Of a stretch of 64,000 bases of DNA, positions 1-64,000 are shown one piece after another. Position 1 is the stretch's first letter. Every line of letters starts with the position of its first letter. The notes beneath the pieces are model-generated. The model was not told the DNA's origin. It worked only from the letters and a program-made list of their open reading frames with translations, and searched no databases. Origin of the DNA: Basidiobolus meristosporus CBS 931.73 (lineage: Eukaryota > Fungi > Basidiobolomycota). The position numbers and the translations under genes were made by a program. Location of the stretch: positions 27,854 through 91,853 of the forward strand of contig MCFE01000340.1 in the NCBI GenBank assembly GCA_002104905.1, read 5' to 3'.

Positions 1-149
1 CTGCTGGCATTTTTCACTGAAATTTTCAAGAGTAAATATCTCTGGACTCAGTGAGCTGACTGTTCCCAAGTTTGACCTGAGGATTACTCAGGCACAAAAA
101 CTTCAAAGGCATTTGTTTACTTGTCCTCAGCAAGGCTAGAGCTTTTATT

Positions 150-420
150 ATTGAAAGTTATAACTTTGAGACAAATTGGACTTCAGCTGGTATTGTGCTG
201 TCAGTGTGCTGGTCTTTGGTGATTTTTTTAGTGAATTACTTAGTGTGGGTCCAGAAAACCTTCAAGTATTGTTTTTTACACATTTCTGCAACGTATAAAT
301 ACCATACTTTGACACAGTAAACCAAAAGCTTGGCATATTTCAGGTCTTCTAGTTCTCCAACTCACCTCCGATATTCCTCAAATCTTGCAACGAGGTTCAT
401 GCAGTGTGCAAGTATGAACA
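150..420 (-). pseudogene. Possible decayed hAT-type DNA transposase fragment
   Basis: Minus-strand translation gives 'ILAHCMNLVA' (resembles the hAT CxAHxLNL motif) and, further on, 'IPAEVQFVS' (resembles the PxxTRFxS motif with CGA>CAA). The frames carry stops and the DNA is CpG-poor. Motif resemblance only. Confidence 0.3.
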
Positions 421-1297
421 TTCAAGTTCCGTTGCCAAGTGTATCAAGTGCCAGTGATTGACTTGAGAATCTGGGACGTATCAAGCATGAGGTAGATACC
501 CAATACAACCACGACACAGTATACCGGAATACAATCCAACGTTAGCCCAGCCTTGAACACCACCGTTGTTCTGTGCACAAAATCTCAACATATCATTGCG
601 TAAGTGGGTTGGCTGGCGTTTCCGAACTCGAAAAATACAGGAAGATCTTCGGATTGCTTTGGTGAATTTTTTGGATTCAAAAAAGGACAATCTTCGTTGA
701 AATAGTGGCAACCGTTAATGTCAATGCACGTCAACTACTCATCAAGTGCTCCGCAATTTTCTAGGTGACCTACCACTGGACGAACGCCATGGATACCGGA
801 ACTACTTTGCATAGGAACCTCTCGCAAACAAAGATGAAAATTTTCACCCAATAAAAATTCTGATCGATGCCTAACCATGGCCCCTATGATGCTGCACTGG
901 CTCATATTATTGACAAACACTGGTCAAAAACAATCCACTGATTGTGATAGATTCTTTCAAAATACAAAGATCTTGACAATTTCAATCCTATTTACTGTAC
1001 ACAGTCTAATTGTAGTATTCGTTATTGAGCAAAGCTCGAGCCAGACTTTTTTGTAGCGACAACGAGGAGAGCCCTATCTGAGCGACACGTCTCCAACATA
1101 TCTGACACGTGTAACCACAACGGTTTTGTTTTATGTTTAATGTTCGGGCATAGAGAGGATTTAGCTCGACGAGAAGGTATGAGGCAGTGATGTAGTCCCC
1201 GCACAAGATATCTTGCTTGTCACGGCCAGCTGCGTCTAGCTAGACAGGCTTGGTTTGAAGTGGTGTCACTGATGCACTAGACTTTAGGTGTTTCCAG

Positions 1298-4200
1298 TAA
1301 AAAGAAAAGGTCCGCAGAAACCCCACCAGGCTCAGAAAAGACACCTAGAAGCCAGGAGAAGGGAAGAAATTTTGCGGCGATCCTTAGCGCGTTGTCCCCA
1401 TCGAAGAGAAGTCTTTTCGAGAAGCGAGGTGTCATACGTTCCGCGCAAAAGATCCCTTTCCCGGAGTCCTTTGGGCAGAGTGAAAAATCCACCCCAAAAA
1501 AGAAGAAGAGAAGGAACACAGAGCCCAGTGTAGGTAAGGAGGCATTCTGTTTGTTGGGCCGTTTGTTCAAAGTGCAGAATATCAACCAACTCTAGAATCA
1601 AGTATAGGCATCCCCGTAACACCTCTCAATGTTGACGAAAATGCCAGCTGCCGGGAAAGGAATAAGCTCCACTGTAGAAAAAGGGATACTATAGAGAAAG
1701 GTAGCAACACCCAAGGGAGCAATAAGTGTGTAAGCGCAGGTAGTACCTCTACTGTCTACCAAGCCACTACAATCGACACATCAAAAGCAGCAAACGATTT
1801 TAGCATCTCTAAGAAACCCTTGTTCAAAACCGGACGTACGAAAAAGCCAAGTGGTGATACTATACCGATGATGAATGGCGGAAAGCCATCCAATCCTTCT
1901 CAAGCTCGAACTCCGACAACACTTACCGCCCCCGTAGGTCACACTGAGGTGGAATCGGGTAGAAAGAAGACGCTTTTCGAGAGTTTCAAGGGGAAAAAGG
2001 TCGTCCAAATGGGCCCTAGCACCAATGAAAGCATCGAGAGCTCTCTAGTGGAAGCTGTTGACAAGGCTAGCCAGATTTCTGTGAACTCTTCCCCTCTGGA
2101 TCTCAAGAGCAAAGATTTTTGCCATACACGCTCGGAGGAAACGCGAGTCCCTGCCAATACTCCGTCCCAAGAGCCGAAAAAGAAAAGGAGAAAGAAGAAA
2201 AAGAAAAAGAACGGTTAGCCTTTATGGTACATGTACAATCACCTTATTCTTACTAATGCATATCTCAGTTGAGAATTCGAACGGCGCGCCTACACTTCCT
2301 GAGAGTCGCGGCTCTCAAACTACCATGGAGGTCACATCAAGTACGTTAGAGGCTGAAGCTGTCCCTGAAACCACATCCTTGGACATCCTTTCTGAAAAGA
2401 GTAATCTTGGCATCGACGACAGCGCGTTGCTTGCTGAAACACAGAGCCAAGAGGTCATTCCTGAAACGGATTCGCATACATTTAGCGGCAAACCGGCCAC
2501 CGAAGAGACCTTGGAGCAAAGTTTTCCACCGAAAACACTGGAAGAGCGTGGGGAACAATCCAAAGATTCCGAATTGATCCATTCGACACCCAACTCGTTG
2601 TTCAATTCGGTGACTAGACTCTCCGCAACCTTTGACAACGATCATAACGAAGCCGCAATCGCCTCATCTCACACTCCCCTTCTGCACTCCAACACACCCT
2701 TCTCATTTGGTTCCCCAGCGACAGCAAAGAAAAGTGCAGATTCTTTAATGATGGAAAGCGACTGGTCGATCAACCCCATTCCTGAAGCGTTACCAGGAGA
2801 AAGCCCTTCTTACAGACGTGAAGCGGGCGGTGATTCTTGTTCTACGCCAGTCATCGAGTCCGGCTCTCACGCAGTCCCTTCATCACCTGTCCATTCACCA
2901 GTCTGCGATGCCGGGCTTCAGCCTCAACGTCTGCCGATCAAAGAAGAAAGCCCCCAGCACACGAAAGTAGAGCACCATTCGTTTCCCCTGACCGAATTTC
3001 CGGATCTTGAGTTGTTCCGTAAGGCTACATATGTTCTGGACAAATTGTTCCCCAGGTCCATAAGTAGAGCGTTCATCTCATCGGAGGGCACAACCCATCT
3101 TTACAGACCAGTGCCGGATGGTCTGACTCTCGCCAGCATAGATCGGAAGCTTTGGTCCGGAAGATACGATTCGTTCGAACAGTTCGTGCAAGATCTGGGG
3201 TGGATCTCGGAGATGGTCAAGATCAACTACGATGACACTGATGAGATCTACTTCATCTCTCAAGATTTCATCGACTATTGCGAGAGCATTGCGAAGGATA
3301 TGCGGGGATGTCCTTCCGAGACACTTGCGGCGTTGCAGAAACGAGAGGTGTCCCCGTTCGAGGTGCAGGATCTGGTGGATGCAAAGAGAAATCACAAGTG
3401 CAGCCCAGACAGCACCTTCTACATCGTGAAGCTCGCCACCCCTGCCGAGATAGAGCGCAGCAGTCTTGAGCTATTGGAAAAAGAAACCTTTGCTGCGGTT
3501 CATTGTCCGGTGTTTGATAGTTTTGGAAGTACTGCAGATGTGCTATCGAACCCTGAGAGCACCCTGCTTCCTACAGTTCTGAGGATATTTGTATCATACA
3601 ATCGCACGGTGTTGGAGATGGCCAGAGATGAGGTTGACGGATACCTGCTGGTGTTTTCCAATGTCAGGGGAAGCAAGGTTCCGACCAAAGGGCGCATTCG
3701 ACTGCAGGCAGATTGTTTTGTCACCAAACCCATTGGGAAACGGCATGACATCGAGGATGTAGACATCTTGCAATGCCTAGACTCCATGAAATCCTGGATC
3801 AAGGTGGCGGTAGTCAAAGCATTCAAGTTCGATGCTGAGGTGCCTAATAAATTTCGTTCCGCGCATCTTAGTAAAACATTTCGGCCCGTGAAGTTCGACC
3901 CACGGACTATGGAGGAAGGCCAATTGGCGCGGGTAATTATGGAAGCGGAGAACTACTGGGACCCGAAGGTAGTGGAGCAGCACCTCGCAGAGATGCATAG
4001 GGTGCCCGCTGATGTTGTAGAAAGGCATTCCACAATGGTAAATCGTATGGCGACTACTGCAGGGAACAACATCACCAAAAATCTGGTGAAGGATGACCCT
4101 GACGAGATTCAATCCATCCCCTCCGGGAATGCCACCGGGCTACTGAAAGACATCACGATCACAGAAGACTCTGACGCAGACTTGCACATCCCGGAGTCTC

Positions 4201-5602
4201 CCCTTGCAACTACTACGTCGCACAAGTACATTGTTGGTCCCAGCGCGATGGCCGGCGAGGATACCGAGCTAGACGAATACTTTGAGGAGCGTGTTTCGTG
4301 TAGTATCTCTGATGACTCAGTATCCCATCCAGAAACCCACGCTCAGCAGATTATGCGCGGTGCATCCCAATCAGATCATGCGGACAGTGAATTTGTGTTC
4401 GAAACTCAATACGACGACAGCATCCGGACGCTCCGCGAGCTACCGGTCGAGGAGATTCAAATCTGCAACGAAAGCCTATTGCCGTGCGAGGCGAGCGGCA
4501 TCTATTCCAAGCTTAGGGAAATCGGCCTTGAGCTCGGGGTTGAAATCAACAATGTCAAGGCCGTATTGCCACAAAGCTTATCGCAGAATCCAGTTGTTGG
4601 CCAGTTCAAGAAAGTCCACATAAGCACTAGTGACCCGTCAACAGTAGTCCAGCTATACAAAGACGTCGGGGAGGAGTTTATGGAAAGCCGCCTGATGGAG
4701 TTGGTGTGTCTGTTGAAGCTGCGAGGCATGAAGCGGGTTGGGGAAATTCTTTCGATCCTCGAGAGCGAAAGTGGCAGCCCAGTCGGGCTGACTATGACCC
4801 GCTATCAAAAGACCTTGAAGGAGTATCTGCACGTTCGCCACAAGATCTCTTCTCACCAAAAGTACAAGCTGATGCGTGATATGATCGCCGCAGTCAAGAT
4901 CCTGCACGAGCATGGTATATCTCATCGGGACTTGTCGGAGGTCAATGTGATGGTAAATGAAGTTGATGGCGTTTACCTGAAGGACGGGACGCTTCGACCC
5001 AAAGTCATCCTTATTGATTACGGAAAAGCGCGGCTTACGCAGAAAGAAGAGATTCAAAAATGGTATCTTAGGGCGCTACCGCCTGACGAAGAGGAGCTTT
5101 TGCCGCGAATCAGGACCGTTCCCGATCACGGGTACAAGCGCTACAGGTAACGTATTATCCCTGGAGACGATACCCAACATAGATTGATCCTTTTGTGTGT
5201 AGATCGATCAACACTCTGCCGAGAAGCAAGAAAGACTGGGACATCTTGCCACACAGCATCAACCCCTTTGCTGAAGATATCTACTCGCTCGGGATACTGC
5301 TGTGGCGGACCTTTACCCAGCAAAATCCATGGGCGGGGGTTTTTGACGACGACATCAAGGGACTCCGACACATCGTCGGGGATACCGTGCGGCTCCGTGC
5401 TGAGATCTGCAAAGCTATCCCTGGCCAGAAATGCCGGGAGCTCTTGTTTGGGTGTCTTACTGTCGATGATGCTGATCGCTGGGACATCAACCAACTTTCG
5501 GAATGGATCTGGAACAAGGAGAATAGGATGCAATTGATCTCCGAGTTCGACCAAGACTTCAGTGGCAGGCACTCCATCCGCAGATCTATGGCAAGGGTGT
5601 AG
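1298..5602 (+). CDS. Large protein: Lys/Ser-rich N-terminus, bromodomain-like segment and C-terminal protein kinase-like domain; 5' start not resolved
   Basis: Exons 1298-1533, 1596-2213, 2269-5146 and 5203-5602 join in frame across GT-AG introns 1534-1595, 2214-2268 and 5147-5202. Kinase motifs HRDLSEVNVM, IDYG and EDIYSLG are present. 'LASIDRKLWSGRYDSFEQFVQDL' resembles bromodomain helices. Confidence 0.85.
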
Positions 5603-5965
5603 CGTAGGCCGTCTAGTCCAAATCCCCCGTGTGCCTTGCCCTCCAGGGCTGCCCTTCGTTTAGAGTCCCGTGTAGATTTCGCTGTATCTATTTATTGTTT
5701 CTTTTACCAAACCTCCAACGCTGATATACCATATGAAAAGCCTGACCTTGTAGCTAGCCCCAAAAATAGACTAATAAATGCTGTCCATTCGACAGCTGGG
5801 CACGTCCGTATCGACACCAACAGCAGATTCCACGACCAAGGGTATGCGAAGTCTTTATTAGGAGTAAATAACAGAGGGCTCGGGTGGCGCCTCGATAGAT
5901 GCGATTCACAAATGTTGCTGCAACGGCGGACTAAACATTATCCAAGTTTGATGCTCAGGTACGCG

Positions 5966-8900
5966 TCACGCTGCTGTGAGCCTGGTCGTTATCGCGGGCT
6001 TTGCCTGAGCAGTTTTCCCCATGGGAGTCAATTCCGTATCGGTTGGGCCCGTTGTCCCACTGTTAGCGGGGAGGGTGGGGGTGTCCGCTGCGGTTGCGCT
6101 GCTACCACGATCAGCTTCCTTTTGGGAAGAGGCCCACTCCATGCTGATGGCTATGAATCTACGCTCAAACGAATAGTGCTCTAGGTGGATGAATATATTA
6201 GTGTGTGATGGACAGGTCTCACGCATACATGTAGCCTTACCTGACAAAAACCTTATTGGATAATGCGCAGCGAACGAGGTCAGTGTAAGTTGATGGCAGC
6301 ATGATAACGAAGACGCTTACCTCGATAGCTCGGCCCAACCACCTCCGACCCGCACCATGACCATTTTGGTGATCAATAGTCGGCAGTAACAAAGCTTTGG
6401 ATAGATTTCGCCAATCCAATAATGACCTTTCTCGTTCGCCCGGATTACTTTGATGCTTATCGGGCAGCTGTTGACGACCCTTCCAATTTCCACATCAAGA
6501 GGGTCTTTCGGGTCAGAAGCGTAGGCGTTAGGTGAGCTCGACATCATCTTCGTAGGTATGGGAGGCAACGGGCTTTGGGTATCGGGGCAAGCTTGCAGGG
6601 TTTTTTTGATTTGGCTAAGGCTGGGTGCAAGAAGTGATGGGGGTGCGGTGCCTGCTGGTCTACGAAGCCACTTGAAAGATTGGTTTGCAGCAGACATCTT
6701 CGATAGCGAGGCCTTCGTGGGCCTCATGTAGCTCCCAGTAACAGGGCTGGTTGGCCGCCAGGTAGACTTCGAATCAGTTAATTTGAACTGCCAGGTGATG
6801 TGTGGCGACATCGACCTTGATCGGGTTGGTAACCGCTTGCCAGTGGCGACTGAAGACAAACCGGTTCTTGGACTTTTCCTTTTCATCAGATCTTCCAGCT
6901 CCAGTAGTCGTGTGGTAATGAGAATCTTCATCTCCTCCCACTGCTCTGGTAAGATCTCCAGTCTTTCCTGAATATCCCAGTCATCCATCCCTTCGGCTAA
7001 CGAGATGGCCTTCTCGATTTCCAATGGGATGCTTTGGGAAAGCATATTGTAGGAGGATTCTAGTTCCTTTAAGGCTGCATGAGTTGCCTCCCTCCCTTCG
7101 GGGTTCTGCTCGATCAAGTCTAGTGAAGAGCCCATCGCATTGTCGATTCTATTGACCAGTTCATGGAACTCCTGGGCGCGCTCAAATTTTCCTTTCAGCT
7201 GAGCCAGAGATGCCTGAAGCGACTTAGCTCGCACTTCCACGGTCTTCCGCTCACTCTGAAGCTTTTCGTCTACTTCGCTGGAAGTGCCAAATAAGCCATC
7301 GAATTGTTTGAATCTTTCCATGATGGTCTTGGTAAGAGTGGACTCCGCTTTTTTGAGTTCGCCCTCTACATCGACTGATACATCATCGTTCTTCTTGATC
7401 GTATCGATCTTACGGTCGAGGACATCGAGTTGACTGCATATGGATCCCAATATCTCCTTACCCAAAGCATTCCTCAGTTCATATGGGGCCAGGTCCAACT
7501 TGGCCAGCCTTGCTTGAATGGAGGAGTAGCGTTGCTTGAGCGAGGGAAGGTTCGGATGAAGGTTCTTTGACAAAGAGGACCAGTGCGGATGCTCAATGAA
7601 ATCAACCCCAGAGCGGCATTTCTCTTGCTCTTGCTCTATATGTTTCTCTTCTTGATGCAGATCGATTTCAGCTACTCCCAACAGTCGCTCTAACCGAGTC
7701 TCGACGGCGCTCAGGGTTTTCTCCGCTACCCGGAGTTGTTGATGCCATTGGACATGGAGACGCAGCAGTTCTGCCTCTTTTTTCATTCCATTATACATCT
7801 TAGAAAGGCTGGTCCATTCAGACTCGATGCTGTCCTGAGTTTGGCCGATCTTATCCGCACTGTCTGGTGACTGCGCCAAGATCGTGAAGTAATATTCGCG
7901 CAGATGGTCATAGCGGGCAGTATGCCCCCGAAGGCTTAATTCCAGGTCCAAGTAAGCTTGAGCGAAGTGCTCGAGCTGCAATTCGTCATCGGGGTACGAC
8001 TCGCCCTTTATGACGTTGAATGTGTTTCGAGCACTCGCTATTTCTTGGTGGCGGCTCACCAGTGCGCATCGGAAGTCCTCGGCGTCATCAAGATACACCG
8101 CCATGAGCCTGGAGTTTTTCATGCTGGCCAAGAATGCGGCCAGGTCCACTTTAATCCGACCCAACATGGCCTCGGCGGCCGCGTTCTCTCGCTGTAGAAA
8201 GTCCGTATGCTCTGGTGAGCAATGCTCTCGCGCAGCAGCAAACGCACTGCTCGTTTCTTGCTCCACCTCATCGAGCTTCTCCCGCCAATTCAGCACAGTC
8301 TCGTTGGCAATCATGATCGGATCAGCCGACTCGATCTCGCTATGGATCCCTCCAAGCACTGAAGACAAATTCTGGGTGGCGACTACAAAACGCAAGTACA
8401 TGAGTTTCGATTGCAACCTAGACGTGACGCTGGCGGAGAGCTCTTTCAGGCTGTCCCATAATATATCCAGCTCCCGACCGGAATGAATCATAGCTTGCAA
8501 CTCAGTAGAGGAGTCTGGGCTCTTGGAATATTTTTCATACTCAACGCGAAGTGTGTCGAGGGCGAGAAGCATGACGTGTCTCTCTGAGATGTCACTATTT
8601 ATCTGTAGAGTATCTTTCAATTGTGCCTCCAAAGAAGCAACACCATCAGAAATGTCTTCGGTGCTTAATAGGTGCATTGTTTCGCCAATCCATACGGTCA
8701 AATCGTGGTAGAGCTCCAAGTATTCATCATGTATTCTGTCTCTATGTAAAAGATCACGCTTCTGGGTAAACTCGGCGGAAATGGAACGTCTGGATTGCAC
8801 AAGGACTTCGTATTGAGAGATGGCTGCCTGTAGTGCCTCTAAGCTGGATTTCTCGATATCTCCGCCAGCTAGAAATGCCTCCATTTCTGGAATGATGCGG

Positions 8901-11900
8901 ACCTGGCTACCCAACTCCTCTAAACCCTTTTCCAGTAGCTTGAGTTTCGATTCTATAGTGGTGTTACCACTTTCGCTATACACCACCAGGCTATCTAGTA
9001 GATCTCTGACCTCATCTATGCTGGCCTTCAGGTTCTTTGCCATACTGAACACCTCCACAACCGACGCTGATTGCAGTATCAGAAGTGTCCCTCGTTCCAT
9101 TGTGCTACGTAGGCTTTCGTATTTTGCCAGGGCTCTATCCCGCTCCTCCAGTATGCGAGTCCTCTTCTCTGCAATGCTTGTATGAGGACTGCTTTGTAAC
9201 AAGTCGATGACCGTTGCAATGGATCGGGAATGCCCGATGATATATTTCTTCTTAATATCAGTCAGCTGCTGATCCAATGCCTCGTACTTGGCTTGTAGTA
9301 GGGAAACATCACTCAAAGCGGGCGACCATTTGGCTTCGCGGATTAGCTGCACAATCTCAGCATTCTTGTCATCAAGTAGAGCATTCAGTATTTTCAGACC
9401 GTTCTCCATGGGAAGAACCTCACCCAAGATCCCTAGTAACTCCGAATTGTTTCTTAGATTCCTACGAAGATTAGATACACGTAACTGAATATCCTCGAAG
9501 TCAGCTACGATCCTATCCATATCTTCAGGCCTTTCTTCATCCGGTAGGCAGTCCAGAGAATTCTTGATATAGGCCAGGTGATCCAGCTCTTTCTTTTCGA
9601 ATTGCTCAAGGTTCAAATCACCTTCCTTTAATTTGAGCAGAAGCGAATCTACGCGTGACTGAGTCGTTAGCTCATTAAATTGGGTCGTCACCGAGTCGCA
9701 CACCTGTTCAACCCCAGTGATAATGACCTTGGCTGCTCCGGCCTGACACCACCACTGGTTTGAGTTGCTTTCCTTCAAGGACTCAATCAGATAATTTCTG
9801 GTGTATTCATACGTATCTTCAAGCTCGGCAAGTCTCTTGGCGTAAACATCATCATCGGAATTGAACAGCTCTCCAAACTCCAGGCTCAAATGCTCAATCT
9901 GCTGCTTAAATGTAAGCAGCTGGGACTCTGCTTCATTACGAAGTTCTTCTTGATCCACTATCTTTTTAGCTAGTAGTCCAATATCACTCATCTTCATCTC
10001 AAGCTTGTCAGCTAGCTTCCCAAACTCAAAGCCTCTCGATATCATCCTAACCTCCTTTTTTCGTCGCTCCAGGCTCTCTTGGACCTCTATCCACGAGCCC
10101 AATAGTACCTGGTGGATATTTTCGATGATAATCCGTATTCCAGAACTACTCTCCCCAAGCCGCTCGGTGGTTTGCATCTCGAACGAAGCCCAGGTGGCAT
10201 CTTTAAATGTAGAAATCTCTCTTTCGAGCTGGCCAATCTCCTGATGCAACTCGTCATGCTGCCTCGGGGTACATGAGAGGCCATGCGCCAATATTCTGGA
10301 AGAAAGTGTCGAGCGCAGCCTTTCCAGGACGTTTTCAATATCCTTTGCTGTGTCTTGCCAGCGAGTTGGCGTTCCTTTATTGTTCAGCTCCCCCCGCTTC
10401 TGCTCGTAGATAAGCTCGCTTTCTTTCAGGCTCTCCTCAAGCTGCGCATGCCGCTCTTGAGCAAGCTGGATATCCATGGCTTTCGCATAAATGATGGCCA
10501 TATCTTGAAACTTCTTTCGAAGCAAACGCAACCCATTTCCGGTTTGGGCCATGGCATGTTCGGCGCTCTCTTCATCCCAGCTGTCAATGTCTGCCTTAAT
10601 GGAGACAAGCTTGCTCTGCATGAGCTTTTCGATTTGAAGGTACTTGAACAGTTCTTCGAATCTCTGGATCTCATTGTTGAGCACGTTTAGCCGATCCTGC
10701 CACTTTTGCACCAAACTTTCTGCTGTACTCAACTTGCTTGGGATGTCGCACGCATCCGTCTTTCCTGGAAAATTAGATGGGCTAAGAAGTGCAGAGAGTT
10801 CGGATTCCATAGCTTTTAAAGAATTAAATGAGCTTTTCAGTAGTGCCTTTTGCTCGGACAACACTGTTTTGTACTTCCCGAAATCAAGTGCGCACGATAG
10901 TAGATTTGCCTCTACCTCAGCGATGCTGGCAGCCCCCTCTTCAAGCTTCGCTGTTGCCTCATCTAGTCGACTCAGAAGATCCTCGGTCGACTTGTCTTGC
11001 TTGAGCTGTAGGCTCTCCTCCGTGATAAGCGTCTTTGCAGATAACAAGGAGCAATTTAGAGACTCTTGGGCTGAATGAAGGTACGCTGGGCAATGCGTAG
11101 GCATCTCTTCCACAATCAGTATGATGGAATGCTCCAATTCTTCTAAATCGTGGCTAACACTTGATAGCAACGATGAACGCTCTCTTCGCGGTGTGTCAGC
11201 TTGGCGCATCGCTCTGAGCCTATGGATATCGCTTGTCAACTCATCGATTGCCTTTTCGAACACGCTGATTTCTTCTATCTTGTCAACAATGGCCTGGTGA
11301 TCTTTGCAGGCACAGCTAAGTTCCGAAATCGCCCGGCGAAGCTCTTCATACTCGGCTACCACTCTCTCAGATTGCTCTTTTACTTGGCTTCTGTAGACCT
11401 CTTCACATGTGTCGCCTTCAGCGGTTGATTTCTCTGCCATGGACACGAATTGCCGAACGTCTTGAGCTAGTTCGGCAGCAACACTCTCACTAGAAGTTAA
11501 CGTCACCCAATAGTCCCCAAGAGTGAGCCGACCCAATTCTGTCTTCAAGTCTGGTATTGCGGGGAGAGCTTTCAAAGATTGCTGGGCCTTTGAGATAAGC
11601 CTATCGCCCACAACCAAGGGGTCTTCTGTGTGGCGCTCGTGTTTCTTTTGAGCTCTGTCGATGCTGGACTCTGTGTGAGCTGCCACCAAAATGGTCTGTG
11701 ACTGCAGATCCTTGTGTTTTCTTGCAAAGATGGTATAGAACTGAGACACATAGGTCATGATCGACCTTTCATCCGGCAGCTTTACACACAAGAGATCTTC
11801 CGCATCCAGCAAAAGCGGGATGCCCATACTCTCGTGGGCAATTAAGAAGGCTTCGTTGAGTATGCCCTCCCATTCTTCACGACCTTTCTCGGCCCGGATC

Positions 11901-12688
11901 CGTACCAACTTCGGGTGAGCAATCGAGTTGGGGTCATGGCGATGAATTAGAGTGGAAAAGGCGACGCCATCCTTCCAGGATTCATGAAAATCCTCTACCC
12001 GGGGTCCAATTTCGCCATAGTTGGCGAGTTGGCTTTGAACCCACCGCATAAGCAGATCTTTGGTATCCATTCTGGCGGCGTTCTGCACCTGTTGATGAAT
12101 GGGTTAGTAAGGTTAACCGCACGACACCATCACTACTGAATGAATCCCAGTTCCCCTTACATTTTCTACATCTCCAGTACAGTGGCCGAATCCAGTTTCC
12201 GCTGGGTTAATCGGTCTCTCGTCGGCGATTTGCTGAATTTGAAATTTGAGAATTAACTGCCAAATAAGTTCAAGTAGGTGGGTGATATTCCCCTCTTCAA
12301 TATCCTTGCTGTTCAAGCAGGAAAGTGGCTCCCCCAACGTCTTTTCTAAAAAAAGTAGAGCGGTCTCTACGTTGGAACGGCCTTGGGTGGGGGAAGATAC
12401 ATCCTCAACCTTGGGAAGTGGCTGCTTAGAGAGAACCTCCAACAGCTTGAGCAAGCGTTCCCCGTCTCTAAAGCCCGTCTCTATTGAGGCAATATGGTCC
12501 TCTTTCAATGCTAGCTGGAAATTGATCCATTTGGTGAACGTTTTTCTTTGAATCTCCTCATACGTGGAGCTGAGAGTCAGGAGTTTGTCCGAGAATTTCG
12601 GCGGGGCACAATGAGTTTTCGTGCCGAGAGGTGGATTGGTGGATAGGCAAAATGAAGAAACGCTTCCTCTAAGTGTGGTCTGGGACAT
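5966..12688 (-). CDS. Spectraplakin-like cytolinker: two calponin-homology domains, a long helical/spectrin-like rod and a C-terminal GAR (GAS2) domain, about 2170 aa
   Basis: CH1 'EEIQRKTFTKWIN...LIWQLILKFQI', CH2 'LMRWVQ...FHESWKDGVAFSTLIH...PDERSIMTYVSQF', GAR 'CYCRLL...VMVRVGGGWAELSRFLSEH'. Exons 12688-12161, 12088-6321, 6251-6241 (11 nt) and 6180-5966 splice in frame. Confidence 0.9.
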
Positions 12689-13210
12689 GGAAACGCTCGG
12701 TTGAGGTCTTTATTTGAAAATATATGCACAGCGGTCAGACAAATTAGAAATAGTATAAGGTATAAAGGAAGAAATCTACAAGGGAAAACTATGGTCGCCT
12801 CTAACAAGAACCCACTTAACCCTCCAGCCAGCTTCAAAGTCGAGCTCTTGATAGAGACGGCGGCCTCCTTGTTCCCATCCATCCAATAAGGGAGTGGTCA
12901 TTGCTATTCAAGAATTTAATTCATTAACCAGCATGCATGAATATGACTGCATCTTTCCATATGAATGCCATGCTAAATTGGTTCAATCCGCACAACAATC
13001 AAAACTCAGAATGCTGCGAATCCACTCTCCTGCTTCCCCCTATACATCTGGATTTCCTCACCCGAATGACTTGACATGGATCTTCATATCACGAAGAATT
13101 CGCACCATTGAATCAATCCTAAGTACTGCATGTAGCAGAAATTGATCCAATTTATTCCGCTTTGGTCGGCGCGCCATTCCGGAATATTAACTCCCCGAAA
13201 AATTCGCGCC

Positions 13211-15192
13211 ATGTTAGCCATGTTGTTACCGAGGTGTACGGCTTCTTTATGGAGCCGACCACCACTCCGCTGGAGGCTCCTGTGCGACAAATCCTACGTC
13301 CTCTCTCGCCCATTCCTGGTACCTTCTCAATCTCACCCTAGGAGCCACCCCCCGATACGTTTGTATACGACCTCGCCTCCGGCAGATGTCTCTCTTCAAA
13401 GCTCTATTGAAGAGCCCAATCCCGGCGACAGCGAGCTAAAGGGCGAAACTTGGGGGGAGAAGGCAGTTGGAATCACCGAGTTTCTCCGAGTTCCTACCAC
13501 CAGCATTTCAGGAATCATCAAGCACCGGTATTCGGATTTCGTGGTCAACGAGATAGACTTGAGTGGAAGGCCTGTACACCTCTCCGATTTCTCCCTACCC
13601 AAGACAACTCCTTTGACACCGTCAGAAGTAGTTTCGCTTGAGGAGAGTGTCTGTGCACTGTTGGACCTGATCCACGACCCCGCTGTAGTCCGGGAAATCC
13701 AACGTCTCTTTGACACTAGGGGAGAGGAGCCTACTGCGGTGTACATCGACGGTATAGGTGGCAAAGCAGCACGACAAAGAATCCATCAATTTTTCAAGAG
13801 CGCCTTCGAACGTAAGCTGACCACGGACACCGTCGACGGCAGAGTCAAGGTCGAGTACGTCTCGGATAGGCCGAAGCCCAGGGACCGGTGGCATTGGCGG
13901 AAAAGCAAACCGTGGGACATTGCCGAAGGAGAGTTCTGCCAATTCGTGGTGCGCAAAGAAAACAGAGACACCGCTGACGTCGTCGGCGATATTGCCCGAA
14001 TGACCAAACTCAGTCCCAAAGTCTTCTCTTACGCGGGAACCAAGGACAGACGTGGGATCACTACCCAGTTGGTGACCGGGCATCATGTCAAGGCCGAGAG
14101 GCTCCTGGGATTAAACAAATCGATGCGGGGAGTTCAGGTGGGGGGATTCAAGTACACCCCCGACAAGATAGACCTGGGTGACCTAAGCGGGAACCGGTTC
14201 GTCATCACCATCAGAGAGCTGGAGGCAGAGTCGATGGAGATGGTCGACCGTGAATTGACTGCTCTAAGGGATAGAGGGTTCATCAACTATTTTGGTATGC
14301 AAAGGTTCGGTGCCCGCGCGGTGCCCACCCATGTCGTCGGCAAGCATTTGTTGCTGGGGAATTGGGAAAAGGCTGTCGATTTGATTCTCATGCCGCGTGA
14401 AGGCGAGACAGGCACCATCGCGGAAGCCCGACAGCAGTGGGCCAGCACGCGGGACCCGAGCCTAGTCGTCAGCCTCTTCCCTAAGCGATGTGTTGCTGAG
14501 GTCAAGGTGCTATCAACACTGGCCCAGAATGGACGGCGGCGGGATTTTTTGGGGGCCATAAGCACGATCCCTCGCAACCTTAGGTTGATGTACGTTCATG
14601 CCTACCAGTCGTTCATCTGGAACCAGATGGTTTCGCAACGCATCCGCATGTATGGTTCCGATAAGCCAGTCGCAGGAGATCTTGTGCTTGCTGAACGTCC
14701 CCTAGAGAAGGGTGGTGGCTGTGTGAAGGCTTTGACCTCCGCCGACTTGTCCCAGTATTCAATCTATGACATAGTAATGCCGTTGCCCGGATTCGACGTG
14801 GAGTATCCGGAAAATGAGATCGGTAAGAGATATCTTGAGCGACTAGGCAAGGATGGGCTGGATCCCAGAGGAATGCATAGGAGTGTCAAGTAAGTCGGAT
14901 GTGCACGCAGGCTTCCAATCGCATGCGCTAATCACTTCAATCAAGGGAATTCTCGTTGCCCGGGTCCTATCGGCCATGTGTGGTTAAGCCCATGGATACA
15001 ACCTGGGAGCTGTTAGGTTACTCCGACCCTGATGAAGATCTCCCTGCTGTTGACCATCAAGAATCAATGCAAACTCCTCCCTCCCTTAATGGCTCTTACC
15101 AAGCCCTTAGACTTTCGTTCTCTCTTGGCCCTAGTCAATATGCTACTATGGCCTTACGAGAGTTCATGAAGCTGAAAACACCTAGCGAATAA
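13211..15192 (+). CDS. PUS7: TruD-family pseudouridine synthase (Pus7)
   Basis: Motifs 'GIIKHRYSDFVVNEI', 'YAGTKDRRGITTQ', 'GNRFVITIR', 'FINYFGMQRFG', 'MYVHAYQSFIWN', 'LPGSYR' and 'YATMALREFMK'. One intron, 14890-14945. Confidence 0.95.
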
Positions 15193-16029
15193 TATTGGAT
15201 CTTCTTGATACACAATTCGTTGTTAAACTACATGGACGATTGCGCTTGCCTTGCAGGGATGGGATGTTCATCAACACTTTTTGGGTTCTGAGTATGTATC
15301 TTATCAATGAGGTCTGCATCACTACAGTTCAATATGGTTGAGGGGTATTGATGCCATGAGGATGCCATACAAAACCGCACTCTACCAGTAACTCCATTAA
15401 ACTCCACCATTCAATAAGCGTTTCTGCCCTAATGCCCTTCACTCTGTTGTGGGAGTCTTGGAGATTTTGGAAGCGAATGGAAAACAAGCATACTGTGTGA
15501 TTGTCACTTGGTAATTTATTGAATGTAGAAGTGGTATTTATACTTTTAGACAGTCTAGGCACACTAAACGCTTAGAATCTGCTTAGGATGGTCCTAAGAG
15601 TATTTGTGCCAAGTTTGAGGCTCTTTGGACCACTTTGAGATTTTTCATGTCCAAATGTTGTGAGAATATACCTGCAAGCATTTCATCAGTAAGATTGTAA
15701 GATAGCATGGCTAAGTTACTCTCAATAGCTTCTCAGAGGGAATGATTCATGAAATCTGCATTCCCAGTTCTAGCATATAAATATGCACACCTATTCAATT
15801 TTGTACGTACTTGATTATCTTCAAATACAGTGGAATTAAGCTTGGGTCTTCAAAGAGCTTTCTTGGCTCTTTTTTTGTTCCATGAGTTTGCTACTTGAGA
15901 TTAAGATAGGTTTATCCTATTATATTATATTACTTTTGCTTTTATCCCAAGAGATGCTGACTACTATCCTATCAGTATACTCAAAGCTGATATCAACAAA
16001 TGCATGAGCATTATCCTTTATTCAAATCA

Positions 16030-17520
16030 GCAAATGAATTTTGGGCCAGCATTAATATGCTGAGGAAGCTTCTAAAGAATAACAGAAACTATCAGAGGCA
16101 GAAAAACATGGGTGCCATGACTAAAAACCAGCCACTTCCTGAAGAGCCTGCTATAAGCAGGGTCAAAAGCCCTAAACAAGCAGCAGAGAAATGTCAGGTA
16201 GCTGGAAGAGTGCAGCTAAGGAACAAACAGGCAGAAACAGATGCACCAGTGCAATATTTAGCAAGCAAAAAGCATAGGTCCATTCAAGAAGCACTCAGTC
16301 AAAGTAGTAGTGTAGAACCTGGCAGTGCTAAAACCAACAGTTTCCTCAGGAGCCCATCACCCCATGGCTGAAAGCTCTAAGAAAGTGGCAAAGATATGTC
16401 AGGTTGCCAAAATAGTGGCAGCAAGGGATAAGCAGGCAGAAAAAGATATAGCAGCACAGCATTTATCTAGGAAAAAATGTAGTTCAATACAAGAAGGACT
16501 CAGATAAAGCAGCAATGAAAGACCTGGCAGTGATAAAGGAAAATCTGAAGGGCAAAAAGTCTACCCAAGCCTGAGACAGGTAAGTGTGGAAAAAAAGCTG
16601 CAGTTCTTACCAATTAATGCTATAAGCCCAGAACAAGCTGAATCTAATCATAGCCAAGCAGAGTTCCCAGGAAGACAACAGCTGCTTTCTCAAGAGTTGG
16701 AAGCACAGCCTGTTAAGCTACACTCCAGTGAGGTAGAGGAGTTTGCAGTGAAAGCCACCTTGTCTACCATAGCCTCCATATCCTCCATTGTAGACAGAGT
16801 GGAGATCTCACTGACAGCCAAAGCAACAATGTCAAGAACTCAGCAGACTATCACAATGCCTACAGTGAAATATTGGGCCAATAACAGGTACAGCAAAATG
16901 TTGCAGCACTAGTTTGAGAGCAGTGCTCATGAGAATGCACTTGAATATTGCAAGGATTTATTGCCAAGACTGGCAGATGAGGTGCTAGACCTTTTGGTGC
17001 TTACTGAAGACCTTAATGTATGGGAACCAGTGAATGGACAATGGCATAAAGCATTAGGGCTCCTGCCAAAGACATTAGAAATGGGCATTACAGCAGAACT
17101 ACTTATTGAATGGTTGATTTTAATGAAGTTATTATTGAGTGTAAGGCTGGGCTTAATGTCAGTGTTGGGTATAGGAGCTTGTATAGGCCTGCAAAACTGG
17201 CAAATAAGTTACAACTGAAGTTTCAACAGAAATAAACCAATTTGTTTGCATAAAAAGTAAGATTATTGTTTGAGTCAGGAAGTAGGGAGAGTGAAATAGA
17301 GGCAATAGCCAATCAATATGCACTGATGTAGCAGGTGATTGAGTGTCCAGGGTCAGAAAGTAACAGAATTGGCAGAGAACCAATTAAAAGCCACTTATGT
17401 ATTGTAATATTGAAAACTTTTGACCAAGTTTCTTGTAAAATCTGGGGTACAGTTTGTCTTAATAGTCTTTCATGGTGTCCCCATGGCATCAATACCACTT
17501 GATCATGGGATTTAAACTCT
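16030..17520. repeat. Degenerate dispersed repeat X, copy 1 (probably a retrotransposon remnant)
   Basis: Shares long blocks with 27876-29460 and 30810-32390, e.g. AACTATCA(G/A)AGGCAGAA and GACTGGCAGATGAG...AGACCTT. No intact ORF; strongly CpG-depleted. Boundaries approximate. Confidence 0.7.
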
Positions 17521-17770
17521 GTGCTGGCCTTTTGAAGGGATTATCACAATCATTTTCACAGGGACTCTATATGAGACTCATGAAAGGTGAAGTATGGTTT
17601 ATTGTACTTTACATACCAAGCAAGATGAAGTAGAGAACTGAGAATAGATATAGTAGCAACAGAGATCTATATGTTCAGCTTTATGCTAACAGTCAAGCTG
17701 CTTGAATCCTAGCAAAAATTCCTGGCACAAAAGCTTCAAGTGTGCTATATTAGAATTGGTGATACACTAC

Positions 17771-20700
17771 TGTTATGAATAGACACAAGGCAGGAGGAAA
17801 AGCTAGGCACGGCAGGAAAGGACTTAGGTGTGGACCATCAAGGCAAGGCAGGATTCAAGGCAAGGCTTTTTATTCAAGACCTGTGTTTATCAGACTGAGG
17901 AATACTTAAGGGAGGATAGGACTATATATACCTTTTGGTTATACTGATGCCAAGAGATATTGGCTAATACTAATGGGGTTGTGGGGTGAGGCACAGCAAT
18001 GGTGCTGGGGAAAATGACATAGATGACACGGCACTGAGACAGGATGGGGAAGTGGATTAGGTCACCTGATCATGTGACTAAGTCATGTGACATGGTATTT
18101 CCATATATAGTACTGGACTATGAAAAATATGATGGGAAGCTTCCATGGAATGTTCCATTGTGTAACAGTGGTTTGGAAGGGTCAGGAACTTTCTGGAAGG
18201 TAGTAGAAGGTTCCAGAAGGAATCTCTTAGAAATTGAGCTAGGAAGCTGAAACTTGGCATGGGTGTTCATGGTTGTCATGTGATCATGACACTATTCTCC
18301 TTTTCCAGGCAAAGCTCTGTTTCCCTTTGGGGCAGGTTTTGCAGGATATTGCTGGTGGAACCAGGTAACTAGTTCTTGACAATTAGTGAGATGGGTAGCT
18401 GGTTCCCATGTTTGGTCACTTGGACCATAACCAATCCAGTCTACTAAGTAGTACAGCTTTGACCGGATATACTTGGAGTCTAGAATCTGTTTAACTTCAA
18501 ATTCTTGATGTTGGTCAACCTGGATGGCTTGGGGCTTTGCTTCTTGCCAGTTTGGCAATGTGTTCCTACAATACGGCTCCAGGAGGGACACATGGAAAGT
18601 ATCATGGATTTTCATATTTGCTGGTAACTGTAGCTGATATACTATAGAGCTAAGCTTCTTCTTGATCTTGAAGGGACCAAGTTTCTTGAAATCCAACTTG
18701 TCACAAGGGCGGTTGGTGCTGATGTTTCTTCTGAGCAACCATACGGAATCTCCTTCATTAAGATCAGGGCTGGGATACCGTTTTAGATTGGCAAATTTCT
18801 TGTAGCTTTCCTGAGCTAAGGATAGCACTTCCTTCAGGGTGTTCTGGATGTCCTAGAATGCTTTGGCATGTTCAGCCGCATGTGGGCTCATTGGGTTTGT
18901 TGGAATATGGATATCAAACTGAGGGTGGAATCCATAGTTTGCATAGAATGATGTGAAACCGGTATGGTGGTGTATAGGTCCAAGGGAGAGATACGTCCAA
19001 CACTTCTCAAGTGTTTTGTGTGTGGGGTGTTCACTGGGTGCAATAACCTCTGGCAAAAGCTTGCTAGGAATACTTGGGTTCTGTTTCTAATCTAATGTGA
19101 AGGGGAATAAAGCCACAAGCTTGTCAAGGGAAAACTATTGAGCTACAATCCCCAACTTAGTTGGTGTCTTAACAAAAGTATGTGCTGGGTTCAGCGTCCT
19201 TTGAGATGACAATGTACTAAAGCTTCCAAAGTCAAAACAACTGTAAACTCCACCAGCAGGGACTTGATAAGAATGCAGCTTTGGTCAATAGTTACAAAAA
19301 CAGAAAAGTATCTTTGCCTGTACAAGAACAAACTTGGGAAAACAAACAAATATAATAAAAGATACCTACTCTGAGTATTCCTCACAAGTAGTGCCTCCAA
19401 GGTCAGTTGGCTGTCAGCGCGGTTTCCTGGGAGTGTCCTGTGGTCTAGGGTTGGAAATTCAGGTAGCAGCAGGTAGCAGTGATCACACTAATCAACAAGT
19501 CGGTATATTGATAAAAGGGATGATGATTTATAGTTGAGGGATAGCCTCCCTTATATACTTTTTTTCACTGGCTAAGCAATTACTAATCATGGTGTTCCAG
19601 AAGGTTCCGGAGATCAATCAAAATCTTAATGACATCAGAATGACCTAAGAATGTTCTAAGTAGGTGCCGGAAGGTTCTAAGAGGCATAGCACATCCAACC
19701 AATCAGGAATCAGTATTCTGAAACCTGTGTAACATGGGGATACCATATATGGTATGGAAATGATAGGGATGGTGACACAGGCTGATCATGTGTCACAGGT
19801 ACTGGCGCAGGTACTTGCCTAATATAGAAGTACTTATAGCTAGTAATCTCACATAAAGTGAGGGGTAACTTATGCAATAAGGTAAGCAGGTGTGATAGTC
19901 AACTGGCTTATGGGATAGGACTGATTGGGTAAGACAAATGGGATAAAACTAAAATAAGTGTAGTAGAGATATAGGGAAGTAGAAAATAAGGGAATGAGCA
20001 CATCTGTCAGTGGGTGTCACTGTCACCCCACTACACCGGTTGCACTATGGCTTGAGTTGTTGTAGGCAAACTCAGCAACAGGGAGTAGATCAACCCAATT
20101 GTCTTGCTGGTAATTGATATAGCACCGGAGGTATTGCTCTAGAATCTGGTTGATTCTTTCAGTCTGGCCATCAGACTGTGGATGGAAGGCAGTAGAGAGC
20201 TTGACTTGAACACCAAGGTATTGCATGAAGTGTTTCCAAAACTTGGACACAAACTGTGGGCCTCTATCTGACACAATATCACTGGGGATACCATGAAGGC
20301 GGAAAATATTCTTGAGGACTAACACAGCAGTTTCTTTTGCATCAGTGTTCTTTCAGCAAGGGATAAAGTGAGCCATCTTGGTCAGCCGGTCAGCCACTAC
20401 AAGTAGAGCATTGAAGCCACATGACTCAGGGAGGTCAGTAATGAAGTCCATAGATATAGATCTCCATTGGTGTTCTGGGATAGGCAGGGGCTGAAGAAGT
20501 CCATAGGGCTGGTGTCTGGCTGGTTTTGCACAGTTGCAAATATCACAAGTAAGAATGTACTCTTTGATAAGAGTTATCATTCTAGGCCACCAGAAATCTC
20601 TTTTGATAGCATTCAAGGTTTTGGCAGAACCAAAGTGACCTGCAGCCATTGAATCATGCCAAGACTTAATGATGTCTAGCTGGGTGGCAAGGTCTGGGAC

Positions 20701-21100
20701 ATAAAGCTGCTGCTTGTGGTAGATGAGGTTGTTTACCAAATGCAGGTTCTGGATGTTTGGGAACTTGGGAGGGGGCCCAACTGGGGATTCCAGATATTTC
20801 TTGACGGTGCTGGAAGTCATATCAGAGGCTTGGGATTTGGATATCCTTACTAGGAATGAAGGGATGACAAGACTTGAGGACTGGGTGGCAAGAACCTCAA
20901 AATGTTTCTTGCTCAGCAATGGGTGTTCCATTTGCCAACAGGCATCATCTCCCTCTTCCAGGGCATATTCCTTTTTTCTGCACAGGGCATCAGGCTTTCC
21001 TTGCTTTGCACCAGGTCTATAGGTGATAGTAAAGTCAAAGCTGGACAGGAAGAGTGACCATCTGGCTTGTCTCCGGTTTAGTACTTTGGAAGTTGCAAAG
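17771..21100 (-). mobile_element. Old Ty3/gypsy chromovirus, 3' half (RNase H end, integrase, chromodomain, 3' LTR)
   Basis: RNase H end 'FATSKVLNRRQARW', H2C2 'HDSMAAGH...CDIC', core 'SMDFITDLP...SDRGPQF...QTERINQILEQYLR', 'KLGPF', chromodomain 'FEVKQILDS...YLVDWIGYGPSDQTWEP'. A purine tract is followed by an LTR TGTCATG...CATAACA at 18291-17771. Confidence 0.9.
18963..20035 (-). mobile_element. Solo-LTR-like insertion inside the chromovirus integrase, 4-bp TSD CCGG
   Basis: Ends TGTAGTGG...CCACCATA (imperfect inverted repeat). CCGG lies at 18959-18962 and 20036-20039. Removing the insert restores the integrase peptide 'HSATGFTSFYANYGFHP'. Confidence 0.75.
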
Positions 21101-21490
21101 TGTGAGTACTCAATGTAGTACCCACTCTTTGCCCAAGAGTTCTCCCAAGAGTTCCCTCCAGAGTCCTACCCGAAGTCCTCCAGTACCCTCCCTATGATTC
21201 CCCCACGCGTCCTCCCCTCCTATCCCTGCCCTTATCTAGTTAGAACACTTACCATAACAGGAAGGTGTTCACACCCCTATTTTATAACACATTGTCTATT
21301 GTCTAAGCCCCCCAAGTGATATATATATCTACCCAATTGAACCAGGAAGAACAACGAGATTTGGACAAAATAAACAGAAGTCTTTATTACCTTGCTACCT
21401 TCTATCGGAAGCTATTCTGAACCAAGTGGTACTGACTTGACCTACAAGCTCTCCCACTCACCAAGTACAGTCAGTAATAACCCACATATT

Positions 21491-21503
21491 TGGTGCCGTC
21501 TCT
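21491..21503 (+). promoter_or_regulatory. Primer-binding site, probably tRNA-His
   Basis: TGGTGCCGTCTCT lies 4 nt after the 5' LTR. It is complementary to a 3' ...AGAGACGGCACCA end typical of tRNA-His acceptor stems. Confidence 0.6.
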
Positions 21504-21527
21504 GCGGAAATAAGCACAAGTGAGGTA

Positions 21528-22400
21528 ATGACTACTACAATCAAACTAAAAACATACAAGGGAAAGAGAGAGAAAGCCCTTGAGTGGTTTGATAAGTTTG
21601 AGAGAGTTGCGGTTGATGCAGGATGGGACGACGATAAGAAAGTAAGAGAGTTCGCAAGACATATGGAAGGGTCAGCATGGCGATGGCATTATGGGTTGGA
21701 AGACGCAGTCAAAGACGACTGGGATGCACTAGAAGAAGCCTACAAGACACGCTTTCTATATGCCGAAGGATACCACTACGAAGCCCTTCTACTGTCCTCG
21801 CGGAAGAAAAGCAGTGAAAGCTATGAAGCCTACACTGAACTGTTTCTCCAACGAGTTTGATGTCTCCCAAAGGACAAAATCGCCAAACGACAGCTCATGA
21901 GGTATTACATCATGGGCTTAGACGACGAAATAAGACGTAGGGCGTCCGAAGAACAACAGGGATGTAAAACGTTGCAAGAGTTGGTCGAACAAGTACGAGG
22001 GGTCATCTTGCTATGGGGGCTACCCTATAGTGATACGAATGATTGAAGGACAGGTATCCCCCGTAAGAAAGGAAAAATTGCCTCCCCGAAAGACCGTCAG
22101 TTAGAGGAATTACGGCGAAAGGTCCAAGAACTCTCAATCAACAATGTCCAAGAAGTCCCCAAAGAAGGTGATAAACTCTGGGAAGCTGTCGTAGATCTAA
22201 AGGCCCAGGTTCAAGTCCTGACCCAACAGATGGAACAACCGCGACGACAGTATCCGTGTTATGTGTGTGGAGAAGTAGGTCACCGGGCCCATGAATGTGA
22301 AAAACGGTACGGAAGAGAAGCCGTACCGGACACAAAAGAGAAGAAGGCGTCAAAAGACAGAGTCCCTCGCCAGGAGGCCAACGGGACTCAGTCAATCTAA
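21528..22400 (+). pseudogene. Ty3 gag with two in-frame TGA stops
   Basis: Capsid-like 'ALEWFDKFERVA...HMEGSAWRW' and a CCHC knuckle. Premature stops lie at about 21858 and 22045, and the frame ends at TAA 22398-22400. Confidence 0.85.
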
Positions 22401-22423
22401 GCCCTCCGGTCAGGACAATCGAA

Positions 22424-25400
22424 GTGCGGAAGAAGAAGCATCGACATGATGCTTCTAGAGAGGAGGCAAAGGAACCTGTAGTAGAGGTTCTGTCAAAAGG
22501 AAAGAGCGCGGAATTAGGTGAAGAAGTACGGAATGAACCTTGGGAAGAAGTATTAAAGCGAACAAAGAACGCTAGCACATCTTCCCATGGCCTATTCCCC
22601 ATAATGAAGGTACTAGAGCAAACCAAGGCAACCCTCCCAATAACCAATTTACTAGGACTGGCCCCGGCTCTAGTCAAGGAACGGATAGAGGGATTGAAGG
22701 AGATAACAACCCTCCATGTCAACCAGACGGTCCTGCAAAAACCAAATAAAGGTACATACGTAAAGGTACGTATAGAGAATAAGGAGATTCTCGCCCTTAT
22801 TGACACAGGATCCTCTACGTTGATCATGTCAGAGTCATTAGCAAAACGTCTAAAACTAAATATAGTCCCCAACGACACCATTTGAGTACGGCTAGCAAAT
22901 GACCAACTGGATACAACGGTAGGTGTGGTGCCTAATTGCCCCATTTGGCTAGGTAACTTGATAATACGCCAAGATGTTGTGGTCCTACCCGTCGCAGCCA
23001 ACAACTTACTCATTGGCAAGAGTTGGTTTATCCAACATAAGATGGATATACTTTACAGTGCATCTGAACTCAGGTGGGATACCGAGAGTATCCCACTGAT
23101 TCATATCACCGATGAGAGCGAGGCGCGTAGCAACAGTGTGACAATCGAAGAGGTGGAACCGTTGCAGTCTCCGATCATCACACAAAAGGTGATAAAAATA
23201 CCACCCGCCAGTGAGACGGTGATCTCATTAGAAACACCAATAGCTTATTCAACGAGCGGAAGAATGATAACCGCAGCAAAAGCATCCGAGCAACTGGAAG
23301 GAATCTCAATCCCTAAAGTATGGATACCACCGAAATTTGAAACGCAAAGCCTGAAATGCTTAGTGGTTAACAACGGGCAACACACGGTGACATTGCCTAG
23401 AGGAGTGCCATTGTTAAACTTAGAGGAAGTCGACGGAAACGACCAAGGACCACCTTCAAACGAAGAACCAGAAGAAGAACTCCCCAAACTAGATGTGGAC
23501 CCCGGTCTACCGCCTACGTTACGAGACAAATTCCTAGAAGGAATACATCCGCTTGCCCGAGTATTCTCTAAGAACCAAGTAATTGGTCATATACCTGGGG
23601 TATATCACCAAATCCACCTTGCCGACAAATACCCCATCAAGCAAAAAGCCTATAGGAATTCGAAAATTGACACAGACTATATCAAAGAGACGATTGAAAC
23701 TTTATTAAAAGACGACATCATTACAGAGAGCCAGTCTCTGTGGGCCTCCCGCGTAGTGATAGTCCCAAAGAAAGACGGAAAGCAACGCTTTTGCATCGAC
23801 TACCGGAAATTGAACGCCGTCACCCGGAAGGACGTGTATCCGCTACCGCAAATAGACGACCTCTTGGACAGATTAATCGGAGCTAAATATTTTAGCTCTC
23901 TTGACTTAATCTCCGGGTATTGGCAAGTAGAAGTAGCCCCGGAAGATCGACCCAAAACCGCTTTTATAACATTGTTTGGATTATACGAATGGAACCGACT
24001 ACCCTTTGGCTTGTGCAATGCCCCCGCTACATTCCAAAGGATGATCAACAAGGTGCTAGGAAATCTACGATGGGAATGCGCTCTTGTGTATCTGGACGAC
24101 ATCACGATATATTCACCCAATGTAGAAGAACATATACACGACGTGCAACGTATCCTGACAGCCCTCCTCAAGAACCAACTCAAACTACATCCCAAGAAGT
24201 GCCATTTCCTGTATACAAAATTGTTGTTCCTGGGCCACGAGATCTCGGCAGATGGAATATACCCATCTACGTCACTCCTGAAAGCCGTTCAAAATGCACC
24301 TGCACCAAAGGACATTAATGCAGTGTTGGGATTCCTAGGATTAGCCGGCTACTATCACCGCTTTGTCAAAAACTTTGCGACGATAGCAGCCCCCCTATAC
24401 GAATTGACGCAAAAGGGCCAGTGTTTTGTATGGTCGGAGCCTCAAAAGAGAGCATTCGATCAGCTGAAACATTCCCTGACGTCACCGCCAGTGTTACGAT
24501 TTCCCAATTGGGATACGAGATTTTTTATTAACTGTGATGGAAGCCTCACCGGTATAGGCGCCGTACTGGGACAATACCACCAACCCGGCAAATTCCACCC
24601 GATTGGTTACGTGAGCTGTTTGCTAAACAAACACAAACGCCACTACCCCGTTACCGAGATAGAATGTCTGGCTGTTGTTTATTCAATTAAACAATTCCAT
24701 ACATACATACATGGTCGCCAATTCACGATAGTAACGGACCACAGCGCACTGGTCTGGCTGATGAAAACTAAAGACTTTACTGGCCAATTAGCACGTTGGG
24801 CCCTACGACTACAGCAATACGACTTTGAAATAATTCACTGCGCTGGCAAGAAACACCAGGACGCAGACTTCCTCAGTCGCTATCCCGTTTGCCAAATACG
24901 TGTCAGTGATGAGTACGAGGACGTAATCTGCTTTAAAAAGAAAGGGAGGTATCCCGAACACGTTGTTACAAACAAACAGAAGAGAGAATTTCAAAGGAAA
25001 TGGTGTCAGTACAAAGTACAAGAAAATCGACTATGGTTCCTCCAAGGACAGTCCAGAGCCGAGGTACCCCCACTAGCAGCCCGTGAAGAAATCATACGAG
25101 AAAGACATATGTCATTAGGACACGCTAACCCCCTAACGACCTATAAGATGTTAAGAAAAACGTTTTATTGGCAAAAAATGATGACCAACGTTACGAATAC
25201 GTTACGAAGATGCACCACTTGCGAAAGATTCAACCAGAGTCAGAAGATAGGGACAACCGCACCAATACCGGTTGACCTGCCCTTCCACCAAGTAGGGATT
25301 GACTTTGTTGGCCCCTTTATGAAAACAAAGAAAGGAGAACGATACATAATAATTGCTACAGATTATTTCTCAAAGTGGGTAGAAGCCCAAGCCGTCCGCA

Positions 25401-26144
25401 ATAAAGATCAGAAGACAACCGCCCGATTCATTCTAGAACACCTCATCTGCCGACACGGATATCCTCAGATACTCCTGTCCAACAATGGTGGTTCCTTCCT
25501 GAACAGACACCGTGGCCCACCTGTGCAAAATGATGGGCGTGAAACAAGTCTTCACGGCCGCGTATCACCCCCAGACTAACGGATTAACCGAGAGGATGAA
25601 CCAGACGTGTTGCCGCATACTGGAGAAGCTTCACTGGGAACTTCCCCAATCATGGGCCAAGCTGCTCCCACTGACACTCCTAGCAATGCGCACCACACCA
25701 AATAAAACGACGGGTTTCTCCCCATATGAAATCCTATATGGACGAAGACCCAAGTGGCAGGAGGAAGCTGGATTAACGATGGAAGGTGTCCCCCTGACGA
25801 CACATAACGACTATATAGAAAGGTTGATACACCGTATCGCCCACCTATACATAAAAGTATTCGAAAATGTCGACAAGCACCTTCCCCCTCCACCCAAAAA
25901 TGAGAAACTAACGAGACAAAAGTGGAAACCAGGCGATAAGGTGTGGTACAACCAAACCGTTGCAGGCCTCAAGTTCCGCCCACGATTTACACCCCAATGG
26001 ATTGGCCCATGCACCGTTATCAGTTCGGACCACGGACCAAAGTACACCATCACCCTGAATAATAAGACAATCAGCAACGTAGCGCCAGCCCATCTGAAAC
26101 CGTTTCATGATGATCCACCAATCATCACTGAGACCAAAGTGTGA
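22424..26144 (+). pseudogene. Ty3 pol (PR-RT-RH-INT) with one premature TGA and one frameshift
   Basis: ORFs 22424-22885, 22925-25579 and 25512-26144 are colinear pieces of one pol. The stop falls in 'I*VRLAN' and the frameshift near 25505 is in the integrase core. Confidence 0.9.
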
Positions 26145-26273
26145 TTAAACGATTATCAGGACAAGGATAGAGGAAGACACGGGATACATTCGAAGTTTAT
26201 TAGAGGAGATTTTAGTCGATATAGGTACAAATAATATGCGCAAGGGAGTTCGCCCAAAGGGGAGAACAAAAGA

Positions 26274-27173
26274 ATGCATATGGAAAGCGCCAAAGGAAAC
26301 AGTTCACCCGAAACTGGCGATACCCCTCCCACTAGCGAGAACCAAGATGATATTGAAAACAAAACCGACCTGCAAGTGTTAAGAGATATGGTACGAGCGT
26401 TACGTACGACAAGAGCCACCTATGAAGAGTTGTTTGCCGGAGCAGTCACGCTAATACAAGACACAATCAGAGAGGGACGAGACAAGTTACCCACGCCGAT
26501 ACGAAGCATGGAGATACTACCCAAGAAGACCGTGTACCACCTAAGAGGAGGTTCCTTGATCATTAAGGAGAAGGACGCCGCGCTGATTCCCGTATCCATA
26601 CTGGACACAGTCAGACAGAAGACACAAGGAATCAACTGTCGCGCCCTCACGAGACCTCGAGAGCCCCCCTGTTTTGTTGCATACTTGCCATTAATAGGTA
26701 CCACGGTTGTTGAGGTATACGCAGACCTGGTACGAGCTGCAAGAGCACCAGAAGTAGAACTCCCGATCGAAGGACTCCTCCGAGAAATTTGCGAACATCT
26801 CGAACCACATTTCCAAGAAGGAACCATCTTAGAGAAGATACGCGAACGGATTAAATACACCGGCCAGTTAACCCATGCGATCCACCGAGTTGCTGTGTTA
26901 CAACTATTACAGTGGTTTACCATAGGACAACTCAGGAATCAGTACAAAGTCCAACTCCAAGAAGCCGAAAGAAACCGCCGCGGATTCTGTAGAAACCATG
27001 AGGCGAGTACGAAAGCGCCTCGATCGCGCCACAGTTTCTACGGAAGAACTACAATACATCTCGGAAGAAGCAAAAACTCGTTATTGACAACGGGAGACTG
27101 CCGACTGAGTGTACGCCCTCTTCAAAAGGTCCCCCGCCGTCATATTGAACACAAAAAGGACAAGCCCCGATAA
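26274..27173 (+). CDS. Additional sense ORF between integrase and the 3' LTR, function unknown
   Basis: 299-codon ATG-initiated ORF inside the LTR boundaries. No signal peptide or transmembrane stretch is apparent, and the last ~55 codons may be frameshifted. Confidence 0.6.
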   Translation: MHMESAKGNSSPETGDTPPTSENQDDIENKTDLQVLRDMVRALRTTRATYEELFAGAVTLIQDTIREGRDKLPTPIRSMEILPKKTVYHLRGGSLIIKEKDAALIPVSILDTVRQKTQGINCRALTRPREPPCFVAYLPLIGTTVVEVYADLVRAARAPEVELPIEGLLREICEHLEPHFQEGTILEKIRERIKYTGQLTHAIHRVAVLQLLQWFTIGQLRNQYKVQLQEAERNRRGFCRNHEASTKAPRSRHSFYGRTTIHLGRSKNSLLTTGDCRLSVRPLQKVPRRHIEHKKDKPR

Positions 27174-27875
27174 CGTTCGCAAGATAAAGAAGCAAGACTT
27201 TATTGCGCTATTGCACCTTTTCTCGTTCTCCGACCCTCCCAGAGGAACTTACCCAGAACCCTATGGTTTGCCAACTATTTGGCTCTGTGGAAAACATCCC
27301 TCGAGCAACACAGGCCGCACCCCACTCTGCCGCCAAATGGTATCAGGTACTTGCCCGCAATCCCCTCGCAAGTGACAACCAGCAATGGTACTACGGTGAC
27401 TCCCCATGCTCCGTAAACAAAATCAATCCTGGAGAAGCAAGTTAGTCAAAGAACTTCGAGGACAAAGCTCCCACTTAACCCCCGGGATATGTGAGTACTC
27501 AATGTAGTACCCACTCTTTGCCCAAGAGTTCTCCCAAGAGTTCCCTCCAGAGTCCTACCCAAAGTCCTCCAGTACCCTCCCTATGATTCCCCCACGCGTC
27601 CTCCCCTCCTATCCCTGCCCTTATCTAGTTAGAACACTTACCATAACAGGAAGGTGTTCACACCCCTATTTTATAACACATTGTCTATTGTCTAAGCCCC
27701 CCAAGTGATATATATATCTACCCAATTGAACCAGGAAGAACAACAAGATTTGGACAAAATAAGCAGAAGTCTTTATTACCTTGCTACCTTCTATCGGAAG
27801 CTATTCTGAACCAAGTGGTACTGACTTGACCTACAAGCTCTCCCACTCACCAAGTACAGTCAGTAATAACCCACA

Positions 27876-29460
27876 CACTGTACAGTCTTTGACGCACAAC
27901 AACAGTGCCCTAAGATAAAGCCCACCAGAAAACTATCACAGTGTGGGAGGGAGACAATGTGGTGTTTATACCAAACCCTAAAAATCAAAAGACATTGAAG
28001 ATCTGTGAAGCCACTGAGTGCAATAATGAAGAGTGGGCCAATATTCAAGGGGCTGTCAGAAGTCTAGCATGCCATCACCTGCATACCATCAGGCTGGCAT
28101 ACCATGGGACCAGCATGAACTCAAGGCCAAGCTGAATGCACTTGACTTGTTCCATGTAGCATTATTCTGGACTCAAATGGGCAAACAGATTTTGGGCCAG
28201 CATTGGTGTGCTAAGAAAGTATCTTAAGAATAGCAGAAACTATCAAAGGCAGAAGAACAAGGGTGCCATGGCTAAAAACCAGCAGCTTCCTCAAGAGCCC
28301 ATTAAAAGCAGGGTCAAAAGCTCCAGAAAAGTGTCAAAGAGGTATCAGGTAGCTGGAAGAGTGCCAATTAGGGACAAGCAGGCAGACATGGATGCACCAG
28401 CACAACATTTATCAAGGAAAAAGCATAATACCACTCAAGAAGCACCCAGTTAAAGTAGCAGTGAAGGACCTGGCAGTGATAAAAACCAGCCGCTTTTACA
28501 GGAGCTTGTCACAACTATGGTTGAGAGCTCAAAACAAGCAGAAAAGAAATGTCAGGTTGCCAGAAGAGTGCCAGCAAGGGACAAGCAGGCCAAAAGAGAT
28601 GTGTCAGAGCAAAATTTATCAAGGAGAAAATGTAGTTCTTTACAAGAAGCACTGACACAGAGTAGGAGTGAAAGACCTGGCAGTGATAAAGAAAAAGGTA
28701 AAGGGAGAAATGTCTACCAATAGACAAGGCTACAATGTCAAGAGCTAAAAAGACTATCACAATGCCTTTGGTGGAATTTTAGAACATTAGTATGCACACC
28801 AAGAGGTTGCAGCACTTCTTCAAGAGCAGTGCTCAAGGAAATGCACTTGAAATATTGTAACAACTTATTGCTAAGACTGGCAGATGAGGTGCTAGACCTT
28901 GCTGTGCTGGCTGCAGATCTGGATGTATGGGAACCAGTGAATATACAGTGGCGTAAAGCCCTAGGGTTCTGGCCAAAGTTGTTGAAGCAGAGTGTTACAG
29001 CAGAAATGCATATTGAGTGGTGGATTTCAATGGAGTTACTTTTGAGTGGTGGATTTTAATAGAGTTACTTGTTGAGTGTGAGGCTGGACTTAATGTTACT
29101 GCAGGGTATAGGGACTTGTATAGGTCAATACAATTGGCAATTGAGGTACAATTGAAGTTTCAATGGAAAAAAATTGATTTGTAAGCATGAAAAGTAACAT
29201 AAATGGTTGAGTCTGGAAGTAAGGAGTGTGAAAAAGAGGCAATAGCCAATCAATGCACACAAATGTAGGAGGTGATAGAGTGTCTGGGATCAGAAAGTGA
29301 GCAAACTGGCAGGGAACTAATCAAAAGCCACTTATACATTGTTGTGATGAAAAATTTTGACTAAGTTTTCTGTGAAATCTGGGGTGCAATAATTTTTCAA
29401 TGGTCTCTGGACAGTGTCCTGACAGGATCAATACCTCTTAGTCACAGGACTTTAACTTGG
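27876..29460. repeat. Degenerate dispersed repeat X, copy 2
   Basis: Colinear with copies 1 and 3 and begins directly at the right LTR of the young Ty3. Boundaries approximate. Confidence 0.7.
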
Positions 29461-32400
29461 CAACCAGTAGCAATAAGTCCTCAAGCTCCCATCACTGATA
29501 TTGATGGAAGAACACCACTTTACTAGCCACAACATTGCATCATTCACCAGTAAATGGATCACTGGGCTGACATGGCTCTATAAAGTATCCTTGGTATTTT
29601 TTAACTAGTGTGGTCTCATTGTATACTAGGATTTTGGGGGGCTTGAGAGGGGCCTGTGTGATGGGACTTAAAGTCACAATCTATCAGTGATCCTTCTATC
29701 TCAGAGCTATCATTGTATACTCCGTATTCAGAAGGCTAAGGTGGGCCAAAAGGTGTCACAAACTCACCTGACTCAGCTAGTTTAAGGTGACAAGTATAGC
29801 TAGGTACTGTCATAGAAGTATCAAGAGTCTGGCAAGATATTGTTGGTACAATAGTGACTGATGGATGCTCAAATATGACTTATGTGGCAAAACACTGGCC
29901 ATGATCCTTGTGATACCTCCTATCTCATCTGCATGCTTAATGGCTGAGAGGCTTGTTAAAATAGCTACATGGGCTTTCTTCTCTGCTATTACAGTGTTAA
30001 ATCAAGGTAGTCTGGTCCATGAAGCAAGCAGCCTGATACTCAACAACATAATACTACTATGGCACCTTCTGGGTAATACTGGTATGAACTTAATGCAGTC
30101 CTGCATTTGAGACATTAAGCCTGCAAGAATGTAAGATTTGATGATGACCCATCAATACAAGCTTAATTAATAAAGCGGTGGCACCTCATACATACATATA
30201 TTTAACACTATTCCCATATAGCTTGACTCACTTCCACATGTATGCTGCCAAATAAAAACAAAGTTGTCTGGTTCCTAACCAAGCTGCACTGCAGACAGCA
30301 GCAGAAGAATGGTTGGACAACAGCTTGCTCTGACATACTCTGCAACAAGTGGGGCTACATCCACAAAGGACATGTTAATAGTGTGCCCACTGAAGGTAAT
30401 ACTGTGGACTCCTCAAGCTCTCAGTCAAATAGTCAATTAAGAATCTCTGCCCTGCTGCAAGCTAATCATTATGCTCAGGCAGATAAAAATTCAGCAAATG
30501 CAGTACCTTTGGTGGAACACCAGCAAATGACTGTCATAACATCTCCACCACCAGTAGTAGTAAACTTGTTGCCAGCTCATACCAAAGCATCAATGAACCA
30601 ATCAGGTGCAGTGGCTGATAGGATAGATGCAATGGCCTAGAAAAATCCATAAATAGTCCAGAGACAGGATGAGCAGTTAATACATGTAGAACAGTCAATA
30701 CCTCAGGTAAAGAACACAGTCACTTTGTTGCAAAGAAGGAACATAAGTGGCTCAATGTCACAGACCAAATTGAGCCATTTCCTTAACTTTGCAGCAGAGC
30801 AATAACATAAAGTGTTTGAAGCACAACAACTGCGCCCAAAGAACAGCCCACTGAGCAATCCATCACATCATTGCAGGGAGAGACTCCAATATATATACCC
30901 AAGCCAAAAAATCCAGAGACACTGAAGATTTGTGAAGCTGCTGAGTGTAATGATGAAGTGTGGGCTAATATGAAGAAGCCGCAAGAATTCTAGCACAGCG
31001 TCACCTTAAGGCTGGGATACCATGGGACCAACAGGAACTGAAAGGCAGGCTGAATGTGCTTGATCTGTTTCATGAGCATTATCCTGGATTCAAGCAAGCA
31101 AACAGATTTTGGGCTAGCATTGGTATGGTATGAAAGTATCTCAAGAATAGCAGAAACTATCAAAGGCAGAAGAACAAGGGTGTTATGGATAAAAATCAGC
31201 AGCTTTCTCAAGAGCTTGTCACAAGCAGGGCTGCAAGCACCAAATAAGTGGCAAAGAAATGTCAGGAAGCCAGAGGAGTGCTGGTAAGGGACAAGCAGGA
31301 AGATATAGATGTGCCAGTACCACATATATCAAGGAGAAAAAATAGTACTACACAAGCAGCACTTGGTCAGAGTAGGAGTGAAAGACCTGCCAGTGATAAA
31401 GGCAAAGGTAAAGGGGAAAGAGCCTACCCAATTTAGAAACAAGGAAGCACAAGAAAAAAGCTGCAGTTCTCACCAATTAATGCTGCCAGCCTGGAACATG
31501 CTGAATCTCATAATAGCCAAGTGGAACTACCAAGAAAGCAACAGCTATTGCAAAATGGTGGGAAGCATAGCCAGTCAAGTTGAACTTCAGTGATGTAGAT
31601 GAGTTTGCAGAGAAAGGCAATTTGTTGACCACAGCCTGCATATCCTCCATTTTGGATTGAGTGGAGATCCCACTGACTGACAAAGCAATAATACCAAGAG
31701 CTCAAAAGACTACTGCAATGCCTACAGTGGAGTTTTAGAGCATCAATTGGCACACCAAGAGGTTGCAGCACTTCTTCATGAGCAATGCCCAAGAATACAC
31801 ACATGAATATTGTAGGGATTTATTGTAATGACTGGCAGATGAGATTCCAGACCTTGCAGTGCCAGCTAAAGACCAGGATGTATGGGAACCAGTGAGTGAA
31901 CAATGGCTTAAAGCCATAGGGTTTCTGCCAAAGTCATAGAACAAGAGTGCTATAGAAGAAATACTTATTTAATGGTGGACTTTAATGGAGTTACTTGTTG
32001 AGTGTGGGGTTGGACTTAATGTTAGTGTTGGGTATAGGGACTTGTATAGGTCAGTACAATTGGCCATTGAGCTACAACTGAAGTTTTAACACAAATAAAC
32101 CTATTCATATGCATGAAAAGTAAGTGCATAGGTTGAGTCAGGAAGTAATGAGTGCAAAGAAGAGACACTAGCCAATCAATGTACACAAATGTAGGGGGTG
32201 ATTGAGTGTCTGGGATCAGAAAGTGAGAGAATTGGCATAGAACCAATCAAAAGCCACTTATGTATTGTTGTGATGAAATTTTTTAACCAAGTTTTCTATG
32301 AAATCTGGGGGTTGACTTTTTTAATGGTCTTTGTGTGGTGACCTGATGGGATCAATATCCCTTAGTCATAGGATGTTAATTTTGAGACTGCTTTCTGACA

Positions 32401-32900
32401 TGATCATCATAATTATATATCATATGCAGTGAATATGGGAGCCTGTGAACACATCATGGCATAAAGCTATAGGGATCCTGTCAAGGAGATTCAAGATGGA
32501 TGTTAAGCTGGAGGAACTCCTTGAGATGCAAGCTGTATGGAGCTACTAGCTGAGAGTGGCCCTTGGATCAGTATTAGTGAGCTGTACAAGGGATAGACTA
32601 GTTTGGTGTAAGCCACAGTAGAGGTGTGTTTGGGTATTCACCTCAAATAGACCAGTCATAATACAGCAAAGGTAGGAGCACTGATAGATTCAATGGGTAA
32701 GGCTGTGGCCAGGTTTTCATGAATATTTGTGGTGCAATTCTGTTATGATGGCCTTGTAATGTGCTCTGATAGTTTCACTACATCTTAGTCATGGGAACTC
32801 AGCTTTGTGATGGCTTTTAGACAGGTTATTGTAGTTCTTTTTGTGCAGATAGTACACCTACTGAGTGTATTTCCTGGCCCCCCTTTCTGTAACTCAAAAC
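29460..32900. mobile_element. Decayed LTR-retrotransposon tract including gag-like remnants and repeat X copy 3 (about 30810-32390)
   Basis: Almost no CpG. A gag-like remnant 'KVVWFLTKL...AAEEWLD' spans frames near 30250-30320, and there are repeat X homology blocks. Confidence 0.55.
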
Positions 32901-35224
32901 CCGTAAGTTCGCATCTCCACCGGTCACTCCAAATCCACAGCCGGGTGGCTAGCGGTGGTTGTCCATCGAGATGGTATCAAATCGGGGACATTTTTTAGAA
33001 ACGCTGGCTAAAAAAGGCCTCTTCCCTACGAATCACCCACAACCCACTTGGTCTCGTCCTATCGCCACTGCTGGTCATCGGCCATCCAGCATCCCTAATG
33101 AACCAAAGCGTGCACACGTCCCAGTAGCTAAGGTAGAACCCTCCCCTCCCCCGCATCGATCGCTCCGAACGAACGATCCCGAAGACGATTAGGAGATTTC
33201 CCAACGGTCAGCCACTGGATCGATCGAGACCTTGGAAGTGTGCAACGGACATTTCCATTGGGCAGGTGCCAAGTCGGACATAATAAAACCCCACATCTCT
33301 GAGCTGGCCAGAGTAAGGATGGTATTGGACCGACACCTTACATAGAAGGTGCCCACTCGAACCAGCCAGCTGCAATGGCATTTCACGAGCGGCATTACTT
33401 GGGGCCAGTCCAATGGCCAACAAGAGCAATACGCTCGAATCACCTAATATCCGCTCACAGCATGCTAAGCCGGCCACGGTTGCATACGCCCATATGTAGA
33501 GATCCAACCAGGTAGCTAGCTGGTGGGATCGATGAAGCAGTCAATCCACCGGGGATTACTTGGATCCTAGCTCGAGGGGCCCCTTTTCCTCGGAGCACCC
33601 GCACCAAAATCAGGTGTGCATAGGTGTGGGCCAAATATCATGGTGCAAGGAGTGCTCGCGCTTAGGGTAGGCCAGCAAGTCGGGGTGTAAAGCTAAAATT
33701 CTGAACCGCTCACTCCCTCCAATCCCAGATTGAATGTAAAAAGACCGGCAGACAATTAGTACGCACCAACTTTCCCCCCCCCAACCCTCTGATGACACAG
33801 CTACCCGCTCTCCAACCGCATTGGCGGTGTGTTGGGGGTGGGATTTACCGACTACGCCAGAGAAGGCATCTGGCACAAGTGAGTTGTCGGGACTGAACAG
33901 TCTAGAAAGAGAGTGATGTGACTCACTCGAGATGCGCGGCTGATAGTGGGATGTGGGATGTGGGATATGTGGTATTGGTGTATTTCCAGACTACGCAGGT
34001 GGATTAGATCCATACGAGAGGCAGGGGGTCGAACCAACGATTTCCCGCCTAGGCGATATGCAGAAACGGCCGCGCACCACAATGGCGTCCAACTTATTTG
34101 CGTGTATCTCTGAAGGCGGCAACCACCATAGAATCCGTCCAATCAGTGGCTTCGTCTGGCTCAGACATATGCAGCACCATTTCATTCGCGAGCGACGAGA
34201 TCGACCAATTCTCACCGAAGTTGGGGGCCATGGATGCAGGGCGCTACGATAACGTCAACCTGACGAAGATTGGCGAGTGATGGCTGTGGGGGGGGGAGGG
34301 AAGATGTTTCAGGACAGGCGAAATTTTCGGCATGCCCTTGTCTGCCTCCCGCCCCAGCAGATGTCAGACAACCGAAAGAACGTTAAGCATGCATTGTTCT
34401 CAAGGTTTCAGCTTGATGAGCTTAAAATTCGGATTTGCATCAGAAATTGAATTTCTGATGGGTGGCACTGGAGTTATTCGGTCGCACAAAGGACCATTGA
34501 GTACACACGCCGCACCGCTACTGCTACCGGCCCTCGGACGCAACTTCCTGCTGGAAGTACAATGTATCCAGATCCGGAAATAGGCAGGTATTTCTGGCCC
34601 ACCTGAAGCCTCGTGTCCTCAAAATAGAGGAGGAGCGGCACCCAAAACGAATGGGCATCCCCGATTCCCATAAATGGCATAGGTGAACCCTGGTGATTGC
34701 TCGCTACCCCATTGACAGCCACGAACTCCAGATCACTCCAATGGACCGAGGGACGGAAAAATATTTCTAGGCCGGGAGAGCATGACTGGCTATCTTGATC
34801 CAGGCTTCATCCCCACCGCCCCCTTTTTCCAGCCATCTCATTGAAGCATCCCCCCCTGCCGCCACACGTGGGTTGGTCTCTCTTGAGGAATGGTTGAGCT
34901 GTAGTGCGTTCGGCTCGGATCAATCGAAGACCTCGCAGATAACGTACGCGGTTGGGTTCACGCCTACCGCCTCTCCCGAGCCAACCCACACTGCTCCAGC
35001 ATCCATGAGACCAGGAACATCTCATTAGCCGCGGGATCTTGGCATGGAGTCGGCTGCTCAGGAGGGAATCCAGTAAGAATCATCCGGAGATGAGCCGCAC
35101 CTCCCAATCAACCCCCACCTGACAAGGGGGCCGGCTGGTGATCCCTGCCATTACCGTTACGTGGTTACCGTTTCAGGAGGGATGCGGGAAAGGGGAGAAC
35201 CGTTTTGGGGATTTATTTGATCTT

Positions 35225-35434
35225 GGATTCTGGCCCTGGGGGATCTAACCCTAAGTATCACCCTGCGTTGATGAGCTTTTCCCGACTCGGTATGGGATTT
35301 ATCCGAGGTCGGTTTACTCGGTCGAGAAAATTACGTGGGAGTGCAGTGGGGGAGGGGGGAGGGGGAGGGGGAGGGGGAGAGGGGAGGGAAGTCCGAACAG
35401 GGATGAGGATTAAGCATGGCCCAGGGTTGGATCC
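35225..35434 (+). ncRNA. Speculative telomerase-RNA-like template core
   Basis: CTAACCCTAA at 35245-35254 is enclosed by a potential ~15-bp helix (35225-35240 with 35420-35434). A canonical pseudoknot was not convincingly identified. Confidence 0.2.
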
Positions 35435-36049
35435 CTCGGGAACTCTTTGGATGATGCGCCCAGAGGCGACTATTGATGGCTTCAAGTGGGATGGTTACGG
35501 GCGCAGATTGAAGAGGGCGACCGCCTCGCTAGTTGCGTGGCCAACTAACCGAGGGTTGAAAAAGCCGACCTAACGTCTCTATGGTGGAAGACCTGGTGTA
35601 AGTTTTCGGGGTCTTTAATGCCTAGGCCAAGCCAAAATTCATGCGACAGGTGTGATGCATCAATGGTAGGGAATTTAAATACGGCTAGTAACCCAGATAT
35701 GGAAGAGTGGGGGAGCCATGGTTCGAGCGGGAAGGTGGATAGGGGGCCTTCGTGATCAACCACGCGCTCATCCGTTCAATGATGTGCAAGAGATCCATCG
35801 GTACCTAGGCTCACAAGGGTTCCCAAGGGAAGGCAGTAATATTCTAGTAGACAGAGATTGTGAAATACTACAATGAGGGGAAACGATTTAATTTGGGGGA
35901 GAATAAAGGGGAAAGTATTGCAAAGGAAGATGCCAGCACCACGTAAATCGCTGATGACTCAAGTGACCGTGTGTCGTGATGAAGAGGACAGTGAATGCTA
36001 CGGGGAAGCATCCATATAACTAAATACAACAAGGGGTGAACAGCATTTC

Positions 36050-38393
36050 TCAAGAGTTCAGTCTCTGCATGGTACTTTCAATGTCTTTCAAGATCCCCAG
36101 GTACCTAAAGCACTGGGCCCATTGCGCTTTTAGTTTGTCCATGGCACTGTAGTTGATGTCAAGGCACTGCTTGGCCGTTGTGCTGATTCGTTGATCTTTC
36201 GAGAACATATTCTTAACATGAATCCCGGCCGAGATGTATGTGATTAATGGTATGCTAGAGTGTACAAAGTACTCGGGTGTGGCTTGGATCTTGCTAAGGA
36301 TTTCGGTGATTCCGTTGGCGGAGGATATACAGCGATCGAAGGAAGAATTGGCAAATGTAAGGGACACCGGGAAGGTCGGGCCCGAGTCGGTACATCCAAT
36401 GTTGGATCGATGCAAGGTGATTAGGGCTGCGTAATACATCAGCCGTATCCATACAGCAAATCTTCCGTTGAGCCCGGGTGGCAAGGGATCGCCCGGGCCA
36501 AACTGAAACTTGGTGGGCAACGAAATATTCCATGAAACCAACGCGGCATCCAGAATGGCGAATTCGGCGTGCAAACTGGAGGGAGATCCACGGGATAACT
36601 TCAGCCGGTTTTGGAATTGGTATACACGCCCCATAATGGTAGTCAGGGTTACGAGATAGGCCAGGCCGCCTGGTGAGGATGAGCCAGGATCCGGATGGTA
36701 ATGGCTGTCCATTGCAGACGCCTGCTCACTACCAAGCTCCCAAGCGCGATCGTCGGAAGGAAGGATAACTTCGCATTCGTTCTCATCAATCACAGTTTGC
36801 CGGCCTGTTCCAATGGATATGATCCGCTCTAAGGCGTACAGAGACCACCATATCCTTCGGCATGTCTCCTTCTCCATCCAGCTGAATTCTTGGAAAACAT
36901 CGATGTCCGTCGCCTTCTCGTCCACGCGGTTCATGCCTATTTCTTGTGCCATCCTTTGAATGCCTCGTTAGCCACCGGCAAAAACACCTCCAGTCATGGA
37001 GAATCACTTACCTCGTCGCCATCCCTGGTTCCAAGGAAAGAACGATCAAAGAAACCTGCGTTTAGTGGCGATTCGTAGGAGAGCTAGAAGAAACAGGTCA
37101 CCTACCGGAATACAGCCAACCTCCGGACCCATGGCCACTGCCATACGCGTGAAGCGCCAGCAAAAATAGTGCTTGAACGTTGGAGATGGTGTGATCGTCG
37201 CAATACTGTCCCATGATTGATTTGGCCCTATTCGCAAAATAATCCCCGGCGGCAAAAGTATGCTTCGAATCAAGATTCCCGGGGTTGACATACCGAGCGG
37301 CAACTGCGTAGACGCAGTTTAGCAACAACTCCGATTGTCTTCCGCTTTCAAGATCCCGCATGAATTTCACCTGGTTCACAATTGGGTATTGGGGGTACAC
37401 CAGGTCAAAGTAGGCATTGATCAACCGCTCGGAGATCTCCGGATACGCTAGAGGCCTTGTAGGGCCTGCATCATATGGGTTGTTGCTGGTTGGCGTGTAT
37501 CCTTCGTCTTTAATGAATGTCCGCACCCGGTTATCGCTCACCCACGAGCGGGTGACAAGATTCACGAGAGTTTCAAAATTATCGCCGGTTGACACTGTGG
37601 CCTGCGGTATGTAGGGGTTGGAGTTGGTACTTGACGACAATACGCCAACCAGAACACTTTGCTTCTGGAGGGGCGCCTCGTTTCCATTCGAGTTGCCGTA
37701 GTGTTCGTTGTGAAGAATGGTGCCGCTGGCGTATCCAGCATTGGCTGGGTGAACTGAAGGACTGGTGGCGCCCAGTTTGGGGGAAACGGGCTCCGTCCGG
37801 GAGGGGTACTCCATATCCATCTCCCTCGAATATTGGCTAGGTGTATGGTCGTTGATGACTGTGGCAAGATATGATGAAGTAGATACAGATGAGTTTGTTT
37901 GAGGGGGGGCGTTTGGGGGTTGTGATTGAGTTTGAACTTGAACTTGGGCGGCTGTGGTTGGCGGTGACCTAGAACTAGAAGCCTCCGGGGACTCTGATCT
38001 GCCACTCCCTTCGGAATCAATATCTTGCATATCATATTCGGCCTTGCCCTCCATTTCGCTCGCTCCCTCTCCTTCGTTTGGCTTTAAGGGCTCTAGCAAT
38101 TTTTCCATCATATCCAGGCGTTTTTCTAGCTTCTCGATGTACCCTTGCCGAGGGCCACGTTTGTTGGTGCTCGGCACATAAGTACACTCAATGTTACGTC
38201 TAGCACAGTTGGCGCACGCTGGTTTACCTCCATCGCAACGCACCTTTTTCTTACGACAGCCTTCGCAAGCTTGGGTGAGTCTTTTTCTCTTAGTTAGCTT
38301 TGAAAAGTCGGTGACTTGGGGACTTGGGAAAGGGTTAATGTGGTTTAAACGGTTCATTTTCTCACCATGATAAGGGGTTTCCCCGGAGAACAT
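36050..38393 (-). CDS. Zn(II)2Cys6 transcription factor with fungal-specific middle homology domain
   Basis: 'ACEGCRKKKVRCDGGKPACANCARRNIECTY' and 'WLYSGMATRMAQEIGMNR...RRIWWSLYALER'. Exons 38393 (or 38357)-37106, 37024-37012 (13 nt) and 36953-36050. Confidence 0.93.
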
Positions 38394-39034
38394 TCAGTGG
38401 ATAGTAATGCTATGGAAAGTCACTGTCGAAGCGTATCGAAGGACTAGAGGGGGGTCTGTGGAAAATGCAAACTTCTACACTAACGTTGGGGCTGTACGGA
38501 TTAGTAGGAGATAGGCTGGAACCGGTGACTTGGAACTGGCTGCGAATATATCGTTCGGCTATGAAGTTGGTCAAGATAAAACGGAGAAGAAAGAGGATGC
38601 GAAACAATATGCGCGATCAGAGTGAAGAAGCCCGATATGAATGCGACTGATAGTTGAAGGAAAATTAAGCGAGATTAGGGACTGACATCATATGTGTGGG
38701 GAGAATCCAAGATTCGCAAATGAACAAAAAATAGGCCCAATCTGTGTAATCGTTGAAAAGATTCCGATCCCGCAGCTCAGCGAAATTATCAGAGTTGGTT
38801 CGTCCTCAAGTAGGACAAAACCAATTTCCATGGACTGAATTAGTAACACTATTTCTATTGAGGTAGGGGATAAATGTACGGAATGGGAAATGCAGTTCCG
38901 ATAGAGCAGGAAGCCGACAACTTGATTTGACCATGTAACCGAAGTCAATGTGTCATCCAAATGAGTCCAAGGCGGCCCTCTGCCATTATGGAGGAAAACA
39001 ACCGCATCTCGGATTATCCAGCGCTCGTTGCGAG

Positions 39035-39037
<3 letters not shown>

Positions 39038-39080
<43 letters not shown>
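39038..39080. repeat. (GA)n microsatellite, about 21 units, upstream of the Zn2Cys6 gene
   Basis: Directly visible. Confidence 0.95.
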
Positions 39081-39082
<2 letters not shown>

Positions 39083-41695
39083 CTTCGGGCAGTGGTTGAG
39101 TGGCAAACACTGTAGCACCTGTGCTGCACACGGGCCTCCAAATTTGGCAGTCGCTAGGAGCACCTATGCAAGTGCACCTCATCGTATCCACGCTTCCAGA
39201 TCCCAACTGCCATTAGTCTGACTGGTATTACTGCCAGATGAATGGGCGTCCGACCGAGAATCCGTAACCGCCAAGAGAAAACTCTGTTGGAAACATCACA
39301 CCGGATCACTTGACCTCGAATACATATGCCATCAAGAGATGATTTCGGCACTTCTTGCTCCGCGGCTTCCGCTTGGCTGTCGATCATCTTGCGCATATAG
39401 CACTTCACCCAACCTGGGAACCACACCGAACACGCCTGCCCCAGAAATCCCCTGGCAAATTAACATTCAGTATGCTGGCCAAGAATAACCTCCACACCAC
39501 ATCGTATGCCAATCGCAAGTCTCACGAGAGTCCAGGAGGAATTACAATCCCCATTCAAGCCAATGGGGTGGCCCCTCTTAATCAATTCTAAGCTATGCAG
39601 TCTCAACAACCAAGTATCTCTCAGCGAATCTGGGCGAGCTAAATCTTAGTAAGCGGTACTTTTTGGCCTGTACTGAGCACACCTGGTCTCTGATCAGCCA
39701 ATCGGGTGATCCTGGCTGCTGGTATATCCGATATTAAGAGGCGGAATTAAGAATCTGATGTTTCCAGATAACGCTTCCTTTCCACAACCCAAGTGGTTGG
39801 TATGGTGGTTCAAGCCGGGGCAGGGCCTGGAGCTAATATGCTTCGCTCACTCAATGACGACATTAGTGTTTCAATCGGATAAACTCGTGCTCACCATTCC
39901 ATGCAGCTGATAGGCCAAGGGCGCTATATCCCTTAAATGAGGTGCCTAGGCAGCCCCCAGCAATGATACATGGTTCAATGCATGCGCCCTCCTTTTTCTG
40001 TTTCAGAGGATCGACTGACCTAACCAGGTCAGGCACGTGATAGTCAGCCCGACACGTCAGTCCATCCGGGGGATCTATCCTTTGTGTAGGCACAGCTAAG
40101 TGTCCGGAGCAGCCACCAAGACAAATGGCACTACAGGGTCAAACCATCGATACGCTCGCCCATTGGATCACTGGGCAATTCCCTGTAGATGGACAAGATG
40201 ATCCACTGCACCGCGTTTGCCATTGGCAGTTTAAGTTTGAGTTCAACGCACTGTGACATGGATCCATCAATGTGAGATAGCCGGACCCAATTACCCGACC
40301 ATGAGCAATCCGAAGGCTCAAGATGAAGCGCGGATTTCCTAATCCAGAGTGGTGATGGAGCAAAGCAGCAGCTTGCCCAAGAGCGAAAAGCTGCGCTAGT
40401 CTTGAGTGGCTGAATTAGCCAAGCCAACGTGTGACCTGGCCGAGAAGCCAAAAATAGCCCGGGCTGCGCAATGCATATTCTCATACAGAACTCTAATTTC
40501 GGAGCATTCTCATTGGGCCTATTTCATCGCTTTATTTGTGTTATCTCTGGGAAATTTTCCTTCCATGTATCCGCTGACAATCTCGTTCATAAGATCAAAA
40601 AGCGGCAGCTTTCCTTTTAGAGATGTAGCCGAAAAATATCCATATAAGAAATTATCCCGCCTGGGCGCTCAAGACGAGATTTCGATTTGAGGGCTTGCCG
40701 CTCGCGAGCATAAGTGTTTTAACGGAATCCCCAAGTCCAAGAGAAACTGATGGTCCTTGCAGTAGCGTTTCATTGATTCGATCTATAAGACTAGCCAATT
40801 ACTTATATGGTTAATATCATGATTACTGGGGCGCTTGTTCATTCATCCTGAGAAGTTATACAAACGTGGCACCAATATTGGTACCCAATCCGTTGAAGCA
40901 CTTAAGCTGTCAACCAAGGTATTCCTCTACATTCTTGTATATGCATCAGCTGAACCTGGGCCTTCCTTCCTGATGAATGCTTGAGACTCGCTTGCTCATC
41001 TACATACCACCCATGATCCCCCTATACATAGTCTGCCGAACAGATGAACCAAATATTTATGTCAAACACATTACTGCAAAATAGCACCCTGCCCCCTTTT
41101 TATTTTGTGCTATTGGAATGGTGTTTCCATGCTCTGCATTCAGCACCAGAAATACGAAATCCTGACCGAATCATGTTTACCAATTCCTTGGTCAATAGAT
41201 CTTGAGTACCTTACCATCTGCTGAAGATATCAATTCGTTCCAGGTTCCAGATCTCACTACAGATGCATCATTTCATTCGTTGCCAAATATATTCTGTTGG
41301 CATACTCTACCAAGTCCCTTCCCCCACTTGCTGCTTGGCTACAGAGCTAGTGAATAATGCCTAACACATGGTATATAAATGACAATTTACACATTGGCTT
41401 GCTCTTGCTCCATTACTGTCTGTAGATAATAGGAGCAGTATATCTTGTGGTAGCATTCGTCAGAGAATACATCGATTCATACTCTGAGTTGTGGATATAC
41501 TGGGAGATAGCAACACTCCCAACCCTTACACATATGTCTCAATAACATAATCCTTTGATTTTGCAAAACGGACCAACAGACATCAAGCCCACTGGTATCC
41601 TGACGCTCCCAATTTCTTTCCGATTCCTACTTACCTCAATGCAGTAGGCTGCTGACATATTGCGTTTCCCTAGTAGATATTTTTGATGGGTCTCA

Positions 41696-41926
41696 TTAAA
41701 TCACCACATGTGAATCGGTAGAAATCAACCTTGGGTGATAAAGCAAGTGGGGCTGGGCACTTGAAAGGTATTTTGGGATTAATAAGAAAGCGGGGCTTTC
41801 ACTTGCTAGATTGTTGGATTGAAATGAAGTGTCTATACATTTAGAACAACGCGGGGAGGATCCAACTAGAAGCTCTGGAAAATTTACAACTTTAGGGGAC
41901 TCCCGCAATTTAGAACAAATAATCAA
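41696..41926 (-). pseudogene. Possible decayed hAT C-terminal dimerisation-domain fragment
   Basis: 'SESPAFLLIPKYLSS...PRLISTDSHVV' loosely matches the 'yP.L..lA.kyLs.paTS..sER.FS.ag.vv' consensus. Confidence 0.25.
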
Positions 41927-44900
41927 GGTCCTGCTGAAAGAGTGATGGAGGCTTGGGGATTATTTGGGGATTTAGAAAAAGTATGGTTTTTTGCTTACCA
42001 TATAGAAATGTACTCACAAGGTTTCGTTAATTTAATAAGAATGCTTTGATCAATAGCCCAACAGGCTGCGTACAAAGTCTGGAGTCATTTGGAGGTGTTG
42101 GAAATATTTGATTACTTCCAGTATTTCACAATATCCAAGAATCAGTGAACATCATGCAAAACTATTTTCAAGTGAATAGACATCAAATTCAATCAAAGTA
42201 GGATTTTTATGGTTTAAGGATGGTTGGGTGATAAGTTGGATTTTTGGAACATGCTTCATTCCAATTCAAAAGTCCTCAAGTGAAAACCACCCTTTCTTCT
42301 AAATGCTTGAAACAATATTCAATTTCCCACTGCCACCTTCAACATGAGTACCCCAGAAACCCAAGAAAGTTGCAACTTTGAAATTTAAAAGTTGGCAACA
42401 TTATTAAACTGGTAAACTCCAAAGTCGCAAACGCACTTCGTACTCATGAACCTACTGGTGACAGCCACTAAACTCCATATTCGGCCGAATGTATAGGGTA
42501 CTCATGACCAATGCGCTTAGAAACAACCAAACTTGTAACTCTGCCAATTGATGCCTATCATACAATCAACTATATTGAAGATCATCAGTCATGGATAAAA
42601 TGGCAGAAGGGACAGGATGTGACTAGACCAAAATAAAAGCAGTGAATATTTGACAGCAGTGGCCATTGATATGATCCGTACTAAATCTGAGCCAATGCGT
42701 CAAAAATGAGGTATTACATGATAGCCGCTTAATCTCACCAAATGTCTCTAATACCGCACCCAGCGCAACTTCCAAACACCAAGAGTCTTGGTCGGAGTTG
42801 CACAAACCGCGGTTGATAATTCACTAACAAACAGTCCTCTGCCTTCTCAATAGTCCAACCCACGTCCGTAACCCATTCTAATTTGGTTCCCTACTAGTTT
42901 AATAAAGGGGCCCTTGCTTTTCGTTTTGGTTAATTCCAGATCCCAATGGAATCCGGGATGTCTAGTCATCCAATAGGTTCCTGTTGGAAATTGTATCAAT
43001 GCTGGGGACTTGGGTGGCCAACATGCTTTTGTCTTGCACCAAGTGGCCCGGATATAGATACCCTCTCATCGGCCAGGGACTAGATTCGGAGCATATTTTG
43101 ACCGCTTGTTCAGGATTGTGGAGATGTGCACAAGATAGCTTTTGGGCGATTCTAGGAGTCCCCATCTTACGAAGACCGTCCACAGTACAACCCCAAGGTT
43201 AGTGTTACCAAATTATCAGCGCTGGCTTATTAAGAGGATGTCACCAGAACAGCTCGGTAAATCTGCTCAAATTGGGTAAAAAGTAGTGACCGACAATTTG
43301 TAAATGGATTCTAATCGAGTGGATTGTGTTACCCAAAGATTCAGCTTCAGCGATTCCTGGCGTGTTGAAATAGCCAAAAGCACAACGACCCAAAAGGTCG
43401 TTGCAGTCCCTAATGGGCAGGGCCCAAGGTGTATGTGCCGGAGATGCTGCTTGAGAATTTATGACGCAAGGTGTGAGCACCACAACGCCCGATGCATTCT
43501 AGCATGTGCCTTTCATACATTGTTACTACTCTGCCAGTATGCATACCACGAAACTGATGGGATTCATCTGGATCATAAATATACGAATCAGTAGATTTGG
43601 GTGCAAAATTTCCCCAGAAATCGCTATTTGTTCCATCGGAATCGTCGAATTCATCTTGCCCACCGCAATTCTGTGGTACAAGCTGACGAGGTGCTTTCCT
43701 TCTGTCACATCTTCATTTCCGAGTACAGCTGCAGGTGAACGCTACTTAGCCGATCACACTTCACCTTCACCTTCACGGCCTAGATTCTGTCAAACAGAGT
43801 TCATTCTATTGGTGCGATTCGGGTTAATCAGAGGATGCTTAACTGCCATCGATAGATATGAACTACATAGGCTATGCTTGCTTTTAGAAACAGGTCTAGC
43901 AATGTACGACACCATCCAAGCATCCAGGTAGCCCTACAGGCTTACAGCCTATAGGACAAGTACAGCGAGCATGTCCGGCCACTGAGAGCCGTCACTGATG
44001 TCTGGACGAGCGCACAGGACCTGATATAACGAAAATACTGAACTAGTGTGGAGACCACTAGAATCCAAAAGTTCCAGCTTTTCCCACCGGTTTCAACAGA
44101 GTTCCAAGAGCAATAGCGTCAGCATTTGTACCAGCTTAGCGTTGCGTAACTAACACCCTCAAATTCGGAGATCTCGATGAGATGAACCAATGAACAGTGC
44201 TTCGTCCCCACCAGACAATAGTGGCTCTTGCATTATTCAGGGCGTTTGATTGCTTGGATTCCAACACACCCACTGCGATGATGTGTATGGAACGCAACTG
44301 AGTGGGAATTTCCTGTCGTTTTCTTATTCTGACAGCAGGGCGTTTCGAACATGTACCCCAGACAAGAGTGCCAGCCCGGCCGATTTTTGCGGGACCAAGG
44401 TCCAGCGGTTGTGTCTTTGAATAACGGGACAAGATAATGCTTGGGTGCAATGCTGCCTAAAGAGTGCCCCATCCGGTTTCTATCTATGCCACTGGCCATT
44501 GGGTTGCCGGAAAACAGAGGTTGTGCCAAAGCGCATGCCCAACCAATCCAGAATTATAGATCCTAAGACATTGGTTCAGATGAGAAAATTCCACTCTCCA
44601 AAGTCAGTCTGATCCTAGGGCTTTCCGTAGCACTCTGAAATCGCAATTGCTCATCAGGAAGCCACTCACCGAAAAGGAAATCCTTGGCTCAAGTGTTTCT
44701 AGTGGTTTTTGTGGCCCAGAAAGGTCCCAGTTTTTTGTTGGGTTGTTATCGCGGACTGCAGGGGTAATGTGGAGCCCGTTGGTATCGAGTGACTACAGAG
44801 CGTTGCTTCAACTCTTCCTAGGCAGGCTCCAACAGGCAAAAGATCGCTGTGGATAACTCGATGTGGTGGGTCAGTCGCACCTCGGTGCAATCCGTAGTAT

Positions 44901-45457
44901 TTGTTGTTGACGGCGCACTCCAGCATAAGATTCATCATGGACAACGGCTCGTCACAGCATTGCCGAAGGGGTTTCGGTTTATTTACAGCTTCATGATTGG
45001 TATGTTTGGGCTGCGATCATCGCTCATGTGATCCGGATCCAACCTTAATCTTTTCGAAGATGCAGCCGGTTGATATGGGACACACGCGATTGGAATTTAT
45101 TAACTTATAATCATTTCCAGCCTTTAAAAGCTTACCCTCAAGCAATTAAGAGTTCTTTGGAATACTAGTTTACTTTGCCTGGAACCAGGAATATCATATC
45201 CTTAAGTGTGGTTTTCTTTGCTTCCTGAAGCGTTGGCCTTTGGTTGCATTTTGTTCTAATTTTATGGTATGTTCAGCCTAATATAAACCACATCTCTTCG
45301 GCAGAAGACCACTGCTTCAGCAAACTTACGCTGCTCTTTAGAACTGAAAACTTCGACATACTGAAATTCTCCATTTCTGTATACTCTGGCAAAATACCCC
45401 CACCTTTGGTGTTGACTACATATTTCTCTCTATCCTTGGGTTATCAATTAACAATAT

Positions 45458-47305
45458 ATGGCTGATCAACAACTACCGTTCTCACTTGAAGATCCATTAT
45501 TTTCAAAGGGCTCCAGTATGATGGTAGATGAACTTCCCTTAATCGGTCCGCAAGTTACCTCTGATCCTTCGATTGGACAGAGCACCAATGAAGGCACGAT
45601 TCCCACGAAGCGAACTGATTCTCAAGCATCTTTCCTCAGGAAGGCGGAATTTTTGGTCTCAGAAAATGGCTCTACCGAGCCTATTGACTCAACTCCTTCG
45701 AATGATTCTTCTAGCCAAATTGAAGACACTCCTACGACGCATTGGGGGATTCTACAGTCTATTAACCCCGAGTATCCCACCGTTTACCTCAGCAAGACTG
45801 ATGGTCGGGGATATTTGTTGGGAAGACATAGCGAATGTGATGTCATTTTCACTCATCCGCAAATCAGTAACCGACACTGCTTGATTTTCAAGGAAAACAG
45901 AGTAGAGACCCAGACTGGGCCAGTGGACTGCATTTTTATTGAGGATTTGAGCACGAATGGGACCTACGTAAATGGAAAGAAAATAGGGCGTAACCAACGA
46001 AGACAGATCCGGCAAGGGGATTCCATTCAGTTGGCGCGTTACAATTCCAAGTTGCATGAGAAGTTCAACGATAATTTCTACATCTTCAAACAGGTCAGTC
46101 CCGAAACCAATGAACCTGGACTTACTATCAGCAAGAAGTACCTCATCGGCAATACGTTGGGAAGGGGTAATTTCGCCGAGGTGAAGTTAGCCACGGATAG
46201 AACCACCGGCAAAAGATATGCCGTCAAGATTATCAACAAGCGGAGATTCCTCAACAAACCCAAACTCAGCGAGTCCCTGCAGCGGGAGATTGCCATACTT
46301 ATGGCGATCAAACATCCATCCATCATATCAACGCACGGAGTCTACGACGAGCAGGATTTCCTTTACATAGTTCTAGAGCTAGTGGATGGCGGTGAGCTCT
46401 TCGACCTGATCGTCAAGAAACGGCGCTTCACGGAACCAGAAGCGAGAGTTATCTTCTATCAGCTCTTCCAAGCAATTAAATACTTGCATGACCGTGGAAT
46501 CACCCACCGAGATATGAAGCCCGAAAACATTCTCCTGGATCCGCGGGATCCACTGCGGGTGAAGATATCGGACTTTGGCTTGGCCAAGATCGTTGGTGAG
46601 GAGTCATTCATCAAAACCCTCTGCGGAACCCCGAATTATGTCGCACCTGAGGTATTGCAGCCGCCGCAACACCGACAATACTCGAAGAAAGTGGATCTCT
46701 GGAGCCTCGGGGTGATCCTGTATATCTGCTTGTGTGGTTTCCCCCCTTCTCCGGTAGGGCCGCTGTTGTGCATTAGCCCCGTTGATTGTTGCTAACTTGA
46801 GCTTGATGGTAGATGAGCTGGGACCACCAAACATGCAGTCTCAGATCAAAGAGGGAATCTACGGCTTTCCATCCCCGTATTGGGACAATATTTCTCCTGA
46901 AGGTTAGTACGAATTGGCCCTTGGATTGGTGCATTCATCCTAAAGTCTTCTCCAGCCATAAGCTTGATTAAGCAGCTGCTGCAAGTCAATCCAGAAAAGC
47001 GCTTGACGGTGGATGAGGCGTTAGAGCATCCGTGGATGAATGTAGGCAGGCTAGGCTGTTGAGGGCAATTGGTCCGTGTAGCTAACATCTTTCTGTTGCA
47101 GATGGAGAATCAGATGCAAGATGATGCGACCACCGCTCCGTTCTTCAACACTTTGAAGCAGGAGTTCACTCGGGTCCACACCACCTTGTCGCCAGAGAAG
47201 GGGGCAGAGGAGGCTCGGAGCAGCAGCAGTACCAGTTCGATGGCCAAACGTGAGCCTGCATCGCAAGAAGTCGATTCTCCTTCCAAACGGCCCAAAACCT
47301 CTTAG
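45458..47305 (+). CDS. CHK2: FHA-domain checkpoint kinase, CHK2/Cds1/Dun1 family
   Basis: FHA 'GRHSECD...ISNRHC...DLSTNGTYVNG'; kinase 'LGRGNFAEV...YAVKII...HRDMKPEN...DFGLAK...CGTPNYVAPE'. There are three 3' introns, and one base appears missing in the C-run at 46741-46746. Confidence 0.9.
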
Positions 47306-47514
47306 GATTAATACATCTTGCCCACAAGCTCCAGCGGAGAGGGGCCTCTTTTCCGTGGCGTGTACAAGTAGCTTTATCACTCTATTTAAACATCTTTAAA
47401 AAGCATTTCGAGGGAAGTTGCTCCCGTTTTTCTGAATCACCTCCTCTTCCTGTACTCTATCTTGAAGTCTCTCATTTCATTCTACTCATTCACTCGGGCT
47501 GTGTGGTCGAGTTT

Positions 47515-50190
47515 CTACACTTGAAGATCATCACTGTTATTGTTGTGCTTCCTATGAAGGAATCTTTCGGCTATCAGTTGCCGCTTATGGACATCACTAT
47601 TGATTAAAGACGTACAATAGAAGTTCTGGTCTGGATGCATTCCGTATAGCAACTTTATGTCAAGCACGTTTCTCGCAAAACTGCAGCTCTTCAAGATAGC
47701 TAAGCACAGCGAAGGTTGAGGCATTCAAATAAACTACAGGTTCTATGTACAAATGAGGCAAGGCAGAGAAGGTACAGGCATCCATTTGTTTGTACAAGTA
47801 TCTCTGATCGCTTACTCCCTTCGATCCCATCGAGTTGCTACTGCGCATACTCCTTTGCGGTGGCAAGGATAACCTCCCCGATGTTTTTCCTTAACGCCAA
47901 GGCTTCCGCTGGCCCTGGCCACACGTTAGGATCCGATTTCTGCGCCTTGATGCAAGCATGGGTAGAATGGGGTGCTCAGATGCTACGGGATTGCAGGTAA
48001 ACCTCACCTGACAGATGCTATAAAACCGGCTTGGATCCTTCAGGAATGTCTGGGCATAGCAGAGAAGATGGACTCCACAGTCCACAAAGTTCATCTGCTT
48101 CGGAGTCTCGGTGCGGTCCGGAAATTAGCAATCAAGTAGAGCGAAGCGAGCAATAGAAAAGTAGTTACCGCGACTGTTCGCCTGGAAATCTTGTTGTGCG
48201 GTTCACGTGCATACCTCAGGCGCGCCTCTGTTCTGAGATACTCCTCCAATTGATTGCATAGTTTAGTGTAGCTCCGCTTGGGCATCGAGTCGAAGATAAA
48301 GACCCAGGGCATCCTAGCAATCAAAGCGAATGTTAGAGGGGTGGGGCATAGAGGTAACGTCCGCTACAAACGATCCAGGGTTGTCTTGGTCGATGGCCTC
48401 AGTCGCGTTGTCAAGCTTTTCGAATAGCTTGCTGGCGTTACATATCAATGCCAATAGCCAATGTAGTCTTGGAAACTATACTTTTATGATCCATTTCATT
48501 GAAAATCGAGTGAACTTGGCTGCTTACTCCTTGTTGATTGGTATGAATACGAATTGCTTTTCAAAAATGTTCACATCCATGGTCCATCGACGCAGCTTGG
48601 CCTCAGTACATTTGCTAAGATGGAGAGCATTAGGAGGTAGCATTTGAAGAGTAGGTCTTGAGACGGGTACCTTGTTGTCGTATCAATGACGAGGCTGTAA
48701 AAGAAGGGGCTGAAGATGTGGACTTTGCTGGCTAATACAGGATCCGTTTCATGCAACTTTGCATAGAGGAGCCTTCAAGGCAAGAGGTCAATGCATGGCT
48801 ATTTTTGAGGACGGTAGGCAGCAACCCACCTCAAAAAGAATTCAATCACATTGTCGTTCAACATCTCGTTTTCTTGGACGCGTCGAAGGTCATTCAAAGT
48901 CACTGTAACCCCGCCAATTTGGTGAAAGGGATAGCTGAACAAGCTGAAATTGAAAGACCTGCATCAAAACCAATAGTAGTACTCACGTCTGCCGTAGAAG
49001 AAATATTACACAGTACTCTCGGTCGCCTGCGTGGTCGTGGTATTGTGCTTGACTGGGATTGCAGTGTTGGTCTCAGCCCGTGCACTCCTGCCAGTTCAGG
49101 TCAACAGGTGAGTGGCGGTATCAATGGACGCCCTGTTCGGGTGCATACTTTGCTGGAGGGGGTTGCTCACACGGCGGAATCTTTAACTTTATGATGTTTC
49201 TACCTCTAGGATTGCATTCTTCGGCTGAGCGTTTACCGACATCACACATGAAAGGCTAGCGGGTTACCTTCTAAACACTTCAATTTCATTGATCTGATAA
49301 ATCACCTCGCATGTAGGGATCAGTTGAAGGTCATCGGAGCTGTTCACGCGGTTTACCAGGTTAGCAATGTAGGTGGATCTGGCCGATGAAGAAAGCAATT
49401 GCCAACCGAGTGATCGTCACTTTCTTCGACTCGCACCAATTCACAAATTGCCCCATGTACGGTCGTAAGTGTCGCCCGTAGCAGCAATGCAGTTGTATTG
49501 CTGTACTCCTCGTACCCATGGACTGGGTATAAGCCGCCTTGAAAATCACAAATGAAAATGCTGATTGCGCTGAGCTCTACCAAGGCAGTTTGGTAAAGTT
49601 GGTTTTCGAAAGAATTTAAAGGCTAAGAACTCAACTGGGATGTACACTTGAAGTTCTCTGAGAGAAATGCGACCTCTATCCTCCTGAGTTGTATCGCATA
49701 CGTCTATTTGGAGATCACCATCTGGTTTGGTAAATGTGATTTCCCTCAAAACTATATCCCACAGGATATCCAGTGGTCTCATTAATTTCGTGCGCAATAG
49801 ATTCTGAAGTGAATCAGTAGCCCCCTATGAAAGAATTGGTGTCTAGAATGCTCGACTACAGAGGTACACGGCCAAAGGCAGTTTACCGTAAGCTGCTTGT
49901 TGAACATTGTCAAATGGATTTCGGTTTCGTCTACACTTTCTAGAAAGATTCGAAACATGAGATTACTCGATTGATAAGAGCCTTACTTGCTCATTCTACT
50001 TCGTTTCAATGAGTTTTCGGTCGAACTAGATACACTTGGTGATATCTGCTTGTTTCCGATCCTCAGAACTATCTACTTGGTAAGTATACATATTCGTATG
50101 TGTATACAGCGGTGCTGGCCTCACCCAAATCTCCTGAATAATCGGTCAGACAATAGGGAGAGATGTACAACTTTGAGGAGGTTCTCATGG
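47515..50190 (-). CDS. ULP2: Ulp2/SENP6-7-type SUMO protease (peptidase C48), intron-rich; 5' end uncertain
   Basis: Spliced minus-strand exons give 'YPFHQIGGVTVTLNDLRRVQENEMLNDNVIEFFL', 'KVHIFSPFFYS', 'RRWTMDVNIFEKQFVFIPIN', 'LHWLLALICN' (His), 'VFIFDSM' (Asp) and 'PKQMNFVDCGVHLL' (Gln, Cys). Confidence 0.85.
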
Positions 50191-51599
50191 TTTCAATAAG
50201 GTTTGAACTCTAGAAAAGCCAGGCTCAACTGGTGCCCTGAATATAAAACCTGCTTGAGTATTCACATACCAATGCAATTCGCATCTTGGGGCTTTTAGCT
50301 ACCAAGCGTCAGCAGCCACGAGTACTTTATATCTGGGCCATCAAGAAGTTTATCAATTGCTTAGTCATAGTGCTCTTCCAATGTAATACGCCACTATAAG
50401 CCACACATTCTTTCAAATGCAAGCCAAGCCCTAACATCACGAACAAATACAGTGCTACCGTATAGCTCGTAATGTATTAGATTTAACTTTTGATAGTGTG
50501 ATGTGTATAGCCTAACTGCTACTCTCCTAGAGTGCTGCGCTAACACTGAACGGATGTCATCAGATCAGGAACCGTGGCTAAAGTCCCCTACATAAAATGT
50601 GTGTACGAAAAGCAGAAATCGGGTCACTCATCAACATAAAATTCCATGTAAGCCCTTTTGTGGTTTCTGGCTGGAGCACAGTATAGATGCTTTAGCAGCT
50701 AGGATGATTCAAGCATAATATCGGAACAGCAGCAGCTACGAGAACTATTCATGCAGGTAACAAATAACATGTAATATAAAGAGTTGGTATCTAAATAATG
50801 ATCATATTGGCATACGGCTTGGGGTAACTTGGCTATGATATCATTTTGCGGGCAAGGTAGAGGCTGAGTATTAGCAGGTTTATGCTTATTTGGTGTTTTT
50901 GTCCAAGTGGGATGAAGACACTTCTTACACCTTGGGTCTGTAGATATAAATTAATTTGTTTATATCCTATCTGGAGACTTGCAGGGCATATATTTCATTC
51001 AAAGCTATACAAAAATATCCATTTAACTACTGCTACTATGGTTACCTGATGTTTTATATTCTGTGTTTTCATCTAAATGTTCCATTTACCTAGTCATTTT
51101 GCTCATAGCTTACAAGCTTACTAGGGCTAGGGGAGGGGACATTCACTAGAAGTTGTAATAATTATTTCCATAACTCAGTATACAGCAACCAAGTTCTATA
51201 TGAGTAGCTTTTTAACTGGGGGATTAGTGTATGGTGTAGGTGTTTTAGTAAGGACTAGGAAAAGGTTAGAAGAACAGGGGGTCTGGGGGATGCAGTCCCC
51301 TAGAGAAGAGAAAAGCAGGGGGTTTGGGAGGATACAGTCCCCCATACTGCTCCCATATGTTGCAATATTCTGAGAAGTATTTGAAGTGATCTGGAGAACT
51401 AGTGGACTTACATGTTATTCACTTGTTGATTTATAGATCAAAAGTATGGTATTTATACTTTTGATAAAGTAGAGCAAATAAATGTGTAGTGTCTGTTAAG
51501 GAAGGTCCCAAAAGTACATATGCAGAGTTTGGGTCTTTTGGACAACTTTAAGAAAGATCATAATCTTGGTACCTGGCAATTTTGTGAAAATATTCTGAG

Positions 51600-52560
51600 T
51601 AAATTGCAACAAGAAATTTGGTTAGGAAAGAATGCTGATCACGGAATAAGATGTAAGTGACTAAATTAGCATGAATATTTTGGTGACAACTTAATAATAC
51701 AACACTCCCACTCTACATAATATTCATGAGTAATAAATACATATTGTGAGTGTGCAATCTGTAATAAAGCAAATAAAATTTAACTGTGTTGCATACTGGA
51801 CTGATATATTATCCAATGATATATGCATTTGTGCTCTACTTAATTGAACAAGTAAGTTGGGATTCAAAGTGCATACCTACTTAATAGTATGCCTAAAAAT
51901 CAGAATGATCTGATCTAAAATACTAGTTATCATCTTCAATTGATTGCATAGGCTTGAATAATAACCTGGGTGTGGTTGTTAGATGATAATAGTAATAGAT
52001 AGTCTCAGGGCTCTCCAATGCTTGGTATTTAAGCAAAATTGACCTAATTTTGCTTAAGTTAAGGGTTTGTTATTTATGGCAGATCTTGTTGTAAGAGTCT
52101 TGGAGATATTGAAAGTGAGTGGGAGAACAAGTAGATTATGTGGTTTTCACTTTATGATTAATTGAATGTAAAAGTAGTATTTATACCCTTACCTAGTCTT
52201 GGTATTACAGACAAGTAGAACAGGTTAAGGAAGGTCCCAAGAACATGTGTGCAGAGTTTGGGGCTGTTTGGACAACTTTGAGATTTTTCATTTGCTGGGT
52301 AGCTGGTATTTTGGTGAAAATATTCTAAGTAAATCCCAACAAGGAATTTGGTCAGTATTCCCAAGGATTTGAAGGTAATGAACTAAGAAACTAAATTAGG
52401 TGAATATTTAGGTGGAATTACAAATTTTTACAATACTCCCACTCAGCTAAATGCTCATACTGACAAGTCCTAATTTTGACCAAAGATATTCAAGCTTGTC
52501 TCTTGCTAATGGCTTGGTAAATATGTCAGCAATCATATCATCTGAAGGACATAAAGCCTA
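51600..52560 (-). mobile_element. Decayed Ty1/copia RT-RNase H remnants
   Basis: 'PSDDMIADIFTKPLARDKL' (about 52490-52550) matches the copia RNase H end, and 'LGILTKFL.GI' resembles copia RT. A ~130-bp block is duplicated at about 51498 and 52228. Confidence 0.5.
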
Positions 52561-52599
52561 AGCTAACTAAGTTATTCTCTATAGCTTCATGTAAGAATC

Positions 52600-52989
52600 A
52601 AAGCTCATCAGGGGTAAATATAGAATTCAGGGGTTTTGGGGGAAGTACAAATTGTAGATGTTTCTGATCAATATAATCCAAGACTGGAACCCAGCCTGGG
52701 ATTAGGTGTAGTAGCAAAGGTGTGTGGACTTGTAAGTAGCTCTGCCACATAGATCTTAGATGGTCCTGTGCCAGTAGTCTTGTTTTCTCAGCTTTTTGAA
52801 GTTTTGAAGCAAGCTCTGTTACTACAGCAGAGCCAAGCAGGGTGTGCCAGCAAGAAGATTTTCAAGAGGAGTTAGATTTAAGCCATTGTTTGATAGAGGG
52901 GTTATGTGCTTTCTGAAGTTTCACTAGGAAGGAAGCACAGAGATAGACCATTTGGATTTGGTATGAGTAGAACCCAAAGGCTCCATTAG
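52600..52989 (-). mobile_element. Telomeric array unit A2: fragment of family A ORF2 C-terminus
   Basis: Colinear with 56829-57220, with substitutions that include CpG losses. Ends at CTCCATTAGT followed by telomere-like TAGGGTTAGG. Confidence 0.9.
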
Positions 52990-53420
52990 TTAGGGTTAGG
53001 GGGAGGAAAGTCACCAAGTGGTGAAATCTTTATTTACTTATGACAAGTATCTAAAGAAGCCAAGTTAATCTGAAGTTATTCCTAGAAAGCTAGGTCTGAG
53101 AGATATCTTCCTGGTAAGCCAGGTCTGAGAGTTGAGAAGCTGAGTGGTACTATATTTCCTAGTTAGCTAAGTCTGAGAGTGGTTTCCTGGAAAGCTAGGC
53201 ATGAGAAGTGAGAATCTGAATATATCTGAACTAAGTTATACTGGTTTGCAGTTGCTGAATTGTGACCAGAATGGCCAGTGGACTGGGGGAACTGAGAGGA
53301 ATTTCTGGGCAATCACTGGCCAAATTTACTAGGCAAATCTGGCCAATTAGCATTTCCAGGATTTCAGCCAATCAGAGCCTGTACTTTGGGTTAGGGGGGC
53401 AGTCACTCAGGGGAAGGAAA
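52990..53420 (-). mobile_element. Telomeric array unit D1: non-coding, non-autonomous unit with the shared 3' module
   Basis: Begins TTAGGGTTAGGGGGAGGAAAGTCACCAAGTGGTGAAATCTTTATTT. It has internal AGCTAGGTCTGAGAG-like subrepeats and no long ORF, and it is homologous to 54312-54537. Confidence 0.8.
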
Positions 53421-54311
53421 GGGTTAGGGGAGGGAAAGTCACCAAGGTAGGTGAAATCTTTATTTGATTGCAGACAAGTCTAACTACAAATAAAGAAGCC
53501 AGCTGGGAATAGAAGATTCCCAAAGTAAACACTAAGTTGAATATGAATAAATCTAAGCTAAAGTTAAGGCAGTATCCCAGAGTACACTGGAGTTCAGGTA
53601 CATGGGGGAGTGAAGTAGATAAGCTTGAGAGATATAATAATCTTTGAGGAAGTGGGTAACAGCAGGTGAAGGGGAGCTTTTGATAAGTGAAGTGAATCTT
53701 GAGAGCAGAGATTCCTCTAATGAGAAGGTCTTGTAAACTGGAGAATCAGGAAACTCTTTAAAGGCATGGTCAGTAGGTTCAAGTAAAACTGGTCAGAGAC
53801 ATTTTGAGAGAACACTTTAGCAATACTTTTGTCAAGTACTACCTCCAGAGTGTGATTGTTGATAAATCTCATGTTAACAATCTTCGATAAATTGTAACCT
53901 TGTTGCTTGAGATACATCCTATGCTCAGATATAGGAATGAACTCCACATTGGCAAAGTAGCAGACAGCCCAGTCAGTAGCAGGAGGCAAATCAGAAGTAG
54001 CAGGAAACTTTCTTTTAGTCTTGGGAGGAGCAGTAGGATGTCTTGAGGAAGCAGGAACAGACTTTTTGACAGCTTCAGAGTAGGAAGAGTGAGCGGGAGC
54101 AGATGATTCTTGGGGAGTCTTGTTGACAGGAACAGCTGGCAGAGAGACAATAGATTCTTGCAGATCAGAGAAGGCAGAAAACAGCTTTTGAACTTGTTTC
54201 TTGAGTAAAGCATTTTCAGCTTCAACAAGTGCAAGCCTTTCCTCAAGGAAGGAAATCTGAAGGGAATGGAGTGAAGGCATAAGAAATAAGAAGAAGAGGG
54301 TTGGATGGGGT
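53421..54311 (-). mobile_element. Telomeric array unit E1: ORF1-only element (ORF 54280-53717, continuing in a shifted frame)
   Basis: Coiled-coil N-terminus plus 'WAVCYFANV...SKIVNMRF...LEVVLD', homologous to A1 ORF1 'WSLLYFANV...SKIVNLAW...LEMIVD'. It has no RT and carries the shared 3' module at 53421-53465. Confidence 0.8.
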
Positions 54312-54537
54312 GGGTTAGGGGAGGAAAGTCACCAAGTGTGAAATCTTATACTTATGACAAGTATCTAAGAAGCAAGTAATCTGAAGTTATCTAGAAAGCT
54401 AGGTCTGAGAGATATCTTCCTGGTAAGCCAGGTATGAGAGTTGAGAGGCTGAGTGGTACTGTATTCTAGTTAGCTAGGTCTGAGAGAGGTTCTGGAAGCA
54501 GGCTGAGAAGTGAGAATGATATATCTGAGCTTAGTTA
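54312..54537 (-). mobile_element. Telomeric array unit D2: shorter copy of D
   Basis: Aligns to 52990-53230 with many single-base deletions. Confidence 0.8.
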
Positions 54538-56672
54538 TAGGGTTAGGGGGGAGACAGTCACCAACAGGTGAAATCTTTATTTCAGTTGAAACAAAGAAGC
54601 CAGCGCTACTGTTGTAGCTTTGATACAAGAGTGTGTAGCTGAGGGGAATTTGTAGGTAAGTTAATAAGAAGTGATGATAGTTCTTCAGTGCTCAAGACAC
54701 TGTTCAGTGGGAAGGGGGGTAGCAAGAGAGGTAAGAATGACTTGTGAACAACATTAATGAGGGGAATGTGATAAGGATTGATATTCATCATAAAGGGAGT
54801 GTGCTGCTGCAGATATTGCTGCCAAAGGTCTGTCAAGTACTTCAGGTAGGCCAGCTTGGGTTTTTCTGACTGCAGAATAATATGCAGCAAACTTCTTGAC
54901 TTCAGGATCTCCAAGTATAGTTCTCCAGCAGGAGTCAGGTGTTGTGTGGTGTGTTCTCTTCCAGGCCTTAATCAGTGGGTTGTTGCAGTTGTGAAGTCTG
55001 AGGTATAATCTGGTTCTAAGGTAGAGAAGTCTGATCTCTATAGGGCATAAACCCAAAAGCACCAAGAATAGCATGTCTGTAGGGGCATTCAGGCAAATGA
55101 GGCACCAAGGAGGTAATGCACCATACTGCAAACTTGTCAAGCTTAGTGCAGTCTCTAGAAGTAAGAGAGAGAAGTGGTAAGCCAAATTCCAGGACAGGGA
55201 AGACAAACTGCTTGAGTAGAAGGAGGCAGCTGGGAGCTGAAGTTGTAGGAGGAGTAACAGCCAGTAGCTTGTGGAGTGCCTGTCTTGCCAGGATAATTCT
55301 CTTCTTCAGGTGTGCTCCAGAGTCTAGTCCAGTAGGAAGGAAAGGAAAGCCAAGATATGTAGCAGAAACCTGAGCAGGTAGAGTGGAGTTCTCCAAGTTG
55401 ATGGGAGAGCCCAAAGGTACTGTCTTTGCAATGGAAAGCTGGAGATTATTCTTCTGCAGATACTGGTGGATGGTCTGGGAGTCTTGTTGCACATTGGAGG
55501 AGGATATTCTGATGTCATCAGCAAAGAGAGTAACCAGGCAGTCAGCTGAGAGTCTTGGGAAATCATTCAGGAAGATGGCAAACAGTATAGGACCAAGCAC
55601 AGAGCCTTGAACCACTCCATTAGGAACTGAGAACACAGCTGATTGCTCACTTGGGTGCAGAATTCTTGCTTGTGGATCCAGAAACAGAGACCTGACAAGG
55701 AGGGTGAGAGAGGTACTGGAGAAGCATTGCAACTTGGACCAAAGCAGATTTCTGTCAACTGAATCAAAGGCCTTAGTAATATCAAACAGAACAGAGGGAT
55801 ACTTGCACTGGAGAGAGTGATCTTGGCTAAGTATGACTGCATATTCCAAGGAGAGGCCAGGAACAAAGCCAAACTGTGCAGGATGAAACTTGAGGGAGTC
55901 AGAGTAGAGCTCCTGAGCAAGCAGAAGCTCAAACACCTTTCTGCAGGTGGGCAGCAGAGATATTGGCCTGTAGGAGCTAGGATCCAGGTGCTTTCCTTTA
56001 CCCTTGTACAGTGGCAGAACATTTGCAAAGGACCATTCCTCAGGAGTAGAAAGCTGGGCTGAGCATTGCTGAAACAGTGGAAGCAGAAGTGCAGACATGG
56101 CCTTGGTACTAGTCTTCAGAAGCTCATAAGAGATTGTGTCCACACCTGGAGCAGTAGAGTTGGGAAGCCTCTTGAGCACATTATGGATTCTCCTTTGATC
56201 AAGTGCAAGTGGGATGGGCAGAGTCTTGAAGTCAGGATGAAAGCCAGGAGTTGAGTACTGCTTGTAGAGAAGAAGATGTTAGCCAGCTGTTCTGTTGAAG
56301 GTAACTTCCTGGAAGAGGGCCTCATTGCCCTGTAGAGTCTTGATACTGTTCTTGTTATAGAGTTGGAAGATTGCAGAGGCAAGAACTCATAATATGATCC
56401 CAGAGCTGAGTATAGAGTGTGGTAATTGCCTTGAGTGGTGTATTGCTGTCAGGAGGAGTTCTCTGTTTTTGGGTTAGGAAACTCAGTAGCTTTGTTGCAG
56501 GCTGAAACAATGGATTCCATTTTCTTGAGTAACAGCAGTAGTCTTGATGCAGTGAGAGGAGGCAGACACAAATCAGATGCTTCACAAGAGCAGCATAGTG
56601 AGATCATCAGAGAAGTAGCAAATGCAAGCTTCAAGTAGTTCCAAAGTCTCTCTGATCTGTAGCTTGTAGGTG
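54538..56672 (-). mobile_element. Telomeric array unit B2: 5'-truncated family B non-LTR element (linker + RT, disrupted)
   Basis: RT motifs 'SYRPISLL', 'DITKAFDSV', 'GVVQGSVLGP' and 'LFADD'. Near-identical to B1 but with two 1-nt insertions, and it extends about 450 bp further 5'. Confidence 0.93.
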
Positions 56673-59600
56673 TTAGGGGAGGGAAAGTCACCAAGTTGGT
56701 GAAATCTTTATTTGAGTTAAGAACTAATCTAAGTACAAATAAAGAAGCCAATTAAGAGGTCTAGAACCTCTCTAATAAGTAATCTAATTTATGTTTTGTT
56801 TCATCTCTAATGTTTGTTTCAATAAAGTAAAGCTCATCAGGGGTAAATATAAAATTCAGGGGTTTTGGGGGAAGTACAAATTGTAGATGTTTCTGATCAA
56901 TATAATCCAAGACTGGAACCCAGCCTGGGATTAGGTGTAGTAGGAAAGGTGTGTGGACTTGTAAGTAGCTCTGCCACATAGATCTTAGATGGTCCTGAGC
57001 CAGTAGTCTTGGTTTCTCAGCTTTTTGAAGTTTTGAAGCAAGCTCTGTTACTACAGCAGAGCCAACCAGGGTGTGCCAGCAAGAAGATTTCAGGGAGGAG
57101 TTAGATTGAAGCCATTGTTTGATGGAGGGGTTATGTGATTTCTGAAGTTTGACTAGGAAGGAAGCCCGGAGATAGATCATTCGGATTTGGTATGGGTAGA
57201 ACCCAAAGGCTCCATTAGTTGCATGGATATAGGGAGATACTGGAAGATAAGGTACCAAGGATCTGATACACTGATGGAGAAATTTATCCAGGCGGTGAAG
57301 TTCTCTGGAGGTTAGGGGTATAATGTGGAGACCAAATTCAAGTACTGGCAGCACATACTGCTTCAGAAGTATAGGGATCTTTTGAATTGGAGTGTCTGGA
57401 GTGACTACTACCAGAAGCTTTTTGAGAGCCTGTTGGGCAAGACGGATCCTATTATTCAGGTGGAGCTTTGAGTCAATCCCATGTTGACAAAACGGCAGAC
57501 CTAGATATATTGCAGTTTGTTGTGGCAGAATGCTAGTGTTCTGTATAGTTGTAGTGCATCCAATTGGGACTGTCTTGGAAATTGAGAGTGAGAGGTTGTT
57601 GGCAGCCAAGTACTTCTCAATGATGGCAGTGTCTGCTATGGGATTAGGAGTAGCAATCTTGATATCATCCGCATAGAGAGTTAGTAGTGGATAGGGAGAG
57701 TCTGGTGAGGGGCCTTTTGGAAATAAAGGAAAGTCATGTAGGAATATCACAAATAGTAAGGGACCTAGTACAGATCCTTGGACTACTCCATTTGGAACCT
57801 CATAAGTCTCTGATGTACAACTTGGATGCAAAATTTTGGCTGAGTTCTCACAAAATAGAGAACGTACAAGAAGGGTCATTGGTAGTGTGGTAACTGCTAA
57901 TAGCTTTCTCCAAAGCAGAGCTCTGTCCACAGAGTCAAAGGCTTTAGTAATGTCAAACAGAATGGTTGGCAATGAGAATTGAAGTGAATGATCATGGCTT
58001 AGCACTACAGCCATATCCAAGGAGAGTTTGGGCAAGAAGCCAAACTGAGAAGGATGGAATGGATATAGTTGAGATTGCAAGGATCTTGCTATCATAAGCT
58101 CAAAGATTTTCCGGCAGGTTGGTAGGAGTGAAACTGGCCGGTAAGAACCTGGGAGTGAGTGTTTCCCCTTCCCTTTGTATAAGGGTATTACATTTGCCTG
58201 TGACCAGGCCTTTGGGGTAGTCAATTGTTGGGCACAGATAGAGTAGAATGGGAGAAGTAAGTGACTCATTTTGGAGTAGCACACCCGGAGTAGATCGTAG
58301 GTAATCAAGTCATGTCCAGGTGCAGTATTTGCAGGAAGCTTCTTTAAAATTTTCTCCAGAAGCTTTGCTGAAACCAAAATTGGAGATGTTGGACTGCTAG
58401 ATATGTTACCAGTATGGTAGAAAGGAGGAGTGGGATGCACGGTTGAATCAAAGAATATAGGGGCCAGTTTGTCTGGTGATGGTATACTCCTTGCTTGGGG
58501 TCTCATGGCTTTGTATACTCTTGATATGGACCTTGTGGTGGCATTCATATTTACTAAGGGCAAGGTATCCATGATATGAGCCCATAATCTAGTATGCTCA
58601 GTGATCTGTAGTGACTTGGAGTAGGAGATTGCGCTTTCCAGGAGGTTCTGTGTTTTTGGGTTAGGGAAACATAGGTAGCTGGAATTTAAGGCAGAAATGA
58701 TGGATTTCCATTTAAGTTGGTTTGCAGATGGCTTTTGGTAGGACTTGGTGGGCAGGGCCAGACAGCCAGTGATTATGATGAAATGCTGGTAAAATAGCCA
58801 TAATGCATTTATATCATCACAAATCCATGCAGGTAAGCTGGGAAATGCATATTCTGTAAGCAAGGATAGGTAGTTGGCAAAGTCCTGTGTCTGTGATACT
58901 GAAGCTTTGGCTGGCAGGATTGTAAATGGCTGAAGAAGGGTGCCAATTGGTAGGGTTTTTCTGGCAGAAATGATAATATGTATTGGCTTGTGATCAGATT
59001 TCTCTAGTGAACCACAGCTGATATCCTCTGGAATGCTTGTAACCTGGTGGATGTACTGTAAGGCAGCTGGAGTAGCTGTTACCCAGTCAACACAACGTTG
59101 AGCTTGCTGAGTGTTTACAGTGACCAGATGGTTTTGTCGGAGGAACTTTGTAAAGTGCTCCTCTCTGGTTCTAAGTCTGGATGAAATAGTGGTGATATTT
59201 TCAGGGTGGGGAATATTTATATCTCCCACTACCATACAAGGGATTGATGAGCTGTTAATGAATTCTGATGTGGCCAAGAAAATTGCCAGTGTTATGGAGT
59301 TAGACAGAGATGGAGGGAGATAGATAATAATGGCTACTATAGTTGGAAGTGTTAGAGCATAGCAGTAATACTCATAGATGATGGATACATTTGCTGAGGG
59401 TGCAAGCTTAGAAGATGAAAGAGCAACAAGTGCCATTGAGTGAGCTGGAAATCTTGGGTGAGCAGATGAATATGCATTCAGTCTAGAGGGAAGTTTTGGC
59501 AACTTAACATCAATTAGTAGGAGCAAGGAATATTCCTTTTTCAGTAAGTTTTCTAATTCAGCTACAGTTGGAGTGATGGAGTTGCAATTGAGTAAGAGTA

Positions 59601-60731
59601 TGTTTTGTAGTCAGGCAGACTCTGAGGTTGCCTGTTCCTGCTGAAACTCTTGCACTGCCCTTTGTAAATTTCCAGAATTATTCCACAACTCTTCAAATGG
59701 AGCTTGTGTAATGTCTTTCAGGATTCTAATTGCTTCCTCTTTCAAGAAGTAGGCCACATCATAGGTTGGAGCCTGTTTCTTAATGGCAGCAAAGAAAGCC
59801 ATAATTGCCATGTGAGCTGGGGCTTGTTGAATATTCCTGGCTCAGTGTCCATTGACTCTGGTGGAATGATTGTGAATTTGGTAGACACCCAGTTTAGATT
59901 TTTTGCCAGATACTTAGTCAATGCAGTGGAGAAGTTTCTGTCCACAATCATTTCTAGGATCTTTCCTCTTCTCCAAGCTAGGTTAACAATTTTTGAAGTG
60001 TCAATATTTAGAGAGCGGAATGTATGTCTGATGTTTGATATAGTAGTCCATGGAACATTGGCAAAGTATAGCAAGGACCAATTCTGGAGCTGAGGTAAGT
60101 TTGCTGGAGGCTTATAGGTAGACTTCCTGGCAGGTTGTGTGGTAGGCTTTAGTGTTTCCAAGGTAGCAAGTTGTGGTTGAGACTTTTTGGAATTACGTAT
60201 GACTTTGGAAAGAATTCTGCCAGCAACTGTGTCAGGAATGTTAGTACTCATTGATGGTGCAGGGCCTGGCTCCTGGTACTGCTTTTGTAGAATACTTGAG
60301 TATGTCTCTTTTTGTTTTCCTTTATCCAATGTGCTATGCCTTGGAATGGGATTTTGGGGAATAGAGACTTCAGGTATCAACTCTGGGGTCTGGTGATTGT
60401 CCAACATTGTTGCTTGAGCTTCCAGCTTTTCCTCTAAGATTTGAACTCTCTGCTTAAGCTCATCATTTGACGCTATAAGTGTTGCATTGTTTGGAGCCAG
60501 GTCAGGTGTTGAGTTATGAAGGCAGGTTGAGCAGCGTTCTAACTCCTTTGTTTGGTCATCCAACTTTTCTTCTAAGGTTTGAACCCTCAATTTGAGTGAA
60601 CCATTTGAGGTTAGAAGCTCCAAGTTATCAGCCTGCAACTTCTTTAGATCCCTAAATATCTCAAATATCTGTGCCTGCAAGTCTTTAGCAGTGATATTTC
60701 TGATAAGTACTATTTCCTCTAGGGGTTCTTC
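56673..60731 (-). mobile_element. Telomeric array unit A1: near-full-length two-ORF non-LTR retrotransposon (ORF1; APE endonuclease-RT)
   Basis: ORF1 spans about 60731-59611 with one frameshift and is open to the junction with no ATG. The ORF2 frame 59610-56761 has APE motifs NCNS, IYLPP, GDIN, VDW and SDHKPI, and RT motifs DITKAFDSV, QGSVLGP and LYADD. Confidence 0.95.
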
Positions 60732-62403
60732 TTAGGGTTAGGGGGGGGAGACAGTCACCAACAGGTGAAATATTTATTTCAGTTGAAACAAAGAAGTCAG
60801 CGCTACTGTTGTAGCTTTGATACAAGAGTGTGTAGCTGAGGGGAATTTGTAGGTAAGTTAATAAGAAGTGATGATAGTTCTTCAGTGCTCAAGACACTGT
60901 TCAGTGGGAAGGGGGGTAGCAAGAGAGGTAAGAATGACTTGTGAACAACATTAATGAGGGGAATGTGATAAGGATTGATATTCATCATAAAGGGAGTGTG
61001 CTGCTGCAGATATTGCTGCCAAAGGTCTGTCAAGTACTTCAGGTAGGCCAGCTTGGGTTTTTCTGACTGCAGAATAAATTCAGCAAACTTCTTGACTTCA
61101 GGATCTCCAAGTATAGTTCTCCAGCAGGAGCCAGGTGTTGTGTGGTGTGTTCTCTTCCAGGCCTTAATCAGTGGGTTGTTGCAGTTGTGAAGTCTGAGGT
61201 ATAATCTGGTTCTAAGGTAGAGAAGTCTGATCTTAGAGGGCATAAACCCAAAAGCACCAAGAATAGCATGTCTGTAGGGGCATTCAGGCAAATGAGGCAC
61301 CAAGGAGGTAATGCACCATACTGCAAACTTGTCAAGCTTAGTGCAGTCTCTAGAAGTAAGAGAGAGAAGTAGTAAGCCAAATTCCAGGACAGGGAAGACA
61401 AACTGCTTGAGTATAAGAAGGCAGCTGGGAGCTGAAGCTGTAGGAGGAGTAACAGCCAGTAGCTTGTGGAGTGCCTGTCTTGCCAGGATAATTCTCTTCT
61501 TCAGGTGTGCTCCAGAGTCTAGTCCAGTAGGAAGGAAAGGAAAGCCAAGATATGTAGCGGAAACCTGAGCAGGTAGAGTGGAGTTCTCCAAGTTGATGGG
61601 AGAGCCCAAAGGTACTGTCTTTGCAATGGAAAGCTGGAGATTATTCTTCTGCAGATACTGGTGGATGGTCTGGGAGTCTTGTTGCACATTGGAGGAGGAT
61701 ATTCTGATGTCATCAGCAAAGAGAGTAACCAGGCAGTCAGCTGAGAGTCTTGGGGAATCATTCAGGAAGATGGCAAACAGTATAGGACCAAGCACAGAGC
61801 CTTGAACCACTCCATTAGGAACTGAGAACACAGCTGATTGCTCACTTGGGTGCAGAATTCTTGCTTGTGGATCCAGAAACAAAGACCTGACAAGGAGGGT
61901 GAGAGAGGTACTGGAGAGGCATTGCAACTTGGACCAAAGCAGATTTCTGTCAACTGAATCAAAGGCCTTAGTAATATCAAACAGAACAGAGGGATACTTG
62001 CACTGGAGAGAGTGATCTTGGCTAAGTATGACTGCATATTCCAAGGAGAGGCCAGGAACAAAGCCAAACTGTGCAGGATGAAACTTGAGGGAGTCAGAGT
62101 AGAGCTCCTGAGCAAGCAGAAGCTCAAACACCTTTCTGCAGGTGGGCAGCAGAGATATTGGCCTGTAGGAGCTAGGATCCAGGTGCTTTCCTTTACCCTT
62201 GTACAGTGGCAGAACATTTGCAAAGGACCATTCCTCAGGAGTAGAAAGCTGGGCTGAGCATTGCTGAAACAGTGGAAGCAGAAGTGCAGACATGGCCTTG
62301 GTACTAGTCTTCAGAAGCTCATAAGAGATTGTGTCCACACCTGGAGCAGTAGAGTTGGGAAGCCTCTTGAGCACATTATGGATTCTCCTTTGATCAAGTG
62401 CAC
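60732..62403 (-). mobile_element. Telomeric array unit B1: 5'-truncated family B element with an uninterrupted RT ORF (62374-60803)
   Basis: 523-codon open frame. The 3' module is at 60732-60779, and the unit is truncated at GATCAAGTGCA relative to B2. Confidence 0.95.
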
Positions 62404-63764
62404 TTAGGGTTAGGGGTCTAAATTCTTTTATTGAATCTGATCAAGTATCGTAATACTATTTCAACTTGATTCAAGTTGAAAAGTGCATATTGTATAAAAA
62501 AGATATATCCATAGTAATGTGAAGGTAAAATACTGCTCAAGCTGAGTTGAGTTTTGGAAAGAAATTTGTCAACAAATCAGGCTAGAAAATGAAGTAAAGC
62601 TGGGAGTTATTTGAAAGCAAAGCACTAAGGGAAAGTGTAGAGCTATACTACCACTTCCTGAAAGGCAGGGATCTCACAGGAAGGCAGAAGCTCAGGTCTA
62701 ATTGCAGATATGATGGCAGAAAGTCTCTGGATGAGCTCCCTTTGTTTGTGAAATTGGAACAAAGATTGGGTATCTTTGAACCCAAAGCAGCTCTCTTCAT
62801 GAGAGAAGTAAAAATACCTGCTACAGTAGGGGCACCTGGAACCCAAGCAAAGTGTGTTCATCCTCCACCTTATGGCCTGGAAGGCAAAGAAGGAACTCCT
62901 GATGTAAAGGGATATGTCTGCTCCACTATGGGAATGTCTACTCTCATGAGAAATAAGTCCAACTCTGTCTTTTGAGCTAGTAACTATGGAGATATTCTCC
63001 AGCTTCCTTTTATGCATTGCTACAGAGAGAGGAATAAGCTCTCTAGGTGGCTTGGCACTGTTGGAGGCCAGATAATCTCTATAACCATCAGGAAAGTGTA
63101 TCTTCTTTCTCACCAATGACTTTGGGGTGGCTTGGACTAAGTTGTTAGTAATCTTATTGACTAAGATCTTCAAAGGATTATTGGGTGATGCTTTTGCATA
63201 GTGCTGCCCAAATCTGATACCTAAAGTCTCAAATCTGATTGGCACAGCCTCAATACCAGTCAGACTATGTATAAGCCTCTGATATTGCCTAGAATGGTAG
63301 TCAGAAGCATTGACTACCCAGCCAATAGCTTCTTGCTGCAGAGCTTGTAGCTTGGTAATGAGGTCAGGATCAGCAGCCAAACACATCATAGGAGCAGCAT
63401 ACTCCCAAGATGACCTCACAAAGGCCTTGAATAGCTGTAGCCTAATCAGAGGATGCCATCTGGCCCCTTTGAGCTGTAGGAATCTCAAAGTGGCAGAAGC
63501 CCTTTGAATACACTTTTCAGTGTAAGCTGCCCAAGAAATACCACTTTGACAAGTTGGGAGTCCAAGGTAGCTGTAAGAGGAAGGTTGAGGCAGAAGGGAG
63601 TTATTGAAGGAAATATTCCACTCTGGTGTGGGACCAATGTATGCTGATTTAGCAGTGTTTACCTCCATACCATTGGCAGTACACCATTGGCTGACTTTAC
63701 TCAGCAAACAATTAGCTTCTGAGAGACTCCTAGGCAGCAATTGGATGTCATCAGCAAACAACAG
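62404..63764 (-). mobile_element. Telomeric array unit C1: 5'-truncated family C non-LTR element (RT C-half plus C-terminal CCHC finger)
   Basis: The frame starts 'LLFADDIQL', continues through 'YSYLGL' and ends in 'AIRWRMN...CPYCSRYFYFSHEESC'. Its 3' end in transcript sense is AATAAAAGAATTTAGACCCCTAACCCTAA. Confidence 0.92.
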
Positions 63765-64000
63765 TTAGGGTTAGGGTTAGGGTTAGGGTTAGGGTTAGGG
63801 TTAGGGTTAGGGTTAGGGTTAGGGTTAGGGTTAGGGGTTAGGGTTAGGGTTAGGGTTAGGGTTAGGGTTAGGGTTAGGGTTAGGGTTAGGGTTAGGGTTA
63901 GGGTTAGGGTTAGGGTTAGGGTTAGGGTTAGGGTTAGGGTTAGGGTTAGGGTTAGGGTTAGGGTTAGGGTTAGGGTTAGGGTTAGGGTTAGGGTTAGGGT
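63765..64000 (+). repeat. Telomere, (TTAGGG)n, 39 units with one TTAGGGG variant at 63831
   Basis: Directly visible. The G-rich strand runs to the sequence end, as expected for a right chromosome arm. Confidence 0.98.

Follow-up and report, generated by a model that had tools for sequence, protein, structure and literature searches.

We confirm that telomere-directed arrays of non-LTR retroelements occur genome-wide in Basidiobolus meristosporus. The window, meaning the whole 64,000-nt stretch of DNA analysed, ends in one such array, and the central claim of the preliminary description, that several non-LTR lineages are found repeatedly and in one orientation at chromosome ends with telomerase-type repeats, holds both there and across the genome. 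We favor, with a probability of about 60%, a reading in which these ends are built by a guild of telomere-specific retrotransposons whose RNA tail would pair with the 3′ end of the G-strand and so prime reverse transcription. A check for TERT located its RBD and C-terminal domains on contig C935; because TERT is present and the ends are telomerase-capped, the elements supplement a telomerase-based telomere instead of replacing it. Whether they mark an intermediate between telomerase and retrotransposon telomere maintenance, as was also proposed, is a matter of speculation.

The array occupies positions 52594–63764, the final ~11 kb of the window, and contains eight units, all sense on the minus strand and 5′-truncated toward the terminal (TTAGGG)39, with 1–2 telomere repeats between units. 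BLAST against the window's own units reproduced the head-to-tail map drawn earlier, and every RT open reading frame in the window (Pfam RVT_1) lies on the minus strand. The most proximal unit, A2 (52594–52989), corresponds to positions 151–542 from the 3′ end of LINE family A and is 95.7% identical to unit A1 by BLAST. It begins at family A position 151, without a 3′ module of its own, and adjoins another high-copy repeat, so the array base at 52594 reflects a rearrangement instead of a junction. Two TTAGGG repeats (52990–53001, plus strand), overlapping the family A sequence by 3 nt, separate A2 from D1 (53002–53390; BLAST block to 53420), a 5′-truncated member of the SINE-like, non-autonomous family D with its hairpin 3′ module present. 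The D1 block also contains an extra junction at 53391 (TTAGGGGGG), which together with a 21-nt piece that looks like a degenerate B-type module fills 53391–53420 (minus strand), and the count of eight units stands with this piece as a possible ninth, ultra-short one.

Toward the terminus, E1 (53421–54311 including its junction; BLAST unit 53430–54312) represents the ORF1-only family E, and its 187-aa ORF (53717–54280) shows homology to the central ORF1 domain of families A and B. It is followed by D2 (54312–54537 with junction; BLAST unit 54321–54538), a decayed family D fragment of 89% BLAST identity, and by B2 (54538–56672 with junction; BLAST unit 54549–56672), the 3′ 2124 nt of a family B LINE that carries RT in a broken reading frame. 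A TTAGGGG junction leads into A1 (56673–60731; BLAST unit 56679–60731), the 3′ 4053 nt of the ~4.67-kb family A LINE, in which ORF2 (APE-like domain and RT; 56761–59610) comes after ORF1 and an in-frame UGA; the ORF1 part (59611–60731) has one frameshift in this copy. Two repeats and a G-run introduce B1 (60732–62403; BLAST unit 60744–62403), the 3′ 1660 nt of family B, with an open RT frame of 523 aa. The last unit, C1 (62404–63764 including a two-repeat junction; BLAST unit 62416–63764), belongs to a distinct LINE family, C, and its 5′ cut falls inside the RT FADD motif; the UCACC hairpin is absent from its 3′ end, yet the CCCCUAACCCUAA tail is as in other units.

The terminal tract (63765–64000, plus strand) reaches the contig end with its G-strand running 5′ to 3′ outward and comprises 39 repeats and a single additional G, at 63837. 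There are 40 matches to (TTAGGG)2 in the window versus 0 in shuffles, 37 of them in this tract and three at the internal junctions 52990, 60732 and 62404; single or 1.5 repeats mark the junctions at 53424, 54315, 54543 and 56673. Both the seven short-repeat junctions and the telomeric cap reported in the preliminary description were thus recovered, as was the lack of poly(A), which we found at no unit 3′ end in the window. A search of the whole window against Rfam at gathering thresholds returned no match, neither a hammerhead nor a known RNA family.

TTAGGG tracts stand at the ends of more than 100 contigs, and terminal tracts measure 130–238 nt (22–40 repeats). Of 17 ends chosen by tract alone, 15 have retroelement units. 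Our end survey, a sample of the genome, was based on 29 ends, two pieces of contig C1 and 20 unselected contigs; in the last, 3′ modules lie no more than 22 kb from an end and in the orientation which that end predicts. The 3′ module occurs 802 times in the genome, versus 0 for a control pattern. No fewer than 40 copies of family A are present at 96–100% identity, all beginning at the 3′ end, with varied 5′ cut points and no more than a few kb from contig ends; all 54 matches to the family are near contig ends in contigs of known size. Joins to non-array DNA were seen only at L008, and perhaps at L020 and L029 too. Some apparent array bases, where the neighboring DNA had looked unique, instead border one more element family within the arrays, the CpG-normal family X.

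Chimeric repeat joins made by a long-read assembler might in principle produce such contigs. Tract starts are 110 forward and 3 reverse, so that nearly all telomere-bearing contigs have the tract on the right, which indicates that the contigs were shaped by the assembler's graph traversal, and many array-bearing contigs are just 10–20 kb. An artefact of this kind is nevertheless extremely improbable, because the same junction grammar recurs in ~30 independent contigs, in short-read contigs from 2016 runs and in relatives from unrelated samples. These public short-read runs support the arrays indirectly: their contigs cannot span units, but over 5.9 kb of reference they reveal upwards of 200 distinct alternative joints, in which the 5′ break point varies and entry is fixed at module starts.

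At least eight families take part in the arrays genome-wide, more than the five (A–E) first named, all of which we found. Families A, B and H and the distant C are autonomous, with a coiled-coil ORF1 and an ORF2 that combines an N-terminal APE-fold domain with RT. Pfam detects RVT_1 in A, B and C and an RT in all long units, and the family C and family B RTs are 27% identical. A PDB sequence search with ORF2 matched the RT alone, with L1 ORF2p as the best solved structure and no endonuclease match; the nearest database neighbors, at 30–37% identity, are unnamed APE LINEs from arthropods and Mucorales. Intact ORF1-stop-ORF2 copies of family B are present at four ends. Family D has no ORF and family E has ORF1 only, with full lengths at other ends of ~0.52 kb and ~1.02 kb, respectively; both carry the common 3′ module and presumably depend on the machinery of the autonomous members.

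This 3′ module, common to most families, has two hairpins and is ordered on the RNA as stem 1, which pairs across AAUAAA, stem 2 (UCACC-loop-GGUGA), a C-run and a UAACCC(UAA) tail. The closing pair of stem 1 covaries, all families terminate in a C-run and TAACCC(TAA), and module and tail are kept in relatives from other samples at just 47% ORF2 identity. Judging from the DNA copies, the RNA 3′ end would be a telomere-repeat complement, and the tail, complementary to the telomeric G-strand, is predicted to be unpaired. In the cycle that we infer, the tail would anneal through a few bases to the G-strand 3′ end, either at a short telomeric overhang or at an eroded or just-synthesized end finishing in G, and the 3′-OH would prime reverse transcription such that the cDNA extends the chromosome outward. 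Synthesis would mostly halt early, leaving 5′ truncations, and the new end would then be capped by telomerase or taken up by a further RNA, perhaps through template jumping. Repeated rounds would generate polar head-to-tail arrays whose units become younger toward the outside.

The N-terminal domain of ORF2 bears on a second mode of entry. Its AF2 model (pLDDT 83.5) predicts an APE fold, with a Foldseek probability of 1.0 to APE1, L1-EN and TRAS1-EN; Pfam matches of ORF2 to APE domains fell below threshold. The domain, with motifs N, Y-P, GD.N, D and SDH, is conserved across the family at 40–55% identity, and family C has the catalytic Glu in a canonical LAETW motif. Such conservation suggests that the domain is needed, which counts against end-priming, a reaction that alone requires no endonuclease. 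The domain could instead nick the G-strand in double-stranded TTAGGG, with the tail annealing at the nick for target-primed reverse transcription inside the tract, as in TRAS/SART or MoTeR, a mode thought to apply to all known endonuclease-bearing telomere-specific LINEs (PMC12857005; PMC10088271). We consider this possible but somewhat unlikely for the Basidiobolus elements. The A/B lineage keeps the catalytic residues N, E, Y, D, N, D, D, H with one exception, the Glu, which is an invariant Asp (LIDV), and it lacks the ~20-aa loop of ordinary APE LINEs. The ORF2 C-terminus has no REL motif and no Pfam match to CCHC or to a PD-(D/E)XK restriction-like endonuclease.

The junctions also argue against nicking. 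A random site in a tract of 22–40 repeats should leave many proximal repeats, but all 105 junctions, which are not all independent, as many sampled ends may be homeologous or duplicated (L008 and L009 have a common terminal junction), hold ~5 repeats or fewer. Most have 0.5–1 repeat, with a mode of TTA plus a G-run; TA/TTA plus a G-run or more is present at 98 of the 105, whereas the other seven lack TTA, and some modules join straight onto non-telomeric sequence. Because tract length at junctions is uncorrelated with the distance to the terminus (rho −0.03), internal tracts are born short, and young distal junctions are no longer than old ones; on the same statistic we reject the idea that internal tracts begin long and erode with age. 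There is no poly(A) at the junctions of the surveyed ends. Telomerase could be the source of the single repeat at some junctions, a point against the end-priming reading.

Microhomologies of 1–4 nt mark the break points: of the 54 that were mapped, 44 have 1 nt or more (P = 7e-15) and 26 have 2 nt or more. Some units at other ends are as short as 25–33 nt. Freshly templated tails with microhomology at break points are not a product of end-to-end recombination (break-induced replication or gene conversion, ALT-like), which might otherwise have spread the arrays with retrotransposition rare or ancient. That account would explain why L008 and L009 have identical terminal junctions and why a full-length B followed by D recurs in L024, L027 and L033, and the genome may be polyploid (PMC3281927). 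It is nonetheless very unlikely as the main process, given that each family breaks off at dozens of distinct 5′ positions, that short-read joints are diverse and that copies are 98–100% identical with intact ORFs. In comparisons made among real copies, pairwise identities reveal a modest gradient, with distal units younger and proximal units older (rho −0.31, P = 0.009); in the 22.7-kb array of contig C1, identity is 92–94% proximally versus 98.8% distally.

We also entertain, as a rather doubtful extension of end-priming, that the guild is a chromosome-healing system, in which tailed RNAs would use any 3′ end finishing in G as primer, even one in broken non-telomeric DNA, with telomerase then capping the product. 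If so, fragmentation of the Basidiobolus genome into 60 to several hundred small chromosomes could be allowed or stabilized, and the system would constitute an independent, APE-LINE-based origin of telomerase-like end extension in which the tail resembles a telomerase template. The host has an exceptional number of small chromosomes, and arrays are found on most sampled ends. With young copies available, some of them intact, experiments could address the mechanism, both end-priming versus nicking and competition or cooperation with telomerase.

Telomere-specific retrotransposons bear on the relations between telomerase and retroelements and on chromosome-end repair, and the Basidiobolus system is an independent APE-type LINE lineage in an early-diverging fungus. 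It joins features otherwise found apart, namely a telomere-complement RNA tail (compare Athena), LINE/SINE-style sharing of a 3′ module, a Gag-only partner (compare HeT-A) and coexistence with telomerase. The fungal telomeric LINEs in the literature searched, MoTeR, FoTeR and Cnl1, are all of the CRE clade, with a restriction-like endonuclease (PMC12857005), and that literature contained no description of a telomere-specific, APE-type, multi-family retrotransposon lineage in fungi, consistent with the novelty suggested beforehand. Like the Basidiobolus elements, MoTeR1/MoTeR2 (Pyricularia oryzae), FoTeR (Fusarium oxysporum) and Cnl1 (Cryptococcus) are restricted to chromosome ends, form head-to-tail arrays with the 5′ end toward the terminus and telomere repeats at junctions, lack poly(A) and occur alongside telomerase (PMC12857005). 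They differ in having one ORF with a C-terminal restriction-like endonuclease, as opposed to ORF1 plus an ORF2 with an N-terminal APE fold and no REL motif, and none matches the presence of at least eight families in one niche of an early-diverging fungal host. MoTeR2 is a non-autonomous partner, comparable to families D and E.

Outside fungi, in a mechanism reportedly proposed by Gladyshev and Arkhipova in 2007, the 3′ reverse-complement telomere repeats of Athena/Coprina would anneal to the G-overhang, which would then be the primer for reverse transcription. Athena/Coprina copies, which are truncated on the 5′ side, pile up at ends, separated by short stretches of repeats. These endonuclease-deficient Penelope-like elements (PLEs) have a PLE-type RT, no endonuclease and hammerhead motifs, in contrast to the LINE-type RT and APE-like domain of the Basidiobolus elements. 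Reverse-complement telomere repeats at the 3′ end are found in both the EN-deficient PLEs, which are telomeric in location (PMC8557442), and the Basidiobolus families, and this likeness is a shared way of working, not descent. TRAS/SART (R1 clade; Bombyx, Tribolium) and Tx1-1_ACar (anole) are APE-type, telomere-repeat-specific LINEs found together with telomerase repeats (PMC10088271). One of the structural matches to the Basidiobolus ORF2 N-terminus is the TRAS1 endonuclease. TRAS/SART and Tx1-1_ACar have poly(A) 3′ ends and sit within long repeat tracts, whereas the Basidiobolus elements have a templated telomere-complement tail, no poly(A) and at most ~5 repeats at junctions.

Drosophila HeT-A/TART/TAHRE resemble the Basidiobolus elements in their polar head-to-tail arrays, several cooperating families and a Gag-only member (HeT-A, akin to family E). 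Drosophila is without telomerase or telomere repeats, and its HeT-A/TART/TAHRE junctions are poly(A); Basidiobolus, by contrast, has TERT and TTAGGG caps. L1 in mammalian cells is said by Morrish et al. (2007) to insert endonuclease-independently at dysfunctional telomeres, with the uncapped 3′ end as primer. Those insertions are experimental and by a non-specialized element, whereas the Basidiobolus elements are end-restricted and have a dedicated RNA tail predicted to pair with the telomere.

The retroelement array occupies positions 52594–63764 of the window, which forms the final 64 kb of its contig (C636) in the assembly that we searched (89.5 Mb, 1,366 contigs), and a terminal tract of 39 TTAGGG repeats (63765–64000) runs from it to the contig end. 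All eight units of the preliminary description were recovered in this interval, all with the minus strand as sense; A1, B1, B2 and C1 contain RT domains. Read on the plus strand, every unit starts at its centromere side with one or two TTAGGG repeats, a G-run and then a conserved 3′ module, which on the element sense strand has the form AATAAA-GATT-TCACC-loop-GGTGA-(8–9 nt)-C-run-TAACCC; no poly(A) was found at unit 3′ ends in this array or at the other ends inspected. Two details of the original unit map need correction: A2 lacks a 3′ module of its own and adjoins an unrelated high-copy repeat, and D1 contains an additional junction, at 53391, after which comes a 21-nt piece resembling a module. 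The outward strand of the array is G-rich, and the observed/expected ratio of CpG is 0.05, versus 0.55–0.84 in the remaining window.

These arrays are a common feature of contig ends in this genome. The A/D/E-type module occurs 802 times (735 reverse, 67 forward), versus 0 for a reversed control pattern, and in all 20 contigs at the top of the module match list it lies within 22 kb of the contig end in the predicted orientation, including one left-end case. At least 40 family A copies of 96–100% identity are present; all of them begin at the 3′ end, and each stops at a different 5′ position. The 12 copies fetched all end 160 nt to 6.5 kb from a contig end. In the contigs checked, the families are thus not mostly dispersed internally without TTAGGG junctions but lie near ends. 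Tracts of at least five telomere repeats start 110 times in forward and 3 times in reverse orientation, a right-end bias that probably comes from the way in which the assembler leaves a repeat branch for a dead-end tip rather than from biology. When ends were picked solely by their terminal tract, 15 of 17 carried family A–E units in the last 8 kb; other ends thus do not lack such arrays. One of the two unit-free ends terminates in another repeat; at the other, that of contig C380, a normal telomere tract immediately follows unique DNA of ordinary CpG content, and the nearest 8 kb hold no retroelement unit. Arrays are thus frequent without being obligatory. Contig C1 carries an array of 22.7 kb. 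Our end survey covered ~30 of >100 ends, some of them probably homeologous; Basidiobolus chromosomes are small, with reported numbers from ~60 to many hundreds (PMC3281927).

Beyond families A–E of the window, the genome contains additional families, F, H and X. Full-length family B measures 4.56 kb and encodes a coiled-coil ORF1 of 523 aa and an ORF2 of 922 aa, separated by one in-frame stop; the ORFs are intact at four ends. Family A (~4.67 kb) is organized likewise, and UGA-CUA marks the boundary between its ORF1 and ORF2. The arrangement of both ORFs in one frame with a single stop between them is conserved in A and B (minus strand, 59605–59613 in the window; other copies in the fetched sequences L033, L030, L027 and L020), and as a sequence feature it suggests read-through or re-initiation. 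Some broken frames may stem from PacBio-era indel errors. The first ~210 residues of ORF2 are modeled with an AP-endonuclease-like fold (pLDDT 83.5) that Foldseek matches to APE1, L1-EN and TRAS1-EN with a probability of 1.0. This domain keeps the N, Y-P, GD.N, D and SDH motifs, has an invariant Asp in place of the metal-binding Glu and lacks a ~20-residue loop typical of ordinary APE LINEs.

The other families differ in content. Family C is a different LINE, with an RT 27% identical to that of B and a canonical LAETW motif; it lacks the UCACC hairpin, yet it has the telomere-complement tail of the other families. Family E encodes solely an ORF1-like protein that matches the central domain of A/B ORF1 at 29–41% identity, and family D (~0.52 kb) has no ORF and a fixed 5′ end. 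Family X forms ~1-kb units inside arrays (L030:2350–3460; L005:3478–4352; L010, reverse-complemented, ~2260–3500; L022:1528–1580), with the same polarity as other units, differing truncation points, normal CpG, ~150-nt internal repeats and a 3′ tail that resembles degenerate telomere sequence (sense ...CCTAGCCCTTACTATAACACCTACACCC). A full-length B copy (L033:3173–7733, 4,560 nt) contains zero CpG between nt 170 and 4506 and seven CpGs clustered in the first 170 nt, its 5′ leader; family E has none in 1,019 nt. The essentially CpG-free element bodies (window 52594–63764; L033) show an excess of TpG+CpA (1.2–1.4). Full-length 5′ leaders (L033:7575–7733; L036:6700–6738; L004 ~2200–2302) also carry short motifs: a telomere-complement CCCTAACCCTAA ~150 nt into the B leader (L033:7575–7733), a telomere-complement CCCTAACCC 26 nt into the D leader, preceded by a degenerate hairpin-like stretch, and a CCATCCATCCATCC motif common to a relative (L015). 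By analogy with HeT-A promoters, these may be tags of the upstream neighbor's 3′ end, or they may be re-capping seeds.

To describe the junctions, we scored 112 modules across the window and 29 other ends. Seven are joined by a G-run alone, without TTA. To the left of the G-run in the remaining 105, the commonest telomere pattern is TTA by itself (26), then TA (12), and no pattern exceeds 26 letters, whereas terminal tracts of the contigs surveyed span 130–238 nt. Junction tract length is unrelated to how far a junction lies from the terminus (rho = −0.03); the junction tracts were therefore born short, not shrunk. We also mapped 54 break points, each against a longer real copy of its own family. 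At 44 of them the broken element has 1 nt or more in common with the incoming telomere pattern (expected, about 0.3; p = 7e-15) and at 26 it has 2 nt or more (p = 1e-13), and the ten junctions to a terminal tract behave in the same way. Telomerase, with whose repeats the retroelements had been proposed to coexist, is encoded in the genome (Telomerase_RBD and TERT_C on contig C935) and evidently adds the cap to the outermost unit, where microhomology is seen once more.

We favor, at a probability of roughly 60%, a mechanism in which the 3′ end of the G-strand primes reverse transcription after pairing over a few bases with the UAACCC tail of the element RNA. The junction TTA(GGG) would then be copied from that RNA, a reading drawn from DNA copies, because processive telomerase would leave longer, more variable tracts and because the preceding element sequences diverge exactly at TTA. 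The primer could be a nearly exhausted telomere, an eroded element or the just-finished cDNA of the previous unit; such template jumping would also account for micro-units, and the shortest units measure 25–33 nt. Insertion could instead require the APE-like domain to nick the G-strand within duplex repeats, on the model of TRAS/SART or MoTeR. Conservation of the domain speaks for this route, its Glu-to-Asp change and the lack of residual proximal repeats at the junctions speak against it, and we rate it about half as likely as end-priming. Recombination between ends has surely copied some arrays, given that some junctions are common to several ends, although it cannot generate the many distinct tailed break points.

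Priming from the chromosome end would place new units distally, and units closer to the terminus do resemble other copies of their family more (rho = −0.31, p = 0.009); on contig C1, proximal units are 92–94% identical and distal units 98.8%. Short-read contigs from 2016 runs contain >200 alternative joints on 5.9 kb of the window array, with varying departure points and arrival fixed at module starts. These contigs, too short to span units, provide an indirect test of the tandem arrangement and do not contradict it.

RNA folding predicts stem 2 of the module (UCACC/GGUGA) in all hairpin families and leaves the tail unpaired. In stem 1, UCUUUAUUUG is predicted to pair with CAAAUAAAGA; the stem is closed by G:C in families A and E, by C:G in B, by A:U in F and in one relative, and by U.G in a further relative. 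Covariation support for stem 1 is modest because one position covaries and the rest are invariant.

A library of 1.8 billion cluster representatives yielded no more than five or six sequences close to the A/B lineage, beyond which scores drop to generic APE LINEs of 30–37% identity. Relatives of this lineage (L013–L019; Logan runs ERR14042384, ERR14042393, ERR14042375, ERR14127404 and ERR14656578; ENA ERZ27274739) come from several unrelated public samples and, at 44–65% ORF2 identity, share the module, tail and head-to-tail joins; those at 47%, from unrelated sequencing runs, have a nearly identical 3′ module and tail, and CpG is absent from them to the same degree. One of the relatives' contigs terminates in an Illumina adapter.

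The known fungal telomeric retrotransposons MoTeR, FoTeR and Cnl1 belong to the CRE clade and have a C-terminal restriction-like endonuclease (PMC12857005), and the cases known according to a review are SART/TRAS, GilM/GilT, Zepp, MoTeR1, Tx1-1_ACar, Athena and the Drosophila elements (PMC10088271). The Basidiobolus system resembles Athena/Coprina in its telomere-pairing tail and HeT-A/TART in its polar multi-family array with a Gag-only member, but it belongs to none of the MoTeR/FoTeR/Cnl1, Athena/Coprina, TRAS/SART or HeT-A/TART families. The literature searched on telomeres, retrotransposons and LINEs of Basidiobolus contained no account of such a system, in agreement with the initial remark that no fungal system of this multi-family composition was known to have been described.

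Directly proximal to the array lies a very high-copy repeat (51997–52593; element boundary at 52433), whose word depth reaches 2 million in short-read contigs and which, at two further ends (L021 and, in inverted orientation, L023), borders directly on the terminal telomere tract. The remaining window encodes a pseudouridine synthase (13142–14893; 100% identical to a B. meristosporus CBS 931.73 protein), a Zn2Cys6 fungal transcription factor (36050–38393) and a Ty3/gypsy pol with RT, RNase H and integrase, after which comes a 299-aa ORF that matches no Pfam family (22925–27173). A 1,923-aa ORF on the minus strand (6317–12088) combines calponin-homology, spectrin-repeat and GAS2 domains, a spectraplakin-like architecture that is uncommon among fungi.
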